The translations under genes and the position numbers were made by a program. From contig CAVZWF010000006.1 of the NCBI GenBank assembly GCA_963778865.1, positions 135,959-199,958 of the forward strand: a stretch of DNA of 64,000 nucleotides, in the 5' to 3' direction. This stretch comes from an uncultured beta proteobacterium. Lineage in GTDB: Bacteria > Pseudomonadota > Gammaproteobacteria > Burkholderiales > SG8-41. How positions within the stretch are numbered: position 1 is the stretch's first letter; the number at the start of each line of letters is the position of its first letter. Below, piece by piece: positions 1 to 64,000 of the stretch. The notes beneath the pieces were generated by a model. That model did not search any database. It was given only the letters and a program-made list of their open reading frames with translations, and was not told where the DNA came from.

Positions 1-299
1 GCAGTGGCGACCGCGAGCAGCGTCTGCCCGTCGGGTGCGGCGTGCGCGACGACCTCGGCCGCGAGCGTGCCGCCGGCGCCGGGACGATTGTCGGCGACGA
101 TCTGCTGGCCGAGCTCCTCGCCCATGCGGGCAGCAAGAATGCGGCTCACGTTGTCGACCGATGCGCCGGGGTTCTGCGGCACCATCAGGCGGATCGGGCG
201 CGCCGGATAATCGGCGGCAGCGCGTTGCGCGGCGCATGCGGCGGTGCCGAACGCGCACGCGAACGCGCAAACGAAGAAGAATTTTTGGAAACTGGTCAT
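1..299 (-). CDS. Bug/TctC-family periplasmic solute receptor (tripartite tricarboxylate transporter substrate-binding protein), N-terminal part, runs off window
   Basis: ATG at 299 on minus strand. My translation is MTSFQKFFFVCAFACAFGTAACAAQRAAADYPARPIRLMVPQNPGASVDN...ADNRPGAGG...APDGQT: signal peptide plus the YPxRPIR and NRPGAGG motifs shared with the other Bug genes here. Absent from the ORF track because it is open at the window edge. Confidence 0.8.
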   Translation of the reverse strand, partial: MTSFQKFFFVCAFACAFGTAACAAQRAAADYPARPIRLMVPQNPGASVDNVSRILAARMGEELGQQIVADNRPGAGGTLAAEVVAHAAPDGQTLLAVAT

Positions 300-414
300 C
301 GCGAAGCGTGCAATATAACATGTGGCTATTTGACACGGCTGCCGCCGGTCAAATATCTCGCCGGATACGAGCGGACGCGAAGCGCCGCTCAATCCGTCGG
401 ATCGGAAAGAATAG

Positions 415-1077
415 GTGCAGATCATGGTTTGCAGATTCGTATTGGCACTGTCAATTATCGCAGCATCAGGCGCGGCTGCCATCGCGCAGTCGCCCGACCA
501 CGCCCATCACAGCTTCAGCGGCGCCGAGCATTGGGCGAAAGTCTTCGACGATCCGGAACGCGACAAGTGGCAGAAGCCGCATGAGGTCATTACCGCGCTG
601 AAGCTCGCGCCCGACGCGGCGGTCGCCGACATCGGTTCAGGCACCGGCTACTTTGCGGTGCGCTTCGCGCATATGCTGCCGAAGGGACGCGTCTACGGCG
701 TGGACGTCGAACCCGACATGGTGAAATATCTGGCCGAACGCGCGACAAAAGAAAAACTCGCCAACCTCACGGCGGTCGCCGGCGCACCCGACGATGCGCG
801 CATCCCCGCGCCGGTCGACCTGGTGATCCTGGTCGACGTCTACCATCACATCGACAAACGCGCGGATTACTTCCGCAAACTGCGCGCGTCGCTCAAGCCC
901 GGCGGCCGCGTCGCGGTCATCGACTTTCGCATGGAAGCGCCGTCGGGTCCGCCGAAGTCCGCGCGCATTGCGCCGGACCGCGTCAAAGCGGAAATGAACG
1001 ACGCAGGATATGCGCTGGGCGAGGAGCACGCGTTTCTGCCGAATCAGTATTTCCTCATTTTCAAACCGGCGACGTAG
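415..1077 (+). CDS. class I SAM-dependent methyltransferase with N-terminal signal-like segment
   Basis: 220-aa ORF. Motif I VADIGSGTGYF, post-I VYGVDVE, LKPGGRVAVID. Hydrophobic N-terminus LALSIIAASGAAAIA. Confidence 0.8.
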   Translation: MQIMVCRFVLALSIIAASGAAAIAQSPDHAHHSFSGAEHWAKVFDDPERDKWQKPHEVITALKLAPDAAVADIGSGTGYFAVRFAHMLPKGRVYGVDVEPDMVKYLAERATKEKLANLTAVAGAPDDARIPAPVDLVILVDVYHHIDKRADYFRKLRASLKPGGRVAVIDFRMEAPSGPPKSARIAPDRVKAEMNDAGYALGEEHAFLPNQYFLIFKPAT

Positions 1078-1188
1078 CGCGAGAGCGCGAAGTGCAATTA
1101 AGTGGTTAGCGCTCAATTTTTAGATGAAGCAAGCAAAATGATTGATTACTCAATTACTCAGTGGTTGAGAGGTCACTTCAAAGATGCT

Positions 1189-1216
1189 CCCTCTCCCCAC
1201 ATCAGTGGGGAGAGGG
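1189..1216. repeat. REP-like hairpin (CCCTCTCCCCA / TGGGGAGAGGG), GEG-type intergenic repeat
   Basis: 11-bp perfect stem 1189-1199 / 1206-1216 with a 6-nt loop, just upstream of the Bug gene start. Related C-rich/G-rich hairpins at 17795-17819, 38655-38670, 48096-48128 and 53105-53129. Confidence 0.5.
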
Positions 1217-1236
1217 CCGGGGTGAGGGGACGCGAC

Positions 1237-2208
1237 ATGAAATCACAAATTTATTTTGCCGCTCTCGCCTCGTGTATCACCGTACTTCCCGTCTTTGCCG
1301 CGGATGCGCCGGGCTATCCGAACAAGACGATCCGCATCGTCGTGCCGTTTCCGCCCGGCGGCATCGCCGACGTGATGTCGCGCGTGTTCGGCCAGAAGTT
1401 CACCGACACGTGGACCCAGCCGGTGGTGATCGATAACCGCACCGGCGCCGGCGGCAATATCGGCGCGGAGGTGGTCGCCAAGTCGCCGCCCGACGGCTAT
1501 ACGCTCGTGATGGGCACCATCGGCACGCACGCGGTGAACGTGAGCCTCTTCTCCAAGCTGCCGTACGACCCGGTCAGGGATTTCGCGCCGGTCGCGCTTG
1601 TCGTCGAAGCCGACGGTCTGCTGGTGCTGCATCCGTCGGTGCCGGCCAAGACGGTCAAGGAGTTGATTGCGCTCGCGCGTGCGCGGCCCGGTCAATTGGT
1701 TTACGCGTCGGCGGGCAACGGTACCGCCGGGCACCTTGCCGGAGAACTCTTCAAATCGCTGGCGAAAATCGACCTCGTGCACATTCCGTACAAAGGCAAC
1801 GTGCCGGCGATCACCGATCTCGTCGGCGGCCAAACCTCGATGCTTTTCGCGACCATGCCGACCGTCATGCCGCTCGCCCGCGCCGGCAAGCTCTACGCGA
1901 TGGCCGTAACCGGGGCGCAGCGCAATCCGGCGGCACCCGAAGTGCCCGCGATGGCGGAAACGCTTCCCGGCTTCGAGGTCACCAACTGGATCGGCATTTT
2001 CGCACCGGCGGGCACGCCGGCGGACATCGTCGCCAAACTCAATACCGAGATCATGCGCATCATGCGCCTGCCCGAAGTCCAGGCGCGGCTCGTCACCGAA
2101 GGCGCAAAGTCCCGGTCCAACACGCCCGGGCGAATTCGGCGCGTTCCAGAAAATGGAGATCGCGAAGTGGAGCAAACTCATTAAGGAAGCGCGCATTTCG
2201 GTGGACTG
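1237..2208 (+). pseudogene. Bug/TctC-family solute receptor, one frameshift near the 3-prime end as given
   Basis: ATG 1237. Signal peptide MKSQIYFAALASCITVLPVFA, then YPNKTIRIVVPFPPGG and DNRTGAGG. The frame is lost at CCCGGG 2125-2130; the +1 frame reads PGEFGAFQKMEIAKWSKLIKEARISVD*, a family-typical C-terminus ending at TGA 2206-2208. Confidence 0.85.
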
Positions 2209-2259
2209 ACGGGGCTACCGCTGCACCGGACGCTCAACTTATCGCTCACGGAGGACAAT

Positions 2260-2496
2260 ATGAAGACAATGACCTGCAAACAACTTGGTGGTGCTTGTGA
2301 CAAGAAATTTCATGCAACCTCGTTTAACGAGATTGCTGGAATGAGCAAACAACACGCCATGGAAATGTTTCAGAACAAGGATGCCGCGCATCTTAAAGCC
2401 ATGAATGAAATGCAAGAGCTTATGAAGAAACCGGAAGCAATGAAAGAATGGTTTGAGAACAAAAGGAAGGAATTTGAGGCATTACCCGAGGAATAA
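2260..2496 (+). CDS. small hypothetical protein, tentatively DUF1059-like
   Basis: 78-aa ORF MKTMTCKQLGGACDKKFHATSFNEIAGMSKQHAMEM..., GGAGGA-like RBS upstream, visibly lower GC than its neighbours. The family call is from memory of the DUF1059 N-terminal Cys pattern only. Confidence 0.45.
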   Translation: MKTMTCKQLGGACDKKFHATSFNEIAGMSKQHAMEMFQNKDAAHLKAMNEMQELMKKPEAMKEWFENKRKEFEALPEE

Positions 2497-2537
2497 GAAT
2501 GACGGTAACGCTGCGAACCAGCAACACACCTGACAAC

Positions 2538-2600
2538 GCCATAACCGGCAGTGAAAAGCGGCGCTCCTTCGTCGCCCCGCTTTTCACTGCCGGTTATGGC
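2538..2600. repeat. 24-bp perfect inverted repeat (stem-loop), no U-tract
   Basis: GCCATAACCGGCAGTGAAAAGCGG (2538-2561) and its exact reverse complement (2577-2600), with a 15-nt loop. Lies between the stop of the 2260-2496 gene and the TfoX-like gene. Confidence 0.7.
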
Positions 2601-2632
2601 GAACGTCAAGCCATTCCAACTGGAAAAAACCC

Positions 2633-2971
2633 ATGTCGTACGACGAAGGCCTTGCGCAGAGATTGAGGGAGTCGCTGCAATTCCAGCGAGGCATCTCCGA
2701 AAAGAAAATGTTCGGCGGCCTTGCCTTCATGTCTCGCGGCTACATGTTCCTCGGGATCACCGGCGACACGCTCATGGCGAGAGTTGGCCCCGTGTTTTAT
2801 CAACAGGCGCTGTCGCGTCCCTACGTGCGGGTGATGGATTTCACCGGAAAGCCCATGAAGGGCTATGTCTTTATCGATCCGCCGGGATTCGAGAACGATT
2901 CGGACCTGTCCGACTGGATCCGGCGATGCCATCAGTTCGTGCAATCGCTTCCGCCAAAGAAGACCAAATGA
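2633..2971 (+). CDS. TfoX/Sxy N-terminal domain family protein
   Basis: 112-aa ORF with KKMFGGLAFMSRGYMFLGITGDTLMARV, typical of the TfoX_N domain. Confidence 0.75.
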   Translation: MSYDEGLAQRLRESLQFQRGISEKKMFGGLAFMSRGYMFLGITGDTLMARVGPVFYQQALSRPYVRVMDFTGKPMKGYVFIDPPGFENDSDLSDWIRRCHQFVQSLPPKKTK

Positions 2972-3026
2972 GCTCGCGTTCCGACTCTCGCGACCGGTCG
3001 AAACCGCGGGCCAGTTGCGACGAATG

Positions 3027-4388
3027 TTAAATCACCCCCCGCATGTTCGCGACCTTCTCGATCGCGCTGAACTCGGCGAAGACTTTCTCCGCACCCGCAC
3101 CGAGCACGCCCTTCGTGATGGTCACGAACTTCTCGCGCAATTGATCGTGCGTCAACGGCTGTTGCGGCATGCCGGGGAAATGCGGCAGGTCCCGAGTAAA
3201 CTCGCGGCCGTCTTTCAGCTTGACGGTGACGCGGCTCGCGAGCGGATTGTTCGTGACCGGGTCCTTGCGCACTTCAACCTTGACGTTGCGGCATAACGCG
3301 CGGATTTTCGCGTCGACGCGCGATTCCTCGGAAAACGAGTCCGGCTCGCGCGGATTGCGGTAGAACGCAAGCGCCACGTTGAACGGCGCGCTGTACTGCG
3401 CCATCGTCATGTCCTGCGGCTCGGGAATGTTGTGATGGCTGAACATCTTCTCGCTGCCCTCTATCGTGATGGACGCAATGTCGTCGCCCTTGATCCCGTG
3501 TTTGTCCTTCAGTTCGAGCGCCGCGGTCACCGGCACGTGCGAAGTGACATGGCACGAGTAGCGCTTCAACGTGAGCGTGAGCAGCTTCCAGACTTCGCCC
3601 AGCCCCGCCGTCAGGCGCGCCGCGTCACCCTCGTGGCAGAACACGTTCATGTAGCCAAACCTGCCCTCGAGCACCGTGGTGGGCCCGCTGAAGCCATTCT
3701 TCGCGAGCGTCGCCGCCAGCACGCCGGATTCCGCGGCGCGCCCGAGATGCAGGCGCTTCACCATGCCGCCGCCCGACTTGGAAAACTCGAGCAGGCCGCA
3801 ACCCAGCGAGCCGGCGATGCCGAGTGCGTTCGCCATCTGTTCCGCGGTGAGCTTGAGCAGGCGTCCGGCAATGACCGCGCCGCCGAAGGCACCCGTCACG
3901 CCCGGCGCGTGAAAGCCGATATGCTCGGTCGATTGTTTCGACGCGTCGCCGATGCGGTGCATCACCTCGCCGCCCGCGACCACCGCCGTGATGAAGTCCC
4001 TGCCGCTCGCGCCGATTTCCTGCGCGATCGCGAGCCCCGGCGCGGTCAATGACGCGCCCGGATGCACGCCGGCGCTCGGCTGCACGAGGCAATCCATTTC
4101 GAATGCGTGCGCGAGCGCGCCATTCGCGAGCGCCGCAAGCGGCGCGTGCACTTTTACCGAGGTGCCAAGTATCGCGCTCTGCCCGCCACGCCCGTACTGC
4201 TCGGCGTAACCGATGACAATCTTGCTCCACGGCAGCGTGCTGCCATAGGTGCACGCGCCGACGGTGTCGATCACGCACGCCTGCGCGCGCTCGATGACGT
4301 TGGCCGGAATGCGCTCGTATTGCAGTTGGGTTGCGAATTCAGCCAGTGTTTGCGCGGCGGTCAGTTTTTTTTTGGCGCTGGTATCCAT
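3027..4388 (-). CDS. MmgE/PrpD family protein (2-methylcitrate dehydratase-like)
   Basis: Intact ORF. I place the start at MDTSAKKKLTAAQTLAEFA (4388) because the longer track ORF runs into the palindromic repeat at 4477-4549. Length and motifs (GACTYGS..HAFEMD..HPGA..GFHAPG) fit PrpD-like proteins. Confidence 0.85.
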   Translation of the reverse strand: MDTSAKKKLTAAQTLAEFATQLQYERIPANVIERAQACVIDTVGACTYGSTLPWSKIVIGYAEQYGRGGQSAILGTSVKVHAPLAALANGALAHAFEMDCLVQPSAGVHPGASLTAPGLAIAQEIGASGRDFITAVVAGGEVMHRIGDASKQSTEHIGFHAPGVTGAFGGAVIAGRLLKLTAEQMANALGIAGSLGCGLLEFSKSGGGMVKRLHLGRAAESGVLAATLAKNGFSGPTTVLEGRFGYMNVFCHEGDAARLTAGLGEVWKLLTLTLKRYSCHVTSHVPVTAALELKDKHGIKGDDIASITIEGSEKMFSHHNIPEPQDMTMAQYSAPFNVALAFYRNPREPDSFSEESRVDAKIRALCRNVKVEVRKDPVTNNPLASRVTVKLKDGREFTRDLPHFPGMPQQPLTHDQLREKFVTITKGVLGAGAEKVFAEFSAIEKVANMRGVI

Positions 4389-4476
4389 GCGGGCTTTCCA
4401 TGTCGAGTCGATGCGTTGATTATAAAGCGGCACGCGCCCTAATTGAGCATCGTGAATGCGGATGACCAGCAATTTC

Positions 4477-4549
4477 GTCATTCCCGCGCAGGCGGGAATC
4501 CAGGTGGCTCTGAAAAGAATCCCTGGATCCCCGCCTGCGCGGGGACGAC
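4477..4549. repeat. palindromic REP-like element (28-bp arms, about 24/28 complementary)
   Basis: GTCATTCCCGCGCAGGCGGGAATCCAGG (4477-4504) versus CCTGGATCCCCGCCTGCGCGGGGACGAC (4522-4549). This is the intergenic repeat type that gives spurious IPAQAGIQ / PACAGMT translations. Confidence 0.7.
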
Positions 4550-4577
4550 AAGTCAATGTGATTGATTCATACGAGGC

Positions 4578-5981
4578 TCAACAGGATTGCTTCCTGCGGT
4601 CGGCGACGCGCTTGATCTTGGACGTCTGCGAAGTGCCGGTGTAAGTATCGAGCGCGCCCTTGTCGGCCGGCGTGACGGTAATGCGCACGCCCAACACCTC
4701 TTTCATGCGGCGCTCGAGATCCGCTTTGAGCGCGGCACGGTCTGCCGCGGAAGTCTCGACCATCACGGTCATCTCGTCGCTGCCGGCCTCGCCCACGCGG
4801 TCGATGAAGCAGAAGAATTCGCCGTTGGTCCGGTTGTCCTCCGCCACCACCGCACCGACCGCCTCGGGAAAAACGTTCACGCCGCGCAGCTTCACCATGT
4901 TGTCGTTGCGCCCGAATATGCGCGCGAGCCGCTTCAACGTGCCGCCGCACGCGCAGCTTCCCGGGACGTAGGCGGAAACGTCGTTCACGTTGAAGCGGAT
5001 CTGCGGCGCGCCGTACTTGTAGAGCGTCGTGATATACACCGTGCCCTTCTCCCCTGCGGGCACGATGCGGCCGGACTCCGGGTCGGCGACTTCGAGGAGG
5101 TACGCGTCTTCCTGCACATGCATGCCCGACTGCTCGCCGCATTCGGCCGCCATCATGCCGCTTTCATGCGTGCCGTACGCATCGAAACACGGCGCGCCCC
5201 ACAGCGCTTCAATTCCGCCGCGGTTCTCCATGCCGAGGTGGGTGCCGATCAGGCGCACGCCGAGGCTCTTCGGATCGATACCCATCTCGTCGCGCGCGAC
5301 GAGCGCCATGTGGCGCAGGTAGGACGGGAAGCCCAGGATCACGTTGATGCCCCACGCCTGCGCGATCTCGATCTGCCGGCGCGTCGGCGTTGTCGCGCCA
5401 CTGCCCGTCATCACCGGAATCGCGCCCGAATAGCGCCACAGAGCCTCGCGCGGCGCGATGCCTCCGTTGGAGAGCCCCAGCGCGTAAGTCACCATCACCA
5501 GATCGCCGGGCCTAACGCCATGCAACGCGAATCTGCGCCCGCCCATGATCGCCATCGTCTCGCGGTCCTGCGGCGCGTAGAGCATGGGTCGCGGAAGACC
5601 CGTCGTGCCGCCGCTCGTCTGCAGCACGAGCGGCATGCGCGCGCCGTCGGCAGGCGTTATGCCCATGAAATCCCCGAACGGCGGATTGCGTTCTATGCTC
5701 TTGCGGATGTCGTGCACGTCGTAGGGCGGGATTTTTTCGAGATCGGCCAGCCCGCGGACGTCGCCGGGTTCCATGCCGGAAGCGCGCCAATGGCGCTGAA
5801 AGAACGGGATTTCCCAACCGCGCCGCAGCGTGGCGAGGAACCTAAGCTCCTGGAGCGCGTGCAGCTCGTCGCGCGACAAGCAAAACGTGGTACGGAAGTA
5901 ATCGGGCGGCGGCGGATAGTCGCGCGCCAGCTGCTCGAAATCGAGCGCGCGCGAGTACCAGGGTATCGATTCGGCGTGCAT
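4578..5981 (-). CDS. phenylacetate-CoA ligase-like adenylate-forming enzyme (PaaK / F390-synthetase family)
   Basis: Intact 467-aa ORF. LQTSGGTTGLPRP (AMP-binding P-loop-like), YGTHE, and VKLRGVNVFP near the C-terminus. Confidence 0.8.
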   Translation of the reverse strand: MHAESIPWYSRALDFEQLARDYPPPPDYFRTTFCLSRDELHALQELRFLATLRRGWEIPFFQRHWRASGMEPGDVRGLADLEKIPPYDVHDIRKSIERNPPFGDFMGITPADGARMPLVLQTSGGTTGLPRPMLYAPQDRETMAIMGGRRFALHGVRPGDLVMVTYALGLSNGGIAPREALWRYSGAIPVMTGSGATTPTRRQIEIAQAWGINVILGFPSYLRHMALVARDEMGIDPKSLGVRLIGTHLGMENRGGIEALWGAPCFDAYGTHESGMMAAECGEQSGMHVQEDAYLLEVADPESGRIVPAGEKGTVYITTLYKYGAPQIRFNVNDVSAYVPGSCACGGTLKRLARIFGRNDNMVKLRGVNVFPEAVGAVVAEDNRTNGEFFCFIDRVGEAGSDEMTVMVETSAADRAALKADLERRMKEVLGVRITVTPADKGALDTYTGTSQTSKIKRVADRRKQSC

Positions 5982-5993
5982 CCGTGGCCTGGA

Positions 5994-6845
5994 CTAGACC
6001 CCGAACAACGCTTCGGCGTTGCGGAAGAACACGTGTTCGAGCGTCTCCTCATCAAACCCGAGCGCGCGCCAGTCGTCGCTGAGCCGCTCGTAGCGGAACA
6101 GCGGATAGTCCGCGCCGAACATGACGCGCCGTTTCAGGCGCCGCGATATTTCGCGCTTCAGCGAGTCGCCGAGGTATTTCGGCGACCAGCCGTGCATTTC
6201 GGCCCACACGTTGGGCTTGTGCAGCATGACGGCGATCATCTCTTCCTGCCACGGCCACGCCGGCCGGCCCGCGATGATCTGCAGGTCCGGATAATCGATC
6301 GCGAGTTCGTCAATGTAGCGCGGATGGCACAGCTCGAGCTTCACTCCCTTGCCGCCGGGAATGCCGGCGCCGGTTCCGGTATAGCCGACGAGAACGAGCA
6401 CCGGCCGCTGCGCCGCGACGGCGACCTCGAAAAACGGACGGTAGATCGCATCGCTCGCCGGATACCCCATTCCCGCGGCGGACACGCACAAGCCGACGAA
6501 GCCGGCGCTCGCGTCAATACAGCGCGCGAATTCCGCGGCACCCGCGCTGCCCGCGCGCGGATCGATCTGCAGCCAGTTGCCGAAAATCACGTCGGGAAAA
6601 CGGCGCTGCGTTTCGAACGCGTAATCGTGGTATTCGCGCACTTTGTCGAGCGGCATGCTCTTGGTGAAGCCGAAATCGAGTATCACGCGGGCGTTATGCC
6701 GGCGGAAGTACGCGGCCATTTCTTCTTCGGTATCGTAACGCGGCGTCGAGCGCCACGTCTTGACCTGTTGCGCGAGTTCCTCCTCGGTCTGCAGAACGTA
6801 ACCGCGTTGGGTGCCCCAGTGCGAATGCAGATCGAACAGTTTCAA
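5994..6845 (-). CDS. amidohydrolase-2 family metal-dependent hydrolase/decarboxylase
   Basis: Intact 283-aa ORF with a TTG start overlapping the upstream Bug stop (TTGA). N-terminal DLHSH metal motif and C-terminal FGADYP..FFRNAEALFG. Confidence 0.8.
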   Translation of the reverse strand: MKLFDLHSHWGTQRGYVLQTEEELAQQVKTWRSTPRYDTEEEMAAYFRRHNARVILDFGFTKSMPLDKVREYHDYAFETQRRFPDVIFGNWLQIDPRAGSAGAAEFARCIDASAGFVGLCVSAAGMGYPASDAIYRPFFEVAVAAQRPVLVLVGYTGTGAGIPGGKGVKLELCHPRYIDELAIDYPDLQIIAGRPAWPWQEEMIAVMLHKPNVWAEMHGWSPKYLGDSLKREISRRLKRRVMFGADYPLFRYERLSDDWRALGFDEETLEHVFFRNAEALFGV

Positions 6846-7804
6846 TTCGCGCTCATGCCGGTGGACTTGATGATCTGCCGCCAGCGCCTGATCTCGGCGC
6901 GCACGAAGGCATCGGCCTGCGCGGGCGTGCCGCCGGCGAATTCAACGCCCTGGCTCGCCATGCGCGCGCGTAATTCCGGATCGCCCATCGCCTTGTTGAT
7001 CTCCGTATTGAGTTTCTGCACGATCTCGCGCGGCGTCGCGGCGGGTGCCAGCACGATATACCACGCGCTGATGTCGAAATCTTTGAGGCCCGCCTCTATC
7101 ATGGTCGACAGTTCGGGCGCCAGCGGCGAGCGTTTGGCGCTGGTCACCGCCAGCGCCTGCAGCTTGCCGGCCTTCACGTGCGGCAGCGCCGTGGTGATCG
7201 TATCGAACATGATGCTCACCTGCCCGCCCAGCACGTCATTCAACGCCGGCGCATTGCCCTTGTACGGCACGTGCACGATGTCGATGCCCGCCACGTGCTT
7301 CAACAGTTCGCCCGAGAGATGCGCGCCCGCGCCGGCACCGCCGGACGCAAACTGGACCTCGCCCGGCCGCGCCTTCGCCAGCGCGATGAGTTCCTTGACC
7401 GAATGCGCGCGAAACGAGGGATGAGTAACCAGAATCAACGGGATATAGCCTACGAACACGACCGCCGCGAAATCCTTCTCCGTGTCGTAGGGCAGCTTGG
7501 GGCTGAAGATCGGGTTCGTCGCGTGCGCCGAATAGCCCATCAGGATCGTGTAGCCGTCGGGCGGTGCCTTCGCCACGAACTCGGTGCCGATCGCGGCACT
7601 CGCCCCCGGCTTGTTGTCGGGGATCACGGCGACCCCCATGCTCTCGGCAATTTTCTGCCCGATCACGCGGGTGAGGATATCGACGCCGCCGCCCGCCGGA
7701 ACCGGCACGACGAACCGGATCGGCTTCGCCGGATACGCCTGGGCCGCGGCCCATGCCGCCGGCAGCGCCAATGCGAGGCCGGTGGCGAAACACAGTGACT
7801 TCAT
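6842..7804 (-). CDS. Bug/TctC-family solute receptor
   Basis: Start at MKSLCFATGLALALPAAWAAAQAYPAKPIRFVVPVPAGGG (7804). Intact, and 4-nt overlap with the downstream amidohydrolase suggests an operon with 5994-6845 and 4578-5981. Confidence 0.85.
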   Translation of the reverse strand: MKSLCFATGLALALPAAWAAAQAYPAKPIRFVVPVPAGGGVDILTRVIGQKIAESMGVAVIPDNKPGASAAIGTEFVAKAPPDGYTILMGYSAHATNPIFSPKLPYDTEKDFAAVVFVGYIPLILVTHPSFRAHSVKELIALAKARPGEVQFASGGAGAGAHLSGELLKHVAGIDIVHVPYKGNAPALNDVLGGQVSIMFDTITTALPHVKAGKLQALAVTSAKRSPLAPELSTMIEAGLKDFDISAWYIVLAPAATPREIVQKLNTEINKAMGDPELRARMASQGVEFAGGTPAQADAFVRAEIRRWRQIIKSTGMSAN

Positions 7805-8088
7805 GAACGGTACTCCTCTGGAAATTCGGCCGCACGGGCCATTCGCTGTCTCGCCGCGCCGCGTATGCCCGACGCCGGATCGGGTATTGCGTGATGATTG
7901 CCGTCGGATGCCCGAAATTATCATTCAATGCGCGCACCGCGTCAAAACCGCCGCGCCGGAATTAGGGAACGGAAACGAGAACGCGCCGCGTGTTACCATA
8001 TTTTTTTTCGGCGACATACTCGCCGCGGCGCCTGGCGGGCGCGATGTACGGCCGCCACGCCTAAGCAGCGAAACAAGGAGGATAAGCG

Positions 8089-9042
8089 ATGAACGTGAGA
8101 ATTCTGTTGTCCGCACTTCTGTGCGCGCTGGGCGCGCCCGCTGGCGCCGGCAATTATCCCGACAAGCCGATCCGCGTGCTCGTGCCGTTCGCGGCGGGCA
8201 CCGGCACCGATATCCTGGCGCGCATCGTGACCGAGGAGTTGCGCACCACGCTGGGCGCGAGTTTCGTGATCGACAACCGGGCCGGCGCCTCGGGCCAGAT
8301 CGCCGCCGAGCTCGCGGCGAAAGCCACGCCCGACGGCTACACGCTGTTCCTCTCCACCAATACGCCGCACTCGGCGAACCCGTTCCTCTTCAAAAAGCTC
8401 TCCTACGATCCGGTCAAGGACTTCGCCGCGGTGTCGCGCATGATTTACTACGTGTTCATCCTGGTGGTAAACCCGAACTCGGGCATCAAGACCGTTCCCG
8501 AGTTGATCGCCTACGTCAAAGCGAACCCCGGCAAGATTTCCTACGCGTTCGGCAACAGCACGGGCCAGGTCAACGGGGCTTACTTCGTGAGTGCCGCCAA
8601 GCTGGATGCACTCCCGGTTCCTTACAAGAGCACGCCACCCGCGATGACAGACCTGATCGCCGGGCAGGTCCAGTTCATGTTCGTCGACGCGGCGTCGAGC
8701 CAGGGACATGTCAAATCGGGCCGGCTGCGCGCCATCGCGCTCATGTCGGATACCCGGTCCACCGCGCTGCCCGAACTGCCGGCTGTCGGCGAAACGGTTC
8801 CGGGGTTCGACACGGTGCCATGGGCCGGCATGTTCGTTCCCGCAGGAACGCCGAAAGCCGTCATCACCCGGCTGAACCAGGAAATCGTCAAGGCGATCAA
8901 CAAGCCGGCGATCAATCAGAAACTGGCGGATGCGGGCCTGCAGCCGGGACCGAGCAGCCCGGCCGAGCTCGACCGGTTCGTCAGGGAACAGCTCGCGGCG
9001 TGGGGCAAGAAAATCAAGGACGCCGGCATACAGCCGGAATAA
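8089..9042 (+). CDS. Bug/TctC-family solute receptor
   Basis: Intact 317-aa ORF, AAGGAGG RBS upstream. MNVRILLSALLCALGAPAGAGNYPDKPIRVLVPFAAGTGTD..DNRAGASG. Confidence 0.9.
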   Translation: MNVRILLSALLCALGAPAGAGNYPDKPIRVLVPFAAGTGTDILARIVTEELRTTLGASFVIDNRAGASGQIAAELAAKATPDGYTLFLSTNTPHSANPFLFKKLSYDPVKDFAAVSRMIYYVFILVVNPNSGIKTVPELIAYVKANPGKISYAFGNSTGQVNGAYFVSAAKLDALPVPYKSTPPAMTDLIAGQVQFMFVDAASSQGHVKSGRLRAIALMSDTRSTALPELPAVGETVPGFDTVPWAGMFVPAGTPKAVITRLNQEIVKAINKPAINQKLADAGLQPGPSSPAELDRFVREQLAAWGKKIKDAGIQPE

Positions 9043-9069
9043 GTGCCGGGGAAAGCGGCGAAGTGCCGC

Positions 9070-9363
9070 CTATTTGCCACAGAGTTTCGCGCTGCTCTCC
9101 TTGGCGTAAATCAGCGCGTTGAACCCGAGGTTGCTGAGGGTCTTGTCGTCGGTGCGGAATATGCACGGCATGTCGCCATAGGCCTGAAACTTGCCGTAGA
9201 GTTCACCCGCGCTCATGCCGTCCTTGAATTCACGCTTGAGCGATTCGTCTATCGTGACCTTCGATGCCTCGACCGCCTCTTCGAGCGTCGCGTAGTCGCC
9301 GACGTGCCGCAACGCTTTCTCGGCGCTGTCCGCCTTGTTGTAAGACTCGACGTAAAATAACAT
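9070..9363 (-). CDS. hypothetical protein
   Basis: ATG at 9363 (MLFYVESYNKADSAEKALRHVGDY...), 97 aa, convergent with the Bug gene. No family recognised. Confidence 0.45.
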   Translation of the reverse strand: MLFYVESYNKADSAEKALRHVGDYATLEEAVEASKVTIDESLKREFKDGMSAGELYGKFQAYGDMPCIFRTDDKTLSNLGFNALIYAKESSAKLCGK

Positions 9364-9495
9364 GTCTGCCTCCGCGCGGTAAGGTTGCAGTATAGCGCGC
9401 CGCGTCGCTAATTGCCGCACGCCACGTTGAGCGGCACACCGTGTCCGCTCCTACGCGGCGCCGCGAGCCGGCGGCGCCGCGTCCGGTCTCGCGGC

Positions 9496-11832
9496 TTATT
9501 TCTCATCCATCACCCATACGCCGTTCCACTCGCCTTCCGGCGGGGTGCCTTTCAATTTCTCGCAGCGCTCGATGTAGATCTCCGACAGCTTGTCCTTCGG
9601 ATTCAGGCGCAGCGCCTCGCGGAAAGCCTCGATCGCCGCGTCCCACTTGCCGCCGCGGTACTTGGCGACGCCGTCCTTGAACTGGTTGACGACGTCCATC
9701 AGGTTCGGAAAGGTCTCGTCGGTGTGGTAGTCGAGCACTTCGTAGATCGCCACCGGCTTGGTCTTGCCCTTGACCACGACGAGATCGACTTCGCGCGTGC
9801 GGTAGGTGCCGCGCAGCTTCTTGTAGGTGAACTCGCTGATCAGGATGCGCGCCGCGTACTGCTTGCACGCGGACTCCAGGCGCGAGGCGAGGTTCACGCC
9901 GTCGCCGATGATGGTGTAGTCCATGCGCTTCTTCGAGCCGATGTTGCCCGACACGACCGTGTCGGTGTTGAGGCCGATGCCGATGTCGACCGGCTTCTTG
10001 CCTTCGGCCACGCGCGTGCACGTTCCACGCGTTCAAGCTCGCGGATCATCGCGATCGCCGCGCGCACCGCGCGGTCCTCGTCGTCGTCGTGCGCCGACGG
10101 GAATGCCGAACGCCGCCATGATGGCGTCGCCGATGAACTTGTCGAGCATGCCGCCTTCGCGCTGGATGCAGTCCACCATGATCGTGAAGTACTCGTTGAG
10201 CAGGCCACCGTGCCCTGCGCGCCGAGCTCCTCGGTGATCGTGGTGAAGCCGCGGATGTCGGAGAACAGCACCGTCGCCGGCACGCTCTTGCCGCCGAGCA
10301 CTTCGGCGCCGCCCGCCAGCAGCTGGTCGGCGATGCGCCGGGTCCATGTAGCGCGACATGGTCGACTTCATGCGCTTCTCGCTGCTGATGTCCTCGATCA
10401 TGAGCATCGAGCCGAGCCGCTTCTGCTCGACGCTGACCAGCGGCATGACGGTCACGTTGACCGAGACGTCGTCTCGCCGCCGAATTGCAGTTCCGCGTCC
10501 ATCGTGACATCGAGCGCCTGCGGTCTCTTCGACGCGCTTCAGCTTGTCCAGCACCCAGGCGTTGGCGCCGCCGAAGAACTCCTGCGCCGGCTTGCTGCAG
10601 GACTGTCGGCGGCGCGACGCTTGCAGGATGCGCAGGCCCGCCGCGTTGCAGGTGACGATCTTGCTCGGCGTCGTCCAGCGTGAGCACGCCGTTCGACATC
10701 GATTCGAGCATGCTCTCGTTGTAGTTCTTCATGTTCTGCACGTCGGCGAACAGCTTGGCGTTTTCCAGCGCGATCGAGATCTGCGCGGTGAAGGCCTGCA
10801 GCCGCGACTCGTCCTCGGCGGTGAACGGCCCGCCGCGCTTGTTCAGCACCTGCGTGACGCCGATGATCTTGCCGTGCTTGTTGACGATCGGCACGCACAG
10901 GATGGAGCGCGTGAAGTAGCCGGTCTTCTTGTCGAACGCCGGGATTGAAGCGCAGGTCGGCGTAGGCGTAGGGAATGTTGATGGTCTTGCCGGTGGTGAA
11001 CACCGCGCCGGCGATGCCGAGGTGGTTGGGCAGGCGGATCTGCATCGCCTCCAGCCCCTGCCCGACCTCGGACCACAGCTCGTTGGTCTTCTCGTCGTTG
11101 AGGAACAGCGTCGAGCGCTCGGCGTTGAGCATGCGCGTCGCCTCGCCCATGACTTTCTGCAGCAGCGAGCCGAGCTTGATGTCGGCGGTCACCTCCGACA
11201 CGATGTCGAGGAATTCCATCTCCTGCTTGCGGATCGCCTTCATGCGCTCGATGAACTGCGCGCTCTGCAGCGCCAGCGTGCCCTGCGTCGTCATCGCTCC
11301 GAGCAGCTTCAAGATCGCTCTTGCGTGAACGCTGCCCTTGCTGCTTGTTCAGCATCTGCGCCACGCCGATGATCTCGCCCTTCGCCGTGCGTGATCGGCA
11401 CGCACAGGATGCTGCGCGTGACGAAGCCGGTCTGCTCGTCGATCGTGCGGTTGAAGCGCGGGTCCGGAATAGGCGTCGTCGATGATGAGGCCCTCGCCGG
11501 AGGTGAACACGTGCCCGGCGATGCCGCTGTTGTTCAGGAGGCGGATTTCGCGCTGCGACGTTGCCCTGCGCGACGCGCGAATAGAGCTCGTTGGTTTCCG
11601 GGTCGTTGAGGAACAGCGTGCCGCGCTCGGCGTTGAGTTCCGCGGTGGTCATTTCGACCAGCGCATGCAGCACCTCGTCGAGCGTGTCCATGCCGGCCAT
11701 TTTTCGCGAAATGCTGAGCAGGAGTTCCGCAAAGCGCAGCCGCCGGCTCTGGCTCGCGCTGGTCGCCTCGCGCGCCGCGCGCCGCGCGCGCGCGTCCGGC
11801 GGCGCGCCGTTTTTCGTGACGTAACTGCGGTT
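9496..11832 (-). pseudogene. GAF-GAF-(PAS-like)-class III adenylate/guanylate cyclase with TPR-like tail, many frameshifts as given
   Basis: Seven ORF-track pieces lie in three different frames but concatenate into one protein: 10843..11700 (MAGMDTLDEVLHALVEMTTAELNAERGTLFLND), 10539..11312 (second GAF, ERSTLFLNDEKTNELWSEVG), 10046..10894 (IIGVTQVLNKRGGPFTAEDE), 10033..10554 ([15 protein letters not shown]), 9894..10301 ([17 protein letters not shown]) and 9496..10011 (GNIGSKKRMDYTIIGDGVNLASRLE). Confidence 0.8.
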
Positions 11833-11849
11833 TCATCTGCTTGCGCATA

Positions 11850-12302
11850 TCAACTGCGGGCACGGCCGGTTTCGAGCGATTCGCGCAGGGCCGCCACCGT
11901 TGCCTTCAACTGCTGGATTTCATCAAACGCGCCGCGCACCGCGGCCTGCACGCTGCGCTCTTTGTCGCCGCGCTCGAGTTCCAGCGCCTCGCGCAACGCG
12001 GACGCGGTGGCCTTCAACTGCATTTGTTCGTGGCTGGCCGCCACGACCGCGTCCTGCACGCTGTTGTCCTTGTCGATTCTTTCCAGCTCGAGCTCGTCGC
12101 GCAATGCGGCGGTGGTGGCTTTCAACTGGGCGAGTTCCGTACTGTTCGCCGCCACCGCCTCCTGCACGCTTCTTTCCTTGTCGAGCTTCTCCGTTTCCAG
12201 CGTCATGCGCAGCGCGGTAACCGTGTTCTTCAAGTCGCGGATTTCCGTCAGCCAGGCGTGGATATCCTCTTGCGTGACATGAGTGATTTGCGGAGTGTCC
12301 AT
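11850..12302 (-). CDS. coiled-coil protein with 36-aa tandem repeats; possibly the N-terminus of the downstream cyclase
   Basis: 150-aa ORF. The LK dipeptide of the unit QLKATxAALRxxLExExxDKxxSVQxAV recurs at residues 24, 60, 96 and 132, an exact 36-aa / 108-nt period. The cyclase frame is open without a start codon from 11832, 18 nt after this ORF's stop. Confidence 0.55.
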   Translation of the reverse strand: MDTPQITHVTQEDIHAWLTEIRDLKNTVTALRMTLETEKLDKERSVQEAVAANSTELAQLKATTAALRDELELERIDKDNSVQDAVVAASHEQMQLKATASALREALELERGDKERSVQAAVRGAFDEIQQLKATVAALRESLETGRARS

Positions 12303-12397
12303 GGATTGCTTTAACGGGGCGTCGTCAGGCGGTAATACTAGCAGAAAATTTCGCTGTGCCGCGTGGGGCGCGGGCCGGCGCTATTGCCGAAGCGTGC

Positions 12398-13349
12398 CTA
12401 ATCGACTTTCGCGCCGGATTCCCTGACGACCCTCATCCACTTCGCGAGCTCGGCCTTGATGAAATCGGCGAATTGCTCGGGCGTGTTCTCGGCCGCCGCG
12501 TCGTAGCCCGCGTTTTTCAGCCGCTGCACGATCTCGGGCAGTTTCAACGCGCGCATTGCTTCCGCGTTGATTTTCATTACGATGGCGCGCGGTGTCGCGG
12601 CCGGCGCGACAAACCCGTTCCAGCCCTTGACGTCGAACCCGGGCAGGCCCAGTTCGACTCAACGTGGGCAGATCCGGTGCCAGCGGCGACGGTTGCGGGC
12701 TGGTGACGCCGAGCGCACGCACCTTGCCCGCCTGCACCTGCGGCAGCGCCGCGGATACGATCGCGAACGCCATCTGGACCTGCCCGCCGACCAAGTCCAT
12801 CATCGCCTGGCCCGCGCCCTTGTAGGGAACGTGCACGATGTTGATGCCCGCCGCCGACTTGAACATCTCGGCGGCAAGATGCGGCGGCGTGCCGTTGCCC
12901 GACGATGCGTAGTTGATCTGGCCGGGACGCGCCTTCGCCAGCGCGATGAGCTCCGCCATCGATTTGACCGGCATCGAGGGATGCACCATCAGGATGAAGG
13001 GCGCTGATGCGGCAAGCGCCACCGCCGAGAAATCCTTGATAACGTCGGTGGTGCCGATCTGCAACGCGGCGTTGATCGGGTACGAAGCGCTCGACAGCAG
13101 CAGGGTATAGCCGTCGGGGGCCGCCTTCGCCACCGCCTCGGCCGCGATCGCGCCGCCGGCGGCCGGACGCGGATCGATGACCACCTGCTGGCCCCACGCT
13201 TCGGTGAATTTCTGGCCCATGATGCGCGCGACGATATCGGGCCCGGGGCCGACGATCACGCGAATCGGCCGCGCCGGAAAATCCTGCGCGCAGGCGTTGC
13301 CCGCACACCAAATCAATGCCACCACGATCCGGCGTAGATTGAAACTCAT
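12398..13349 (-). pseudogene. Bug/TctC-family solute receptor, one frameshift (about 12665) as given
   Basis: Start MSFNLRRIVVALIWCAGNACAQDFPARPIRVIVGPGPD. After ..APDLPT the frame slips. The shifted frame reads LGLPGFDVKGWNGFVAPAATPRAIV...AKWMRVVRESGAKVD* and ends at TAG 12398-12400. Confidence 0.8.
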
Positions 13350-13375
13350 GGTGCATTCCTCGTGAAAACCAATTT

Positions 13376-13499
13376 CAGCCGCAGATAAACGCGGATACAC
13401 GCTGATGAGACAAAAGCCGAAGCACTAAAGGCGGTTACAGCATCGATACGTGATGCGCTTCTCGAAGTATCTGTGTTTATCTGCGTTTATCTGCGGCTC
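13376..13499. repeat. inverted-repeat element, GCAGATAAAC-decamer family, copy 1
   Basis: Left arm AGCCGCAGATAAACGCGGATACACGCTGAT, right arm GTATCTGTGTTTATCTGCGTTTATCTGCGGCTC, with a central spacer of about 60 nt. Same family at 18411/19751 (split), 24444, 43210, 56683 and 58217. Confidence 0.75.
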
Positions 13500-13525
13500 A
13501 AATCGGCTTTTTCAGATTGATTCGG

Positions 13526-14430
13526 CTACCAGCGCTTGAACCCGCGCCGTCCCACGTCGCGCGCGCGGTAGACGCAACCGTCGCCGCTCGTCACATAAAG
13601 ACTGGCGAGCCCGGCGTCGCCAAACGCGCAGCGCATGGGTGCCCCGCCCGGCAGGCGGTGCGACTCGAGCACCGCGCCGTCCGGCGCGAACACGTAAATC
13701 ATGGCGCCGGGACCGGCTTCGCGCGAGCCGCGCGCACGCGACGATATTACCGTCGCTGTCGAGACACAGGCCCTCGATGCCGCGGTGCTCGCCGCGATGG
13801 TCCGCGCCGAACGTATGCAACACGGTGTACGGACCCACCGTGGCGTCGGCACGCACGGGATACGCGCGTAATTCGCGCGGGCCCTTGCGGCCGATTTCGC
13901 CTTCGGCAACGTACAGCGTCTTTTCATCGGCGGACAGCTGCACCGCGCGCGGCGCCGCGGTGTCGTACGTAACTCGCCTGATCGTCCACGCATGACGCTC
14001 GTCGATTTCGAGGCGCAGCACCGAGGCATGCTCGAGCGGCGGAAAAATCTGCGGGCCGAATGCCATGCACGCGGCTGTACGGATCGGTGAACCACACGCG
14101 TCCCGCGCGGTCGATTGCGAGATCGGACGGATGGTTGTGGATGCCGCCGTCGAGCCGCGTGGCCGTCGGCGTGGCGGTGCCGTCCGCCAGATACTGGATC
14201 ACGCGCCGGCCGCCGTCCTGGCAAGCGAAGAGCGTACCGTCGGGTGCGAATGCGATGCCGTTGATGCGGCTGGTGTATTTCCGGTAATCGCCGAGCGCGC
14301 GCGTGTCCGGATCGAAGCTGCGGATAAAACCTTCGTCGATCACGGAGAACAACATCCTCGCGCCGTCCCACGCGAGCCCGCCCATGCCGCCCGTATAAGG
14401 GCCCGCGATACGTTCGAAATTCCAGGTCAT
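13526..14430 (-). pseudogene. SMP-30/gluconolactonase/LRE-like protein, copy 2, at least 2 frameshifts as given
   Basis: Pieces 13924..14430 (MTWNFERIAGPYTGGMGGLAWDG..NGIAFAPDGTLFACQ), 13512..14066 (..LSADEKTLYVAEGE..IEGLCLDSDGNIV) and the tail of 13526..14842 (MIYVFAPDGAVLESHRLPGGAPMRCAFGDAGLASLYVTS) join into one beta-propeller lactonase-like protein. Confidence 0.7.
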
Positions 14431-14439
14431 CGCACCCGC

Positions 14440-15341
14440 CTACCAGACCGCAACACCGGGCACTTTCACCCGCGTGCGATAGACCGAATTGAACGTCGTG
14501 ACATAGAGCGAGCACCCAGTCCGCATCCCCCCACGCCATGTTGGTGCTGTGCCCGGGGATCTTCAGGCGGCCGAGTAGCCGGCCATCGGGCGCGATGATG
14601 TGGACGCCGCCGGGACCCGTGCAATACACGTTGCCTTCGACGTCGACTTTCATGCCGTCGGCAACACCACCCTCGGTGCCGGTCATTTTGTGAAAAAGGC
14701 GCCCGGGTCCCACGCTGCCGTCGGCATTTACGTCGAACGCGCGGATCAGCGCGAGCCGCGTATCGTTCACGTACAGGAGTTTCTCGTCGGGCGAGAACGC
14801 GAGCCCGTTCGGATAGGTGCAATCTGCGATCACCAGCTGCACTTCGCCTGCCGTCGGGCGTCAATCGAAACACGCCCATCACGTCGAGATAGCGCTGCAC
14901 GTCCTGCGCCACCATGCCGGGTATCACCAGCCCGCCCGCCGAATCGGTCCAGTAGACGGAGCCGTCGGAGCGCACGACGATGTCGTTGGGGCTGTTGAAT
15001 TTCTTGCCGTCGTATTTCGACGCGATGGTGGTGATGCTGCCGTCGTGCTCGAAACGGAATATCGTGCGATTGCACCAGCCCGCGACAGTCAGCCTCCCCG
15101 CTTTGTCGAACGTCATGCCGTTGGCGTGGCCCGACGGCCGCAGCACGACTTCGCGCCCGACGCCGGGTTTCCACTTCCAGATCGTGTTGCCGATGATGTC
15201 GACCCAGTAGAGCTGCCCCGTGCGCTTGTCCCACACCGGGCCTTCGCCGAACGTGAGCCCGTGCGCGATGCGGTCGAGCGGCGGGTCGCGGTCCACCAGG
15301 CGTTCGAGGCCCGGCGCGACGAAATCAATGTCCACCCGCAC
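14440..15341 (-). pseudogene. SMP-30/gluconolactonase/LRE-like protein, copy 1, at least 2 frameshifts as given
   Basis: 14466..15341 (..LTFGEGPVWDKRTGQLYWVDI..NSPNDIVVRSDGSVYWTD) continues in 13526..14842 (YPNGLAFSPDEKLLYVNDT..ADGMKVDVEGNVYCTGPGG). A third frame gives SLYVTTFNSVYRTRVKVPGVAVW* ending at TAG 14440-14442. Confidence 0.75.
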
Positions 15342-17029
15342 CTCCGGGCGCCCACGCCGTCGGCGCCAGCGCGTTCTCCTCGGTGACGACGTCGATGACG
15401 ACCGGCCGGTTCATGGCGAACGCGCGCGGCAGCAGTTCCTTCAGTTCACCCGGCTTGGTCGACGCGGAATCCGGCGCAACCGAGCGCTTCCGCGACCTTC
15501 GAGAAATCGACCGACTTCTGAAAACGCCAGATCTCGCCCGCGCGGCCGTTCGCCTTGCCCTTGTAAGCGGCATCGACCAGCGGAATTTCCTGGTTGAGCG
15601 AACTGTTGTTGTTGACCACCACGACGAGGTTGATGCCGTAGCGCGCCGCGGTTTCCAGTTCCGCCAGATGATAGTAAGCGCCGCCGTCGCCGGTGAAGCA
15701 CACGCACCGCGCGGTCGGGCAGCGCGCACTTGACGCCCATCGCGCCGGGCAAACCCCAGCCCAGCGAGCCCGCGCAGCGCACGAAGCCCTGGCGCGGGTT
15801 CGAGAATTCGATCATCTGCCCGGTCCACATGCCGGCGTGCCCCGTGTCCGACACCACGACGCCGTCGGCGGGCAGCGCCTGCGAAATTTCGCGGCACACG
15901 CGCTCGGGCCGCATCGGCACCGCATCGGAATTCATCATGCGTTCTGCATCAGCGCGCCACTCGGCCACCAGTTGCTGCACGCGCGCGACCCACGCCTTCG
16001 CGCCGGCGGACGGCTGCGCCGGCGCCGCGTTGATCATGTGCCGCAACGTGACCTTGGCGTCTCCCAGCAGCGAGACCGCATTCGGATAATTGCGGCCCAG
16101 TTCCTCGGCGTCGATGTCGAGCTGTATCACCTGCGTGCCCGGCGCGGGCACTTTCCAGCTGACGGTCACCTGGCCGCCGGTGTGGCTGCCGATGAAGAAC
16201 ACGAGATCGGCTTCCGACACGGCCTTGGTTCGCGCAGATGCGCGAATACACGCCGACCACGCCGACCGCGAGCGGATTTTCGTCGAGTATCGCGGCTTTC
16301 GCATTGAGCGAGGTCGCCACCGGTATTTGCAGCTTCTCGGCGAATTCGACCAGCTCGGCTTGCGCGCCGGACGAAACCACGCCGCCGCCCGCCACGATGA
16401 TCGGCCGCTTGGCCTTGGCGAGCAGCGCCAGTGCGTCGCGCACGCGCGCGGGCTCGGGCTCGGGGCGAAACGCCGGCACGCACTTGAACTGGTCTTCGAC
16501 CAACGGCGCCAGATCGGTTTCCATGTCGCCGATCGCGCCGCCATGCAGACCGCTCAAGCGCAGATGCGCGGGCCCCGGCGCGCCCGACGTCGCCGCGCGA
16601 AACGCCTGGCGCATGAGATCGGGCAGATCGCTTAACGTCGTCGACCTGCGCGCTGAACTTGGTCACCGCGTCGAACTGGCCGAAGTCTTCGATCTCCTGA
16701 TAAGCGTGGCGGTAGCGCGACCCCGGAACCGAGCCGCCGGTGATCGCCATCATCGGCGAGCACGCCATGAACCCGTCGCGCAGTCCCGCCGCGAGATTGG
16801 AGGCGCCGATCTGCTGCGCCATGCACACGCCCGGCTTGCCGCTCGCGCGCGCATAGCCGTCGGCCATGTAGGCGGCGGCCTTTTCGCCGTGCGTCATGAT
16901 CTTGCGGATCTTGAATTCATCCATTTCCGCAAGCGCGCGCATCATGATCGTCGGCACGTAAAAGACGTGCGTGACGCCGTAGCCGTGCAGCACTTCGGCG
17001 AACAAACGCGAGCCGGTGGTTTTTGCCAT
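15325..17029 (-). pseudogene. thiamine-pyrophosphate-dependent enzyme (acetolactate synthase large-subunit-like), at least 4 frameshifts as given
   Basis: Pieces 16166..17029 (MAKTTGSRLFAEVLHGYGVTHVFYVP..), 15949..16614, 15441..16544, 15446..15703 (GDGGAYYHLAELETAARYGINLVVVVNNN, the TPP-binding motif) and 15325..15897 (C-terminus) lie in different frames. Confidence 0.8.
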
Positions 17030-17191
17030 TCTGAATCTCCTCCGTTAAACGGACAGCAATACTACCAATGAAATAAAACTTGCGGAAAATATTTTTTGCT
17101 TTTCGCAGGTGGGTCGAGATTATAATCGGCGGCATCGTGAAAGAGTGAAGGAGTGAATCCGCTCACCCTAACCCACGCACGGAGCACCCGC

Positions 17192-17752
17192 ATGACTCCA
17201 ACCTTGAAACCCATCCGCCGCGTCGTCACCGGCAACGACGCGCACGGCAGATCGCGCGTAGTTTTCGACAGCGCGGCGCCGAACGCCAATCCCGGCGCCA
17301 TCCGTCCGGGCACCGGCATGACGGACATCTGGGTCTACGCGGCGTGTCCCGCGCCGCTCTCCGGCGCGCGCGACGACGGCAACCTGCCGTTCAGTTTCGA
17401 ACCGCCGGACTCCGGCGGGCATCTGCGCATCGTGCAGTCGCCGGCGAAGCCGCCGGGCTACGATCCGGCGCGCGACCCCAACGCGGTGCCGCTGCACGCG
17501 CCGCGCCAGCGTTCCGGCGGGACCTGGGACAAGGGTGGCGCGAACGCGTTTTCGTCGCCCGTGCACAAATCCGAAACCGTCGACTACGGCATCCTGCTCG
17601 AGGGCGAACGCATGCTGGTACTCGACGATGGCGAATACGTAATGAAACCCGGCGATGTTGTCGTGCAACTCGGCAACTGGCACGGCTGGCGCAATCCCAA
17701 TCAAGGCAGCCTGATGGCTTTCATCATGATGGGCGCGAAGTTTCAGGATTGA
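17192..17752 (+). CDS. cupin domain protein
   Basis: Intact. Start chosen at MTPTLKPIRRVVTGNDAHGRS. C-terminal cupin strand GDVVVQLGNWHGWRNP. Paralogous to 17847-18395. Confidence 0.7.
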   Translation: MTPTLKPIRRVVTGNDAHGRSRVVFDSAAPNANPGAIRPGTGMTDIWVYAACPAPLSGARDDGNLPFSFEPPDSGGHLRIVQSPAKPPGYDPARDPNAVPLHAPRQRSGGTWDKGGANAFSSPVHKSETVDYGILLEGERMLVLDDGEYVMKPGDVVVQLGNWHGWRNPNQGSLMAFIMMGAKFQD

Positions 17753-17794
17753 GGATTGAGGATTGGGATGAGATCGAGGATTAGATCAGACGTT

Positions 17795-17819
17795 CCCTCC
17801 CCTGCACTGCGGGGGAGGG
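17795..17819. repeat. REP-like hairpin (CCCTCCCC / GGGGAGGG), GEG-type
   Basis: 8-bp stem 17795-17802 / 12-19 of 178xx (17812-17819), followed by TCAGGGAGGGGG, between the two cupin genes. Confidence 0.45.
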
Positions 17820-17846
17820 TCAGGGAGGGGGCACAAAGGAACAATC

Positions 17847-18395
17847 ATGAACAAACCAGTCAAATCCGTTCGCCGCATCGTCTGCCTCGATGAAAACGAA
17901 AAGTCCCGCGCGATTTCCGACGCGCCGGTACGCGATGTGCACACCGACCCGGCGCGGCCGGGCTACGCTTCGACGCGCATCTGGGTAACCGACCGCACGC
18001 CGGCGCGCATCGAAGGCATCACCGACACGCTGCACCTGCCGCACACGCTCGAACCGCCGCCCGGCGGCTCGGTGTGCCGCATCGTCACGTTTCCGCCCGA
18101 CGCCGCGTTCAAGGGCAACGTCGGCGCGCGCGAAGTGCAGGCGTTTTTCGCCGCGATGGGTTCACCGCATGCGTCGACCTATTCCGCCGCTGCGCCGCAT
18201 CCGTACATGCAGAAGACGCGCACACTCGATCTGTGCCTCGTGCTCGCAGGCGAGATCACGCTCGTGCTCGACACGGAGGAAGTGCACTTGCAAGCAGGCG
18301 ACACCGTCGTGCAGCGCGGCACCAATCACGCGTGGAGCAACCGCTCCGATAAACCGTGCACGATCGCGTTATCGATGCACGACGGAAAATATTAA
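17847..18395 (+). CDS. cupin domain protein (paralog of 17192-17752)
   Basis: Intact 182-aa ORF. GDTVVQRGTNHAWSNRSD matches the GDVVVQLGNWHGWRNP strand of its neighbour. Confidence 0.7.
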   Translation: MNKPVKSVRRIVCLDENEKSRAISDAPVRDVHTDPARPGYASTRIWVTDRTPARIEGITDTLHLPHTLEPPPGGSVCRIVTFPPDAAFKGNVGAREVQAFFAAMGSPHASTYSAAAPHPYMQKTRTLDLCLVLAGEITLVLDTEEVHLQAGDTVVQRGTNHAWSNRSDKPCTIALSMHDGKY

Positions 18396-18410
18396 GATCA
18401 AACCCGTTTT

Positions 18411-18450
18411 GGCCGCCGATGAACGCAGATAAACGCCGATGGGATTCAAA
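18411..18450. repeat. left arm plus inner flank of a split GCAGATAAAC-family element
   Basis: GGCCGCCGATGAACGCAGATAAACGCCGATGGGATTCAAA. Its reverse-complement partner lies 1.3 kb away at 19751-19781. The inner GATTCAAA matches the spacers of copies 43210 and 58217. Confidence 0.65.
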
Positions 18451-18593
18451 CAAAAGAGCGATCGGCAATTGAAACGCAACCTGCGATTCATCACTATTTG
18501 CCGTTATTGAGCAATGACAACAGCAAGCGCAGAATAGCGCCATGAAAACTGGTGTTTGTGTCAAACTAAACTTTCAATCAACATTCGTTGCAA

Positions 18594-19025
18594 ATGAAAC
18601 ATGTCGTCGATACGAATATCTTCAATAAATTAGTTGACGGCAGTCTTCGCCCTGAGGACTTGCCCCATGGGGCGGAGTTTGTTGCTTCGCACGTTCAAGT
18701 CGATGAATTGAACAACACATCAGACATTGAGCGTAGGGCACGGCTATTCTTGAAGTTTGCTGAGTTGGCTCCACAGCTCGTTCCTACGGAATCGGCCGTT
18801 TGGGATACGTCTCGATGGGACCATGCAAAATTGGGAAATGGAGTTACCTATCAAATCCTAAAGAACGAGCTTGACGCCCTAAATGGCGCTAAATCAAACA
18901 ATGTACGCGACGCACTGATTGCCGAGATTGCGTTAATTAACAAATATGTTCTTCTGACCTCTGACTTCCATTTGGCCGAAGTAGCAAAGAAACATGGTGC
19001 TAACGTCGTCTACTTGGCAACCTAA
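18594..19025 (+). CDS. PIN-like domain protein (VapC-like nuclease fold), no adjacent antitoxin recognised
   Basis: 143 aa from ATG 18594, low GC. Four acidic residues at PIN-typical spacing: D6 (VVDTNIF), E38 (QVDELN), D106 (VRDALIAEIAL) and D124 (LLTSDFH). Confidence 0.65.
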   Translation: MKHVVDTNIFNKLVDGSLRPEDLPHGAEFVASHVQVDELNNTSDIERRARLFLKFAELAPQLVPTESAVWDTSRWDHAKLGNGVTYQILKNELDALNGAKSNNVRDALIAEIALINKYVLLTSDFHLAEVAKKHGANVVYLAT

Positions 19026-19144
19026 CCCGCCGCTCAACAATAGACGCGCAAAAGACAGAGCGCTTGTTAGCTGATACGTTGACGGAGTTCCCTTTAGTGC
19101 GTACTCTGCCGTCGTATTCGCGAACGTTCTTGCTGGAGCCACGC

Positions 19145-19591
19145 ATGAAGATGCCCGTACTCACCCTTGTTCTTTGCTTGTGTGCCACTGCTCAGGCCGC
19201 ATGGCAAACGATGGACACAGTTGCCACGAGAACCGTTGTTGCCACCTCGGCGGACGGTAAGATCTCGGTTGGTGTTTACTGCGCAAAGGGACACAAGAAC
19301 TCGATGCGTGGATTTGTGTTCCTCAAGAACCCGCCATTGGAAACTATTGATTTCAGAATTGGAACTGGCTCCTCTGACATTGATCTTTTCATAACTGGAT
19401 ATGGTTTTTTTGGTGGCAACGTTTCGCTGATAGATATTGAGAACTTTGACCAATTCAAGAGGCTCTTGCTCTTGGTGTCGCCAATGCGAGTAATTACTCA
19501 GCCGGCGATAAAGTCCGGGCCGAACGCGCCGTTTGCATCAATAGGTATTTCTGGGGCCGCAACGGCACTTGATTCGGCCTGCAACCGTTAA
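19145..19591 (+). CDS. hypothetical secreted protein
   Basis: Start at MKMPVLTLVLCLCATAQA (signal peptide with an AQA-A cleavage-like site), 148 aa, low GC. No family recognised. Confidence 0.55.
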   Translation: MKMPVLTLVLCLCATAQAAWQTMDTVATRTVVATSADGKISVGVYCAKGHKNSMRGFVFLKNPPLETIDFRIGTGSSDIDLFITGYGFFGGNVSLIDIENFDQFKRLLLLVSPMRVITQPAIKSGPNAPFASIGISGAATALDSACNR

Positions 19592-19750
19592 CACTTGTGG
19601 CAACACGTCTGATCGGCCGGGAACGCCTGCACTCCAACAACCGGTAATTGGCCGACGCGTTCTGCACGGCAAATCCGGGACGTTAAGTCCCGCGTACCCG
19701 GATCGCGCTGCATTCTTGTGCTACCTGTTGTCATCGTATCGATTTCTTAC

Positions 19751-19781
19751 GTATCCGCGTTCATCGGCGTTCATCGGCGGC
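19751..19781. repeat. right arm of the split GCAGATAAAC-family element
   Basis: GTATCCGCGTTCATCGGCGTTCATCGGCGGC is the reverse complement of GCCGCCGATGAACGCCGATGAACGCGGATAC, which matches the left arm at 18411-18441. Confidence 0.65.
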
Positions 19782-19836
19782 AAATCATGTTTTTAATTTT
19801 GCAGCTCGATCCAGACCAGCCCGATGCGCGAACACG

Positions 19837-19962
19837 CTACTCCGCTTTCGCGCCGATTTCCTTCGCGACCGTTGCCCACTTCGCGAGTTCGGCGCGCAAG
19901 AACGCTCCGAATTTCTGCGGCGTGCTACCGACCGGCTCGAAGCCGAGCGCGGTGATGCGGAT
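19837..19962 (-). pseudogene. 3-prime fragment of a Bug-family gene (last ~40 codons)
   Basis: Encodes ..RITALGFEPVGSTPQKFGAFLRAELAKWATVAKEIGAKAE*. By my hand alignment it is about 90% nt-identical to the 3-prime end of the full Bug gene at 20615-20740 (..RITVLGFEPVGSTPQEFGVFLQAELAKWAKVAKEIGAKAE*). Confidence 0.8.
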
Positions 19963-20027
19963 TGTTGGGCCGCCGATAAATAGCCAGTGGAGTATACTAT
20001 TACGATTGTTAGTGCTGGAGTTCTGCG

Positions 20028-20246
20028 ATGAAGACACAGCTGGTCACCATCGATCCCGAAACCCACAGCGGAACGCCCGTATTCGTTGGCACGCGGGTCC
20101 CGGTCAAGACGCTCTTCGATCACCTTGAAGCTGGAGACTCGTTGGAGGTCTTCTTGGATGACTTTCCGTCCGTCAGTCGCGAACTGGCGGTAGCAGTGCT
20201 TGAAGAGGCGCGCACCGCACTCATACCGGATGCGTATCCTGCTTGA
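20028..20246 (+). CDS. DUF433 domain protein (antitoxin-like partner of DUF5615)
   Basis: 72 aa. IDPETHSGTPVFVGTRVPVKTLFDHLEAGDSLEVFLDDFPSVS is the DUF433 signature. Overlaps the next gene. Confidence 0.8.
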   Translation: MKTQLVTIDPETHSGTPVFVGTRVPVKTLFDHLEAGDSLEVFLDDFPSVSRELAVAVLEEARTALIPDAYPA

Positions 20247-20551
20247 CGAGGATCTCCCGCGTCGTCTCGCGACAATGCTGGTTGGTCATGAGGTATCCAC
20301 CGTTCAGCGCAGCGGGTGGACAGGCATCAAGAATGGAAAACTGCTCGGACTCGCCGCCTCTCGAATTCGATGTGTTCCTGACGATGGATGGGAACCTTGA
20401 GTTCCAGCAGAACCTTGCCGCCCTGCCAATTGCCGTGCTTGTGGTTGAAGCAGTCAGCAATCGGATGGAACACCTCGCACCGCTGGTGCCCGGTATCCTG
20501 AGGGAACTCGGCCATATTCCACCCAAGTCCCTACAGAAGGTTGGCGCCTGA
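20230..20551 (+). pseudogene. DUF5615 (PIN-like) toxin-like protein, one frameshift about 20355-20362 as given
   Basis: MRILLDEDLPRRLATMLVGHEVSTVQRSGWTGIKNGKLLGLAA (track ORF 20200..20400) continues in the frame of 20243..20551 as EFDVFLTMDGNLEFQQNLAALPIAVLVVEA... Confidence 0.7.
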
Positions 20552-20614
20552 CCGGGCGCTGAACGCGACCGCCTAACAGCGGCGCCGCGCTTGCGGATGT
20601 CATGCGCGGGCTTG

Positions 20615-21587
20615 CTACTCCGCTTTCGCGCCGATTTCCTTCGCGACCTTCGCCCACTTCGCGAGTTCCGCCTGCAGGAACACGCCGAATTCCTGCGGCG
20701 TGCTGCCGACCGGCTCGAAGCCGAGCACGGTGATGCGTTCGAGCACGTCCGGCAGCTTCAAGTCCTTGACGAGTCTCCGCATTCAGCTGCGTGACGATCG
20801 CCGCGCGGCGTGCGCGCGGGCACCAGCACGCCGTTCCACGCCGGCGCGTCGAATCCCGGCAGGCCCGACTCCGCGATCGTCGGCACGTCGGGCAGGCTCG
20901 CCGAACGCTTGATCGTCGTCACCGCGAGCGGACGTATGCGCCCGGCCTTGATTTGCGGCACCGCCGACGGCGCCGACCACGAAATTGACCTGCACCTGCT
21001 CGCCGATCAACGCGGTGACGCCCTGGGCGACCGTTTTGTACGGCACGTGGACGATGTTGACACCGGTGCGGCTCTTGAACATTTCGCCGATGAGATGTCC
21101 GGGCGAGCCGTTGCCGCCCGAGCCGTAATTCAACTCGCCGGGCTTCGCGCGCGCGAGCTTCACCAGTTCATCCACCGACGTCACCGGCACCGCCGGATGC
21201 ACCGACAACACGAACGGTATGGTGCCGAGCAAAGTCACCGGCGCGAAATCGCGCACCATGTCGTAACGTGAGCTTGAAGAAATTCGGATTGATGGTGTGC
21301 GTGCCGGTCGCGAGCAACAGCGTGTAGCCGTCCGCCGACGCGCGCGCGACCGTTTCCGCCGAGATCATGCCGCCGCCGCCGCCGCGCTCTTCGACCACGA
21401 CCTGCTGCCCCCATGCGGCGGTCAGTTTCGGCCCGAGGATGCGCGCCATCGCGTCCGGCCCGCCGCCGGTGACGAAGCGGATCGGCTTCGCCGGATATTG
21501 CTGCGCAAGTGTCGACGTTGCGCTCAGCACTGCAATGGTTGCCGCCGCCAACACGTGCCAGTGCGTCGCACTAATTGTCCGCCTCAC
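20615..21587 (-). pseudogene. Bug/TctC-family solute receptor, at least 3 frameshifts as given
   Basis: Pieces 21168..21587 (GTG start, ..STLAQQYPAKPIRFVTGGGPD..), 20783..21259 (..NYGSGGNGSPGHLIGEMFK..VHVPYK), 20758..20961 (..ESGLPGFDAPAWNGVLVPARTP) and a final frame ending GAKAE* at TAG 20615-20617. Confidence 0.8.
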
Positions 21588-21613
21588 CCCTCACCCCTCG
21601 CCCCTCACGCCCC
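21587..21613 (-). other. canonical G-quadruplex motif (G4-N5-G4-N3-G4-N3-G4) on the coding strand, overlapping the RBS/start of the Bug gene
   Basis: Plus strand has CCCC runs at 21587-90, 21594-97, 21601-04 and 21610-13. The minus strand reads GGGGCGTGAGGGGCGAGGGGTGAGGGG, and its last G is the G of the predicted GTG start (21587). Confidence 0.4.
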
Positions 21614-21618
21614 ACCGC

Positions 21619-21921
21619 TTACTTCGTCGCGTCGCCGCTCTCGACGATGACCTGCTCGACCACGCCGCCGCCGTCGCGCCGGAACGCGGCCGCCGCCTGG
21701 TACTCGGGCGACGCGTGGCACGCCGCCGCCCGCTCCAGATCCGGAAATTCGATGACGACGAAGCGCTGGAAATTTTCCGGGCCCTCGACGATCTTGTAGC
21801 GCCCGCCGCGCGCGAGCACCTTGCCGCCGAATTTCGCGATGATGCCCGGCACGAGGTCGGTGTACTTCTTGTATTGAACGGGGTCGTCTATCCTGCAGCG
21901 GGCGAGCCAGTATGCGGGCAT
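21619..21921 (-). CDS. DUF1330 domain protein
   Basis: Start at MPAYWLARCRIDDPVQYKKYTDLVPGIIAKFGGKVLARGG..FVVIEFPDLERAAACHASPEYQAA, the typical DUF1330 pattern. Intact. Confidence 0.75.
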   Translation of the reverse strand: MPAYWLARCRIDDPVQYKKYTDLVPGIIAKFGGKVLARGGRYKIVEGPENFQRFVVIEFPDLERAAACHASPEYQAAAAFRRDGGGVVEQVIVESGDATK

Positions 21922-22041
21922 GTTCTCCTCCGTGAGAAAATTGATAATTGACAATTGAAAATTGACAATGAAGTCCGTGTCTCGCTCGCGGTTTCGTTGT
22001 CGCATTGTCAATTCAACTCTTATCCGCGCTGTATCTCCGGC

Positions 22042-22914
22042 TCAAGGCTTAGCTGACTTAAGTCCGCCAAACTCCTGCTCAATCTTCCGCCACTTCTCGA
22101 CGCCGACGATTTTCGTGTATTCCTCGAACGGCGTGCCGGTGCCGACGAGTTTCAGTTCGTCGCTTTTGAGGTCGGCGAGCGCCAGCTGCATGGTCTTGGT
22201 TACGCGCAGCAGCAGCGTGATGCCGTAGAGCGCGATTCCGTAGCCCATCTGGCCGAGCACCGACGGCTTCAGGATCGGCGTGATGCCGCCTTCGAGCATG
22301 TTCGCGACGTGGCAGGTCTGCACTTCGCGCACGGCGCGCGCGATTTCGTCCTCGTTCAGCATCGATTCGATGAACACGCCGTCGGCACCCGCGCGCACGT
22401 AGCGCTCGGCGCGGCGCAGCGCCTCGTCCATGCCGTGGATCGCGCGCGCATCGGTGCGCGCGACGATGAACGTGTCCGGATTCATGCGGTTCGCGGCCAT
22501 CGCGCGCAGCTTCGCCTCCATCTCCTCCGTCGGCACGACCTGCTTGCCGGCCATGTGGCCGCAGCGCTTGGGCGACACCTGGTCTTCGATGAACATCGCC
22601 TGCACGCCCATGCGCTCGTAGGTGTGCAGCAGATGCACCGCGTTCTTCACGTCGCCGTAGCCGTTGTCGGCATCGACCAGCACCGGCAGATCGCACGCGC
22701 TGATCATGTCGCGAAACGCCGCCGAGAATTCACCCAGCTGGCACAAGCCGATGTCGGGCAGCCCGTAGCGCGCGCCCGCGGTCTGGAATCCGCCGATGAA
22801 AAATCCTTTGAAGCCGGCCTCCTTGATGAGCAGCGCGGACAGCGCGTCGTGCGCGCCGGGCAGGACCAGCGGTTTTTCGGTCTGCGCGAGCTGGCGTATG
22901 GTGGGTGATTTCAC
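22042..22914 (-). CDS. isocitrate lyase / PEP mutase family enzyme (methylisocitrate lyase / oxaloacetate decarboxylase-like)
   Basis: Intact. I chose the GTG start at 22914 (VKSPTIRQLAQTEKPLVLPGAHDALSA). Motifs VDADNGYG and EDQVSPKRCGHMAGK. The start is uncertain because the track ORF extends to 23052. Confidence 0.8.
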   Translation of the reverse strand: MKSPTIRQLAQTEKPLVLPGAHDALSALLIKEAGFKGFFIGGFQTAGARYGLPDIGLCQLGEFSAAFRDMISACDLPVLVDADNGYGDVKNAVHLLHTYERMGVQAMFIEDQVSPKRCGHMAGKQVVPTEEMEAKLRAMAANRMNPDTFIVARTDARAIHGMDEALRRAERYVRAGADGVFIESMLNEDEIARAVREVQTCHVANMLEGGITPILKPSVLGQMGYGIALYGITLLLRVTKTMQLALADLKSDELKLVGTGTPFEEYTKIVGVEKWRKIEQEFGGLKSAKP

Positions 22915-23101
22915 TGGGGATTCCCGTTGGTTGATTGCAATCGAACTGCGCGAGCGAATATAGCAGTCCGTCCATGCCCCCGCAATCCGCGCGGCGCATC
23001 GCGCGCGATACGCACCCGGGAATGTCTTGACAGCCGCGCGCCGACTCATCACGATGTGCCTCTCGTAATGCGTCTATGCACGCGCGAGCACAACAACACG
23101 C

Positions 23102-23960
23102 ATGAAAGCCCCACCCTTCGCCTACATCAAAGCCGCAACGCTCGCCGAAGTGTTTCAGTTGCTCGAAACGCACGGCGACGGCGCGCGCCTGCTGGCCGGC
23201 GGGCAAAGCCTGCGTTGCCGCGCTCAATCTGCGGCTGTCGTCGCCGCGAATACTGATCGACATCACCGGCATTCCCGGGCTCGCCGGCATCACGGTCGCC
23301 GACGGCAAAGTCAGCATCGGCGCGCTGACCACGCACGCCGAAATCGAGCACTCCGCGCAGATCGCGCAAGCACCTGCCGCTGCTCGCGCAGGCGGCGCCG
23401 CATATCGCGCACGTCGCGATCCGCAACGTCGGCACGTTCGGCGGCAGCATCGCGCTCGCCGACCCCGCGGCGGAATGGCCGGCGTGCTGCATCGCGCTCG
23501 ACGCGGAATTCGTCATCGCGAACAAGACCGGCAGCCGCAAAGTCAGGGCGCGCGATTTTTTTCAGGCGCTCTACACCACCGCGATCGGACCCGCCGAAGT
23601 GCTGACCGCGATCGAAATCCCGCTGCCGGCCGCGGGCTCGCAAAAGCGCTTTCGTCGAACTCACGCGCCGGCGCGGCGATTATGCGATCGTCGGCGTGGC
23701 CGCGATGGCAAACAACACGCAGGGCACTTTGACCGACGTGCAGCTCGCCTTCCTCGGCGTCGACCAGACCCCGGTGCTCGCCAAAACCGCCATGGCCGAA
23801 GTCGAGGGCAAACGCTTGTCCCCCGCGGTGATCGCAGCCGCGGCGACAGGCGCTGGCATCCGATCTCGACCCGTCCGGCGACACCTATTCGACGCCCGCG
23901 ACCAAATTGCATCTTGCGCGCGTCATCACCGGCCGCGCGTTGAACGCGCTCAACGCGTGA
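23102..23960 (+). pseudogene. molybdenum hydroxylase FAD-binding medium subunit (CoxM-like), cluster 1, several frameshifts as given
   Basis: MKAPPFAYIKAATLAEVFQLLETHGDGARLLAGGQSL, then frame changes. Later in-frame stretches include ..NVGTFGGSIALADPAAEWP.. and ..MANNTQGTLTDVQLAFLGVDQTPVLAKT.. The last frame ends ..ITGRALNALNA* at TGA 23958-23960. Confidence 0.8.
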
Positions 23961-23971
23961 ACGGCAAGACC

Positions 23972-24466
23972 ATGGACCATTCCGTCGAAACCACGCTGAT
24001 CGTCAACGGCACGCCGACCACGCGGCGCATCGAGCCGCGCCAGCATCTGATCGATTTCCTGCGCGAGGACCTCGGCCTCACCGGCTCGCACACCGGCTGC
24101 GAGCACGGCGTGTGCGGCGCGTGCACGGTGCGCGTCGACGGCAAAATCGTGCGCGGCTGCCTGATGCTCGCCGTGCAGGCCGCAGGCAAGCGCGTCGACA
24201 CCATCGAAGGCCTGTCCGACTCCGGCGAAATCGCCGAGCTGCAGCGCGCGTTCCACGAGCGCAACGCGCTGCAGTGCGGCTTCTGCACGCCGGGCATGCT
24301 GATGGCGGCGCAGGACCTTATCCTGAAGAACCCGCGCGCCACGCGCGACGAAATCCGCGAGCACATCTCGGGCAATTACTGCCGCTGCACCGGCTATCAG
24401 GCGATCGTCGATGCGATTGAAAACGTGCTTAAGGCAAATGCGGTTGCCGCGGATAAACGCAGATGA
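23972..24466 (+). CDS. molybdenum hydroxylase [2Fe-2S] small subunit (CoxS-like), cluster 1
   Basis: ATG 23972, intact. GCEHGVCGACTV and CGFCTPGM cluster motifs. The last residues ADKRR* and the stop codon lie inside the repeat element 24444-24564. Confidence 0.9.
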   Translation: MDHSVETTLIVNGTPTTRRIEPRQHLIDFLREDLGLTGSHTGCEHGVCGACTVRVDGKIVRGCLMLAVQAAGKRVDTIEGLSDSGEIAELQRAFHERNALQCGFCTPGMLMAAQDLILKNPRATRDEIREHISGNYCRCTGYQAIVDAIENVLKANAVAADKRR

Positions 24467-24564
24467 ACGCAATTGACAATGGACAACGAAATCCTGATGC
24501 GATCGCCTTGAATTCGTTGTCAATCAGTCGATTATCCGCGTGTATCTGCGTCTACGCAGTGCAA
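24444..24564. repeat. inverted-repeat element, GCAGATAAAC family, copy in the S-L intergenic region of cluster 1
   Basis: Left arm TTGCCGCGGATAAACGCAGATGAACGC, right arm ATTATCCGCGTGTATCTGCGTCTACGCAGTGCAA, with an inner palindrome GACAACGAA / TTCGTTGTC. Confidence 0.7.
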
Positions 24565-24575
24565 TGGTAACTGAC

Positions 24576-26929
24576 ATGAGCGCCGACAAAAGCCCGGCTA
24601 CATCGGCCAGAGCGTGCCGCGCGCGAACGCGAAGCGCCTGCTGCAGGGGCGCGGCGCCTACACCGACGACCTGCGCCTGCCGCGTCTCGCGCACGTCGTG
24701 TTCTTCCGCAGCCCGCACGCGCACGCGCGCATCAGGAAGCTCGACTTCACGCGGGCGCGCAGCCATGCCCGGCGTGATCGCGGTCGTCGACGGCAAAGCG
24801 GTCGCCGCGTACTGCAAACCGTGGGTCGCGGTGCTCGGGCATCTGAAAGGCATCAAGTCGGCGCCGCAGCATCCGATCGCCATCGACCGCGCGTGCTGGC
24901 AGGGCGAAGCGGTCGCCGCAGTGGTCGCCGAATCGCGCGCGCAGGCCGAAGACGCCGCCGATCTGATCGAAGCCGAATGGGAGGAACTGCCGGTCGTCGT
25001 CGACATGGCGGACTCGCTTGCCGGCAAGTACGTGATTCATCCGGAACTCGGCGACAACATCTGCTTCACGCGCACGCTCGACACCGGCGAAGTCGACGCG
25101 GCGTTCGCCAAAGCGGACGTCGTGGTCGAGGAAACCTACGAGTTCGGCCGCCACACCGGCGTCACGCTGGAAGGCCGCGCGCTGCTCGCCGACTACAACG
25201 CGGCCGAACACGCGCTCACGGTGTATCACTCGACGCAGGCGCCGCACATGATGCAGGACATCTTCTCGCGGCATCTCGACATTCCGGAAGGCAACGTGCG
25301 CGTGATCGCGAAGGACGTCGGCGGCTCGTACGGCATCAAGGTGCACGTCTACCCCGACGAGATGGCGACCGCGGCGCTCTCGGTGATGCTGAAGCGCCCG
25401 GTGAAATTCATCGCCGACCGGCTCGAATCGTTCCTGACCGACATCCACGCGCGCGAGCACAAGGCGAAACTGCGGCTGGCGTGCACGCAAGGCGGGCGAC
25501 ATCCTCGCGTTCGATCTCGACGACCTGACGAGCATCGGTCCCTACTCCGTTTATCCGCGGACGAGCGGGATCGAGGGCAACCAGGTCGTCAATCTCACCG
25601 GCGGCCCGTACCAGCACCAGCAATACCGCGCGAAGCTCAATGTCGTCTTCACCAACAAGAACGTGACCTGCCAGTACCGCGCGGTCGGCCATCCGATTGC
25701 GGTGTCGATCACCGAATGCATCGTCGATCTCGCCGCCGAAAAACTCGGCATGGACCCCGCCGAATTCCGCCGCCGCAACCTGATTCGCGACGACGCCTAT
25801 CCGTACACCTCGGCGGCGGGCATGAAGTTCGAAAAGCTGTCGCACCACCAGGCGCTCGACAAGCTGCTCGCGCTGATGGATTACAAGAAACTGCGCAGCG
25901 AGCAGGAAGCGCTGCGCAAAAAAGGCGTCTATCGCGGCATCGGGCTCGCCGCGATGATCGAAGTCACCAATCCGTCGCCCGCGTTCTACGGCGTGGGCGG
26001 CGCGCGCATTTCGGCGCAGGATGGCGCGACCCTGCGCTTCGAGCCGACCGGCATGGTGACGTGCATGGTGAGCGTCACCGAGCAGGGCCAGGGCACCGAG
26101 GGCATCTTCGCGCAGATCGCCGCCGACGCGGTCGGCGTCAGCATCGACAAGGTGCGCGTCATCACCGGCGACACCGGCACCACGCCGTACGGCGGCGGCA
26201 CCTGGGCGTCGCGCGGCGCCGGCATCGGCGGCGAGGCGGTGCTGCAATCGGGCAAGGTCCTGCGCGCGCATATACTCGAAGTGGCCGCGGCGATACTGCA
26301 AACCGGCGGCGAGATGCTCGACGTGAAGAACGACAGCGTGGTCGATGTGCGCACCGGCGAGGCGAAGCTGACGCTCGCCGAAGTCGGCCGCATCGCGTAC
26401 TTCCGGCCCGACACGCTGCCGATGGATTTCCAGTCCGAGCTGGTGGTGACGCGCCACTACACGCCGCGCGGCTACGGATTTGCCTTCACCAACGGCATGC
26501 AGGCGTCGCTCGTCGAAGTGGACACCGAGACGGGCTTCGTCAAACTGCTCAAGCACTGGTGCGTCGAAGACTGCGGCACCATCATCAATCCGCAACTCGT
26601 CGACGAGCAGATCCGCGGCGGCATCGTGCAGGGCATCGGCGGCGCGCTGTTCGAGCACTGCATCTACAGTCCCGAAGGCCAGCTGCTGAACGGCAACATG
26701 GCCGAGTACCTGGTGCCGATGGCCGGCGAGATGCCGGACATCGAGGTCGGCTCACGTCGTCACGCCGACCAAAACCTCCGAGCTCGGCGCGAAAGGCGCG
26801 GGCGAAGCCGGCACCGCCGGCGCGCCGGGCGCGGTGATGAACGCCATCAACGATGCGTTGCGGCCGTTCAAGGCGCGCGTCACCGCCCAGCCCGTCACGC
26901 CGGAGCGCATCCTGCAAGGCGCTGGGTAA
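24576..26929 (+). pseudogene. molybdenum hydroxylase large subunit (xanthine dehydrogenase / CoxL-like family), cluster 1, several frameshifts as given
   Basis: ATG 24576 (MSADKS..), slip at 24588-24597, then IGQSVPRANAKRLLQGRGAYTDD (track 24614..). Pieces 24540..26837, 25663..27234 and others. The C-terminus GAKGAGEAGTAGAPGAVMNAINDAL..RILQGAG* ends at TAA 26927-26929. Confidence 0.85.
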
Positions 26930-26935
26930 AGTTTA

Positions 26936-27828
26936 GTGTCCGGTTTAGTGTCCACTTTCGATTCCACCGCCTTCGGCAAACGCTTCACGCATCGCTTTGC
27001 CGCGGCGCGCGACATCAAAATCCATTACGTCGAGGGCGGCAGCGGTCAGCCGGTGCTGCTGGTACCCGGCTGGCCGCAATCGTGGTACGCGTGGCGGCAC
27101 GTCATGCCCGCGCTCGCCGAGCGCTACCGCGTCATCGCCATCGATCCGCCGGGCCTCGGCGACTCGGAAAGACCCGCGGCCTACGACACTGCGACCATCG
27201 CGACTTACCTCGACGCGTTCCTCGAATGCGCTGAAACTCGAGCGCATCGATTTCGTCGGCCACGACATCGGCGCGTGGATCGGTTACGCGTATGCCGTGC
27301 GCCATGCAGGCCGCGTGCGGCGGCTCGCGCTGATCGACGCCGCCATTCCCGGCATCGCGCCGGCCGACGCCTTTGCGCTGACACCCGACCGCATCAACAA
27401 GACGTGGCATTTTTCCTTCAATGCGCTGCCCGATTTGCCGGAAGCACTCGTCGCCGGACGCGAACGGCTGTACCTGGCGTGGCTCTTCAACGCACGCTCG
27501 ATCAACAAGTCCGCGATCGACGACGCCGCGATCACCGAATACACGCGCGTTTATGCGGCGCCCGGCGCAATGAGCGCGGGCTACGCGTACTACCGCGCGA
27601 TTTTCGATTCGATTGCGCAGAACCGGGAAACCGCGGCGAACAAACTGACGATGCCGCGTGCTGGCGGTCGGCGGCGCGCAGTGGCTGGGCCCCATGATGG
27701 AAAAGATGGTGGCGCCGGTCGCGCGCGATTTACGCGTGGAAATCGTCGAAAACTGCGGCCATTTCGTGCCGGAGGAAGCGCCGCAGGCGCTTGCGCGCCT
27801 GTTGCATGACTTCATCGAGCAACCGTAA
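26936..27828 (+). pseudogene. alpha/beta hydrolase (epoxide hydrolase / haloacetate dehalogenase-like), 2 frameshifts as given
   Basis: GTG 26936. ..IHYVEGGSGQPVLLVPGWPQSWYAWRHVMPAL.. (26936..27697), FVGHDIGAWIGYAYA nucleophile-elbow region (26997..27809), and a last frame ..VEIVENCGHFVPEEAPQALARLLHDFIEQP* ending at TAA 27826-27828. Confidence 0.8.
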
Positions 27829-27914
27829 ACGCCGCCGACGCACGCGGGCTGGCAGACGTGCCGCCGCCCGTTAGTTCAACCGGCAAGCGACCGACGGGCG
27901 CAGCGGCAAGCGGG

Positions 27915-28771
27915 TTACTCGGGAATCGTGCCGAGCATGTAGGACGCTTCGAGGATCGCACTCGGTCGGCCGAAGCTCGCAAACCAGCGGCCGAAAATTT
28001 CGACGATTTCACCGCTGCCGTAAATCTGGGAAAGCCCCGTATTGACCGCAAGGCGGAAGGACGCATCGCCGCGCGGCAACACGATGCCGTACGGTTCGAA
28101 CGACAGTTCGTCTTCAAGCAACGCCAGCGACTTCGGATCCTTGGCTTTGACCGTCGACCCCACCAGCAGCAGCTTGTCGCTGGCGAACGCGTCCGCCTTG
28201 CCCTCGTCGAACGCCGCGAACGCCTCGTCGCGGGATTTGAACGGGACCACGGTCGCGGTGAGCTGGCGGCGCTTTAGTTGTTCGTTGATCGCGCGCTCGT
28301 TGGTGGTGCCGGCGATGACCGCGATCTTCTTGCCCGACATGTCGGAGAGCGAACGCAGGCCGGACGCGGTCTTGACCAGGAGCCCGGTGGTCTCGACGAA
28401 AATATAGCTCGAGAAATCCACCAGCTTCAGGCGCGAGAGCGTCACCGTGCTGGCGCCGCACTCCATGTCGGCCAGGCCTTTGACGACGGCCTCGAAGCGC
28501 GTTTGCGTTGCGACCGGCACCCATTTGATCTGCAGATTCGGCACGTTGATCTGGCGTTCGATCGAGTTGACTACCCGCTTGCATAAATCGATGGAAAACC
28601 CGACCACCTGCTTGTTGTCGTCGGTGAACGAGAACGGGATCGCGTCCGCGCGGTAGGCGATGGCGATGGTCTTCGTCTCGGCAATCTTCTTCAGGCGGCC
28701 GTCGAGAGCCTGCGCCTGAACGGCGCCGGCGGCGAGCAGCAGCGAAATGGCGAAAATGCGTTACGTAACAT
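27915..28771 (-). pseudogene. polar amino acid ABC transporter substrate-binding protein (SBP_bac_3 family), one frameshift in the signal peptide as given
   Basis: ATG 28771 (MLRNAFSP..), slip about 28745, then ISLLLAAGAVQAQALDGRLKKIAETKTIAIAYRADAIPFSF joins track ORF 27915..28607 (GFSIDLCKRV..). Confidence 0.8.
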
Positions 28772-28865
28772 GAAATCTCCCTGAAATATATCGGTTAGCG
28801 GCGCGACAGGATAGCGACTTTTCATGACGGTCGCAATCGCGGCGCGCGGTGAAGGGTAACCATGA

Positions 28866-28985
28866 CGAAAACAAGTGGTGGCGCCGGTTGCGCCCGATTT
28901 GTGTGCGGAAATCGTTGAAAACTGCGGCCATTTCGTGCCGCGGGAGGTGCGCCGAATCGTGAAGGAATTCCTCGACAAGGCGTAA
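28866..28985 (+). pseudogene. 3-prime fragment of an alpha/beta hydrolase gene (paralogous to the end of 26936-27828)
   Basis: Reads RKQVVAPVAPDLCAEIVENCGHFVPREVRRIVKEFLDKA*, against MEKMVAPVARDLRVEIVENCGHFVPEEAPQ.. in the full gene. The first ~75 nt are clearly alignable (roughly 85-90% by eye). Confidence 0.7.
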
Positions 28986-29071
28986 CACTATGTCCAATCT
29001 TACCGAATAATTAGGGCATGCCGCGGTTGCCGCAGACGCCGGCCGCTGGGCGCCCGCCGGAGCAGTTCAAC

Positions 29072-29446
29072 ATGAGCCGAAATACTTATTTAAGCTTCGC
29101 ACTTATGACTGATGAAAAACAAGTAGTTCAGGACGAACAATACATGACATACACGATTGCCTCGTTGGGGCCCAGTAGCTGGTTCGTCGACAGCGCCAAG
29201 GGCACTTCGGGATATTCTTTCCATACGCTGGCGGAAGCGGAACGATTCGCGATCACGCTCGCGCGGCGCAACACTCCGAGCAAGGTGTGCACGCTGGGCA
29301 GCGGCGGAGAAATCGTCGACGTACTGGTTTTTGACTCTGCCGACCGACACCGGCCGCTAAACCGCGCAGTAGCGCTCCTGTATCGATCTTGTCGGCGAGC
29401 AGATTGGCGGCCGTATCGGTGTGCACGATCACGCCCTGGTCCATGA
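29072..29446 (+). CDS. hypothetical small protein (weak DUF2188-like pattern); 3-prime end uncertain
   Basis: Lower-GC ORF MSRNTYLSF..SWFVDSAKGTSGYSFHTLAEAERFAITLARRNTPSKVCTLGSGGEIV. The part beyond about 29360 overlaps the convergent ABC ATPase gene and is probably not real; an alternative frame stops at TAA 29358-29360. Confidence 0.3.
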   Translation: MSRNTYLSFALMTDEKQVVQDEQYMTYTIASLGPSSWFVDSAKGTSGYSFHTLAEAERFAITLARRNTPSKVCTLGSGGEIVDVLVFDSADRHRPLNRAVALLYRSCRRADWRPYRCARSRPGP

Positions 29447-30073
29447 TATAGGCGCGGTCCGAGATCGACAGCGCGCGCTCGACGTTCTGTTCGACCAGCA
29501 GTATGGTGGTGCCGGCGCGCTTCATGTCTTCGAACAGCCTGAACATTTCGTCGACGAGTATCGGCATGATGCCCTCCGACGGCTCGTCGAGCAGGATCAT
29601 TTTCGGCTCCGCATCAATCGCGCGCGCGATCGCCAGCATCTGCTGCTCGCCGCCGGACAGCGTTTCGCCGAGCTGGTCGAGCCGCTGCTTCAGGCGCGGA
29701 AAGGTTGCGGCGATACGCTCGATGATTTCAGCTTCGCGCGCGCGATGCTTTGATGCGATCAAGACCGAGCTGCAGGTTTTCGAGCACCGACAGGCCCGGC
29801 ACGATGCGCCGCTCCTCCGGCACGTAGGCGAGCCCGCGATGATAGCGCCGGAACGCGGGCTCGTTCACCAGGTCCGCGCCGTCGAACAGCACTGCCACCG
29901 CTCTTCTTCGCCACCAGCCCCATCACCGTGCGCAGGGTCGTCGTCTTGCCCGCGCCGTTGCGCCCGATCAACGTGACGATCTCGCCGGCGTTGACTTCGA
30001 GCGACACGCCCTGCAGCACGTGGCTGTGCCCGTACCACGCATTGAGATTGTCGATCTTCAGCATCGCCGCCAT
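29357..30073 (-). pseudogene. branched-chain amino acid-type ABC transporter ATP-binding protein (LivF-like), cluster 1, at least 2 frameshifts
   Basis: 29759..30073 (MAAMLKIDNLNAWYG..LIGRNGAGKTTTL), 29253..29762 (LSGGEQQMLAIARA..ILLDEPSEG..LVEQN). A shifted frame gives the family-typical end IQERYCAV* at TAG 29357-29359. Confidence 0.8.
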
Positions 30074-30823
30074 CAGTCTTGCCCTGCCCGAGGTAGACGC
30101 GCTTGACCTCGTCGTTGGCGCGGATGTCGTCAGGCGTGCCCTGCGCGAGCAATTCCCCGTGATGCAGCACGACCAGCTGCTGGCAGATGCCCATCACGAG
30201 CTTCATCTTGTGCTCGACCAGGATCACCGTGCGCTCGGCGGCGAGGCGCACGATCAAGTCCATCATCTTGACCGTTTCCTCGGGCGACATGCCGGCCGTC
30301 GGCTCGTCGAGCAGCAAGAGGCGCGGCTTGCACGCGAGCGCCATGGCGATTTCGAGGCAACGCTGCTCGCCGTGCGCCATGTCGCGCGCGACCGCGTTGC
30401 GCTTGGCGCGCGATGCCGACACGCTCGAGCAGCGCATCGGCCTCGTCGATCAGTTCGCGGATGCCCGCGCGCGGCGTCCACAGGTTGTAGCGCGTCTTCT
30501 GCATTTGCGCCGCGACGCGCACGTTTTCGTGCGCGGACAGGTACGGAAACACGTTGGTGATCTGGAACGACTTGGCAATGCCGCGCCGCGCGTATTCGTG
30601 CGGCGGCAGGCCGGTAATGTCGCGGCCCTCGAAGCTCACCCGCCCGCTCGTCGCCGGGAACGCGCCCGAGATGACGTTGAAGAAAGTGCTTTTGCCGGCG
30701 CCGTTCGGACCGATGATCGCGGAGAGCTTGTCTTTCGCGAAACTGCACCGACACGTTGTTCAGCGCGACGAAGCCGCCGAATTTCTTGCCGACGACCCTC
30801 GGCGACGAGGATATCCGGCTCAT
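30073..30823 (-). pseudogene. ABC transporter ATP-binding protein (LivG-like), cluster 1, at least 3 frameshifts
   Basis: ATG 30823, in an ATGA overlap with the LivM-like stop. Pieces 30263..30823, 30130..30639 ([15 protein letters not shown] in a shifted frame; [24 protein letters not shown]) and 29865..30437 (LLLLDEPTAGMSPEE..VEHKM..VYLGQG). Confidence 0.8.
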
Positions 30824-31831
30824 GACTTCGCATTCACCTCACCCAGCCAGTGCAAAATCGAACCCCAGACGCCGCGCGGAAAAAACAGCACGAACACCAC
30901 GAAGGTCGCGCCCAGGTACAACTGCCAGTGCGTCGTCCACAATGTCAGCACGTCGCCGAACAACTGGAACACGCCGGCGCCAATGAACGGGCCGAAGAAG
31001 GTGCCGAAGCCGCCCAGGAGCGCCATCATCACCACGTCGCCCGAAGTGGAAATCTGCAGCACTTCGACCGGCACGGTCGACAGATGCAGCGCGCGCAATG
31101 CGCCCGCGACGCCGCAGAACGCGCCCGACAACACGAACGCGGCGAGCTTGGCGTTCGCCACGTTATAGCCGCACGCGGCGGCGCGCGCCTCGTTTTCGCG
31201 TATCGTTTCCAGCACCGCGCCGAACGGCGACGCGAGTATGCGCGAGAAGAGCCACAACGCGATCGCCACCACGCCCAGCATCACGTAGTACTTGTTGACC
31301 GGGTCGAGGAAGTCGATGTCAAAGCCCAGCAGGTTAATGGTCGAAACGTTGATGCCGCGCAGCCCGTTCTCGCCGCCGGTCACGCTTTCCCATTTGTAGA
31401 AGATGTAATAAACGCATTCGGCGAGTGCCATCGTTACCATCGCGAAATAAATGCCGCGCGTGCGGATGGCGAGAAAGCCGATGATGTAGCGCCACCACCG
31501 ACGGCGAACGCGATCCCGCACAGTATGGCGACGTACCACGGCCATCCCAGATGCACGATGGCGATGCCGCATCCGTAGCTGCCCACGCCGAGCAGCGCCG
31601 CGTGGCCGAACGAGAGCAGGCCCGCGTAGCCATACAGCAGATTGAAGCCGAGCGCGAACAAACCCCAGATCAGGATGTTGATCGCGAGCGCGTGATACGG
31701 CACGAGCCACGGAAAAACCATCAGGAAGCACGAGCGTCGCGGCGACGCGGTGACGCACGATCGCGTCGAGCGCGATGCGCCACGCACCGCCCGCTGCCTG
31801 CGCCGCTTGCGGCGTGGTGTCCTCCGCTCAT
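30820..31831 (-). pseudogene. ABC transporter permease (LivM-like), cluster 1, at least 3 frameshifts
   Basis: ATG 31831, 2 nt after the LivH-like stop. Pieces 31434..31787 (LFALGFNLLYGYAGLLSFGHAALLGVGSYG) and 30820..31758 (..[29 protein letters not shown]..). Confidence 0.75.
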
Positions 31832-31833
31832 GG

Positions 31834-32720
31834 CTAACCCAGCGCGCCGGTGCGGCCGAACAGCCCCTGCGGCCGCACCAGCAGCACGACCGCCATCAGC
31901 ACGAAAATCGACACGCGCCCCGCTTCCGGCGAGACCAGCGACGTGAGGCTCACCACCACGCCGACCAGCACGCCCGCTATCACCGCGCCCTTGAGCGAGC
32001 CCATGCCGCCAACCACGGTGACGACGAACGCATCGGCAAGCAGCGGCACGCCCATCTCCGGGTGCAACGGCCTGCGAGCGGTGCTGACAGGATCCCCGAC
32101 AAGCCGGCGATGCCGGTGCCGATGCCGAACACGACGAGCCACACTTTCGACACGTCGATGCCGAGCACGCGCACGATCTCGGGGTCGCGCGCGCCGGCGC
32201 GGATGACAAGACCGTACGAGGTCTTCTCGATGAAGAAATACAGAAACGCGACGACCACCGCCGCCGCGCCGATCAGGAACAGCCGGTACAGCGGAAAATG
32301 GCCGATGCCGAGGTCGACCGCGCCGGTGAGCCCGCGCGGCGTGGAAAACGGAATACCGTCGAGGCCGAAAGTCATGCGCACGATTTCGACGAACATGATC
32401 GACAGCCCGAAGGTCAGCAGCAGCGGGTAATCGATGCCGCGCCCGTAGAGCGGGCGCACCAGAAAGCGCTCGACCATGAGGCCGATGGCGCCGACGCCGA
32501 GCGGCACGAGGACGAGGCACACCCAGAAGTTGCCGGTCTGCGCGAAGAGCCACACGCCCATGTACGCGCCGACCATGAAGAACGCGCCGTGCGCGAAATT
32601 GACCACCGTCAGCATGCCGAAGATCAGCGACAGCCCGAGCGCGAACAGCACGTAGACCGCGCCGAGCGCGATGCCGGTGACGATTTGCAGCAACAGGAGG
32701 TCGAGCGTGATGCCGCTCAT
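31834..32720 (-). pseudogene. ABC transporter permease (LivH-like), cluster 1, one frameshift about 32075
   Basis: 31980..32720 (MSGITLDLLLLQIVTGIALGAVYVLFALGLSLIFGMLTVVNFAHGAF..) continues in 31834..32553 (..VVTVVGGMGSLKGAVIAG..RPQGLFGRTGALG*). Confidence 0.8.
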
Positions 32721-32867
32721 AGAAATCTGTTCACCGAGATTATTTAAATTCCGGATTCCCGCCCGGGCTTACCACTTGCCGGGGCAGGCCTTCGCGCGCC
32801 GGCATGTCGGTCCCGCACACTCACCGCCCCCGGATTGAGCGGCGCTAGCGTCCGCTCGTATCCGGCG

Positions 32868-32900
32868 AGTTATCCGGCCGGCGCAGCGTGCCGGATAACT
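32868..32900 (-). terminator. intercistronic stem-loop immediately after the SBP stop codon (possible mRNA-stabilising or attenuating hairpin)
   Basis: AGTTATCCGG (32868-32877) pairs with CCGGATAACT (32891-32900), with a 13-nt loop. It overlaps the TAG stop of the SBP gene. No U-tract, so probably not a full terminator. Confidence 0.35.
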
Positions 32901-34164
32901 AGGATTTGTGCCCAAGCTCCTGGCAGGTCCGCAGCACTTTCTCGCTCGCGTTGTCGATGTTGATGATATCGAACACGTCGTTCTTGTCCCTCACCTGGTT
33001 GCCGGGTTTCGACTGCAGCAGGATCATCGACTGCACCGACTGGTGGTCGCACTTGCGGTAATACTGCGGCCCCTTGTAGAAATCGTACTTGAGGTTTTCC
33101 ATCGCGAGCGACCACCTTGTCCGTGTCGGTCGTCTTGGCGTTGCGCGCGGCGGTCAGCACGCGTGCGCACGCCCGCGTAGCCGAGCGCGCCGTAATCGGT
33201 CGGCACGGCGCCGTTGTAGGCCTTGCGGTAAAGGTCGTTGAAATGCTTCGCGCTCGCCAGCGAATCCTCGATTTTCCAGTAGTACGAGGTGGCGCCCACC
33301 ACGCCCTCGAACGGCTCCGGACCGGCGGCCAGGCGCGCGCTGAGCAGCAGGAGCGTCGTGACGATCTTGGTCTGCTGTTTGATGCCGAAGTCGTACGCCT
33401 GCTTGATGGCGTTGACGAGATCGCGGCCGAAATTGAACATGCACCAGCATGTCGGGCTTCAGCGCCTGCACGCGCGGGAAGAACGACGAGTAGTCGCTGG
33501 TGCCGAGCGGGTAGCGCAGGTCGGCAAGCGTTTCCATGCCGAATTCCTTGCCGGCGCGCTGGAAGCCGCGCAGCATCTCGTGGCCGTACGCGTAATCGGG
33601 CACGAAAAACACGACGCGCTTGCCGAACTTCGGAATCACGTAGCGCGCGAGCGCGCCGGAGGTCATGTGCGGATTGAGCGCTTCGTGGAAGGTGTACTTG
33701 CTGAAGTCCTTGACCTCGCCGATCGCGTCCGACTGGCTGATCGAATTGAAGATGACGCCGCGCTCCTTGGTCACGTTGTTGACCGACAGCTGCACCGCGG
33801 CGGACAGCGAGCCGACGACGAAATTGACCTTCTCTTTTTCGATCAGCTCGAGCGTGCGCGTCGCCGCCTCGCCGGGATTCAACTTGTCGTCGCGCACGAG
33901 CAGTTCCGCCATGCGGCCGTTCAGCCCGTCGCCCGCGTTGAATTCCTTGATCGCGATCTCGGCGCACTTGACCTGCTCGTTCGCCTCGGTGCCGAACGGC
34001 CCGGTCAGCGGCACCGGGAAGCCGATCTTGATCGGCGCCTTGTTCTGCGCGTGGACGATGTTGATCCCGAACGGCGAGGCCGCGGCAACCGCGGCGCCGC
34101 CGGCGCCGAGTACCAGTTTGCGTCGAATGGAATTCGTCTGCCGGCGTTGCGCGTCGTGTGCCAT
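32899..34164 (-). pseudogene. Liv-type ABC transporter substrate-binding protein with Tat-like signal, cluster 1, at least 2 frameshifts
   Basis: 33154..34164 (MAHDAQRRQTNSIRRKLVLGAGGAAVAAA..IKIGFPVPLTGPFG..), 33024..33440 (..GATSYYWKIEDSLASAKHFNDLYRKAYNG..) and 32899..33102 (C-terminus) lie in three frames. Confidence 0.8.
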
Positions 34165-34331
34165 GTTGCTCCTCCGTGCGGTGAAATGAATTTGACCGGA
34201 TTGCCGCTGGCGCCTCGGCTTATAAGGTCCTGCCGGTCGCCCCAGAAGCGCTATGCTACACGAAGGCTACCCCACGCAATAGTGCGTTGGCGCGGCCTGT
34301 CCGCATTCAATTCCGGGATATGGGACTTGCC

Positions 34332-34360
34332 TTGACTTTTCGCGTCGCCCTTTCATAATC
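34332..34360 (+). promoter_or_regulatory. candidate sigma70-type promoter for the dioxygenase gene
   Basis: TTGACT (34332-34337), 16-17 nt spacer, then CATAATC (34354-34360). About 55 nt upstream of ATG 34416, which has a GGAGGA RBS at 34405-34410. Sequence match only. Confidence 0.3.
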
Positions 34361-34415
34361 TCCCGCTGACGGGGCGCGGCTTGCGTCGGCGCCCGGCAGA
34401 TCCCGGAGGAAGGCG

Positions 34416-35338
34416 ATGACGGTTCGTTCCCTGCAGCATATTGCGCTGACGGTGCCGGACGCCGTCGTCGGCTGGCAAATTTTTCAGCGCTTTCGGGCTG
34501 GCCGTGCGCGAAGACGGTAAACGCATCGTCATGCGCTGCGACGGCCGCGATCAGGACCAGGTGATCCTCGTCGAAGGCCCGAAAAAGCGCCTGCACCATC
34601 TGTGCTTCGGCGCGCGCGCCGATAGCGCTCGCAAAACTCAAGACGCGGCTCGTGAATAACCGCACCGCGCTACTCGATGCGCCGCCGGAAACACCCGGCG
34701 ACGGCCTGTGGTTTCGCGATCCGGACGGCGTGCTGCTCAACGTGCGCGTTGCCGAAGCCGCACCTTGTGCCGGCGCGCCGGAATGGAAAATCAATCAGCC
34801 CGGACATCTCAACCGCGTCGGCGTGGCGGGCCATCCGCCGCGCGACTTGCCGGTGCAGCCGCGGCGCCTCGGCCACACGCTGCGCTTCACGCCCAATCTC
34901 GAGCGGCAAATCGATTTTTATACGCGCGTCGTCGGCATGCGGCTGTCGGACCGCGCGCAGGACATCATCGCATTCCTGCGCAGCGGCGAAGGCGGCTGCG
35001 ACCATCACGTGCTCGGGTTTATCGCGGGCGACCGCCCCGGTTACCACCACGCGAGCTTCGAAGTCGCCAACATCGACGAGCTCGGCATGGGCGCGTGCCG
35101 GCTCATCGATCAGGGTTACCGCAACGGCTGGGGATTCGGCCGGCACGTGATCGGCTCGAATTTCTTCCACTACATCCGCGATCCGTGGGGCAGCCTCGCC
35201 GAATATTTTTGCGATATCGACTACATTCCCGACGATATGGAGTGGAAGCCGAAAAATTATCCGGTGGCCGATTCGCTCTACGTGTGGGGCCCCGATGTAC
35301 CGGCGGACTTCGGCGCGAATACCGAGGAAGCCGACTGA
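34416..35338 (+). pseudogene. two-domain VOC-family extradiol ring-cleavage dioxygenase-like protein, 2 frameshifts in the N-terminal domain
   Basis: ATG 34416 (MTVRSLQHIALTVPD..), with slips before 34652. The track ORF 34652..35338 carries RLGHTLRFTPNLERQIDFYTRVVGMRLSD..HHVLGF..YHHASFEV..HYIRDPWGSLAEYF. Confidence 0.7.
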
Positions 35339-35372
35339 GCCGGCGCCGTCATCGCTCGCGCGCAAGCGCGAA

Positions 35373-36631
35373 CTAGCCGCGCACGCCCTGCCGCGCGAAA
35401 TTACGGTCCGCCCAATCCGGCACCGCGATCTCGCGCATCATCACCTCGGGCCGCCGCAGATGTGCGATCAGCGCCGGCCTGCGGGCCGCTTATTTCCGCC
35501 GCGCCTATGGCGAGGCCGAGCGTGCGCGCGTGCGCGACGATGGCCTTGCCGAATTCGAGCCGCTTCGCCGCGTAAACCTTGAGCCCGGCGGTTAGATCGC
35601 TGTGCGCGGCCAGCGCATCGACCAGCGCGACCGCGTCGCCCGCCGCCTTGGTCACGCCGAGCCCCACGTGCGGACGCGCGACGAATGCGGCGTCGCCGAG
35701 CAGCGCGACGCGGCCGAACGCGAGCTGCGGTCGACTCCAGATCGTAAATCGGCTGAAACAACGGCTCGCGGGTTGCGCGCACGACATCGACGAACACCGG
35801 CGCGAGCAGCCGCTCGGCGGCGGCGTGCATGTCGGCGATCACTTCCGGGCGGATGCGGTCGGGCGGAATGTTCTGCTCGTAGTAGCGGCCCTGCGCGTCG
35901 GTGAAAAGCGCGCGCAACTCGGTCTGCTCGTCGGCGGGCCGGTACCAGACGAAATTGAAGCGGCGCTCGCCCGGGCGCGTCGAATTGTTGCGCTCCGGCG
36001 ACGAGATAAGTCAGCATCTGCTCGCCGGGCGGCAGGCAGAACGCCCATGCGGTCGGACAGCACGCGCCGCGCCTCTTCGCTCGACGGCGGTTTCGTCGAC
36101 CAGCCCGCGCCACGCGAGGTAGCCGACGTAGGCGGGCTTCGCCTGCGGCAGCAAACTGCGCGCGCACCGTCGAGCGGATGCCGTCGGCGCCGATCAGGAG
36201 GTCGCCGCTCGCCTGCGAGCCGTCGGCAAAATGCGCGGTGACCACCGGCGTCGTTCTGCTCGACGCGCATCGAGCGACTTGTTGAAATGGTAGCGCGCGG
36301 CGCGGAAACACGTCCTTCAACAGCCGGTAGAGCCTGCCCCATGCGGTCAGTATCTGGTCGAGCGGCATTTCCGCGACGACGTTGCCCGCGCGGTCGAGCG
36401 TCATGCGCGAATGCGTCTCGCAACCTATCGTGTCGTCGATCACCGCGCCGGCGCGCCGGATGCACGTCGAACAGCTCGTCGTGGGTGACGATGCCGGCGC
36501 CGCGGCCGGCCAGCTCCTCGCCGACGCGCTCGAAAATCTCGACGTCCCAGCCGGCGCGCGCGAGCAGATTGGCGGCGAACAGCCCGCCCATCGAGCCGCC
36601 GATGACCAGCGCTCTTGCGCTGCGCGCTCAT
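35373..36631 (-). pseudogene. FAD-dependent aromatic monooxygenase (salicylate/3-hydroxybenzoate hydroxylase-like), at least 5 frameshifts
   Basis: ATG 36631 (MSAQRKS), then in a shifted frame ALVIGGSMGGLFAANLLARAGWDVEIFER (GxGxxG). Pieces 35839..36591, 35652..36443, 35468..35917 and 35401..35787 (..LLGDAAFVARPHVGLGVTKAAGDA..). The last frame ends ..NFARQGVRG* at TAG 35373-35375. Confidence 0.75.
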
Positions 36632-36635
36632 GCCG

Positions 36636-37094
36636 CTACGTCAATCGCAGTCGCGAATTCTTTATTTGCGTCGGGTAGTTGAGTTCGATGACGACGCCGC
36701 TCGGATCGTCGAGGAACACCTGGTGCAGGTTGAGATCCGGCACGGTGCGCTCGCGAAACGGCACGGCTTTTTTCTTCAGATGCGACAGCATCCCCGCCAC
36801 GTCCGTCGCGGCGAACGCGATGTGGTCGAACGTGCCGGTGCCGCCCTTCAGGCTGTCGAGATCGCGGTCGCCGAGATAATCCTTGAGGCCCTGCGGATCG
36901 TTGAGATCGACGCCGATGATATGCACGACGGCGTTGTCGTAGGAATCGTGGCTGCCGTTGTACAGCCACAATCCCGGAAAATTGAACGGCGGGCGCGGAC
37001 CCACGGTGAGGCCCATGACCTCGGTGTAGAACTTGCGCGTCGCGTCGAGGTCGAGCGTGCGGATGGAATAGTGGGCGATCTTGCTGAGCGGCAT
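36636..37094 (-). CDS. VOC/glyoxalase family protein
   Basis: Intact 152-aa ORF. IAHYSIRTLDLDATRKFYTEVMGLTVG..FDHIAFAATD..VIELNY. Confidence 0.75.
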   Translation of the reverse strand: MPLSKIAHYSIRTLDLDATRKFYTEVMGLTVGPRPPFNFPGLWLYNGSHDSYDNAVVHIIGVDLNDPQGLKDYLGDRDLDSLKGGTGTFDHIAFAATDVAGMLSHLKKKAVPFRERTVPDLNLHQVFLDDPSGVVIELNYPTQIKNSRLRLT

Positions 37095-37293
37095 GACGGT
37101 CTCCTGCGGAAAAATTGGCGCTGCAGCGGTTAACTTCGTCTATTCGGCGCGCGCTGTCAATAGGGCGCTTGCGCCCGTTCACGCTGATGCTATGATGCCA
37201 TCCGCAATCCGCATAGTGACTCATACGGCAGCAAAGACCGGCGTCAATCAAGCCGGCGCAAAAAGCATCTTCCGCATTTAATTGGAGGGAGTT

Positions 37294-38539
37294 ATGGCCA
37301 GATTCAAGCTCGCGCTCGTTGTTCCCGCAGTTTTCGCAATACTCGCTTCGCTGCTGCCGGCCACCGGCGTTCGCGCAGGGCGAAACGCTGCGGCTCGGCT
37401 TTCTGACGGTGCGCACCGGCCCGCTCGCCGCGGGCGGCAAGCAGATGGAAGACGGCATCAACCTGCTGCTCAAGGAGCGAAACAACATGTTCGCCGGCCG
37501 CAAGGTCGAAATCTTCTTCGCCGACACCGCGGGCCAGCCCGCGCAGGCCAAGTCCAAGACCCAGGAACTGATCGAGCGCGACAAGGTGCACGTCATCATC
37601 GGGCCGCTGGCGACGTTCGAAGCGCTCGCGATCGACGAATACATGCTGCAATCGAAAGTGCCGCTGATCACGCCGACGTCGGCGGCGCAGAACGATCTCG
37701 CGCAGCAGAAGAAGAGCGACTACGTGATCCACGTCTACGGCACCGCCGCGCAGCCCATGCACGCGCTCGGCGACTACGCGGCGAAGAAGCTCGGCTACAA
37801 GCGCATCGCGATGATCGCCGACGACTTCACCTACGGCCACGAGGGCGCGGCGGGCTTTCAGCGCGTATTCGAGGACGACGGCGGGCGCATCGTGCAGAAG
37901 CTGTGGCCGGCGCTCAACGCGCCCGACTACGGCTCGTTCGTCGGCCAGATCAAGACCAATGTGGACGGGATCTACGCCGGTTTCGCCGGCAGCAATCCGC
38001 TGCGCTTTTTGCGCGCCTACACGGAGTTCGGCCTGAAGATGCCGGTGTTCGGCAATCCGACCCTCGTCGACGAAGGCATGCTGAAGAACATGGGCGACGA
38101 AGCGCTCGGCGTCTACTCGGCGAGCTGGTACGCGACCGACCAGAACACGCCGGACAACAAGCGCTTCGTCGAGTCGATCCAGCGCGAATACAAGGTGACG
38201 CCGGGCTTTTACACGGCGGGCACCTATACGGCGGGGTTGTGGCTCGAAGAGGCGATGAAGATGATCAAGGGCCGCTTCGAGGACAAAGCCGAGTTCGTCA
38301 AGGCCCTGCACAACGTCAAGCTGAACAACGGGCCGATGGGGCCGCTCAAGCTCGACGAGTACGGCAAACCGATACTCAACATCTACATCCGCAAGGTCGA
38401 AAGGAAGGACGGCCAGCTCGTCAACACGACCATCGACACCGTGCGCGAGATCACCCAGTTCTGGACCTACGATCCGAAGCAGTTCATCGCGGGCCCGCAA
38501 TACGGGCGCGACGTGCCGCCGGCGAAGTTCCTCGAATAA
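37294..38539 (+). pseudogene. Liv-type ABC transporter substrate-binding protein (orphan), one frameshift inside the signal peptide
   Basis: GGAGGGA RBS, ATG 37294 (MARFKLALVVPAVFAILASLL..), slip about 37365 into the otherwise intact frame of 37319..38539 (AFAQGETLRLGFLTVRTGPLAAGG...). Paralog of 46806-48060. Confidence 0.85.
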
Positions 38540-38589
38540 GCGTCACTCGCTGAGCAAATTCAGAATCGCATTCGAAAATACCCTTCGCC

Positions 38590-38670
38590 ATCAGAGGGCA
38601 CAGAGGACAGCGGAGGGGATGGGTCACACAGTCATACCCACCCCCATCCCAACCTTCCCCCTGAAGGGAA
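38590..38670. repeat. composite intergenic repeat (CACAGAG-type arm plus GEG-type hairpin)
   Basis: CATCAGAGGGCACAGAGGACAGCGG resembles the arms at 62303-62329. TTCCC/GGGAA hairpin at 38655-38670 (CCTTCCCCCTGAAGGGAATCGGGA). Confidence 0.4.
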
Positions 38671-38747
38671 TCGGGAGTGCTCATTTCACGACGGTAGATC
38701 TTGTCAAGTCTGCGGCAAGTCATTCCTCACTCCTCACCGTATTCGCC

Positions 38748-39526
38748 ATGCCCACTATCCAGGTAAACGGCGTCGCCGTCGACATCACGCAAATCGGCGC
38801 GGGGCGCGACCTCGTGCTGCTGCACTCGCTGCTCGCGGACCGCACCGCGTTCGACCGCGTCGCGCCGGCGCTCGCGAAGAAACACCGCGTGACGCTGGTC
38901 AATCTGCCGGGCTATGGCGCGTCAGCCCCGCACGGCGCGAGCGTCGAGGATTACGCCGATCACGTCGCGGGCTTGCTGCGGGCGCTGAAACTGCCGCGCG
39001 AAACCGACGTGCTCGGCAACGGCCTCGGCGGCTTCATCGCGATTGCGCTCGCGTGCCGTCACGGCGACTTCGTTCGACAAACTCTTCATCGCCGATTCGC
39101 TCGCGACTTTTCCGCCCGCGGGCAAGGAACCGCTGCGCCTGATGGCGGAGCGCGTGAAACAACAGGGCATGAGCGCGGTGCTCGACGCCGCGATCAACCG
39201 CATGTTCCCGCCGGCGTTCGTCGCGGCCAACGCCGAACTCGTCGCCGAGCGCAAAGCGGTACTCGCGAAGGCCGACCCCGCCTGCTTCAGCCGCGCGTGC
39301 CTGGCACTCTCTCAAGTCGATCTCAGACCGTTGCTCGCCGGCATTCGCAATCCGACGTTCGTGATGGTCGGCGCGCTCGACGGCGCAACTCCCGCGCTCG
39401 CTCGCGCGCGAACTCGCGAACGGAATTCCCGGCGCCGGATTCATGGAGATTCCCGAGTGCGGGCATTGCCCGCAACTCGAAAAGCCGGACGTTTTTGTGA
39501 AGACGGTCGAAGAGTTTCTGCGCTGA
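38748..39526 (+). pseudogene. alpha/beta hydrolase (3-oxoadipate enol-lactonase-like), at least 2 frameshifts
   Basis: ATG 38748 (MPTIQVNGVAVDITQIGAGRDLVLLHSLLADRTAFDRV..GNGLGGFIAIALA), middle piece in 39043..39534, and a last frame RELANGIPGAGFMEIPECGHCPQLEKPDVFVKTVEEFLR* ending at TGA 39524-39526. Confidence 0.75.
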
Positions 39527-39589
39527 ACCGATAAGCCGCAGCGGGAAGATGCGCCACCGCGGGGCGCCCGTTAGTTGCGCGCGACAGGC

Positions 39590-40867
39590 CTACTCCCGCA
39601 GGAACTCTGCCCCCGTAGCCGGCATCAAAAACTCTTTGTTCATTTCTTTGAGCGTGTTGATACCCAGCATCGCCATGTCGCGGTCGATTTCGTCTATCAG
39701 CAGCTTGACGGCATGATCGACGCCGCGCTGGCCGGCGACGGCCGCCGCGCACAGGAACGGGCGGCCGATGAAGCAGAAATCCGCGCCGAGCGCGAGGGCT
39801 TTCAGAACGTCGGTGCCGCGCCGGAAGCCGCTGTCCATGATCAGCGTCATGCCGCCCGCCGCTTCGCGCAAGCCCGGCAACACGCGTAGCGGCGACACGG
39901 TGCCGTCGAGTTGCCTGCCGCCGTGGTTGGAAACCATGATGCCGTCAACTCCGTGTTCGCGCGCCATGCGCACCACGTCTTTGTGCAGCACGCCTTTCAA
40001 CAGCAGATTGCCTTTCCAGATTTTGCGCATATGCGCGACGTGTTTCCAGGTGAGCCGGTCGCGCCGGCCGTAGCCGCGCATGGCTGTTTTCGAAATCAGC
40101 GGCACGCGCGGCCCCAGATTTTCGACGTGCGGCATGCCGTCCTTGATCAGCGTTTTCAGGAACATGCCGAAGAGCCACCGGGGTCTGACCATGCAGTCCC
40201 ACGCCAGACGCGGCGTCGGGCGCAGCGGATTGTTGTAGCCGGCACGCACATTGTTTTCGCGGTTGGCGGCGACTTGCACGTCCACGGTGACCGCGATGGT
40301 TTCGAAGCCCGCTTTCGCGGCGCGCTCGAAGGTTTCGCTGATGCGATCTTCGTCGCCCGGCAGATAGGCCTGAAACATCGCGGTACTGCCTGCGGCTCTC
40401 ACGTCCTCCATTTTCATCAGCGACGCGCCGCTCATCATCATCGGAATATTCGCCGCCGCCGCCGCGCGTGCGAGCACGACGTCGCCCTGATACGTCGCGA
40501 TCGAGGTGCCGCCCATCGGCGCAAAGCCGAAGGGCGCGCTGTAGGTGTGGCCGAAGAGTTCGGTTTTCATGGTGCGCTGCGTGGTGTCCACCAGCGGCTT
40601 GGGCACGAAGCCGATTTCCTCGAACACATCGCGATTGCCGCGCAGCGACATATTGTTTTCAACGCCGCCGGTGATATAGCCGTAAATCGGGCGCGGCAGG
40701 ATCTTGCGCGCGTGGTCGATAAAATCCTGCAACGACAGGTAGTCGCGCAGGCCGCGCGGCAGCGAGCGTTTGTCGACGAACGAGAGTCCGCCGACGCTGT
40801 CGGGCTTGGGGGCGAGGTCGGGGGCTGCGGTGCTGACTGAGGCGGTTGTATTCATGGTATCGGCCAT
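39590..40867 (-). CDS. FMN-dependent alpha-hydroxy acid dehydrogenase (L-lactate / mandelate dehydrogenase family)
   Basis: Intact. Start taken at MADTMNTTASV (40867); 40855 is also possible. Motifs ..SNHGGRQLDG.. and ..DSGFRRGTDVLKALALGA.. Confidence 0.85.
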   Translation of the reverse strand: MADTMNTTASVSTAAPDLAPKPDSVGGLSFVDKRSLPRGLRDYLSLQDFIDHARKILPRPIYGYITGGVENNMSLRGNRDVFEEIGFVPKPLVDTTQRTMKTELFGHTYSAPFGFAPMGGTSIATYQGDVVLARAAAAANIPMMMSGASLMKMEDVRAAGSTAMFQAYLPGDEDRISETFERAAKAGFETIAVTVDVQVAANRENNVRAGYNNPLRPTPRLAWDCMVRPRWLFGMFLKTLIKDGMPHVENLGPRVPLISKTAMRGYGRRDRLTWKHVAHMRKIWKGNLLLKGVLHKDVVRMAREHGVDGIMVSNHGGRQLDGTVSPLRVLPGLREAAGGMTLIMDSGFRRGTDVLKALALGADFCFIGRPFLCAAAVAGQRGVDHAVKLLIDEIDRDMAMLGINTLKEMNKEFLMPATGAEFLRE

Positions 40868-40939
40868 TGGAAGGATGGAAAAGGCGTAATTTCCCGGATG
40901 CCGGCAATTATAATCGCACCGAGAGATCACAGTCTCGCA

Positions 40940-41118
40940 AACCACGCATTCATATCGCCGATATCGGGACCAGCGGCCTTATCGACGCGCTGTGCGCGCG
41001 CGAACTCGCAAAAGGAATCCCCGGCGCCGGATTCATGGAGATATCCGAGTGCGGGCATTGTCCGCAACTCGAAAAGCCGGGATTCTTCGCAAAAACCGTC
41101 GAAGAATTTTTGCGCTGA
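40940..41118 (+). pseudogene. 3-prime fragment of an alpha/beta hydrolase gene (copy of the end of 38748-39526)
   Basis: Reads ..ARELAKGIPGAGFMEISECGHCPQLEKPGFFAKTVEEFLR*, against RELANGIPGAGFMEIPECGHCPQLEKPDVFVKTVEEFLR* in the full gene. About 86% nt identity over 40994-41118 by hand alignment. Confidence 0.7.
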
Positions 41119-41240
41119 CGCTACAGCACTGAGCAATACCTGTATAGCATTAAGAGCTGACTCGGCACACCTTTGTGCTTCGCTATTGATGATTCGGCGC
41201 CACTCAACCAGTCAATCGTAGACCGGTGCGCTGGAACCTA

Positions 41241-41774
41241 TTACTTTTTTCTGCTCGCCGAGCTGATATTCATCAGCGTTTTATTCACATTGGCTTCCGC
41301 TGCATCTGTTCCCTGTTTGGCGGCCTTACTCATGGCGTCGAACGCATTCTGGGAGGACGCGAACGCTGCCTTCATCGCATTCATCGCGGGTTCCGCGCCA
41401 CCGGGAGCGTGCTCGAAAAGTTTTGCCATCGCACCTTCCATCTCATGACGCATCGCATTGAAACGCTCCTCCATGAGCGCGGCAATCTCGTGCTGTGTAT
41501 GCGCTGCGATCTCGTAGACTTTGCGCGAATAGTCGACCGCGCTCGCAACCCCCTTCTCGGCGAGTGTGTTCGGCATGACCGGCATGCCCTGCGGATTATG
41601 ACCGGACGCTAGCGTTTGCACGGAAGCTGCCTGGTCGGTTGCGAAAGTCTTTGCTGCCTCCATTTGCAGGTTCAGCAGTTGGTTCGCCGCCTCTGCCGAA
41701 AGTTTGGCCAACTTCATAGCAGCATCCATGTTGCCTTTACCTACCAAGCTCATGTCTTCGATCGGATTAGTCAT
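41241..41774 (-). CDS. phasin family protein (PHA granule-associated)
   Basis: ATG 41774 (MTNPIEDMSLVGKGNMDAAMKLAKLSAEAANQLLNLQMEAAKTFATDQ...). Ala/Lys/Met-rich helical composition typical of phasins. Intact, somewhat lower GC. Confidence 0.7.
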   Translation of the reverse strand: MTNPIEDMSLVGKGNMDAAMKLAKLSAEAANQLLNLQMEAAKTFATDQAASVQTLASGHNPQGMPVMPNTLAEKGVASAVDYSRKVYEIAAHTQHEIAALMEERFNAMRHEMEGAMAKLFEHAPGGAEPAMNAMKAAFASSQNAFDAMSKAAKQGTDAAEANVNKTLMNISSASRKK

Positions 41775-42027
41775 TACCGTTTCCTTTATGTGAGGAAGTG
41801 CGTGTCGAACAATGCATCCGCCACACCCGCACAAGGCAAAGCGTGCATGGCCCCCCATTATCCCCCGAAGCTCTGTCGACTGCCGATAAACTAGCAGCAG
41901 TGTTGCAATGACCGATTGAACCCGCCGTCGATAGCGGACGTTCAGGACACGCAATTCATGCCGCACCGGTATCCTGATTTTCCACGGTTGTGGGCTCGAT
42001 TGAAATCCTCAGAAAGTGGTGTCCACC

Positions 42028-43175
42028 TCAGCGCTTGATTTTCAGCAAGCGCGCCGCGTTTCCGCCCATGATCAGATCCTTGTCGGCGCGCGCAAGACGC
42101 GGCACGCTTTCGATCAGTTTCACCGGGTTGTCCTCGCCCATGTCGAACGGGTAGTCGGTGCCGAGCACGACGTGTTCGGGGCCGTACTTGTCGATCAGGT
42201 GGCGCAGCATATCCGTGTCGAACGTGATGGTGTCGAAATAGAATTTCTTCAGGTAGCTCGACGGCGCCTTCTTGATGACGATACGGCAATCGGGCCGCGC
42301 GCGGTGGGCGTGGTCCATGCGCGCCCAGTAATGCGCGAGGTAGCCGCCCGAGTGCGGCAGCACGATCTTCAATTTCGAATTGCGCTCCATCACGCCGTCG
42401 AATATGAGGTGACTTACCGCCACCGTGGTTTCCAGCGGGTTGCCGATCACGTTGTTGAAGTAGTGGTCCATCAGACGCTCGCCCTGCGTGTAGCCGAGCG
42501 GGTGCATGAAGATCACGATGTCGAGTTCCTGCGCCTTGGCGAAGAATTTTTCGAGGCCCAGGCTGGGATCGGTCAGGTCCTTGCCGTTCACGTTGGGCAG
42601 TATCTCGACGCCGCGCATGCCGAGGTTGTTCACGCAATGCTCGAGTTCCGCCACCGCGAGGTCCGCGTTCTGCAGTGGCACCGTGCCCATCGCGACGAAG
42701 CGGTCGGGCCACGTCGCGGCGATTTCGGCGAGGCGCTCGTTGGCCATGCGCGCGAGTTCGCGGCCGAAATCCGGCTCGCTCCAGTAGATGCACTGGTTGG
42801 GCGCCGGGCACACCGCCTGTATGTCGATGCCCATGCGGTCCATGTCCTTCAGCCTCACCTCGATGGTCGAGAGCTTGGGCCCGCGATCCTGGATCTGCTT
42901 GACGTTGACTTCGCGTGTCAGCGCGTTGGCGAATACTCCGGATGGCTCGATACTGGCTCGCGTTCAGCGTGCGCGACTTTCGCGGCGATCGCCGGGTTCT
43001 GGTAATGGCAGTGCAGGTCGATGCGCAGGCTGCGCCCCTTGCGGTCGCGCACGACCTTGGTCGACGCTGCCGGGCGCGATTTGGCGACGGTTTTCGTCGA
43101 GCCCTTGCGCAAGAGCAGCGCGGGACGATGGCGATGCGTGGAATCGATACAGGCGGGAGTGCAGGTGAACATCAT
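42028..43175 (-). pseudogene. amidohydrolase-2 family protein (ACMSD-like decarboxylase/hydrolase), one frameshift about 42925
   Basis: 42918..43175 carries the N-terminal metal motif RIDLHCHY. 42028..42858 carries the rest (..MHPLGYT..LPHSGGYL..GTDYPFDMG..). The N-terminal extension MMFTCTPACIDS.. is uncertain. Confidence 0.75.
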
Positions 43176-43209
43176 GGTGAAATTTCCCGGTTAAAAGAAC
43201 AAAAAATTA

Positions 43210-43382
43210 TTGCCGCAGATAAACGCGGATGAGAATCAAAGCCAAGTCATCAAGGCCACGAATTATCACGGAAAGCACAAAGCGGAACAATACAATTGAT
43301 TTCAATAATCAAGAATTATTCGGCAATCCTTTTGATTATTTTTTTGAATTCATCTGCGTTTATCTGCGTTTATCTGCGGCTA
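43210..43382. repeat. inverted-repeat element, GCAGATAAAC family, largest compact copy
   Basis: Left arm TTGCCGCAGATAAACGCGGATGAG, right arm TTCATCTGCGTTTATCTGCGTTTATCTGCGGCTA, with an AT-rich spacer of about 115 nt beginning GAATCAAAGCC. Confidence 0.75.
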
Positions 43383-43403
43383 ATAGGACTTTTGAGGTTC
43401 CGC

Positions 43404-44132
43404 CTAGAACACGCCAAGGTGCTGCGTGATGAGCGCCTCGTTGTCGCGCACTTCATTCGCAACGCCGGCAAACACGACGCGGCCGGTATTGAGCATCACC
43501 ACGTCGTCGGCGAGATCGAACGCGAGCTTGATGTTCTGCTCGACCAGCACGATCGACTGGCCTTCTGCCTTGAGACGCGCGATGGTGCGCCCGACTTCGG
43601 CGACGATCAGCGGCGCCAGTCCCTCGGACGGTTCGTCCATCAGCAAGAGGCGCGGATTGCCCATCAGCGCGCGCCCGATCGCGAGCATCTGCTGCTCGCC
43701 GCCCGACAGCGAGCCCGCATGCTGCGCAAGCCTCTCCTTGAGGCGCGGGAAAAGGTCGCACACGCGATCCAACGTCCACGGCTGGTCGCTCCCGTTGCGC
43801 GATTGTCGCGCGACGAGCAGGTTTTCGCGCACGGTGAGCGTCGGGAATATCCGCCGCCCCTGCGGCACGAAGCCAATTCCCTTGCGCGAAATCGCTTCCG
43901 GCGCCAGCCGCGTTATGGGCTCGCCGAAAAGCCGGATGTCGCCGTCGCGCGGCGGCAAAAATCCGATGATCGTGCTCATACAGGTCGTCTTTCCCGCGCC
44001 GTTGCGTCCGAGCAGCGCCAGCACGCGGCCGGGGCTGACCGCGAACGACACGTCGTGCAGCACGTGGCTGTCGCCATAGAGCGCGTTGATGCCTCTTAAT
44101 ACCAGCGCATCCGTCGTCGACTCAGTTGCCAA
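43404..44132 (-). CDS. ABC transporter ATP-binding protein (LivF-like), cluster 2
   Basis: Intact 242 aa. GRNGAGKTT, LSGGEQQMLAIGRA, LLLMDEPSEGL, VEQN. Confidence 0.9.
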   Translation of the reverse strand: MATESTTDALVLRGINALYGDSHVLHDVSFAVSPGRVLALLGRNGAGKTTCMSTIIGFLPPRDGDIRLFGEPITRLAPEAISRKGIGFVPQGRRIFPTLTVRENLLVARQSRNGSDQPWTLDRVCDLFPRLKERLAQHAGSLSGGEQQMLAIGRALMGNPRLLLMDEPSEGLAPLIVAEVGRTIARLKAEGQSIVLVEQNIKLAFDLADDVVMLNTGRVVFAGVANEVRDNEALITQHLGVF

Positions 44133-44862
44133 GATAGACCTCGCGCGTTTTCGGGTCGGCGACGACTGCGCTGCGCGTACCCTCGACGATCACGCTGCCG
44201 TAATGCAGGACGGTGATGTTCTCCGCAAGGTCCAGTGCCGTGTCCATGTCGTGTTCGATCATGACCACGGTGGTCTCGCGCGGAATTTCCGCGATAAGCT
44301 GGCTGATCGAACCGCGTTCCTCGCGCGACAACCCGGCCAACGGCTCGTCGAGCAGCAGCACCTTCGGCTTTTGCGCGAGCGCCATCGCGATCTCGACGCG
44401 CCGCTTTTCGCCGTACGACACGACGCTCAATGGCCGCGCCGCGAGAGGCTCAAGACCAACCCGCGCGAGCACCGCGCGCGCCTGCGTGTAGAGATGCGCT
44501 TGCGCGGTGAGCGGCGCGAACATGTTCCAGCGTGCCGGCGCGCGCCCCAGCAACGACAGCACTACGTTGTGCTCGAGGGTATCGCGCGCAAACAAAGTGA
44601 TGATCTGGTAGGTGCGCGCGAGCCCGCGGTGCGCGCGCTGATGCGGCTTCAAGCGCTGAACCTCCGCGCCAAAGAGCTTGATGGTGCCGCTTTCGCGCTT
44701 GAGGTCGCCGGTAATGAGGTTAAACAGCGTCGTCTTGCCGGCGCCGTTCGGGCCGATGATGAGCCGGCGCTCGCCCGGCATCACCGCGAGCGAAACGTCG
44801 TTAATCGCGGGCAGCCCGCCGAACGATTTTTTCAGTCCGCTAATCTCGAGCGCGGGCGTCAT
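44122..44862 (-). CDS. ABC transporter ATP-binding protein (LivG-like), cluster 2
   Basis: ATG 44862 in an ATGA overlap with the LivM-like stop. MTPALEISGLKKSFGGLPAINDVSL..GPNGAGKTTLFN..YGEKRRVEIAMAL..LLLDEPLAGL..EHDM..VYLGN*. Confidence 0.9.
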   Translation of the reverse strand: MTPALEISGLKKSFGGLPAINDVSLAVMPGERRLIIGPNGAGKTTLFNLITGDLKRESGTIKLFGAEVQRLKPHQRAHRGLARTYQIITLFARDTLEHNVVLSLLGRAPARWNMFAPLTAQAHLYTQARAVLARVGLEPLAARPLSVVSYGEKRRVEIAMALAQKPKVLLLDEPLAGLSREERGSISQLIAEIPRETTVVMIEHDMDTALDLAENITVLHYGSVIVEGTRSAVVADPKTREVYLGN

Positions 44863-45830
44863 TGGCGTCTCCAACGCGCCCACAGACGGCGGACTCCCGG
44901 CACGATGCCATCGGGCATGAAAATCACGATCACGACGAAAACGAAGCCGAGCAGCATGTTCCAGTACCTGACGTACGCCGATACGTAGTTCTTGAGTATC
45001 ACCACGATCGCAGCACCCACGATCGGCCCCGCGAGCGTGCCGGAGCCGCCGGCGATCACCGCGAGGATGGCCTCCGCGGAACTGGTGAGCGACAGCGACG
45101 CCGGATGGATGTACTTGTTGTAATACACGAACAGCAACCCCGAGACGCCGCCCCAGAACCCCGCATAGACGAAAGTGATCCAGCGCACGAGCCACACGTT
45201 GTGGCCGAGCGCGCTCATGCGCCGTGCCTGGTCGCGCGTGCCTTTGAGCGCCGTGCCGAACGGCGAAGCCACGAACCGGGCGATCATCCAGATCGCGAAC
45301 GCGGTGACGATGAGCGCGAAGTAGTAGAACGCAGTCGAGTCGTCGAGATTGATGCCGAAGGGCGCCGGGCGCGTGAGGCCGCGCAGGCCGTTGTCGCCTT
45401 CGGTCACCGCCACCCAGCGGTAGGCGGTGCCCCACAGCACCTGCGACATCGCAAGGGTGAGCATCAGAAACCCCAGACCGGTTGCGCGCAGCGCGATCAG
45501 TCCGAACAGGCACGCCATCAGCGTCGTGGCGGCGAGCGCGAGCGGCCCGGTGATCCAGTGCGCGAATCCGAAGTGCAGATAGAAAAGCGCCGAAGTGTAG
45601 GCCGCCATGCCGAGAAACGCCGCGTGACCGAGAGACGGCAGGCCGCCATAGCCGACCAGCAGATTAAGGCTTGCCGCAAAAATCGCCGCGATGAAAATCT
45701 GGCTCGTCAGGTTGATGTAGAACTCGCCGGCGAACCACGGGTAGCCGAGCAGCAGAATCGCGAGTCCCGCCAGCCATGCGGCACGGTTCACGTCGACGCC
45801 TCCGCGAGGTATCCGGGTTTTCGACGCCAT
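44859..45830 (-). CDS. ABC transporter permease (LivM-like), cluster 2
   Basis: Start taken at MASKTRIPRGG (45830). Intact. ..LNLLVGYGGLPSLGHAAFLGMAAY..TEGDNGLRGL.. Confidence 0.85.
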   Translation of the reverse strand: MASKTRIPRGGVDVNRAAWLAGLAILLLGYPWFAGEFYINLTSQIFIAAIFAASLNLLVGYGGLPSLGHAAFLGMAAYTSALFYLHFGFAHWITGPLALAATTLMACLFGLIALRATGLGFLMLTLAMSQVLWGTAYRWVAVTEGDNGLRGLTRPAPFGINLDDSTAFYYFALIVTAFAIWMIARFVASPFGTALKGTRDQARRMSALGHNVWLVRWITFVYAGFWGGVSGLLFVYYNKYIHPASLSLTSSAEAILAVIAGGSGTLAGPIVGAAIVVILKNYVSAYVRYWNMLLGFVFVVIVIFMPDGIVPGVRRLWARWRRQ

Positions 45831-45894
45831 AGTGTCGGCGTTCGGCGCCGCTCGCCTAGTCGCATCCCCGCAAGCGGGGCCCCTGCTCCGGGGC

Positions 45895-46753
45895 TCACGT
45901 CGCGCGCCCAAACAGTCCGCGCGGGCGAAAAGCGATCACCACGATCATCGGCAAAAAGAGAATCACGTAGGCGAGCTGGGGAAAAAGCGCGATGCCGAAC
46001 GTATAGATGAAGCCGATGATGAAGCTGCCGACGAACGCGCCGACCAGACTGCCGACGCCGCCGAGGATCACGACGATCAGCGCGAGCGGCAGCATGTCGA
46101 AATCGAGACCGGGGTACGCGGACATGATGGGCCCGCCGATGATGCCGCCCGCGCCGGCGAGCCCCGCGCCGAGACAGAATACCGTCGTGAACAGCTTCGA
46201 CACCGGAATGCCGACCGCGCGCGCCATCTGCATATCGTCGACTCCCGCCCGTATCATCGCGCCGAGCCGCGTGCGCTCGATCAAGAGGTAGAGCAGGATC
46301 CCGGTGACGAGCGCGATGCGCGACCACGGCCAGCCGGTAGCTCGGGAACATGAAGCCCGCGATCTCGAGCGGCTGCTGCAGCGCCTCCGGCGTCGGCACC
46401 GGGATCGGGTCGCCGCCCCAGACGATGAGGCAGACATCCGCAATGATGTAGGCGACGCCGAGCGTCACCAGCACCTGGCCCAGCTCGTTGCCGGGAAGCC
46501 GGCGCAGGATCAGGCGCTCGAACAGTCCGCCCAACACCGCGACGGCGAGTCCGCCGAGGAGTGCTGCGAGCCACAGGTTCGGGACAACGATCAGAATGCT
46601 GGTGCCCAGGTAGGCACCGAGCATGTAGAGCGCGCCGTGCGTGAGGTTCGCGACCCGCAGCAGCCCGAAGATCAGCGAAAATCCCGCCGACAGCAGAAAC
46701 AGCAGCCCGCCGAGCGCGAGACTATTGAGCGTCTGTATGAGCCAGAATTGCAT
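45895..46753 (-). pseudogene. ABC transporter permease (LivH-like), cluster 2, one frameshift about 46330
   Basis: 45788..46753 (MQFWLIQTLNSLALGGLLFLLSAGFSLIFGLLRVANLTHGAL..) continues in 45895..46443 (..IERTRLGAMIRAGVDDMQMARAVGIPV..RPRGLFGRAT*). Confidence 0.85.
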
Positions 46754-46805
46754 GCGCGCAAAAAGCGGGAGCGACTCGCGCCGCCCCCGCTAACAATGAT
46801 GGTTG

Positions 46806-48060
46806 CTACTCGAGATTTTTCGCGGGCGGGTAGTCGCGCGAATAGACCGGATTCTTCAGGAACTCCTCGGGCTTGTAGGTCCAGAACTGGCTCACGTTCG
46901 GATAGGTCTGAACCACCGTGTTGACGAGCCTGCCCTCCTCCCGCTCGACCTTGCGGATGTAGACGTTGCCGACCACATTGCCGTACTGGTCGAATGCGAC
47001 GCGCCCGCGCACGGTGTCGGTCTTGCTCGCGCGCAGCGCCTTCATGAACGCCGGCTTGTCCTCGATCTTGCCCTTGACCGCATTCAGCGCGCCTTCCAGC
47101 ACCGCCGCTTCGACGTAGGTCGCGGCCGCGTAGAAACCCGGGTCGTATTTCGCCTCGGCGCGGAACGCCGCCGCGAATTTCTGGTTGAGCGGGTTTTCGA
47201 GCTTGGCCGAGTACCAGCAGGTCGTGATAATGCCCATCGCCTCGAATTTCATGTTGCGCAACACCGCCTCGTCGAGCGCGGTCATGCCGCCGACAATGTT
47301 CACCTTGCCGCGCAGCCCGTATTCGTTGAACTGGCGCACGTAGCGAAAACCGTTGGAGCCGGCGAAACCCAGGAAAATGCCGTCGATGTTGGTCTTCAAT
47401 TGCGCGAGGAAGGTGCCATAATCGGGCACGGTGAGCGGCGGGAACAGTTTTCTGCACGATCTTGCCGCCGAGCTCCTCGAACACGCGCTGGAAGCCCGCG
47501 CACATCTCGTGGCCGTAGGGAATGTCGTCTGCGATCACCGCCATGCGCCGGTACTTGAGCGTCTTGTAGCAGTAATCCGCGAGCGGATGCGCGCACTGCG
47601 ATGAAGTCGAGGTGCCGCGCACGAACCACGGGTTGGGTTTGCGCTGCGTCATGTCCTCGGCCGCGGCGACCGACAGGGTCGGCAGCTGCTGCTCGCGTAT
47701 GTAGTCGTCGGTCGCCAGCGCCTCGCCGGCCGCGAGCGGGCCGATCATGACGTTGATGCGGTCCTTCTCTACGAGTTCCTGGGTCTTGCTCTTGGCCTGC
47801 GCCGGGTTGCCGCCGCTGTCGCCGACAAAGAGTTCGATTTTGCGGCCGGCCAGCGTGTAGTTGCGTTCGCGCAGATACATGATCAGCGCTTTTTCCATGT
47901 CGATGCCGCCCGACGCGAGCGGCCCGGTCTTGACCGTCATCAGGCCGAGCCTGATCGGTGCGCCCTGCGCGCGCACGATCGCCGGGAAACCCCATGCCGA
48001 AGCCCCGATGCCCGCGCCGGCCGCCTGTATGAAACGTCTGCGATTGATGGTCATTTGCAT
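46806..48060 (-). pseudogene. Liv-type ABC transporter substrate-binding protein with twin-arginine signal, cluster 2, one frameshift
   Basis: MQMTINRRRFIQAAGAGIGASAWGFPAIVRAQG (Tat motif). The frame slips at the T-run 47448-47451: removing one base restores ..GGKIVQKLFPPLTVPDYGTFLAQL.., which joins 46672..48060 to 46806..47429. Confidence 0.85.
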
Positions 48061-48095
48061 TCCTCCTTGATGGAAATTCAGAAGCGATCTCTACA

Positions 48096-48128
48096 ATCCC
48101 CCCTCCACCTGCACAGGGGGCGAGGGAA
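48096..48128. repeat. degenerate GEG-type REP-like hairpin
   Basis: ATCCCCCCTCCACCTGCACAGGGGGCGAGGGAA, with C-run/G-run complementarity, between the SBP start and the isochorismatase-like stop. Confidence 0.3.
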
Positions 48129-48155
48129 CATTTTTGAACTTACTTTTCCGTCAGT

Positions 48156-48848
48156 CTATGCCGAACCCCGCGCGGCACGCGGTGTTCCCGTCGCCGTGCC
48201 GCCAAGCTTTTCGAACAACTGCTCGTTGGTGATCACCCAGCCCGAGGCAGCGCGCGACGTTTTGCAGCCCCAGCACGTGCAGGTCGTCACCATACATGCT
48301 TGCGACGCAATCGGAAAGCACCACGACGCGATAATCGAAATTGAACGCGGTGAACGACGGTGTTCAACACGCAGGTATTGGTATTGATTCCCATCAACAC
48401 CACGTTTTTGACCCCCAGCGTGTCGAGCAGCTGGCGCAGGTCGGTGCCGTAAAAGCAGTCGAGGCGCTTCTTGTTGTCGATCACGTAATCGCCGGCGCGA
48501 TACAGCTCCGGGATGATCTCGGTGCCGGGCGAGCCCTCGATGTTGTGCTCGCGCACGGTGCTCTTGCGTCCCGGCGTCAGGCGGTCCTCGGCACCCTGCG
48601 CCGCGTGCATCGCGCGCCAGAACGGCGACACCATGCCCTCGCTGCCGATGCCGGGCAGACGGCGGTAGACCAGCTTCACGTGTATCACCGGCACGCCGCG
48701 CGCTCGCGCGAAATCGAGCGCCGCACGCGCGTTCGCGATCACGCGCTTTGCATCGTCGGGCTGTAGCCGGCATGGTCGCGACCTCCATGTCGAGATGGCC
48801 GCGATGCATGTCTATCGTGACGATCGCCGTCTGCGCGGAATCGAGCAT
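48156..48848 (-). pseudogene. isochorismatase-family cysteine hydrolase, 2 frameshifts; start uncertain
   Basis: ..TAIVTIDMHRGHLD.. (48156..48968 N-part), ..ARARGVPVIHVKLVYRR..DYVIDNKKRLDCFYGTDLRQLLDTLGVKNVVLMGINTNTCVLNT (48287..48742) and the C-terminal ..DCVASMYGDDLH.. in the first frame. Confidence 0.7.
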
Positions 48849-48924
48849 TAGCTCTTTGTACAAGCCGTCGGTCAGGCTCGACACGGTCGACGATAGTTCA
48901 CGCTGGTCACAGCCACCCTCCCGC

Positions 48925-49578
48925 TCAATGCACCGGCGTCGCGTCGGGTTGCTTCTGCGGCAGTGCATTCTCGAATGCAGCCACCTTCATGCATTCGCCA
49001 AACACGCGCATCACCGTCGGCACGCCGGAAACGTCACACTTGAAATAATCTCTCGCGCCTATCACCTGCGACGCGAGACAGATGTCGGCGAGCGTCAACG
49101 TGTCGCCGTGGCAGTAGCGCCCGGTGTCCTTTTCCTTCGCCAGATGGCCTTCCACCGCTTCGAGCGCCTTTAACGACCAGTGCGCGAGCCAGCGGTTGCG
49201 CGCCGGCTCGTCGAGCTTCAGTTCCTTTTCCATGTAGGCACGGATGCGCGGCACGATCAGCGGATGACCGTCGCTGACCACGATCTGCGCGAGCCCGCGC
49301 ACGCGCGCGCGTCCGCGCGCATCTTTCGGCAGGAGCGGCGGCTGCGGGTGCGTCTCGTCAAGGTATTCGAGTATCGCCATCGACTGGAACAAGGGCGGCC
49401 CGTCATCGATTACGAGCGCGGGCACCACACCCTGCGGGTTGACCGCTCTGTACGCGGCGTCGTGCTGATTGCCTTTCAAGAGGTCGATCGATACCAGGTC
49501 GGCATCGAGCCCCTTGAGTGCCAGTGCGACGCGCACGCGGTAAGTCGCGAGCGAGCGCCAGAATCCGTAGAGTTTCAT
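48925..49578 (-). CDS. maiA: maleylacetoacetate / maleylpyruvate isomerase (zeta-class glutathione S-transferase)
   Basis: Intact 217 aa. MKLYGFWRSLATYRVRVALALKGLDADLVSIDLLKGNQHDAAYRAVNPQGVVPALV..QSMAILEYLDE matches the GST-zeta N-terminal SSCxWRVRIAL-like region and overall length. Confidence 0.8.
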   Translation of the reverse strand: MKLYGFWRSLATYRVRVALALKGLDADLVSIDLLKGNQHDAAYRAVNPQGVVPALVIDDGPPLFQSMAILEYLDETHPQPPLLPKDARGRARVRGLAQIVVSDGHPLIVPRIRAYMEKELKLDEPARNRWLAHWSLKALEAVEGHLAKEKDTGRYCHGDTLTLADICLASQVIGARDYFKCDVSGVPTVMRVFGECMKVAAFENALPQKQPDATPVH

Positions 49579-49593
49579 TCACGATTCTCCAGC

Positions 49594-51343
49594 TTATTTT
49601 CGGGACGGTATCACCGGCAGCAGCAGGTAAGCCGCGCGCTGCGGGCTGAAGTGCAGCTTGACCTTGTTGTGAAAAACTCGCCGGCGGGCGGTCGCGCGGA
49701 TCGTCGTGCAGAAACGGTCCGCAGCCGGTCAATTCGTTCTTGAAGTTCGAGAGCTTGCCGCCGCTGCCGCCGGGATAAACGTAATCCCTGCCGCGCACGG
49801 ATAGCGCGATGCGGCAGCCGGCCGGCACCACGATGGACGTCGGCCACAGTTCGATATCGAGTTCGACCACTTCATTGCGCTTTAACGGCTGCGGCTTGTC
49901 GTGCGTGTGATACGGCCGGTACGGAGTCGACAACTTGCGGTCGAGCTTGCGGTGGGATGCGCGCAACCAGCCCTGCGCGACCGGCGTGTGCGGATCGATC
50001 GCACCCTGGAACACGACCTCCTTCATGTCCGCCGAGAAAATGCGCAGCACCAGAAACAAATCCGCGTCGCGGGTCGAGGACGACACGAACAGCTTCGCCG
50101 CCGACGGCCCCGTGATCTCGGTTTCGTGCGGCAGCGGCGGCGAGACAAAGGTCACGCCGTCTCCCATTGCGTCGTATTCGACGCTCGCCGGCGCAAGCGG
50201 CGGCGCATCAGTGAGCGCGTGCACGGCGGGGTCGAGATAGAGTTTCGTCCAGCGCGTGCGCGCGAGCGGCCATTCGTTTTCATGACGCTCGACGAAACGG
50301 TCAACGTGGCGCACCTGCAATTGCACGCGCGGCTGCTTGGTTCCAGCCGTTCTTCTCGCCCTGCAGGAAATGCGCGAAGAAACGCTTTTGCAGATTCGAC
50401 GCCGTAATCGGTGTAGAAATGCGTCCAGTGCTCGATGCCGTGCGCTTCGAGCCATTTGTGTTTCGACGCCGCGCGCACGAAGCCCTCGAAATTGCCGCGC
50501 GGATGCAGCCCCTGCCCGCCCCAGTTCGCCGCCGACAGCAACGGCACCTTCACCTTGTCCCATTGCGGCGAGCGCGCCTTGTGATAACTGTCGTTGAGCG
50601 GATGCGCGAGTATCGCGTTGCCGAAGTCGCAGCGGTTCTTCGCGAGTCGATCCTCGCTCAACAGCTCGTCGCCGCACACAAGCTGTGCCGGTGACGCGGC
50701 TGCGCCGCCCTTTCTCGCCGCACCCGTATTGCACGGTCTTCACCTGCATGTCGTACCAGTTGTCCCAGAACGTCGAGAGGATGCCGCCGTGGTGCGTCAT
50801 GTCGCGGTACCAGTCCGCCGCGCCCTCCCAGATGCACATCGCGGCGAGATGCGGCGGCTGCAATGATGCGACGTGCCACTGGTTGATGCCGTAATAGGAA
50901 ATGCCGTTCAAGCCGACCTTGCCGTTCGACCACGCCTGCACGCCGGCCCATTCGATGCAGTCGTGGAAATCCTGCGTCTCGCGCGGCGAGAAGTGGTCGA
51001 TGTAGCCGGGCGAGCGGCCGGTGCCGCGCGAATCGACGCGCACCACCGCGTAACCGTCAGGCACCCATTTCTCGGGATCGACGACTTCCCAGTTCTGGTA
51101 TTTGTTCGACGAGCCGGCGGCGACGTCGGGATGCGTCTCGACCATGCGCCGCCACGCGCTCGGATAGCCGTCCTCGAAATGCAGCCCCTTGGCGTAGGGG
51201 CCGTAGCTCAGGATCACCGGGTATTTGCCGGCGGCCGGCGGCCGGAACACGTCGGCGCGCAGCACGAGGCCGTCGTCCATCGCGATCGCCACGTCCCACT
51301 CGATGCGCATGCCGTCGCGGATTTCGCTGACTGGCGATCCCAT
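49594..51343 (-). pseudogene. CocE/NonD family hydrolase (X-Pro dipeptidyl-peptidase S15 fold), at least 3 frameshifts
   Basis: ATG 51343 (MGSPVSEIRDGMRIEWDVAIAMDDGLVLRADVFRP..VDSRGTGRSPG..GLNGISYYG). Pieces 49403..51445 and 50152..50679. A shifted last frame gives VFHNKVKLHFSPQRAAYLLLPVIPSRK* ending at TAA 49594-49596. Confidence 0.75.
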
Positions 51344-51456
51344 TTCCTCTCCCCTCACGTGCTGCAGTGCAGGCTGCGAAACTGTTATATTTGCGGCTCG
51401 CCAGTTTGACGCGACGCCAGCACGCGTGTCAACTTCGGCGCTCAACTTAATGGGAG

Positions 51457-52352
51457 ATGCAATTGAAAATCGGAATTGTCGGCATCGGCAAGATGGGTTC
51501 CGCGATCGCGGCGCGGCTCGCGGGCCTCGGCCATGAAGTGACCGTCTGGAACCGCACCGCGGCCAAGGCGCAGGCGCTCGCGCAGGCCGGCGCCAAAGTC
51601 GCCGCCACGCCGCGCGAACTCGCGAGCGGCGCGGAAATCATCATCAGCATATTGACGAACGCCGCGGCGATCGACGCCGCGTACGACGGCAAGGACGGAC
51701 TGCTCGCGGGCGATATCAAGGGCAAATTGTTCATCGAAATGAGCACGGTGCGGCCCGTCACCGAAAAAGCGCTGGCCGCCAAAATCGCCGCGAAAAACGC
51801 CGCCCTGATCGACTGCCCGGTCGGCGGCACGGTGGGACCTGCGCGCGACGGCAAATTGTTCGGCTTCGTCGGCGGCGACGCCGGCGGACGTCGCGCGCGC
51901 GAAACCGCTGCTCGACCAGATGTGCCGCCGCGTCGAACACGTCGGCCCCGTGGGTGCCGGCGCCAGCATGAAACTCGCGATCAACCTGCCGCTGCTCGTC
52001 TACTGGCAGGCGCTGGGCGAAGCGCTGCTCCTGTGCAAGCCGCTGGGCCTCGATCCGGCGCGCGTGATGGACATCCTCGCCGACACGTCCGGCGCGCCCA
52101 GCGTGCTGAAGGTGCGCGGGCCCGTGATCGCCGCCGCGCTTAGCGGCAAGGACACCGGCACGATCACGTTCGACATCGATTCGCTGCGCAAGGACCTGCA
52201 AACGATGATCGAGGAAGCGCAATCGCTCGGCGGCACGCTGCCGGTCACCGCAAGCGCGCTCGCAATGCTTCGACGAAGCCTCGCGCGCGGGGCTCGGCAA
52301 AGGCGATGCGACGCTGCTGCCGGTGCGCTGGGCGAAGTCGGCCAAGCACTGA
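51457..52352 (+). pseudogene. NAD(P)-dependent 3-hydroxyisobutyrate / 6-phosphogluconate dehydrogenase-like oxidoreductase, at least 2 frameshifts
   Basis: MQLKIGIVGIGKMGSAIAARLAGLGHEVTVWNRT (Rossmann fold). 51920..52369 gives ..GAGASMKLAINLPL... The last frame ..QCFDEASRAGLGKGDATLLPVRWAKSAKH* ends at TGA 52350-52352. Confidence 0.75.
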
Positions 52353-52387
52353 TGCTTGTTTTGTTTTAACACCAGAGAGGAGACATC

Positions 52388-53032
52388 ATGATTTACGAAG
52401 TGAGAACGTACGATTTGAAGCCGAGTTCACTGCCCGAAGTCGAAAAGCGGTTCGGCGAAGCCTACGAGCACCGCAAAAAACATTCGCCGCTCGTTCGCGT
52501 TCTGGCACACCGAGATCGGCCCGCTGAACCAGATCATCCACGTGTGGGGCTACAAGGACCTCGCGGAACGCACGCGCATCCGCGCCGAAGCGGTGAAAGA
52601 CGGCACCTGGCCGCCGAAGACCGCGGAGTTCATCGTCAACATGCGCTCGGAAATCATGATTCCGTTTTCGTTTTCGCCGGAACGTGAAGCCCGGCAAGAT
52701 GGGGCCCTACTACGAAATGCGCATTTATACGCTGGCCAACGGCGCGCAATTTCCCAAGCTGCAGGCGCTGTGGGAAAAAGGCCTGCCGGAGCGCGCCAAG
52801 ATCAGCCCGCTGTGCGCGGCGTGGCATTCCGAACTCGGCGTGCTCAACCAGTTCATCCACATCTGGCCGTACAAGTCGGTCGACGAGCGCAATGCGACGC
52901 GCGACAAGGCGAAAGCCACCGGCATGTGGCCGCCGTCGGCTGCTCGCCAAGAAGACCGGCCTGCCCGGCTACGAAATCATCAAGCAGGAAAACAAGATCC
53001 TGATGCCGTCGGCGTTTTCGCCCCTCCAGTAA
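52388..53032 (+). pseudogene. tandem NIPSNAP-domain protein, 3 frameshifts (net in frame)
   Basis: Repeat 1 is MIYEVRTYDLKP...EIGPLNQIIHVWGYKDLAERTRIRAEA. Repeat 2 is YYEMRIYTLANG...ELGVLNQFIHIWPYKSVDERNATRDKA. The pieces are 52388.., 52542.. and 52684.., and the end returns to the first frame (..ILMPSAFSPLQ*, TAA 53030-53032). Confidence 0.7.
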
Positions 53033-53075
53033 ACGCGCAGCGCTATCTTCATCCTCCCCTTCCAGTCTTAGCACC

Positions 53076-53182
53076 CATTTCGCGAGTGCGAAATGCTCAA
53101 CGCGTCCTTCCCCTGTGAAGGGGGAAGGATTGAGGATGGGGGCAAGGGAGGACCGAGGTGGGGATGGGTACTCACCTCGGTC
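53076..53182. repeat. cluster of three consecutive hairpins (compound REP-like element) at the boundary of a low-GC islet
   Basis: CATTTCGC/GCGAAATG (53076-53095), TCCTTCCCC/GGGGAAGGA (53105-53129) and GACCGAGGTG/CACCTCGGTC (53151-53182). Confidence 0.55.
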
Positions 53183-53309
53183 CCCATAGTTTCCGCATCG
53201 GAACTTACTTAGCCCTACGAGACATTGAGAATTTCGGTAGAATTCACCTGTCGAAGCTTGTATCAGTCCGATTGTGACACTGGCCTTGGGCAAGACAGCA
53301 GGGGGCAAG

Positions 53310-53864
53310 ATGTTTAACGAGCGCAGAGTAGCTCAAATGGCGGCGTACATTCTCGACGGCGCCAAAGGCCGCATGAAGTATCTGAGGCTGATGAAGCTTC
53401 TCTATCTCGCGGATCGAGAATCAATGAAGCGTAACGGGCATCCAATTTCGGGTGATCGTTATGTTTCCATGGAGCACGGCCCCGTACTTTCTCACACGCT
53501 GAACCTCATCAATGGCGCAGTCAAGTTTCAGGAGCATGGCTGGGACTACTGGATCGCCGATAAGGCTGATTATGCGATATCACTTAAACGCAAAGTATCG
53601 CGTGAGGCGCTCGACGAGTTGAGCGATGCCGATATCGATGTGCTTGATGACGTTCTTGCTAAATTCGGCAAGACAGATCAATGGAAGTTGGTCGACTACA
53701 CGCATCGCTACTGCCGCGAGTGGAAGGACCCAAAGGGTTCCTCGGTTGCAATCGAATACGAAACCATATTCATAGCGCTCGGACGCAAGCCTGCTGAAGC
53801 AAGGAAAATGGCTGCGCGCGTCGAGCATCAACGAGGCATCGACAGAGTTTTTGCCGGTTTGTGA
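53310..53864 (+). CDS. DUF4065 / Panacea-domain protein (PanA / SocA-like antitoxin family)
   Basis: ATG 53310. MFNERRVAQMAAYILDGAKGRMKYLRLMKLLYLADRESMKRNGHPISGDRYVSMEHGPVLSHT is the characteristic DUF4065 N-terminal pattern. Low GC, intact, with a 4-nt GTGA overlap onto the next ORF. Confidence 0.8.
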   Translation: MFNERRVAQMAAYILDGAKGRMKYLRLMKLLYLADRESMKRNGHPISGDRYVSMEHGPVLSHTLNLINGAVKFQEHGWDYWIADKADYAISLKRKVSREALDELSDADIDVLDDVLAKFGKTDQWKLVDYTHRYCREWKDPKGSSVAIEYETIFIALGRKPAEARKMAARVEHQRGIDRVFAGL

Positions 53865-54295
53865 AGCTGTTCCTGCCGTTCCGGAGGGCGACACTGCTCG
53901 TTCCGTCAGGCCCGGCACACGACCCCGACCAGAAGCATCTTTTCATCGTTCTCAACGACCCCGCCGCAGTACTCGACTATGACGAGAAGCATTCCCTGCT
54001 CGTCGGCGTCACAACTATTCATACCGGAATCCCCCACGATCCAGCATGCGAGCTTCACGCGGGCGATCACCCCTTTATTCGACACAAAAGCTATGCAGAT
54101 TACGCCCGCGCGCGTATAGAACCATCACGAAAAATAATTGACGGCGTAAAGAAGGGAATTTTTTCCGCCCAGCCGTTGCTTGACGAAAAACTGTTCGCGC
54201 ATGTCTGCCGTGGTATTGCGCAATCCCGTTTCGTTGCGCTGAAGGTTCGGTCGTTCTACGAGGCAGTCCAAAAAGCGAAGGCGGACGAGAGTTAG
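53861..54295 (+). CDS. hypothetical 144-aa protein, candidate toxin partner of the Panacea-domain protein
   Basis: GTG 53861 overlaps the upstream stop. Intact, low GC. The pattern RRATLLVPSGP..KHLFIVLNDP..LLVGVTTIH..HPFIRHKSYADYARARI is loosely MazF/PemK-like (my impression only). Confidence 0.5.
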   Translation: MKLFLPFRRATLLVPSGPAHDPDQKHLFIVLNDPAAVLDYDEKHSLLVGVTTIHTGIPHDPACELHAGDHPFIRHKSYADYARARIEPSRKIIDGVKKGIFSAQPLLDEKLFAHVCRGIAQSRFVALKVRSFYEAVQKAKADES

Positions 54296-54461
54296 CGGGT
54301 CTTCGGCGCGCAGTTTAAGGAAATCACGGCAAGAACAATCCATTCCCGGGCCGTCGACAATCCGCATACGAAATTTCACGTCGCGGTCGGGGTCACGCAA
54401 CTGGTCAATCATAGCTTGAGCAAAGGCATTCATATTGTGGCGGAACTAGTGTGCCTACCCG

Positions 54462-54791
54462 TTACTTCGCATCAAGACCCCAAAAAATTGCGAGCTTGTT
54501 CATCACGTCCCTGTACCAAAATCCTCTGCCATTCATGTCGGAGCGTGGCGGTCCGCCGGTATGCTTGTATTCCTGCCAGAGGTGATTGAGCGTCTTGTCA
54601 TCTGCAAAGACTTCGCCCGAGTCAACGTCATCCGCTTTGTGTATTGCACGTAAGCGAGTAAGCACCCTACCAATGGTGACTTGAAAGCGGAGTCCTGGCG
54701 CAAGGTAGAGCCCGATAAACAGCAGTGTGAGCGCGGCCAGAAATGCCGCGATGACAAGGACCTGTAGCGGAAGTGTCGCAATGTAAGTCAT
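54462..54791 (-). CDS. hypothetical membrane protein
   Basis: 109-aa ORF with one clear TM helix (LPLQVLVIAAFLAALTLLFIGLYL), low GC. No family recognised. Confidence 0.45.
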   Translation of the reverse strand: MTYIATLPLQVLVIAAFLAALTLLFIGLYLAPGLRFQVTIGRVLTRLRAIHKADDVDSGEVFADDKTLNHLWQEYKHTGGPPRSDMNGRGFWYRDVMNKLAIFWGLDAK

Positions 54792-54976
54792 GGGGCTTCA
54801 GCCAAGAAAACGGTCAAAGGGCTCAAGTTTAAACCACCAGAATCGCCAGAGTCGGCCTCAATCTTCGAACGTTTACACCACGATCCAGAAAGTAAGTTAT
54901 CGCAGTAATGTGGAGCGTTTTTGTGTTAACACGTATATTGGACGTGAGATGTACGAGCTGGGATGACCACTAGCGT

Positions 54977-56612
54977 TTAGCCATCCTCGCCGGGCCTGAA
55001 CTTGGTTTCAGGCTTGATGCCCTTCTTCCGCTGCTTTTCGCTGATGCGGCCGTTCTCCAGATACTGGCCGGTGGCGGCGCGCCTCGCGGCGGCGTCCCAT
55101 TGCGGCAGCCAGTCGCCGAGCGAGTAGCCGAACCACGGCGCCTGCGGGCGCAGCGCGGGCAGCCCCAAGCGCTCCCAGATTTTTTTCGCGCGCTCCATGT
55201 ATTCCTGCGTCGGCAGTGCCAGCGGCGGCATGTCGCCTTTCATCGTCGCGTCCATCAGGAGCGTGGAATCTTCCTCGTGCTCGCTCTCGCGCTTCGGTCC
55301 GTGGCCCTGGCCGCGGTGCGGCAGCGTGCGCACGTCCTCGACCGGGTTCATGCGGTACGCCATCGCCCACAGCAGCGCGTTCGCGTTGTCGGGATCGATG
55401 TCGTCGTTGACCGCGATGCAGATCTTGCCGCAGTCGCCCTTGAAAAACGCGGCGCCTTCGAGCGCGCGCCAGATTTCCGTGCGCGGCGTGCCTTTCTCGA
55501 CCGTGACGAGCGTGACGCGCAACAGGCCCGTCAGCGGCTCGTGCAGCGACACGCGCTTGACGCCGCGGATGCCGAGCGTGCCGCGCAGATGCGCGAGAAA
55601 CAGCGGCTCGTAGGCGACGCGCTTGATCACGCTCGACTCGCTCGGCGCGACCTGGCTGATGTACGACGGAATCACCGGATTCTTGCGATGCGTGATCGCG
55701 GTCACGCGCATCGGCATGTTGTATTCCTCGAGCGCGACGTGGCCGTGCGATTCGCCGAACGGCGCTTCGGGCTCGACGTATTCGGTGTCGATGAAGCCTT
55801 CGATCACGATCTCGGCCTCGGCCGGCACCAGCAGATCGACGGTCTTCGCTTTGACGACATTGATCGGCGCGCCGGCAAGTCCGCCCGCGACGTCGAATTC
55901 ATCGACGTCGATCGGCAGCTTCTGCGGCCCCATGAACGCGACGTACGGCGGGCAGCCGAGCACGATCGCGCACGGCATGGTCTTGTCGCCGCGCTTCTGA
56001 TGCTTCAGGTAATGCTGGTAGCCGCCGGCGCCGCCGACGCGCGTCGCCATGCGCACGACCAGCCGGTCAGGCGCTTTCAGCGCCGCGCGGTACGTGCCCA
56101 TGTTCTGCACGAGGCTCTCGGGATCGCGCGTGATGACGTTGGTCGCGGTCAGCGTCGGCGCGCTGTCGAAGCCCGGTGTCGAAACCGGGATCGGCAGCAT
56201 GTCGAGGCCGTTGCCTTCGCCCTGCAGCGCCGCGCCTTCGATCACCACTTCGTGGCACGCCGCCGCGGTGACTATGCGCGGACGCACCGGATGCGCGAGC
56301 GCGTGGTCCCACTTCGCCTGGATTTCCTCGACCGGCACGCCCATGCCGATGCTGTAGATCGCGCGGTTGGCCGCGATCGCGCCGACCACCACCGGCATCG
56401 CATAGCGGCGGCCGCGCGCGTTGACGATATTCGTGAACAGAAAAGCCTTGCGCTCGGCTTCCTCGATCCCGCCGACGAACTGCCAGCGCACCAGCGCGTG
56501 CAGCTCGGCGTCCTTGTCGATCGGCTCGTCTATCGTCAGCAGCAGCCCGCTGCGCTTTCAGCGCGTCGAGATGCGCGTGCAGATCGGGATAGCCGCGCGA
56601 GGCGTCGGTCAT
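54977..56612 (-). pseudogene. UbiD-family (prenylated-FMN-dependent) decarboxylase, one frameshift about 56545
   Basis: ATG 56612 (MTDASRGYPDLHAHLDALKAQR, track 56067..56612), then the long intact frame 54977..56491 (..LVRWQFVGGIEEAERKAFLFTNIV..GTYR..ESHGHVALEEY..). Confidence 0.85.
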
Positions 56613-56682
56613 GTGAATTTTGCTCCGGAAAGCTGTGACATAATGAAACTTCTGCGATGCGAGATTTTAGGCTAAAAAGCAT

Positions 56683-56817
56683 TTAGCCAGCAGAGCTCAC
56701 AGATTGGACACAGAGAGAATCCGGACGAACCGCATGATAGTCCAAGACGGCGAACGTCGGACTAGATGGGCAGCATTGATTTCTATCTGTGTTTCATCTG
56801 CGCGCATCTGCGGCTAC
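56683..56817. repeat. inverted-repeat element, GCAGATAAAC family, with degenerate left arm
   Basis: Right arm GATTTCTATCTGTGTTTCATCTGCGCGCATCTGCGGCTAC. The left arm TTAGCCAGCAGAGCTCACAGATTGGACACAGAGAGAATC aligns to its reverse complement with several mismatches. Confidence 0.6.
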
Positions 56818-56849
56818 TGTGGCTAACGCTTTTGCGAAGGTTGAGCACT

Positions 56850-57729
56850 TTGAAATCAGCCCCCTTCGATTACGTGCGCGCCGCATCGGTGGCCGAGGCG
56901 TGCGAACTGCTGCGGCAGGACGGCGACGACGTGAAGCTGATCGCCGGCGGACAGAGCCTGACGCCGATGATGGCGATGCGCCTCACGCGGCCGTCGCGCC
57001 TCGTCGACATCAACGAAATCGCCGCGCTGAAGTTCATCGCGCTCGAAAACGATGCCGCGCGCATCGGCGCGTGCACGCGGCAATGCGTCGTCGCGCGCGA
57101 CGACGCGCTCGCCGCGCGCGTGCCGCTGCTGCGCCGGGCGCTCGCGTGGGTCGGCCACGCGCAGACGCGCAACCGCGGCACGCTCGGCGGCAGCCTCGCG
57201 CACGCCGACCCGGCCGCCGAACTGCCGCTCGCGGCGCAAGTGCTCGGCGCGCGCATGGTGATACGTTCGGCGCAAGGCACGCGCACCCTGCCCGCAGCCG
57301 AATTCTTCGTCGGCCCGCTGACGACCGCGCTCGAGGCGCAGGAATGTCTCGAGGAAATCCACTGGCCGGTGTGGCCCGAGCGCCGCACCGGGTGCGCGTT
57401 CACCGAAGTCAGCCGCCGGCACGGCGATTTCGCCATCATCGAAGCGTGCGCGCAGATCGCGCTGGACGACGACGGGCGTTGCACGCGCGCGAGTTTCGGT
57501 CTGGGCGGCGGCGGCACGATACCGCTCGCATTTCCCGCGCTTGCCGCACGCCTCAATGGCACGCGGCTCGAAGACGCGGTCGTGGCAGAACGTTGCGCGC
57601 GACGCGGCAGCCGAACTCGATCCGGGCGGCGATCTGCACGCGAGCGCCGGCTATCGCAAGCACCTCGCCGCGGTGCTCGCCGCGCGCGTGCTGCGCGCGG
57701 CTTACGACGAAGCGCGGAGCAAACCGTGA
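56850..57729 (+). pseudogene. molybdenum hydroxylase FAD-binding medium subunit (CoxM-like), cluster 2, one frameshift about 57590
   Basis: TTG start about 56850 ((M)KSAPFDYVRAASVAEACELLRQDGDDVKLIAGGQSL..RNRGTLGGSLAHADPAAELP..). The tail in 57541..57729 (..DLHASAGYRKHLAAVLAARVL..SKP*) overlaps the next gene's start (GTGA). Confidence 0.8.
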
Positions 57730-58238
57730 GCGAAAAGCTGCACGCGGTCACGGTTGAAGTCAACGGCGTGCGCCGCACGGCGCAGGTGCCCGCGCGCCTG
57801 TCGCTCGTCGATTGGCTGCGCGACGAACTGCGGCTCACCGGCACGCACGTCGGCTGCGAGCACGGCATCTGCGGCGCGTGCTCGGTGCTGCTCGACGGCG
57901 AGCCGGTGCGTTCCTGCCTGATGTTCGCCGTGCAGGCCGACGGCCACCGCGTGACCACCGTGGAAGGCCTCGCCAATGCCGACGGCTCGCCGAGCGTATT
58001 GCAGGACAGCTTCTGCCACACGCACGCGCTGCAGTGCGGCTACTGCACGCCGGGCATGCTGATCGCCGCGCAGGCACTGCTGACCGCCGTGCCGCAACCG
58101 ACCGACGCCGAGATACGCGAAGCGATCGGCGGCAATCTGTGCCGCTGCACCGGCTACCAGCAGATCGTCGATGCGGTCAAACACGCCGCCGCGCGGCTCG
58201 CAAACGACAATTCATCAGCCGCAGATAAACGCAGATGA
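57726..58238 (+). CDS. molybdenum hydroxylase [2Fe-2S] small subunit (CoxS-like), cluster 2
   Basis: GTG 57726 (VSEKLHAVTVEVNG..). GCEHGICGACSV and CGYCTPGM motifs. The C-terminal AADKRR* and stop codon lie inside repeat 58217-58316. Confidence 0.9.
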   Translation: MSEKLHAVTVEVNGVRRTAQVPARLSLVDWLRDELRLTGTHVGCEHGICGACSVLLDGEPVRSCLMFAVQADGHRVTTVEGLANADGSPSVLQDSFCHTHALQCGYCTPGMLIAAQALLTAVPQPTDAEIREAIGGNLCRCTGYQQIVDAVKHAAARLANDNSSAADKRR

Positions 58239-58316
58239 ACGCAGATAGATTCAAAACGGCCGAAGCATCATCGAATTGGTTTTTCATCCGCGTTTATCTG
58301 CGTGTATCTGCGGCAA
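58217..58316. repeat. inverted-repeat element, GCAGATAAAC family, copy in the S-L intergenic region of cluster 2
   Basis: Left arm CAGCCGCAGATAAACGCAGATGAACGCAGATAGATTC (three ~10-nt units), right arm TTTTCATCCGCGTTTATCTGCGTGTATCTGCGGCAA. Confidence 0.75.
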
Positions 58317-58340
58317 ATCGCTTTTGCATTAGTCTTTAAT

Positions 58341-60773
58341 GTGAAGAATCCGCAAACCTTCCGCTACATCGGCAAAAAGCGCCGCACGAAGGAAGACCCG
58401 CGCTTCGTCACGGGCCGCGGACGCTTTGTCGCCGACATCGCGTTGCCGGGCATGAAACACGTCGCGCTCGTCGCGTCGCCGCACGCAGCCGCGCGCATCG
58501 TTTCGATCAACACCGCCGCCGCGCTGGCGCTGCCCGGCGTGCATTACGTGCTGACCGGCGAGGAATTCTGCGCCGCCACCGATGCGCTGGCGATCGGCGT
58601 CGATGCGCCGAAGGTCGACGCGTTACGCGCTCGCGAAAGACGTCGTGCGTTACGCCGGCGAATGGGTCGCCGCGGTGGTCGCCGACACGCGCGCCATCGC
58701 GGAGGACGCGGTCGAACTGGTCGAAGTCGAATACGAACCCACGCCGCACGTGATCGATCCGGAACTCGCGGCCAAGGATGGCGGACCGCTCGTGCATCCG
58801 GCGCACGGCTCGAACGTGATTCTGCACAAGCACTTCGTGTGGGGGCCGGTCGAGGAAGCGTTCGCGCGCGCCAAGCACAAGCTGTCATTGCGCGCGGTGT
58901 GGGGACGCAGCTCCACCGTGCCGATCGAAACCTTCGGCGTCGCGGCGCAGTGGGATGCGGGACAGCGAGATGCTCGACATCTGGGCCTCGATCCAGATGC
59001 CGAAATTCCCCGATCAGGCGGCGCGCGCGCTGCGCCTGCCCGGCAACGCGGTGCGCGTGCATTTCGACGTCGACGTCGGCGGCAGTTACGGAGTCAAGCG
59101 CGGCATCAAGCACACGGTGCTCGTGGGCTATCTCGCCAAACGTCTCGGCATGCCGGTGCGCCTGATCGAAGACCGGCTCGAGAACATGCGCGGCGGCGAC
59201 ATGCACGGCCCCGACCGCATTTTCGACATGCAGGTGGCGTTCGACAATGACGGCACGCTGCGCGCGCTCAAAATCCGCGCGCTGGACGACGTCGGCGCGT
59301 ACGCGGGCCGCTCGCCGTTCCAGCTCGGCAAGCCGGTCACCGCGATCTGCGGACCGTACCGCATCGCCGCCATCGAGTACGAACCCATCGCGGTGTTGAC
59401 CAACAAGACGCCCGAAGAAGCGGTGCGCGGTTTCGGCCAGGCGCCGACCAATTTCGCGCTCGAACGGACGATCGATTGCGTGGCGCGCCATCTCAATATG
59501 GACCCGATCGAGGTGCGCCGCAAAAACCTCATACGCAAGGATCAATTTCCGTACCTGATCCCGAGCGGTTCGACCTACGATTCCGGCGATTACCACGCGG
59601 TGCTCGACAAGGCGCTCACTGCGATCGACTATCCCGCGCTGGTGAAAGAGCGCGACAACGCGCGCCGCGCGGGCAAACTCGCCGGCATCGGCATCTCGAC
59701 GTGCCTCGAGCCCAACGGCGGCAATTCGGGATTCGAGCCATTGCTCAATCCGAAGAACGACACCACGACGTGGATGGATTCGTGCGTGGTGCGCGTCGAT
59801 TTGTCGGGCGCGATCACCGGCGTCATGGGCACGTCGTCGTCGGGCCAGGGCCATGAGACGCTGGTTTCTACCGTCATCGGCGAAGTGCTCGAACGCGACC
59901 CGGCCGGCATCCGCGTCGTGCGCGCGGATTCGCTGCAGGCGCTGCCGTCGAACAGCCCGGTCGGCAGCCGCATGGCGATCATGCTCGGCGGCGCGGCGGC
60001 GGGCGCTGCGCGCAAAATAAAGGAAACGCTGATCGAAATCGCCGCGCACAATTTGAAATGCACGGTCGAGTCGATCGAATACAGCGACGGCAATGCCGCG
60101 GTGCGCGGGCATCCGGACCAGCGCATGACGTGGGACGACCTGATCGCGATCGCGCATCGCAAGATCCACCAGATGCCGCCGGGCATGCGAGCCCGGCCTG
60201 CAGGCGAAGTTCGTGTGGGAGGTGCCGACCGGCGGCAAGCTGCCGGCCGCCGACAACACGATCCAGATTTATCCGTGCTACTCGTTCGAGGCGCACGTCG
60301 TGTACGTCGAAATCGATCCCGACACCGCGGCGCCCGTGCTGCGCAAATACGTGTGCGGCCACGATTGCGGCGTGATGATCACGCCCGACATCGTGCACGG
60401 CATGACGTACGGCGGCATCGCGCACGGCATCGGCGCCGCGCTCTACGAAAAATTCAGCTACACCGACGACGGCCAGCTCGAAAGCGGCACGTTCATGGAT
60501 TATCTCCTGCCGAGCGCGATGGAAGTGCCGACGATCACCATCGTCGATCACTGCACGCCGTCGCCGCTGACCACGTTCGGGCAGAAAGGCTCGGGCGAAG
60601 CCGGCTATCTCGGCGCGCCCGCGGCCATCGCCAACGCGGTCAACGACGCGCTCGCCCCGCTCAACGCGCGCATCGACACTTTGCCGATGACGCACGATGC
60701 GTTGTGGCGGGTGATTCAAGGGGCCGAATCCCGCGATCACTTGCGGCTGAATACGTATAATCATACGTGTTAA
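58341..60773 (+). pseudogene. molybdenum hydroxylase large subunit (xanthine dehydrogenase family), cluster 2, at least 3 frameshifts
   Basis: GTG 58341 ((M)KNPQTFRYIGKKRRTKEDPRFVTGRGRFVADI). Pieces 58302..59165, 58582..59250, 58955..60760 (..EAVRGFGQAPTNFALERT..) and 60213..60773 (..GQKGSGEAGYLGAPAAIANAVNDAL..). Confidence 0.85.
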
Positions 60774-61015
60774 TTGCAGGACCATCCAATGAGCAGAAAC
60801 TGACCATTTTGATCGAAGACTCGGTATACGAAGGACTGCACCGGGTCGTGGGACGCGGCAGTATCAGCAAATTCATCGAAAATCTCGCGCGTCCGCATGT
60901 GGCACAAAAAGATCTCGGCGCCCAGTACCGCGAAGCGGCACGGGATGCCGCGCGCGACCATGAGGCACGGGCCTGGACGGAGGGCCTCGTCGGGAGCATC
61001 GATGAAACGCGGTGA
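60767..61015 (+). CDS. ribbon-helix-helix-type antitoxin-like protein (MazE/CopG-like partner of MazF/PemK toxins)
   Basis: GTG 60767, 82 aa. ..KLTILIEDSVYEGLHRVVGRGSISKFIENLARPHV.. is a pattern I associate with antitoxins encoded upstream of PemK-like toxins. Lower GC, and overlaps the next ORF by 14 nt. Confidence 0.6.
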   Translation: MLIAGPSNEQKLTILIEDSVYEGLHRVVGRGSISKFIENLARPHVAQKDLGAQYREAARDAARDHEARAWTEGLVGSIDETR

Positions 61016-61141
61016 GGTCTGGTGGGTCGATTTCGAGCCTGCCACGAACGACTGCTTGCAGAAATCCGGGCCGCAAAGTCCAGGTTGCCGCAGGCGCTGA
61101 CACCGCGGGAAATGCTGGAAGCACAGCGCGCTCAAGGTTAG
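61002..61141 (+). pseudogene. remnant of a MazF/PemK-family toxin gene (N-terminal ~15 codons plus a possible C-terminal tail)
   Basis: ATG 61002 gives MKRGEVWWVDFEPATN (a classic PemK N-terminus), then the frame degenerates. Another frame reads ..AEIRAAKSRLPQALTPREMLEAQRAQG* to TAG 61139-61141. The core of the toxin is missing. Confidence 0.5.
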
Positions 61142-61162
61142 CTTTAACCCATACGGGATACC

Positions 61163-61334
61163 ATGAAACCCATCGTCATCGACATCCACGCCCACTTCAC
61201 GCCGAGGGTGCTGTGCGAGAACTTCAACGCGCACGTCGTGAAATTTCCGATGAAACATCGTCATCGACATCCACGCCCACTTCACGCCGAAGCTGCTGTT
61301 CGAGAACTTCGATGCGCACGCCGCGAAATTTCCC
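61163..61334 (+). repeat. diverged tandem duplication (about 87 + 85 nt) of the 5-prime end of the amidohydrolase gene
   Basis: Copy 1 (61163-61249) is ATGAAACCCATCGTCATCGACATCCACGCCCACTTCACGCCGAGGGTGCTG... Copy 2 (61250-) is ATGAAAC--ATCGTCATCGACATCCACGCCCACTTCACGCCGAAGCTGCTG... Roughly 88% identity by hand. Confidence 0.75.
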
Positions 61335-62261
61335 GGCGTGAAGCTCCTGCGCAAAGACAAGAGCGTCGCCATGCAGTTTCCGGGCACCGAGCCCACGCGC
61401 CCGGTGATGCCGCGGCTCTCCGACCTCGACGACCGCCGCGCGTGGATGGACAAGAACGGCATCGACCACCAGATGGTCGGCGGCTGGCTCGACAGCTTCG
61501 GTTACGAGCTGCCCGCGCACGAAGGGCTCGCCTGGAGCCGCTATATCAACGACTGCATGTGGGACGCGTTGCGCAACGAGCCGCGCTTCACGCCGCTCGC
61601 GACCGTGCCGCTGCAGAACGGCACGCTCGCCGCCGGCGTGCTCGGCGAAGCGCTCGACAAAGGCTTCGGCGGCGTGATGATCGGCACGCTGCCCAAGGGC
61701 ATAGGCGGCGGCAATCTCGACGATCCGTCGCTCGATCCGTTCTGGGAAACCGCCTCCCGACTCGGCGCCGCGGTGTACCTGCACCCGATGTTCATCTGCG
61801 GCGAGCCGCGCCTTGCCGACTACGATCTCGTGAACGCGGTCGGGCGGCTGGTGGACACGACCATCGCGGTGTCGCGCCTCTTGTTCTCCGGACACCTGCT
61901 CAAGTTTCCGGGCATGAAATTCATCCTTTCGCACGGCGGCGGCGGGCTGCCGTACGCGCTCGGGCGGCTCGCGCGCAGCCATCAGGCCGCGCAGGGCAAA
62001 GTCGCCGATCCGCGCAAGGGCTTCGCCGCGATGTATTTCGATTCGTGCGTGTTCGACGTCGATTCGTTCGAGTACCTCGCGCGCAAAGCGGGACGCGAGC
62101 GCGTCATGCTGGGCTCGGATGCGCCGTTTCCGATCGGCGACCCGGAACCGCTTAAAGTCATAGCCAACGCGAACTTTACTGATGCACAGAAACAAGACAT
62201 GCTCACGGCGACCGCGCAGAAAGTATTCCGCGTGCGCGCCGATTGCTGGTGCAGGAGTTGA
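61250..62261 (+). pseudogene. amidohydrolase-2 family protein; start region disrupted (2-nt gap after ATGAAAC)
   Basis: The main frame (track 61338..62261, intact) extends upstream to 61254 as NIVIDIHAHFTPKLLFENFDAHAAKFPGVKLL.., which contains the HxH metal motif. The ATG at 61250 is out of frame with it. Confidence 0.8.
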
Positions 62262-62302
62262 ACATGAATAGAAAAACATAAATCGAAAAACACTTAAACC
62301 CT

Positions 62303-62384
62303 GGCCACAGAGGGCACAGAGATCACGAGTGAAATCAATTCACTGATTCTTGCGCGTTTCTCTGTGCTCTGTGCTCTCTGTGGC
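62303..62384. repeat. inverted-repeat element, CACAGAG family
   Basis: Left arm GGCCACAGAGGGCACAGAGATCACGAG, right arm TTTCTCTGTGCTCTGTGCTCTCTGTGGC. The right arm overlaps the predicted start of the next Bug gene. Confidence 0.6.
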
Positions 62385-63317
62385 ATTGTCTTCTTGCGTC
62401 GACAACGGCATGGGCGCAGACCTGGCCGACCAAATCGCTGCGCGTGGTGGTGCCGTTCACCGCGGCGAGCGCCACTGACACGACCGCGCGGGTCGTCGTC
62501 GAAAGACTGTCGTCGCAGCTCGGCCACAATTTCGTCGTCGAAAATCGTCCGGGCGCCGGCGGCACCATAGGCGTCGGCGTGGTCGCCAAGGCGGAACCCG
62601 ACGGCTATACGATACTCGTGCACTCGTCGTCGTTTCACCGTCACGCCGTCGACCTACCCCGACACGCCGTACAACACGCTGCGCGATTTTGCCGGCATCA
62701 CGCCGCTCGCCAATCTGCCGAACGTGCTGGTGATCGCGCCGTCGAGAGGTCTGCGCTCCGTGAAAGAGCTGGTGGCGGCGGCGAAAGCGAAGCCGGGCAC
62801 GCTCACCTACGCGTCGGCGGGCGCCGGCAGCGCGACCCAGTTGAACGCCGAGCGCTTCCGCCTCGGCGCCGGATTCGAAGCGGTGCACGTTCCGTTCAAG
62901 GGCACGCCCGAAGCGCTCACCGACATTTTGTCCGGCCGCGTCGATTACTATTTCTGCCCGGTGATCTCGGTGCTGCAGTTCATCAAGGAAGGCCGCCTGC
63001 TGGCGCTTGCCGCCGGCAGCACCAAGCGCTCCTCGGCGCTGCCCGACGTCATGACCACGCTCGAAGCGGGCATTCCGAATTCCGACTACAACTTCTGGGT
63101 CGGCATGATGGTGCCGGCGAAAACGCCGCGCGACATCGTGACCAAGCTTTATCAGAACACGCTCAAAGCGCTGCAGGCGCCGGATCTTAAAGAGCGCATG
63201 GCGAAAATCGGCGCGGAACCCATGCTGATGACGCCGCAGGAATTCGACGCCTACATCAAGATGGAAATCGGCACCAACGCCGCGCTCGTCAAGGCGGCGG
63301 GCATCAAGGTTAACTAA
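62364..63317 (+). pseudogene. Bug/TctC-family solute receptor, at least 2 frameshifts (about 62397 and about 62640)
   Basis: GTG 62364 ((M)LCALCGIVFL..), then a shifted frame ..STTAWAQTWPTKSLRVVVPFTAASATD..ENRPGAGG (62444..). 62724..63317 gives the rest (..YASAGAGSATQL..VHVPFKGT..AAGIKVN*). Confidence 0.75.
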
Positions 63318-63329
63318 TTGGAGAGATCG

Positions 63330-64000
63330 ATGAAACACATTGCCTATGTCGCGACCGCATGCGCAGCCGGTCTCGCATTGACGCACGCGACGGTCGTTCA
63401 CGCGCAAACCTACCCGGCCAAGCCGATCCGCCTGCTGGTGCCGTTCGGGCCCGGCGGCGTCGGCGACATCACGTCGCGCGCGGTCATGCAGAAAATGAGC
63501 GAAGCGATGAACCAGCAGATCATCATCGACAACCGGCCGAGCGCCGGCGGCATCGTCGCCACCGAAACCGTCGCCAAATCGGAACCCGACGGCTACACGC
63601 TCTACCTGATGAACAACACCAACGCGGTGAGCGCCGCGATGTTCAAGAAACTGCCGTACGACACGGTCAAGGATTTCGCGATGGTCTCGACCATCGGCGC
63701 GTTCAGTCTCGGCGTGCTGGTGAGCCCGGACTCGCCGGTCAAAAACGTGAAGGACCTGATCGCGCAGGCCAAGGCGAGCGCCGGGCAAGCTCAACTTCGG
63801 CTCGATCAACATCGGCACGACGCAGCATCTGTCGGCCGAGCTCTTGAAGTCGATGGCGGGCATCGACGTGACGACGGTACCGTTCAACAACACGGCGGGC
63901 GTGCTGACCGCGCTGAGGGGCGGCAGCGTGCAGGCGGCGTTGGAATTCCTGCCGCCGGTCATCGGCCAGATCAAGGCGGGCGGATTGCGCGCGATCGCGG
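63330..64000 (+). pseudogene. Bug/TctC-family solute receptor, partial (runs off window), one frameshift about 63785
   Basis: GGAGAG RBS, ATG 63330. My translation is MKHIAYVATACAAGLALTHATVVHAQTYPAKPIRLLVPFGPGGVGD..DNRPSAGG..EPDGYTL. After ..AQAKAS the frame slips, with PGKLNFGSINIGTTQHLSAELLK in the other frame. Absent from the track because it is open-ended. Confidence 0.8.

Follow-up and report, generated by a model that had tools for sequence, protein, structure and literature searches.

Integron gene cassettes that stand alone (SALINs), and their insertion into genomes at GWT sites by an integrase, are on record (Loot et al., bioRxiv 10.1101/2022.09.11.507474). The locus treated here lies in a 64,000-nt stretch of DNA (the window, meaning the whole stretch that was analysed) from an uncultured soil betaproteobacterium, and shares with SALINs and CALINs a promoterless ORF followed by a canonical attC with an extrahelical base, the lack of a nearby integrase or attI, and G/TT junctions (the slash marks the point of joining) that fit the GWT consensus. 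Its cargo is, as there, a small nuclease- or toxin-like gene, a kind of cargo common in chromosomal integrons. Unlike them, the window cassette appears to have landed in the loop of a palindromic repeat, is 5 nt short at its 5' end, and has a second gene without an attC behind it.

The repeat itself invites comparison with REP/REPIN-RAYT systems, reportedly the subject of work by Nunvar in 2010 and by Bertels and Rainey in 2011. Common to both are hundreds of short intergenic inverted doublets with long hairpins and without target-site duplications, persistence at orthologous sites, and a small nuclease gene between inverted repeats. The arms here are nevertheless direct arrays of 10-mers rather than palindromic REPs with GTAG, and the associated gene encodes a PD-(D/E)XK (GxxExxY) protein and not a Y1 (IS200/IS605-like) transposase; that is, intergenic multi-copy hairpin doublets and a repeat-flanked nuclease were found, a GTAG palindromic REP and a RAYT were not. 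The decamer elements are like MITEs in being short and multi-copy, with terminal inverted repeats and without a transposase, and unlike them in lacking target-site duplications, in varying in unit number between arms, in having spacers unrelated between copies, and in being stable at orthologous sites. Two protein families are also pertinent. With VapC toxins of type II toxin-antitoxin systems the window PIN protein shares its fold and an invariant acidic quartet, but it has no upstream antitoxin gene and so does not form a VapBC pair. GxxExxY genes (TIGR04256 / PF13366 PDDEXK_3) occupy in related elements the same between-arms position and strand as the window PIN gene, but none occurs in the window.

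Hairpins built of tandem decamers

The repeat family consists of inverted arrays of tandem 10-mers with the unit CGCNGATRAA, and a two-unit pattern (CGCMGATRAACGCMGAT) matched the window 18 times against 0.26 expected. Pattern matching gave five complete copies (13365-13510, 18409-19784, 24446-24556, 43212-43380 and 58218-58314), a solo right arm without partner at about 56785-56814, and a degenerate relative at 21935-22045, so the 'six copies' of an earlier, sequence-only reading of the window were roughly right. The other spacers, put at about 30-115 nt in that reading, measure 39-121 nt.

The copy at 18409-19784, between convergent cupin and TctC genes, has every part by which the family is defined: GCCGC plus at least two CGCNGATRAA units on the left, a right arm that is their reverse complement, and flanks of A/T runs (family-wide consensus AAAnnnnnTTtA/GCCGC...GCGGC/TAannnnnTTT). 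Each of its arms (18409-18440 and 19753-19784) measures 32 nt; they are 88% complementary and separated by 1312 nt, which bears out the earlier proposal of one element with arms some 1300 nt apart; the 29-nt arm core occurs at 18412 with 0 mismatches and at 19753 on the minus strand with 3, for a chance expectation of 0. The left arm (plus strand) reads GCCGC followed by three 10-mer units (CGCCGATGAA CGCAGATAAA CGCCGAT), and the right arm (minus strand) reads ATCCGCG TTCATCGGCG TTCATCGGCGGC. We had considered CGCCGAT, a variant private to these arms, as proof of co-variation between them, and dropped it because in other copies the two arms differ freely at the A/C/G position. Outside the left arm, an A/T-rich flank (GATCAAACCCGTTTTG, 18396-18411, plus strand) directly follows the cupin stop codon (18393-18395) and pairs imperfectly with 19782-19800.

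The 81 short elements examined for target-site duplications had none; their flanks just extend the palindrome (direct 3-nt matches 5, inverted 3-nt matches 15), and the label MITE-like given in the sequence-only reading thus fell away. About 88 of the 258 arms at metagenome loci were unpaired. Between orthologous copies (window 24446-24556 and 5916-6007 of locus L017) the arms are conserved and the spacers unrelated; to judge from such comparisons the loops of the family are hypervariable, and an arm-dependent exchange mechanism may exist. The exact arm sequences gave no match in the text of 8 million papers. We class this abundant family as REP/REPIN-like intergenic structures, the hairpins probably serving as transcript-end or stabiliser structures.

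Among 85 metagenome arm pairs, other long interiors (397-508 nt) occurred only in L109, L123 and L133, each with one GxxExxY PD-(D/E)XK gene that is oriented like the window PIN gene and has its start codon inside the left arm. A fourth case (L216), selected through its protein and not its arms, likewise runs left arm, GxxExxY gene, right arm, and 44 of 60 GxxExxY homologues begin with the arm-encoded peptide MN(A/T/P)DE. This arm-associated gene family is PF13366 PDDEXK_3 / TIGR04256, the function of which is listed as unknown (PMC3424549); close homologues number thousands across metagenomes, which is not a per-genome copy number. On this comparison cargo-bearing relatives of the hairpin exist, with a cargo that differs from that of the window: the alternative offered in the sequence-only reading, a longer kin of the short copies that carries cargo, was right as to gene-bearing members and wrong as to their content, which is GxxExxY and never PIN plus secreted-protein gene. 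An HMM search of the window in six frames found no GxxExxY gene or remnant, so the window element is not the gene-bearing form, and the idea that its interior is a decayed GxxExxY gene was discarded. Also set aside as cargo was L191 (arms 3.8 kb apart), where the DNA between the arms is of normal GC and its genes are ordinary ones. The link between GxxExxY and a palindromic repeat family appears to be undescribed. Arrays of other unit types, such as CACAGAG, may likewise accompany PF13366 genes.

The interior and its two genes

The GC content of the interior is 0.418 in the left non-coding part, 0.463 in the PIN gene, 0.497 in the second gene and 0.565 in the right non-coding part, against 0.632 for the window and 0.641 for the cupin gene; GC3 is 0.49 and 0.54 in the two genes and 0.80 in cupin. 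The low GC remarked on earlier was thus borne out, and the composition of the interior is foreign. It holds, again as first described, exactly two intact genes, a PIN-like one with a PIN fold and a secreted-protein one with a signal peptide, as ORFs on the same strand (18594-19025 and 19145-19591). The left non-coding part (18441-18587, plus strand, GC 0.42) contains a local hairpin (18463-18503) and ends at the junction CATTCG/TT; its supposed match to the spacer starts of other copies comprises no more than a handful of bases (GAT-GA-TCAAA), without significance. Smith-Waterman alignment found an inner inverted repeat that brackets both genes, its left copy at 18514-18543 and its right copy (ATCGCGCTGCATTCTTGTGCTACCTGTTGTCAT) at 19702-19734 (both given on the plus strand), with a score of 28 that 3 of 1000 shuffles reached (shuffle mean 15.3, sd 2.3). 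This nested repeat shows that the hairpin extends inward, with the foreign DNA at its apex.

The PIN ORF (18594-19025, plus strand) is the single, promoterless ORF of an integron-type gene cassette (18588-19078, plus strand) made up of a 6-nt leader, the ORF, and an attC up to the G of G/TT. Its product matched Pfam PIN with E=0.003, below the gathering threshold, and matched the PDB by sequence only at noise level; the AlphaFold model has a pLDDT of 93.6 and its best PDB fold matches are VapC toxins (TM 0.6 to Shigella VapC 3tnd_A). With D6, E38, D106 and D124 invariant across its family, it is a predicted PIN-domain nuclease; relatives have been named 'FCF1-like' by JGI, and tblastn against plasmids gave two distant Streptomyces matches of no informative value. 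No plus-strand ORF of antitoxin size (at least 40 aa) lies in 18396-18593, and the homologous cassette in L002 holds the PIN ORF and no antitoxin gene.

The attC (19020-19084, plus strand, 65 nt) was called by a home-made scan and comparison, not by the IntegronFinder covariance model, and is the sole canonical architecture that the scan found in 18300-20700. Its boxes are R'' ACCTAAC (overlapping the stop codon), CCGCC, L'' GCT[C]AACA, a central stem-loop, L' TGTTAGC, TGATAC and R' GTTGACG, the L-boxes pairing 7/7 with a bulged C. The same layout recurs, with compensatory L-box changes, in 7 attCs of L001 and L002; the eight attCs in all read R''-5 nt-L''[bulged C]...L'-5/6 nt-R', with L-boxes including GCTAACA, GGTGACC and AGTCAC. 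The window R' departs from RRRY in that neighbouring DNA supplies its final 6 nt. Folding energies of candidate attC regions were not better than those of shuffles.

A PIN homologue 66% identical lies in a true cassette array, where contigs diverge exactly at G/TT: L002 is such an array, each cassette's first six bases complementing its own R'', and the same PIN cassette in L002, L003 and L004 is followed by divergence exactly after ...CTACG/TT. In L001 a copy 88% identical has other surroundings, being preceded by an MFS gene, and homology between it and the window stops exactly at ...GATACG/TT. The 5' end of the L001 cassette, G/TTAGGT, is the exact reverse complement of its R'' ACCTAAC, and this complementarity (TTAGGT vs ACCTAAC) holds in both L001 and L002. 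The window left junction, CG/TTGCAAATG vs CG/TTAGGTTGCAAATG in L001, lacks 5 nt of the canonical start (AGGTT), so that a later deletion or a non-canonical crossover must be assumed; an apparent similarity between window and L001 upstream of PIN was not significant. Six-frame translation of the 64 kb contained no tyrosine-recombinase box II and the neighbours are cupin and TctC, so there is no complete integron in the window. On these features the PIN gene reads as an integron-type cassette outside any integron. PIN-family genes were found in 11 other contexts, with arms in none.

The second gene (19145-19591, plus strand) encodes a 148-aa protein of a rare family, with a signal peptide and a weak IalB-like match in its predicted fold. 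Exhaustive HMMER search gave three homologues at 33-41% identity, whose family alignment shows conserved ATRT and TGYGF motifs and two conserved Cys; no homologue came from a word-indexed search and no close relative from a metagenome scan. One homologue (L094) has similar GGCCTA-containing repeats on both sides in an array-like arrangement, and those on L093 and L095 lie outside arrays. The custom scan found no canonical attC 3' of this gene, so a two-cassette array fragment could not be demonstrated. Direct reading of the sequence offers a non-canonical candidate, not established as an attC (19586-19743, plus strand): an R''-like CGTTAAC over the stop codon is 6/7 complementary to the unit start (G+TTGACG), and an L''-like TGGCAACA (19598-19605) pairs 7/8 with TGTTGTCA (19726-19733), but no GTT stands at the canonical spacing, a GAT lying 2 nt too far (19741). 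What the sequence-only reading called a two-gene cassette probably combines two units that arose separately.

One Logan contig, assembled independently (ERR12035933, 1461 nt), encodes an identical PIN protein and, at equal spacing, a 148-aa product that is not identical to that of the window; the contig's extent corresponds to about 18320-19780 of the window, as estimated by offset from gene positions only. When the non-coding interior was compared by BLAST with related loci totalling 1.5 Mb, the sole match was the L001 attC. Four small proteins of the low-GC island had no match in NCBIfam, the secreted protein and the DUF433 protein (see below) none in an exact look-up, and the whole 64-kb window no family in Rfam, which is without an attC family.

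The low-GC island does not end at the right arm and runs on to about 20560. A 123-nt copy of the TctC/Bug 3' end (19837-19959, minus strand), joined to native intergenic DNA, marks a separate second insertion (19960-20612, plus strand), which is absent from the related loci L041 and L017 and carries a DUF433 gene (20028-20246, plus strand) and a DUF5615 PIN-like gene whose coding region is broken between two frames (20200-20400 and 20243-20551, plus strand). This extension of the island with its second insertion, the PIN attC and the probably separate origins of the two units are all features beyond the sequence-only reading.

Origin of the interior

That reading had proposed a search for an empty version of the element at the same locus, and two relatives provided one. 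The cupin-TctC site of L041 (87% nucleotide identity) has nothing but the 28-nt perfect palindrome GCCGCCGATGAACG/CGTTCATCGGCGGC, formed of each arm's outermost unit; that of L017 retains a left half arm only, the right arm being lost. The left arm's outermost unit is present at both sites, that of the right arm is kept in L041, and the 1.3-kb interior is missing from both. From these interior-free sites we take the arms to be halves of one resident element and the interior to be an addition. Loss in these relatives instead of gain in the window is made unlikely only by composition. Public reads covered the locus only in fragments, and the apparent arm-to-arm skips among them were other family copies aligned to this one, hence neither an empty allele nor a sign of population polymorphism.

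We favour, with a probability of about one half, a SALIN-like nested insertion of an integron PIN cassette and a secreted-protein gene in the loop of a resident REPIN-like hairpin. The apex of the hairpin would have gained about 1.15-1.3 kb of foreign low-GC DNA in the window lineage, in at least two parts: a promoterless cassette of a stand-alone PIN nuclease with an intact 65-nt attC, and the gene of a rare secreted protein. The cassette would most probably have entered by the SALIN/attG route, in which an integron integrase recombines the folded attC with a GWT site of the genome that is not canonical; the junctions read CATTCG/TT and GATACG/TT. The arms would have had no catalytic part, and their AT-rich, non-essential loop would have been a place that tolerates insertion and is perhaps exposed by its structure. 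Both this integrase-mediated route and the order of events, the secreted-protein gene having come with the cassette or before it, are what we infer. Of the two origins proposed in the sequence-only reading, the empty sites and the inner inverted repeat favour the one in which a cassette entered the loop of an element already in place.

Several other histories can be read into the locus. Arms and interior together might form a mobile or exchangeable unit in which a GxxExxY cargo was swapped for PIN and passenger, the short copy having been replaced by arm recombination or nuclease homing. The GxxExxY-bearing relatives with their arm-encoded protein starts, and the unrelated spacers at orthologous sites despite conserved arms, agree with such exchange, and the retention of only the outermost units in L041 would fit an incoming element with its own inner units. 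We nonetheless consider it rather unlikely: a search for PIN and secreted-protein genes between the same arms elsewhere, also proposed earlier, found no second case in any collection searched, PIN-family genes were armless in all 11 other contexts, the window has no trace of GxxExxY, the PIN gene bears its own unrelated mobility signature in the attC, and we know of no mechanism for arm-mediated movement. Alternatively, both genes could be cassettes that moved together as a CALIN, the second attC having since eroded and the arms being incidental. CGTTAAC exactly over the second stop codon, the L''-like box 5 nt downstream of it with its 7/8 pairing, and the repeats around the L094 homologue speak for this history, which is unlikely all the same, given that the candidate fails canonical spacing and would be 158 nt long, that its 3' half is better assigned to the inner inverted repeat, whose right copy it would be, and that the L093 and L095 homologues are not in arrays.

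If the interior were ancestral and deleted in the relatives, nothing would have been inserted in the window at all. Palindromes favour deletions, the L041 palindrome could have formed by arm-to-arm deletion at a GC microhomology, and L017 has clearly lost its right arm; set against this are a GC of 0.42-0.50 and GC3 of 0.49-0.54 beside neighbours at 0.64 and 0.80, an attC cassette whose closest relatives lie in unrelated contexts, and absence from two independent relatives, and we judge ancestry of the interior to be quite improbable. Hardly credible is the refutation that the sequence-only reading had set for itself, namely that the arms are half-elements unconnected with each other, or resemble each other by chance, and enclose unrelated DNA. 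Solo arms do occur, in the window and in the metagenomes, yet L041 has the outermost units fused at this site into a single perfect palindrome, the arm match has a chance expectation of 0, and a second inverted repeat is nested within the first.

Significance of the locus

The nested insertion that we prefer would make this locus, from a soil betaproteobacterium not yet cultured, a clear case in nature of an integron cassette that resides outside any integron, and the datable empty site in relatives bears on how far cassettes spread via non-classical sites.

The link between GxxExxY genes and the hairpins opens an old 'hypothetical protein' problem to a test, whether the small nuclease binds, cuts or spreads them. 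A broader proposal would have decamer-array hairpins and GxxExxY proteins form a REPIN/RAYT-like partnership with a different enzyme class, a system common to Acidobacteriota and one clade of soil Betaproteobacteria in which gene-less copies are derivatives or targets and the loop is a general gene-exchange slot; taken jointly, these claims are speculative and we doubt that all of them hold. If they did, the window slot would hold a non-cognate, integron-borne PIN gene and a passenger, a case of cross-talk between two gene-capture systems. And if such loops are preferred landing pads, they would be overlooked hot spots of gene gain in soil bacteria.

The resident hairpin and its empty counterparts

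A repeat search placed the left arm at 18409-18440 and the right arm, 1312 nt away, at 19753-19784, each 32 nt long and the two 88% complementary. Each arm has a GCCGC head followed by an array of the 10-mer CGCNGATRAA. Four short complete copies of this hairpin family (13365-13510, 24446-24556, 43212-43380 and 58218-58314), with spacers of 39-121 nt, and a solo right arm near 56800 also occur in the window. A degenerate relative at 21935-22045 has a left side of ATTGACAAT units and a right side terminating in ATCCGCGCTGTATCTCCGGC; its ATTGACAA unit recurs inside the copy at 24446. Two strong palindromes with 28-nt arms are unlike the family in sequence, one at 2537-2601 (96% complementarity) and one of GTCATTCCCGCGCAGGCGGGAATCC type at 4477-4549 (89%).

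The interior is foreign in composition: its GC is 0.42-0.50, compared with 0.63 across the window, and its two genes have GC3 of 0.49 and 0.54, compared with 0.80 in the adjacent cupin gene. Sequence, repeat search and both composition measures thus bear out the sequence-only reading, which had described arms around a low-GC two-gene interval at 18411-19781. An independent Logan contig encodes the identical PIN protein and, at the same spacing, a 148-aa product that is not identical to that of the window; by offset the contig would correspond to about 18320-19780.

Species-representative genomes scanned with the protein of the upstream cupin gene placed the window in an uncultured betaproteobacterial lineage, at the level of Burkholderiales, and two relatives (L041 and L017) were syntenic across the site. 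In L041 (87% nucleotide identity) the DNA between the cupin stop codon and the native TctC downstream region reads GCCGCCGATGAACG|CGTTCATCGGCGGC, a perfect palindrome of 28 nt built from exactly one unit of each window arm, the outermost; L017 retains only GCCGCCGATGAATGCC. The window interval 18441-19752 is absent from both. Because these relatives keep outermost arm sequence without the interval, the window arms are two halves of a single element resident at the site beforehand; the independent half-elements that the sequence-only reading had named as its refutation were not found, both outermost units being joined in L041. A nested second inverted repeat (18514-18543 vs. 19702-19734; score reached by 3 of 1000 shuffles) brackets both genes, so that the hairpin reaches further in, with the added DNA at its apex, inside about 18545-19701.

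The interior genes and an adjoining second insertion

The first interior gene (18594-19025) encodes a PIN-fold protein (model pLDDT 93.6) whose best structural matches are VapC toxins, at TM about 0.6; D6, E38, D106 and D124 are invariant across its family, and no antitoxin-size ORF was found upstream. Starting right over its stop codon is a 65-nt sequence of textbook attC layout, ACCTAAC-CCGCC-GCT[C]AACA...TGTTAGC-TGATAC-GTTGACG, the sole such site in 18300-20700. An 88%-identical homologue on L001, a comparison locus, lies downstream of an MFS transporter gene; its cassette start, G|TTAGGT, matches the reverse complement of R'' ACCTAAC exactly, and homology to the window stops at GATACG|TT. 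On L002 a 66%-identical protein (P0002) is encoded in an array of small ORFs, all on one strand and with near-identical attCs between them, in which every cassette opens with six bases complementary to its own R''; L002, L003 and L004 share the P0002 cassette, and their sequences part exactly after ...CTACG|TT. In the eight attCs compared, compensatory changes (GCTAACA, GGTGACC, AGTCAC) preserve the helix of the L-box, and the position of the bulged C is constant. Because of this comparative evidence, the contexts on L001-L004 and the compensatory L-box changes, we class the PIN gene as an integron-type cassette. Other genes of this protein family are of the ordinary chromosomal kind and lack an attC. 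The left junction in the window, CATTCG|TTGCAAATG, is five bases short of a canonical cassette start, and no tyrosine-recombinase motif was found within the 64-kb window.

The second gene (19145-19591) encodes a 148-aa signal-peptide protein. Word-indexed search found no homologues; exhaustive HMMER search found three at 33-41% identity, the sole detectable relatives among 1.8 billion representatives, with shared conserved motifs and two conserved cysteines. These occupy accessory contexts, one possibly inside a cassette array; a neighbour of one is a C-terminal fragment that we take from its sequence to be a P4-type integrase. The protein model is of moderate quality (pLDDT 70), with weak likeness to Bartonella IalB, invasion-associated protein B (3dtd, TM 0.52). 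A scan of 18300-20700 found no canonical attC after this gene. A suggestive but off-register candidate has an R''-like CGTTAAC over the stop codon, complementary at 6 of 7 positions to the bases that open the unit, and an L''-like box pairing 7/8 with 19726-19733, with GAT where GTT is expected and 2 nt too far.

The low-GC island runs on past the right arm into a second block (19837-20612). It holds 123 nt (19837-19959) that duplicate the TctC/Bug 3' end at about 91% identity and are contiguous with native intergenic DNA, then a DUF433 gene (20028-20246) and a frameshifted gene for a PIN-like DUF5615 protein, split between two frames, followed by TctC proper. Its ends are cassette-like, G|TTGGGC (19964) and, after the stop, GCCTAAC (20571), with no canonical attC in the block. 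The diverged TctC duplication suggests a Campbell-type integration via a TctC-like segment. Since this block, absent from L041 and L017, adjoins the first insertion, the cupin-TctC intergenic space is a repeated target for gene gain. TctC proper (20615-21587, reverse strand) is broken into three ORF pieces (20615-20782, 20783-21259, 21168-21587), and tblastn alignments of the orthologues from L041 and L017 switch frame at about 21266; it is either a pseudogene or the product of assembly indels.

Loop turnover and the proposed entry of the interior

JGI metagenomes scanned with the exact arm pattern yielded at least 120 matching contigs, mostly from soil and peat. Among the matches listed, 85 convergent arm pairs were spaced by -2 to 149 nt except for five outliers, at 397, 481, 508, 1312 (the window) and 3813 nt. 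The last was rejected as a cargo carrier, being unrelated arms around ordinary genes; the three intermediate ones each hold just one gene, on the same strand as PIN in the window, and it belongs to the GxxExxY family of PD-(D/E)XK nucleases. The 81 short elements in the window and L096-L215 showed no target-site duplication, a feature that the sequence-only reading had proposed to look for; their flanks prolong the palindrome and finish in A and T runs (consensus AAAnnnnnTTtA|GCCGC...GCGGC|TAannnnnTTT), in sequence resembling a bidirectional terminator. The arm sequences appeared in no paper in our literature search.

Family copies are retained at orthologous sites in relatives with unrelated spacers. 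Window 24446-24556 and L017 5916-6007, between CoxS-like and CoxL-like genes, share arms and have completely unrelated spacers; loops thus turn over much faster than arms. The arms look modular in two composites: L023 7610-7882 interleaves two elements (A-type +, C-type +, A-type -, C-type -), and L005 2332-2455 pairs a CGCCGAT-type left arm with a right arm and spacer of CACAGAG units. At L041 1775-1881 a hairpin element starts exactly where homology to window coding sequence (22780-22800, …GGAATCCGCCGATGAAAAA…) ends, as though a chance GCCGCCGATGAA within the gene had served as the seed for an arm, although this could be a MAG assembly artefact.

The sequence-only reading, borne out in its observation and partly right in its interpretation, had left a choice between insertion into a pre-existing loop and a cargo-carrying larger relative of the short copies. 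Nested insertion into the loop of a resident hairpin is best supported: an integron cassette, either by itself or accompanied by the second gene, would have entered by integron integrase at a non-classical GWT site, as described for SALINs, isolated cassettes outside integrons (bioRxiv 10.1101/2022.09.11.507474). The main rival takes the arm-flanked unit to be a module open to exchange, as the copies with GxxExxY genes would be; the family's hypervariable loops keep this reading viable, but no second PIN-bearing copy was found when the PIN and secreted-protein pair was sought between the same arms elsewhere. It is unlikely that the interior is ancestral and was lost in L041 and L017, and unlikely too that the arms match by chance; the 29-nt arm core has three window matches against none expected, and the two-unit pattern 18 against 0.26. 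On the nested-insertion reading, the locus is a SALIN-type PIN cassette in a REPIN-like hairpin.

GxxExxY nuclease genes within the hairpin family

Four family members enclose a GxxExxY gene (PF13366/TIGR04256): L109 2069-2630, L123 600-1040, L133 175-699 and L216 9962-10439. The genes of L109, L123 and L133 match Pfam PDDEXK_3 at E-values of 1e-37 to 1e-41, and TIGR04256 as well. Arm or arm-like units supply the start codon and the opening residues (MNADE...) in L123 and its close homologues, L216 among them; the L109 and L133 genes begin about 40-90 nt into the loop. Because L109, L123 and L133 had been picked through their arms, the link was retested from the protein side with the core domain alone as query. 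This search returned 6622 homologues, those with a named source coming from Acidobacteriota/Bryobacteraceae, and 44 of the best 60 begin with MN(A/T/P)DE..., the translation of ATGAACGCNGATGAA, the arm itself. L216, a 278-kb contig chosen through one such protein, has its gene flanked by a left and a right arm, the whole lying between a fumarase gene and a peptidase gene. The window contains no GxxExxY gene or remnant. A superfamily survey lists PDDEXK_3 as 'unknown' (PMC3424549), mentions of GxxExxY are scarce in the literature searched, and we found no published description of its link to the hairpin family. This link between hairpin family and nuclease is the most interesting by-product of the analysis.

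Follow-up and report, generated by a model that had tools for sequence, protein, structure and literature searches.

The analysed window comprises 64,000 nucleotides of a single contig of an uncultured beta proteobacterium. On its minus strand it carries a gene for a solute receptor of the TctC/Bug family (20615..21587, if four assembly frameshifts are bridged; two of its pieces match Pfam PF03401), the 3' end of which is present twice. Repeat search and alignment showed a direct repeat of 136 nt between 19824-19959 and 20602-20737, with 89% identity, no gaps and a spacing of 778. It contains the last 40 codons of Bug, the stop codon and 13 further nucleotides. The coding part including the stop has 11 mismatches in 123 nt (91.1%), and over the whole repeat the copies, both on the minus strand, differ by 15 substitutions and no indels. 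The two stops (CTA on the plus strand) lie at 19837-19839 and 20615-20617. The original prediction, made by hand alignment, had put about 12 mismatches in about 124 nt and a few similar bases past the stop; in a proper alignment both the duplication of some 40 codons and the similarity beyond the stop (about 13 nt) held, and the duplication is real. The genome has many Bug genes, whose 3' ends are conserved at 70-82% across paralogues. As no other Bug paralogue of this genome matches by more than 82% at its 3' end, the repeat stands above the family background. The C-terminus encoded by the fragment is that of Bug, with 35 of 40 residues identical.

The Bug gene is broken into four frame pieces, and nearly all genes of the window are split alike. 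Comparison with metagenome contigs revealed single extra bases at 20362, 20775, 20803-20805 and 20971. Frame breaks throughout the window coincide with such bases, and a reading of Bug as a pseudogene was rejected on these grounds; the frameshifts are, to judge from the contigs, assembly errors and not decay. Because the assembly is error-rich, the intactness of Bug is nevertheless not provable. The contigs used for comparison come from other samples (the best public runs contain at most 8% of the sampled words); they gave the error positions and an empty-site joint, and none contributed reads across both junctions of the Bug site. These junctions are thus known from one error-rich assembly, while the type of scar is backed by independent cases elsewhere. 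For the same reason two further analyses, a GC3 strand plot and an automatic choice of frame for every repeat pair, were noisy and served as guides only. An indel every few hundred bases might suggest that the duplication itself is an artefact of long-read metagenome assembly. However, it is substitutions (11%) and not indels that distinguish the copies, and errors of the single-base indel type cannot account for 15 substitutions over 136 nt; the same structure is also present in three short-read MAGs of other bacteria without frameshifts (G022, L031, L044). An artefact is therefore hardly conceivable.

The insert between the two copies is 642 bp long. As originally proposed, it contains only an oppositely oriented toxin-antitoxin (TA) pair, namely the ORFs for a DUF433 and a DUF5615 protein on the plus strand. 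Its 5' region (19960..20027), where homology to the TA cassettes of L031, L035 and others begins, contains a core-like motif GTTGGGC (19964-19970), the conserved CCGCCGATAAA and a -10-like box, TATACT; a promoter and terminator consensus scan of 19700-20800 called nothing. The antitoxin-like DUF433 gene (20028..20246, plus strand, 72 aa; PF04255, E=5.7e-17) encodes a protein that has a homologue with 92% identity in a Burkholderiales MAG. Its stop is overlapped by the ORF of the toxin-like, PIN-like DUF5615 gene (20230..20551, plus strand; overlap 20230-20246). PF18480 was found on the N-terminal piece of the latter (E=4e-6) and on the intact orthologue of L031; in our assembly the gene is split into two frames by one extra base near 20362, which the contigs flagged. 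By its arrangement the pair is a putative toxin and antitoxin of type II architecture. The 3' tail (20552..20601, plus strand) contains an R''-like GCCTAAC (20569-20575) and is common to the L031 cassette up to exactly 20601. The cassette ends deduced from homology with the independent insertions in L031 and L035 thus coincide with the repeat boundaries, with an offset of at most 4 nt at the left end and none at the right.

The insert contains no recombinase, transposase, integrase or other mobility gene, in line with the earlier reading of the locus. That reading had also taken 19967-19985 as a possible partial repeat arm at the cassette edge. This part was not borne out: unrelated genomes have the stretch conserved in front of their homologous TA cassettes, and it is therefore cassette sequence. 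The motif resembles the hairpin arm GCCGCCGATGAAC; membership in the local hairpin repeat family was rejected on account of the same conservation. A diversity-generating retroelement (VR/TR) was rejected as well, as the mismatches are of all types and not adenine-specific, and the interval contains no reverse transcriptase.

Beyond the outer copy of the Bug end lies a stretch (19757..19823) whose alignment with G003 and G007, behind the Bug orthologue there, marks it as ancestral flank; it includes the right arm of a resident hairpin repeat (19757-19782). The left arm of this hairpin is found at 18411-18426, and a separate 1.3-kb insertion divides the two. In two relatives, G010 and G003, a single Bug stop follows 12-57 bp after the stop of the cupin gene, and a metagenome contig (run X3) joins 18394 to 20615. 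The empty site with one Bug 3' end, which the original prediction expected in related strains, is thus present in three cases. It is the fragment, not the gene-attached copy, that runs into the ancestral downstream flank. Since it alone carries this flank, the fragment is the displaced original end. In sequence the gene-attached copy is nearer than the fragment to every orthologue, and the fragment has six changes absent from all orthologues, among them E>K and K>T, both of which affect conserved residues. The copies of a direct repeat are formally interchangeable, so that the replacement end is deduced from divergence patterns.

The many Bug genes of the genome, with their conserved 3' ends, raise the possibility that the fragment is what a deletion left of a second tandem Bug paralogue, or the end of some other paralogue. 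Two relatives (G019 and G020) do have an extra Bug gene at the site, but it is convergent and lies on the other strand. Two same-strand tandem Bug paralogues around the cassette, the arrangement that was to refute an insertion, were not found in the related genomes compared. With one Bug gene at each empty site and the flank of the orthologous gene on the fragment, the deletion reading is already largely refuted, and the other loci described below make it very improbable.

The order of full gene, opposite-strand insert and 3' fragment, predicted to recur at two further sites of the window, was found at both (repeat search, Pfam). At site 2 (27671..28950, plus strand) an alpha/beta-hydrolase end (27671-27781) is followed by an opposite-strand SBP_bac_3 gene (27918-28757) and a hydrolase 3' fragment (28839-28950), which continues to a stop of its own. 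The repeat copies show 73-85% identity with one 1-nt indel. At this locus G019 has CoxL and then the SBP gene, with no hydrolase, and G020 has CoxL and then the hydrolase, with no SBP gene. At site 3 (39403..41118, plus strand) another alpha/beta-hydrolase end (39403-39526) and its 3' fragment (40995-41118), a repeat of 124 nt with 86% identity that ends at the stop codon, enclose an opposite-strand FMN-dependent dehydrogenase gene (39590-40945); the interval 39530-42030 is wholly absent from G020. The inserts at both sites are ordinary metabolic genes.

A genome-wide search for further duplicated gene ends, as had been proposed, raised the number to at least eight scars in this genome. The small inserts in them are mostly TA pairs: VapBC twice, ParDE, Phd/ParE, DUF4160/DUF2442 and a HigBA-like pair. 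Two of the three short-read scars mentioned above enclose the DUF433/DUF5615 family, which altogether carries the end repeats of three host genes, namely Bug, clpB and one that resembles an aspartoacylase gene. The orientation of this family is that of the host gene in L031 and L044. Thus the earlier proposal that cassettes insert into gene 3' ends while a replacement end keeps the gene intact is supported, but opposite orientation is no rule. The repeat ends at most about 15 nt from the stop in at least 7 of 10 well-defined cases, to which the 3' end of tRNA-Leu can be added at the ParDE locus, where one pair lies between two tRNA-Leu genes. The remnants are always 3' ends of about 100-230 nt, the inserts measure 0.6-2.2 kb and the targets are many unrelated genes. 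Both the constant form of the remnants and the hydrolase fragments of G000 and G022, which do not group together (71.8%), speak against deletion remnants.

Could a site-specific recombinase have acted in trans, either the integron integrase of this genome or another tyrosine integrase, with the repeats as attL and attR? The genome encodes an apparently intact integron integrase (C1:157000-157938; TIGR02249, 470 bits). The GTTGGGC with which the cassette begins agrees with the cassette start G|TTRRRY and is conserved in the homologues, two of which (L038, L039) adjoin attC-like hairpins, and the Bug breakpoint G|TT fits the GWT consensus of attG (Loot et al., bioRxiv 10.1101/2022.09.11.507474). 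The ParDE pair between tRNA genes would fit as well. Our locus resembles the integron cassettes outside integrons (SALIN/attG) of that study, with a gene-sized TA cassette, a GTTRRRY-like left end, a genomic integron integrase and cassette homologues that have attC-like sites. However, a core-site and folding scan of the site 1 cassette found no complete attC, and there was no Rfam match; between the Bug breakpoint and the core TT there are five extra bases (GATTG); and insertion at attG, in the text searched, is presented with no mention of a target duplication and would not yield one of 136 nt. In addition, no common junction motif was found across 12 loci, the targets are unrelated genes, and the inserts at sites 2 and 3 are metabolic genes. 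We regard a recombinase in trans as improbable. Islands that integrate into tRNA genes or gene 3' ends and restore their target are a further parallel, as their direct repeats likewise include the gene 3' end and the gene stays intact; in our scars no integrase is found in or beside the insert, the inserts are small and the targets are diverse.

The differences between the copies are informative. Over 8 loci they fall on the three codon positions as 18:21:73, i. e. 65% at third positions (p=5e-6 against 44%). At site 3 the copies have dS 0.63 and dN 0.06, in G022 dS 0.62 and dN 0.05. The third-position bias indicates that the copies diverged as functional coding sequences. Repeat identity across the scars ranges from 77 to 95%, and no near-identical, young copies occur among 33 isolated repeat pairs. 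The Bug gene itself is a mosaic: its 3' 536 nt beside the cassette are nearest to G019 (89.5% versus 83.5% for G003), unlike the flanking cupin gene and DUF1330, which are nearest to G003 (discordant sites 56:24 versus 18:33, Fisher p=1.3e-4). Of the 11 coding differences at site 1, 4 form one block that matches alleles segregating among species.

The third-position bias and the mosaic favour a replacement end imported via host recombination, with TA addiction guarding the insert. That the 642-bp TA cassette was imported together with a Bug end from a close lineage and anchored by host homologous recombination is the explanation we prefer, at about even odds. Several observations count against import. 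At site 1 alone the signal is weak (codon positions 2:4:5, dN/dS about 0.3), the fragment is no closer to G003 than to G019, and recombination is inefficient at 10-15% divergence over about 130 nt. A donor form, i. e. Bug plus cassette without duplication, was found neither among 40 relatives nor among 52 loci with a DUF433 homologue. Finally, later allelic replacement of the gene copy could yield the same synonymous bias and mosaic without any import at insertion.

The last point belongs to the alternative of a true long target duplication, in which the cassette inserted behind the stop codon and about 136 nt were copied on both sides, for instance through widely staggered breaks or joined sister duplexes; the copies, identical at birth, would have diverged as the fragment decayed and the gene copy underwent allelic replacement. 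This fits the topology, the empty site and the lack of mobility genes, and published repeats of this kind often span a stop codon (PMC2853133). For every fragment the closest sequence is the neighbouring gene copy, 6 of the 11 differences in the coding part at site 1 occur in the fragment alone, as expected of decay, and the association of one TA family with the repeats of three host genes is simpler if the duplication is intrinsic to insertion. On the other hand, the excess of third-position differences at 8 loci, the lack of near-identical pairs and the position of the mosaic tract next to the cassette are at odds with such an origin. Furthermore, stop codons mark the repeat ends much more often than expected of insertion at random intergenic positions, and no mechanism for the copying is known. 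We consider a true duplication possible, yet rather doubtful.

If the cassette was imported, the events could have been as follows. The DUF433/DUF5615 cassette, whose family occurs as an integron-type cassette in other genomes, would have arrived together with a copy of the Bug end from a closely related lineage, and the incoming DNA would have been anchored in the Bug gene through host homologous recombination. Recombination may have taken place at one end, with an illegitimate joint at the other (homology-facilitated illegitimate recombination, HFIR), or a small circle may have integrated through a single crossover; in E.coli experiments, single crossovers with small circles led to duplications of 109-950 bp (PMC3240628). 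The second joint would lie 123 nt before the resident stop codon. The Bug gene would come out intact, its end imported, followed by the cassette and by the last 40 resident codons, decaying but still on their old flank. A repeat end near the stop is taken as support for import because the homology between donor and recipient would end there. An insert between direct repeats is usually lost through recombination between the repeats, and a TA pair kills cells that lose it. We propose that TA cassettes are for this reason the survivors in such scars; their enrichment suggests that addiction keeps the inserts. The repeat, the empty site, the native flank of the fragment, the recurrence and the divergence pattern are shown by the sequences, while we infer where the end came from, how it recombined and that the TA pair stabilised the insert. 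The model gives no account of how the cassette first arrived 13 nt behind the donor stop.

The closest known case is the insertion with long target duplication of restriction-modification genes (Nobusato et al. 2000, Gene 259:99; Furuta, Abe and Kobayashi 2010, PMC2853133). There, too, a small addiction-type unit without mobility gene, inserted by an unknown mechanism, lies between direct repeats tens to hundreds of bp long, one copy of which is found at the empty site of a related genome, and the repeats often span the stop so that the target gene is kept intact (PMC2853133). With 136 nt, the repeat at site 1 exceeds the more than 30 bp by which flanking repeats define long target duplication. 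Our scars differ in three respects: the cargo consists of type II TA pairs of many families, the repeats are not near-identical but diverged with a synonymous bias, which may reflect age plus allelic replacement or else import of a foreign end, and in most well-defined cases one boundary lies at a gene 3' end. Campbell-type integration and homology-facilitated illegitimate integration (Amarir-Bouhram et al. 2011, PMC3240628) likewise place an insert between duplicated homologous segments without a dedicated recombinase. Those experiments, however, concern laboratory plasmids with identical homology (PMC3240628), whereas here we are dealing with natural scars, diverged homology and an inferred event. 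A third parallel is the C-terminal displacement in rhs, CDI and T6SS loci, where displaced 3' fragments lie behind a full gene and have sequence in common with it (Jackson et al. 2009; Kirchberger et al. 2017, PMC5361080). It has been attributed to one-sided homologous recombination, with arrays spread by ordinary recombination (PMC5361080). In these loci the new end is a different toxin domain and the displaced end keeps its immunity gene; in our case the protein sequence encoded by the end stays the same after the replacement, and the cassette carried as cargo is unrelated.

How small chromosomal TA pairs move without mobility genes is poorly understood. The divergence pattern of the scars described here suggests that they were made by host recombination with DNA of related species and not by a dedicated enzyme. 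They also provide a signature that can be searched for in any genome, a diverged duplication of 100-230 nt of a host gene 3' end, and this ties TA cassettes to the scars of long target duplication so far described for restriction-modification systems, which are also addiction genes. For annotation they are a warning: short gene-end fragments beside TA pairs are insertion scars and not remnants of lost paralogues. Most speculatively, TA cassettes, many of them shed by integrons, might move recombinase-free: a cassette just behind a gene would depart with a piece of the gene end, and host homologous recombination would dock it at that gene in a related cell, the gene being restored, the previous end displaced and the insert then held by addiction. 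If this unlikely scheme were true, TA pairs would have an equivalent of the life cycle proposed for restriction-modification units, and a gene end plus TA pair would be a self-propagating unit and a general route of 3'-end gene gain in soil Burkholderiales.

Ungapped alignment revealed a direct repeat of 136 nt with 89% identity (19824-19959 versus 20602-20737). On the minus strand, both copies comprise the last 40 codons of a TctC/Bug-family solute receptor, its TAG stop and about 13 nt beyond. The 123 nt of coding sequence and stop contain 11 mismatches, in line with the original prediction of about 12 in about 124 nt and of some similarity past the stop. The second copy belongs to the Bug gene (20615-21587), which matched Pfam PF03401 on two of its pieces; the first is a fragment. 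The genome holds dozens of other Bug paralogues, and the best match of their 3' ends to either copy is at most 82%. Thus the repeat pair exceeds the background of the Bug family.

The source genome (G000) is a 15-contig, 3.98-Mb metagenome-assembled genome (MAG) of an uncultured Burkholderiales bacterium with a completeness score of 64%. Four frame changes are needed to read the Bug gene through. Decay of this gene was rejected as the reason, because nearly every gene of the window is matched in two to five frames by proteins of three related genomes (e.g. 24587-26926 and 15328-17095), and because single bases at 20362, 20775, 20803-20805 and 20971, exactly at the frame breaks, are absent from contigs of other metagenomes. 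The assembly is rich in single-base insertions, which probably account for the low completeness score despite the 15 long contigs. The substitutions between the repeat copies are of a different kind. Furthermore, the scar, i.e. an insert between a gene end and a diverged copy of that end, was found in three short-read genomes (G022 and those with the loci L031 and L044) and hence is not peculiar to this assembly. An assembly artefact is largely excluded and extremely improbable.

Collinearity with the window extends to both sides of the Bug site in five related genomes. In G010, 12 bp separate the stop of the adjacent cupin gene (window position 18395) from that of Bug; G003 has 57 bp here, made up of a small hairpin (AGCCGCCGATGAACGC/GTTCATCGGCGGCT) and about 55 nt; and a contig from the public metagenome run X3 connects 18394 to 20615 via 7 other letters. 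The expected empty site with a single Bug 3' end therefore exists in all three, and 2.2 kb of the window are extra. These are two insertions. A low-GC segment of 1.3 kb lies between a left (18411-18426) and a right hairpin arm (19757-19782). From the right arm through the stop of the fragment, the window matches what follows the Bug gene in G003 and G007; next to the gene-attached copy, alignment to that flank is confined to the last 13 nt. This indicates that the fragment, and not the gene-attached copy, is the ancestral gene end in its original place. Judged by these flanks, the cassette and the second gene end are placed between the original end and the body of the Bug gene.

Two tandem full-length Bug paralogues in relatives would have made the fragment a paralogue remnant. 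No relative has two same-strand Bug genes at this site; G019 and G020 have an extra Bug gene, which is convergent and on the opposite strand. A paralogue remnant is largely excluded and very improbable. The added gene has the cupin gene on one side and the Bug orthologue on the other (L011:8790-9750 in G019, L013:8960-9960 in G020), with the stops of the two Bug genes 6-20 nt apart. Across the genus, the region behind this Bug gene varies.

The cupin-Bug hairpin is minimal in G003, and in the window its loop holds the low-GC DNA. It belongs to a family of hairpin repeats with arms of about 10-nt units (GCCGCAGATAAACGC and similar), with further members at 13377-13497, 24446-24560, 43212-43380, 58218-58315 and L037:2799-2941. 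In L037, from a Comamonadaceae MAG, GCGGCGGATAAACGC arms lie directly upstream of a homologous toxin-antitoxin (TA) cassette. The 5' motif of the window cassette (CCGCCGATAAA) resembles a hairpin arm.

The 642 bp between the repeat copies carry a DUF433 gene (20028-20246, plus strand; PF04255, E=5.7e-17) and an overlapping DUF5615 gene (20230-20551, plus strand; PF18480). Relatives of the DUF433 protein are encoded at 52 loci in public genomes, and the cassette ends were defined by aligning the 16 closest of these with the window. Homology starts at GTTGGGC (19964), four bases from the fragment end, and with L031 it ends at 20601, immediately before the first base of the gene-attached repeat. 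The insert therefore has defined ends and forms a discrete unit. The motif at 19967-19985, originally taken for a possible repeat arm, is conserved in homologous cassettes upstream of a TATACT box and so is cassette sequence.

Could an integrase have acted in trans? In two relatives of the cassette family (L038 and L039) the cassette adjoins attC-like hairpins, and the genome encodes, on a contig other than that of the window, an apparently intact integron integrase (C1:157000-157938; TIGR02249, 470 bits, open frame of 369 aa). One attC-like hairpin lies near this gene (C1:156299-156424). The Bug breakpoint reads G|TT, and the attG consensus is GWT (bioRxiv 10.1101/2022.09.11.507474). Yet attG insertion as described there gives no duplication, and the inserts at two further scars in the window are ordinary metabolic genes. 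Hairpin scan and Rfam found no complete attC in the window cassette, only an R''-like core. We consider an integrase in trans improbable.

The recurrence of the topology at these two further sites proved real, and relatives lack the inserts. At site 2, an alpha/beta hydrolase gene is followed by an opposite-strand SBP_bac_3 gene and a hydrolase end; at site 3, another hydrolase gene is followed by an opposite-strand FMN-dependent dehydrogenase gene and a 124-nt hydrolase end, and the repeat stops at the same TGA. Gene content behind CoxL (26936-29139) varies: hydrolase, SBP gene and hydrolase fragment in the window, the SBP gene alone in G019, and in G020 the hydrolase without the SBP gene, plus about 1 kb of other genes. 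The last 50 nt of the site 2 fragment encode a C-terminal tail unlike that of the full gene.

The suggested genome-wide search was done as a self-comparison, which gave 33 isolated short direct-repeat pairs with a spacing of 0.3-6 kb. Under a strict criterion, a stop codon shared at the end of the repeat, seven pairs qualified despite frameshift noise; site 3 narrowly failed. Small inserts in such pairs are mostly TA pairs of other families: VapBC (twice), ParDE, Phd/ParE, DUF4160/DUF2442 and HigBA-like. A second Bug/TctC-family gene (C3:565075-566184) is followed by a DUF4160/DUF2442 pair and a 140-nt, 94% identical copy of its own 3' end. The ParDE pair (C6:55537-56817) lies between two complete tRNA-Leu(CAA) genes within a 174-nt direct repeat of 87% identity, which ends at the tRNA 3' end. 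In other genomes, the DUF433/DUF5615 cassette is found between two clpB ends (L031; 229 nt, 89.5%) and between two ends of an aspartoacylase-like gene (L044; 158 nt, 95%). In G022, behind the orthologue of the site 3 hydrolase, lie two genes on the opposite strand, an insert different from that of the window, and then 161 nt that repeat the hydrolase end at 86% identity. Directly upstream of this hydrolase gene (L024:2340-2445) lies an array of 7-nt units (GCTGAAT-like), with repeat families spaced 14 and 21 nt. The opposite-strand orientation of the inserts holds for the window sites but not for L031 and L044, where the cassette has the orientation of the host gene. Of 10 well-defined cases, at least 7 have a repeat boundary no more than about 15 nt from the stop codon; no common motif was found at the scar junctions.

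If the repeats had arisen by duplication in place and decay of the fragment, changes would be expected on all codon positions. Third positions account for 12 of the 17 differences at site 3 (dS 0.63, dN 0.06) and 17 of 22 in G022 (dS 0.62, dN 0.05). Pooled over eight loci, differences at codon positions 1:2:3 are 18:21:73, i.e. 65% third (p=5e-6 versus an expectation of 44%, which already includes selection on the gene copy); the excess persists if GC-to-AT mutation bias lifts the expectation to about 50%. This indicates that most of the divergence accumulated while both copies were functional, as between two alleles. Among all hydrolase ends, those of the G000 and G022 fragments share the lowest identity (71.8%), so the two fragments do not descend from one old tandem paralogue. 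At the Bug site the signal is mixed. Six of the 11 differences are fragment-only, two of them at conserved residues, a pattern that indicates decay, and four form a block matching alleles that segregate among species.

The 3' part of the Bug gene and the neighboring genes differ in their nearest relative. Over the 536 nt of Bug adjoining the cassette, G019 is the nearer of two relatives (89.5% versus 83.5% for G003), whereas G003 is nearer in the cupin gene on the left (88.1% versus 81.1%) and in DUF1330 on the right (88.8% versus 84.2%). Sites at which one relative alone agrees with the window are distributed 56:24 (G019:G003) in the 3' part of Bug and 18:33 in DUF1330 (Fisher p=1.3e-4). Hence sequence of foreign ancestry begins at the cassette and extends into the Bug gene, where it ends.

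The interpretation favored by the evidence, to which we give an even chance, is that the cassette came in along with a replacement end of the gene, derived from a related lineage. Homologous recombination would have anchored one side in the Bug gene, with the second joint falling 123 nt ahead of the resident stop codon. Compatible routes are a linear fragment by homology-facilitated illegitimate recombination (HFIR) or a small circle by single crossover. In E. coli conjugation, single crossovers with shortened circles gave duplications of 109-950 bp and outnumbered true HFIR events (PMC3240628). The main rival, possible though rather unlikely, holds that insertion itself duplicated a long stretch of target and that decay and allelic replacement came later. 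This is the simpler account of one TA family with repeats of three different host genes, but leaves the lack of young identical pairs and the strict stop-codon boundary without explanation.

The nearest precedent is insertion with long target duplication, described for restriction-modification units. Such units are small, carry addiction genes but no mobility genes, and have flanking repeats of the order of 100 bp and an empty site in a related genome; the repeats often span the stop codon, leaving the target gene intact, and the mechanism is undescribed (PMC2853133; review PMC3874152). The first three defining features, flanking repeats, empty site and no mobility gene, are present at the Bug site. 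As to the fourth, copies derived from one target, the repeats here are 77-95% identical with an excess of third-position differences, which may reflect age plus allelic replacement or import of a foreign end. C-terminal displacement in rhs and T6SS effector loci is also related and is explained by one-sided homologous recombination (PMC5361080), but a different toxin is encoded by the new end in those loci. In the literature searched we found no description of this scar for classical TA pairs. Flanking repeats of this type favor deletion of the insert; a TA pair would punish its loss, which would explain the dominance of TA pairs among the small inserts.

Follow-up and report, generated by a model that had tools for sequence, protein, structure and literature searches.

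The cassette and the islet that hosts it

The locus considered here lies in a window of 64,000 nucleotides (the whole stretch of DNA that was analysed) and consists of two intact, same-strand open reading frames (ORFs), a putative antitoxin gene (panA) followed by a gene coding for a predicted toxin (panT). The features of the locus are the following, with positions counted from the first letter of the window:

53076–53183, forward strand: cluster of three hairpins (minimum free energy −72.7 kcal/mol), bordering the cassette on its upstream side and outside its common part
53189–53309, forward strand: conserved 5' leader of the cassette; the nucleotide similarity to the closest relative begins at 53189
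53310–53864, forward strand: panA, 184 amino acids; ATG at 53310 and TGA at 53862–53864; matches to PF13274 and phrog_1281
53861–53864, forward strand: GTGA start/stop overlap, with the panT GTG on the panA TGA (read directly from the sequence)
53861–54295, forward strand: panT, 144 amino acids; GTG at 53861 and TAG at 54293–54295; predicted toxin, MazF-type according to AlphaFold2 (AF2) and Foldseek
54462–54791, reverse strand: ORF of 109 amino acids resembling the N-terminus of ZorA (PADLOC ZorA1, E 1.5e-10)

The two ORFs and their four-nucleotide overlap had been reported in a preliminary description of this DNA, and re-reading the coordinates gave the same result. Since the GTG start of panT overlaps the TGA stop of panA, a translational coupling of panT to panA is suggested; no obvious Shine-Dalgarno sequence was seen by eye upstream of the GTG. 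The panA start at 53310 is favoured over the GTG at 53274, because the PanA homologues from 49 related loci start at the equivalent position (MFNER..) and because the sequence AGGGGG at 53300–53305, upstream of the ATG, is likely the ribosome-binding site of panA. A scan of the region 52950–55050 with the sigma-70 consensus retrieved no site, and no promoter of the cassette was found.

The cassette is embedded in a region whose GC content is 0.50–0.56 (300-nucleotide windows, from about 53000 to 54950; about 52% for the islet), with flanks of 0.60–0.72 on both sides. The preliminary description had depicted an islet from about 53185 to 54975, bounded by a triple hairpin and by the stop codon of a UbiD gene. 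Its low GC content and its two edges were retrieved in our analysis: the three hairpins fold with a z of −5.5 relative to shuffled sequences (none of 200 shuffles folds as well), and a UbiD-family ORF on the reverse strand ends at 54977. The islet is not a single unit, though, as only positions 53189–54281 are common to the closest relative (L001; 86.9% DNA identity over 1096 nucleotides), the similarity starting directly after the third hairpin. The remaining part, about 680 nucleotides, holds a ZorA fragment unrelated to the cassette; residues 3–78 of this 109-residue ORF align with positions 7–86 of the 663 of the PADLOC ZorA1 profile, the NCBIfam ZorA1 match being weak, and the ORF is probably the remnant of an earlier defence system (Zorya).

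The hairpin cluster, whose last element has perfect arms of 11 nucleotides (53150–53160 and 53173–53183) and whose middle hairpin occurs once in the window, is located 3' of the preceding NIPSNAP-type reading frames. No convincing direct repeats flank the cassette. Several frameshifts affect the genes flanking the cassette within the window, which raises concern about either the quality of the assembly or a decay of the genome; both ORFs of the cassette are intact. A search of sequencing runs for the window sequence retrieved no run holding it, with at most 6% of words matched.

Assignment and predicted structure of the two proteins

On the basis of its sequence, the first protein is clearly a Panacea (DUF4065) protein, as the preliminary description had proposed. 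It matches the full SocA_Panacea profile (PF13274; 94.1 bits, cut-off 25.7, E 1.3e-26, protein residues 27–139, profile positions 1–113 of 113) and phrog_1281 (E 1.2e-32), and it represents a stand-alone Panacea domain, without an N-terminal accessory domain. The AF2 model, obtained from a shallow alignment (mean pLDDT 76), consists of the Panacea core followed by C-terminal helices (150–156 and 161–183), through which PanA might neutralise its partner; Foldseek did not retrieve any significant match for this model.

The 144-residue partner is not a chance ORF, since a single-sequence search retrieved 113 relatives and an exhaustive profile search 3374 cluster representatives (at 50% identity). 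The family occurs in many Proteobacteria, plasmids and temperate phages, and the nearest relatives of the window cassette are from betaproteobacterial metagenome-assembled genomes. In public records such proteins are named “hypothetical” or “phage protein”; a homologue sharing 44% identity is named “PemK-like protein” in UniRef, and the corresponding PHROG family (phrog_19071) is listed without function. No credible match was obtained for PanT in Pfam, NCBIfam or PADLOC. No housekeeping family matched it; such a match, according to the preliminary description, would have argued against a toxin. In particular, PF02452 (PemK_toxin) did not match the window protein at E ≤ 1 and was retrieved in only two out of 149 diverse family members (best E 0.11). 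Probing the PDB sequences with phmmer did not give any credible match, and the family profile retrieved no MazF among them, the matches to hemocyanin and eIF6 being due to chance. Profile-to-profile comparison by hhalign was not significant either, with E. coli MazF alone or with an alignment of five MazF/Kid/ChpBK sequences (E 0.16; of the five, only the E. coli MazF sequence was checked against the PDB).

The preliminary description could not place this protein in a family; the comparison with the catalogue of Kurata et al. (2022) does so. BLASTP aligned the window PanT with the PanT of plasmid pAOF1 of A. orientalis FAN1 (35% identity over 125 amino acids, E 1e-25), which an exact look-up identified as WP_126621608.1 (90% cluster representative WP_012553438.1). 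Kurata et al. list both accessions under toxin cluster T6 in their Dataset S1 (PMC8832971), as antitoxin-then-toxin pairs with no N-terminal domain and a spacing of 14, exactly as in our locus L057. The same cluster includes a pair from O. beijerinckii DSM 7166 with a −4 overlap (PMC8832971), which L043 fits. According to these sequence data, the window PanT is a member of cluster T6. Cluster T1 (“mRNase”) was also considered for this family and was rejected: its O. beijerinckii pair has a spacing of +12 versus −4 in L043, and the T1 phage Emek is absent from the tblastn matches of the family.

The representative of T6 that has been tested, the P. moraviensis PanT, is toxic, is neutralised by its own PanA and is pulled down with it; in metabolic labelling it behaves as a specific inhibitor of protein synthesis and not of replication, and HHpred finds it similar to EndoA/PemK/MazF (PMC8832971). 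The connection of the window PanT with this validated protein runs through the clustering of Kurata et al., via WP_126621608.1; the P. moraviensis PanT did not appear by name among the best 120 profile-search matches listed, in a search with the P. subflava homologue as query, or in the supplements of PMC10440598. This placement also implies that “new” and “unassigned”, as used in the preliminary description for the pair and its second protein, were overstatements, since T6 was catalogued in 2022 and its P. moraviensis representative validated as a MazF-like translation inhibitor.

As for the structure, the loose resemblance to the MazF/PemK fold that had been perceived in the sequence was strengthened by the AF2 model of the window PanT (pLDDT 93.5, pTM 0.87), predicted to consist of a MazF/PemK-like beta-barrel core with a C-terminal extension of two helices. 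The top 50 PDB matches retrieved by Foldseek are all MazF-type toxins, with modest E-values (6.2e-4 to 2e-2) and TM-scores of 0.52–0.65 on target length and 0.42–0.51 when normalised on the query; none of the 50 is a CcdB. The top viral matches in BFVD are annotated as “PemK-like protein” and “Endoribonuclease”.

The residues conserved in the family are H26, L27, D60, C63, H70, F72, S77, Y81, G118 and S122. Arg29 and Thr52 are the catalytic residues of E. coli MazF. In the hhalign alignment, which is collinear but non-significant and is thus taken as a hypothesis only, the invariant His26 lies opposite Arg29 and Thr51 opposite Thr52, the latter position being occupied by Thr or Ser; the canonical catalytic Arg of MazF therefore appears to be replaced by His in the window PanT, whose chemistry may consequently differ from that of MazF. 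In the same low-confidence alignment, the stretch H66–P71, which contains H70, faces a gap in MazF.

This raises the issue of whether PanT might be a toxin other than an RNase. CcdB and MazF belong to one fold superfamily, and CcdB poisons DNA gyrase; hence, PanT might be a CcdB-like gyrase poison, or might have a different activity or target, possibly metal-dependent, marked by D60, C63 and H70. The lack of conservation of the MazF Arg and the high conservation of H26, D60, C63, H70, S77 and Y81 are in keeping with this idea, as is the presence of CcdB among the HHpred matches for the related cluster T5 (Dataset S1, PMC8832971). Nonetheless, we regard it as quite improbable: MazF-type RNases account for the whole of the PDB top 50, and the validated T6 member inhibits translation rather than replication (PMC8832971). 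The window PanT is more likely an RNase, in which His26 and Thr51 would take the places of the MazF Arg29 and Thr52.

Conserved pairing, genomic context and possible function

The preliminary description had suggested checking whether homologues of the second protein recur next to DUF4065 genes. This is the case in all the 49 loci from other species, where a PanA homologue is located directly upstream of, and on the same strand as, the PanT homologue; it is full-length in 46 of them and gives a partial match in the other three. The two genes show the −4 overlap in 34 of these loci and are separated by no more than 12 nucleotides in 48, and the identities of PanA and PanT drop in parallel across loci. 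The arrangement is likewise retained on plasmids, in phages and in prophages of E. coli. Kurata et al. considered as toxin–antitoxin (TA) architectures two genes on the same strand, separated by no more than 100 nucleotides and retained in two or more species; the window cassette, with its −4 overlap and its pairing in 49 out of 49 loci, has this architecture.

The disruptions within the pair are one-sided. Six loci (L015, L037, L038, L041, L043 and L044) combine a full-length PanA with a toxin that carries a frameshift or a truncation, three (L009, L047 and L048) have damage in both genes, and no intact toxin accompanies a damaged PanA among the 49 loci. Assuming random hits in proportion to gene length, the probability that all six disruptions fall in the shorter gene is about (144/328)^6 = 0.007.

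These data bear on the possibility that the 144-residue protein is harmless to its host and that the pair represents a conserved phage or mobile-element module having another function, with a Panacea partner. Several PanA-adjacent candidates, MazF-like ones included, were in fact non-toxic in E. coli, among them the T1 “mRNase” proteins of E. coli MOD1 and of the Salmonella phage Emek, as well as a “MazF” candidate of Flavobacterium xanthum (Kurata et al., PMC8832971); phrog_19071, moreover, is listed without function. We consider this scenario improbable, given the toxin-only damage in six loci versus none with antitoxin-only damage, the tight coupling of the two genes by their overlap, and the homology of the window PanT to T6, whose tested representative is toxic and neutralised.

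In our opinion, the locus is probably a type II PanAT module, made up of a panA antitoxin gene and a panT gene for a protein with the MazF/PemK fold, which forms a horizontally mobile cassette of 1.1 kb and blocks translation when PanT is free. The preliminary proposal of a Panacea antitoxin with an adjacent predicted toxin is thus computationally supported by the 49 paired loci out of 49, the MazF fold and the lack of a housekeeping match. The toxicity of the window PanT is deduced by analogy, as the toxicity, neutralisation, complex formation and translation inhibition are taken from the T6 member of P. moraviensis (PMC8832971). In such a module, free PanT would arrest growth through a block of translation, most likely achieved by RNA cleavage in the manner of MazF, and PanA would bind PanT directly, making it inactive; the loss of PanA, or a trigger acting on it (possibly phage infection), would release PanT.

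The genomic context of the relatives might extend this explanation. Their neighbours include type III restriction-modification genes, Mrr, methyltransferase fragments, phage genes and another antitoxin gene. In P. putida prophages the pair lies directly downstream of an S24 cI-like repressor, a slot that we take to be the one where lambda carries rexAB; in an E. coli prophage it adjoins the integrase. Of 5426 complete E. coli genomes, 208 (about 4%) carry the pair. The fact that the pair recurs near restriction genes and in the immunity or integrase slots of prophages makes it a reasonable candidate for phage defence, and the window cassette, which lies beside the ZorA remnant, may have such a role.

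It is therefore possible, even if we hold it only tentatively, that the pair is primarily an abortive infection module, in which PanA would sense a phage cue and release or activate the MazF-fold effector, with no role in addiction or stress. A sensory role for Panacea has been proposed (PMC10440598). Against this stand the PADLOC models, none of which matches either window protein at E ≤ 1, and the many loci placed among ordinary metabolic genes; furthermore, the neighbourhoods come from a handful of contigs and were evaluated by inspection rather than by statistics. A further possibility, which we regard as rather doubtful, is that the protein belongs to a PanT subgroup with a changed catalytic machinery (the invariant His, D60/C63/H70 and the helical extension) and another target or chemistry, and that it may also be an abortive infection effector borne by prophages and defence islands and released when its Panacea partner senses a phage.

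Under the PanAT reading, both genes of the cassette can be named: the first codes for a PanA antitoxin, the second for a PanT of the T6 type with the MazF fold. No new principle is involved, Panacea antitoxins with MazF-like toxins having been described and validated in 2022 (PMC8832971). The PanT family is large and lacks a model in the versions of Pfam, NCBIfam and PADLOC that were searched; therefore, a family model would improve the annotation of TA and defence systems widely. The presence of His instead of Arg at the presumed catalytic position, in turn, poses a concrete question of mechanism.

Comparison with known toxin–antitoxin systems

The window pair can be compared with three known systems. 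The first is represented by MazF/PemK/Kid/EndoA (PF02452), with which PanT shares the predicted fold, as the Foldseek top 50 indicate, and a collinear order of secondary-structure elements. PanT differs in lacking sequence-level membership of PF02452, in the invariant His that (according to the low-confidence alignment) stands in place of the catalytic Arg29 of MazF, in the conserved motif from H59 to F72 (D60, C63, H70 and F72), whose H66–P71 part faces a MazF gap in that same low-confidence alignment, and in about 35 additional C-terminal residues forming the two helices. The gene order, antitoxin before toxin, is that of mazEF; the upstream gene, however, encodes a Panacea protein without a recognisable DNA-binding domain, whereas MazE-type antitoxins are AbrB/RHH proteins.

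The second is SocAB of Caulobacter crescentus, a type VI TA system whose antitoxin, SocA, is the founding Panacea protein and acts as a ClpXP adaptor for toxin degradation. SocA and the window PanA have the SocA_Panacea domain in common; nevertheless, the score of PanA with the NCBIfam SocA equivalog (NF047745) is 22.8 bits, far below the cut-off of 190, and its partner has the MazF fold and is not SocB. By contrast, Kurata et al. report stable complexes for the PanAT pairs that they examined (PMC8832971).

The third is PanAT of P. moraviensis (PanT WP_083201923.1, PanA WP_083354365.1; PNAS 119:e2102212119, PMC8832971). The host differs, the nearest relatives of the window cassette being from betaproteobacterial metagenome-assembled genomes, and the identity of the window PanT with the T6 members that were compared is only about 35%. 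In both systems the antitoxin gene comes first, PanA is a stand-alone Panacea protein without an N-terminal domain, the genes overlap or nearly so, and PanT has no CDD/Pfam match yet a MazF/PemK-like predicted structure. Finally, the N-terminus of the window PanA (MFNERRVAQ) resembles the one that Kurata et al. restored for the P. moraviensis PanA (MIFSEQKVAQ).

Organization of the gene pair and of its low-GC islet

Features of the region (window positions):
53076-53183, plus strand: three consecutive hairpins (MFE -72.7 kcal/mol, z -5.5, equalled by 0 of 200 shuffles)
53310-53864, plus strand: panA (ATG at 53310, TGA at 53862-53864; 184 aa)
53861-54295, plus strand: panT (GTG at 53861, TAG at 54293-54295; 144 aa)
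54125-54433, minus strand: 102-aa ORF, unmatched to any family of the four libraries searched
54462-54791, minus strand: ZorA-like 109-aa ORF (PADLOC ZorA1, E 1.5e-10, covering only positions 7-86 of the 663-position profile)
ending at 54977, minus strand: UbiD-family ORF (ORF map)

In the sequence, the GTGA at 53861-53864 represents at once the start of panT and the stop of panA, and the two intact, same-strand ORFs lie exactly at the coordinates claimed in the preliminary description of this region. The low-GC islet proposed there was also found, with a GC content of 0.50-0.56 from about 53000 to 54950 and of 0.60-0.72 on either side (300-nt windows); the folding statistics and the ORF map bear out its two borders, i.e., the triple-hairpin cluster and the UbiD stop.

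The closest relative of the cassette (locus L001, from a betaproteobacterial MAG) encodes a PanA and a PanT that are 93% and 88% identical, respectively, to those of the window. In the nucleotide comparison, DNA similarity between the two is limited to positions 53189-54281; this, in turn, implies that the portable unit comprises both genes and a leader some 120 nt long. The unit begins immediately past the third hairpin, the end of the hairpin cluster, which lies downstream of the NIPSNAP reading frames, being the exact point where similarity to the L001 cassette starts. Since the middle hairpin occurs in a single copy within the window, the hairpins do not represent a repeated REP-type element here. 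Neither a recombinase, nor convincing flanking repeats, nor a sigma-70-type promoter was found at the cassette locus.

The remaining part of the islet (54296-54975) is different material from the cassette. The ZorA-like match suggests that the 109-aa ORF is the stump of a decayed or deleted Zorya anti-phage system. The 3' half of the 102-aa ORF (its last ~57 codons) is antisense to the 3' end of panT, and this ORF may be spurious, or it may be a fragment of a gene that was cut by the cassette.

Moreover, the flanking housekeeping genes are split between frames (51457-53032, plus strand, and 56067-56612, minus strand): in the 3-hydroxyisobutyrate-dehydrogenase-type gene, NAD_binding_2 and NAD_binding_11 fall in overlapping ORFs in different frames; the tandem NIPSNAP gene extends over at least four frames, with each of its two NIPSNAP domains divided between frames; and the UbiD N-terminus apparently lies in another frame. 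These disruptions point to either an error-prone assembly (indels) or a decaying genome with pseudogenes. The cassette ORFs are intact and full-length compared to their homologues.

Phylogenetic distribution of the pair and decay of panT

When one genome per species was scanned, 49 loci harboring a relative of the 144-aa PanT were retrieved. In all 49, tblastn revealed on the same strand a relative of PanA, whose end coincides with the toxin start or lies just ahead of it; hence the recurrent adjacency to DUF4065 genes, a survey of which had been proposed in the preliminary description, does occur. The identical 4-nt overlap is shared by 34 of the 49 loci, and the identities of PanA and PanT fall in parallel from locus to locus.

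The same arrangement was found on plasmids of Endozoicomonas, Acetobacter, Acinetobacter, and Phaeobacter, in the inspected regions of Klebsiella phages, Pseudomonas phages, and an E. coli phage, and in prophages of 208 out of 5426 complete E. coli genomes; the toxin was matched in Yersinia and Vibrio phages, too. At separate loci, relatives of the cassette adjoin a type III restriction-modification pair, an Mrr endonuclease, an HTH gene together with a gene for a MazE-type antitoxin, methyltransferase and phage-gene fragments, or, in an E. coli prophage, an integrase. In P. putida prophages (L064-L066, 6321-8405), the pair lies in the lambdoid immunity region, directly 3' of an S24-peptidase cI-like repressor and divergent from a Cro-like gene. 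This pattern of neighbours would be compatible with a mobile accessory gene or with one for defence.

Two annotation aspects emerged. In E. coli O103 RM8385 (L053, 1501-2489), RefSeq gives the PanT homologue an internal start codon, 29 nt after PanA, and a length of 128 aa; phage Lys8385Vzw (L050, 1932-2920) and the family alignment favour an upstream start, yielding a 4-nt overlap with PanA and 139 aa, and the start is probably mis-annotated in many E. coli genomes. On a Phaeobacter inhibens plasmid (L055), the tblastn PanT match (1501-1869) lies 3' of an annotated Panacea gene without a listed gene of its own, and an "abortive infection family protein" gene is located just past it on the opposite strand; the missing gene may reflect a gap in the incomplete PLSDB gene table and not a true annotation gap.

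Both genes lie wholly on the contig at 47 loci. They are both intact at 38 of these and both damaged at three (L009, L047, L048), while at six (L015, L037, L038, L041, L043, L044) the toxin gene is frameshifted or truncated beside a full-length PanA; an intact toxin beside a damaged PanA was found at none of the 47. By length alone, six disruptions out of six in the shorter gene would have p ~0.007, the loci being from different taxa with independence not guaranteed. Judged from these sequences, such one-sided decay is what a toxin-antitoxin pair would predict.

Sequence and structure of PanA and PanT

The assignment of the first protein to the Panacea (DUF4065) family, already proposed in the preliminary description, is unambiguous at the sequence level (Pfam PF13274, 94.1 bits versus a cut-off of 25.7, E 1.3e-26, entire profile covered). 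No additional N-terminal domain was found in PanA, whose N-terminus (MFNERRVAQ) is close to the family consensus (MFNERKVAQ). The NCBIfam SocA equivalog was rejected, scoring only 22.8 bits versus a cut-off of 190. The model, based on a shallow alignment (mean pLDDT 76), shows C-terminal helices (150-156 and 161-183) after a helical core.

Probing with PanT did not retrieve any match from Pfam, NCBIfam, PADLOC, or the PDB sequences, and its sole family match was phrog_19071, a PHROG without known function (E 7e-23). A single-sequence search yielded 113 relatives, every one named "hypothetical", and a profile search through a word index yielded 368; from the exhaustive search, 3374 representatives of 50%-identity clusters were obtained at E <= 1e-3 and 1776 at E <= 1e-10. 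According to these searches, PanT belongs to a big family. Among 149 diverse representatives, conservation reaches 90% or more at ten residues (H26, L27, D60, C63, H70, F72, S77, Y81, G118, and S122).

The AlphaFold2 model of PanT (pLDDT 93.5, pTM 0.87, from a 37-sequence alignment) contains four long strands and a short one, together with three helices, of which two are C-terminal. The AlphaFold and Foldseek check proposed for this protein retrieved from the PDB only MazF-type toxins among the top 50 matches, from E. coli, B. subtilis, S. aureus, M. tuberculosis, D. radiodurans, and others, with moderate statistics (best E 6.2e-4; TM 0.42-0.51 by query length and 0.52-0.65 by target length). 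Among predicted viral structures, the best matches were a "PemK-like protein" and an "Endoribonuclease". The loose MazF/PemK resemblance previously noticed is thus right at the fold level. By sequence, the family falls outside PF02452, whether probed with the window protein, a PDB profile search, or diverse family members. The profile-profile alignment with MazF is not significant. It is collinear over residues 1-124 and, as a hypothesis only, would place the invariant His26 at MazF Arg29 and Thr51 at MazF Thr52, so that the presumed catalytic Arg of MazF would be a His in the PanT family.

The T6 cluster and the proposed mechanism

In their survey of DUF4065 neighbourhoods, Kurata et al. (2022; PMC8832971) defined 88 toxin clusters; some PanA-adjacent candidates were non-toxic in E. 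coli. Their cluster T6, with antitoxin-then-toxin order, PanAs without an N-terminal domain, and overlaps mostly of -4 or -1, includes the P. moraviensis pair, whose toxin (WP_083201923.1) had no CDD hit and was connected by HHpred to EndoA/PemK/MazF. This PanT was shown to be toxic, neutralised by PanA, pulled down with it, and a specific inhibitor of protein synthesis (PMC8832971). Further entries of T6 are the pair of Acetobacter orientalis FAN1 (WP_126621609.1/WP_126621608.1, spacing 14), WP_012553438.1, and a -4 pair of O. beijerinckii DSM 7166 (PMC8832971), the last consistent with our locus L043. On the FAN1 plasmid pAOF1, we found that PanA occupies 1920-2474 and the toxin 2489-2902 (spacing 14); an exact look-up identified the latter as WP_126621608.1, whose 90% cluster representative is WP_012553438.1 of G. 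diazotrophicus. The window PanT shares 35% identity with WP_126621608.1 over 125 residues (E 1e-25), and the window PanA 36% with that of pAOF1 (E 7e-38). This homology leads us to assign the window pair to T6, the final step to WP_083201923.1 passing through the authors' clustering.

The best-supported reading of sequence and model is, therefore, a type II PanAT module; adjacency at 49 out of 49 loci, the MazF fold, one-sided decay, and T6 homology all support the earlier interpretation of a PanA with a toxin partner. The two genes would be translationally coupled, because of the 4-nt overlap and because no obvious Shine-Dalgarno sequence was seen before the GTG. PanA would bind the toxin directly and the MazF-fold toxin would block translation, both by analogy with a T6 member for which this was shown; RNA cleavage by PanT is suggested by its predicted fold. 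Stand-alone Panacea domains can neutralise directly, other PanAs use extra elements, e.g., C-terminal helices, and a sensory role for Panacea has been proposed (PMC10440598); in the PanA model, helices 150-183 are a candidate neutralising element.

What remains of interest is a large family still unnamed in Pfam, NCBIfam, and PADLOC, its putatively altered active-site residues, and its placement in prophages and defence islands. The claim of a new toxin family has to be abandoned: through its T6 homology, the pair is a member of a described, experimentally anchored PanAT group, and the author-restored N-terminus of the P. moraviensis PanA (MIFSEQKVAQ; PMC8832971) resembles that of the window protein.
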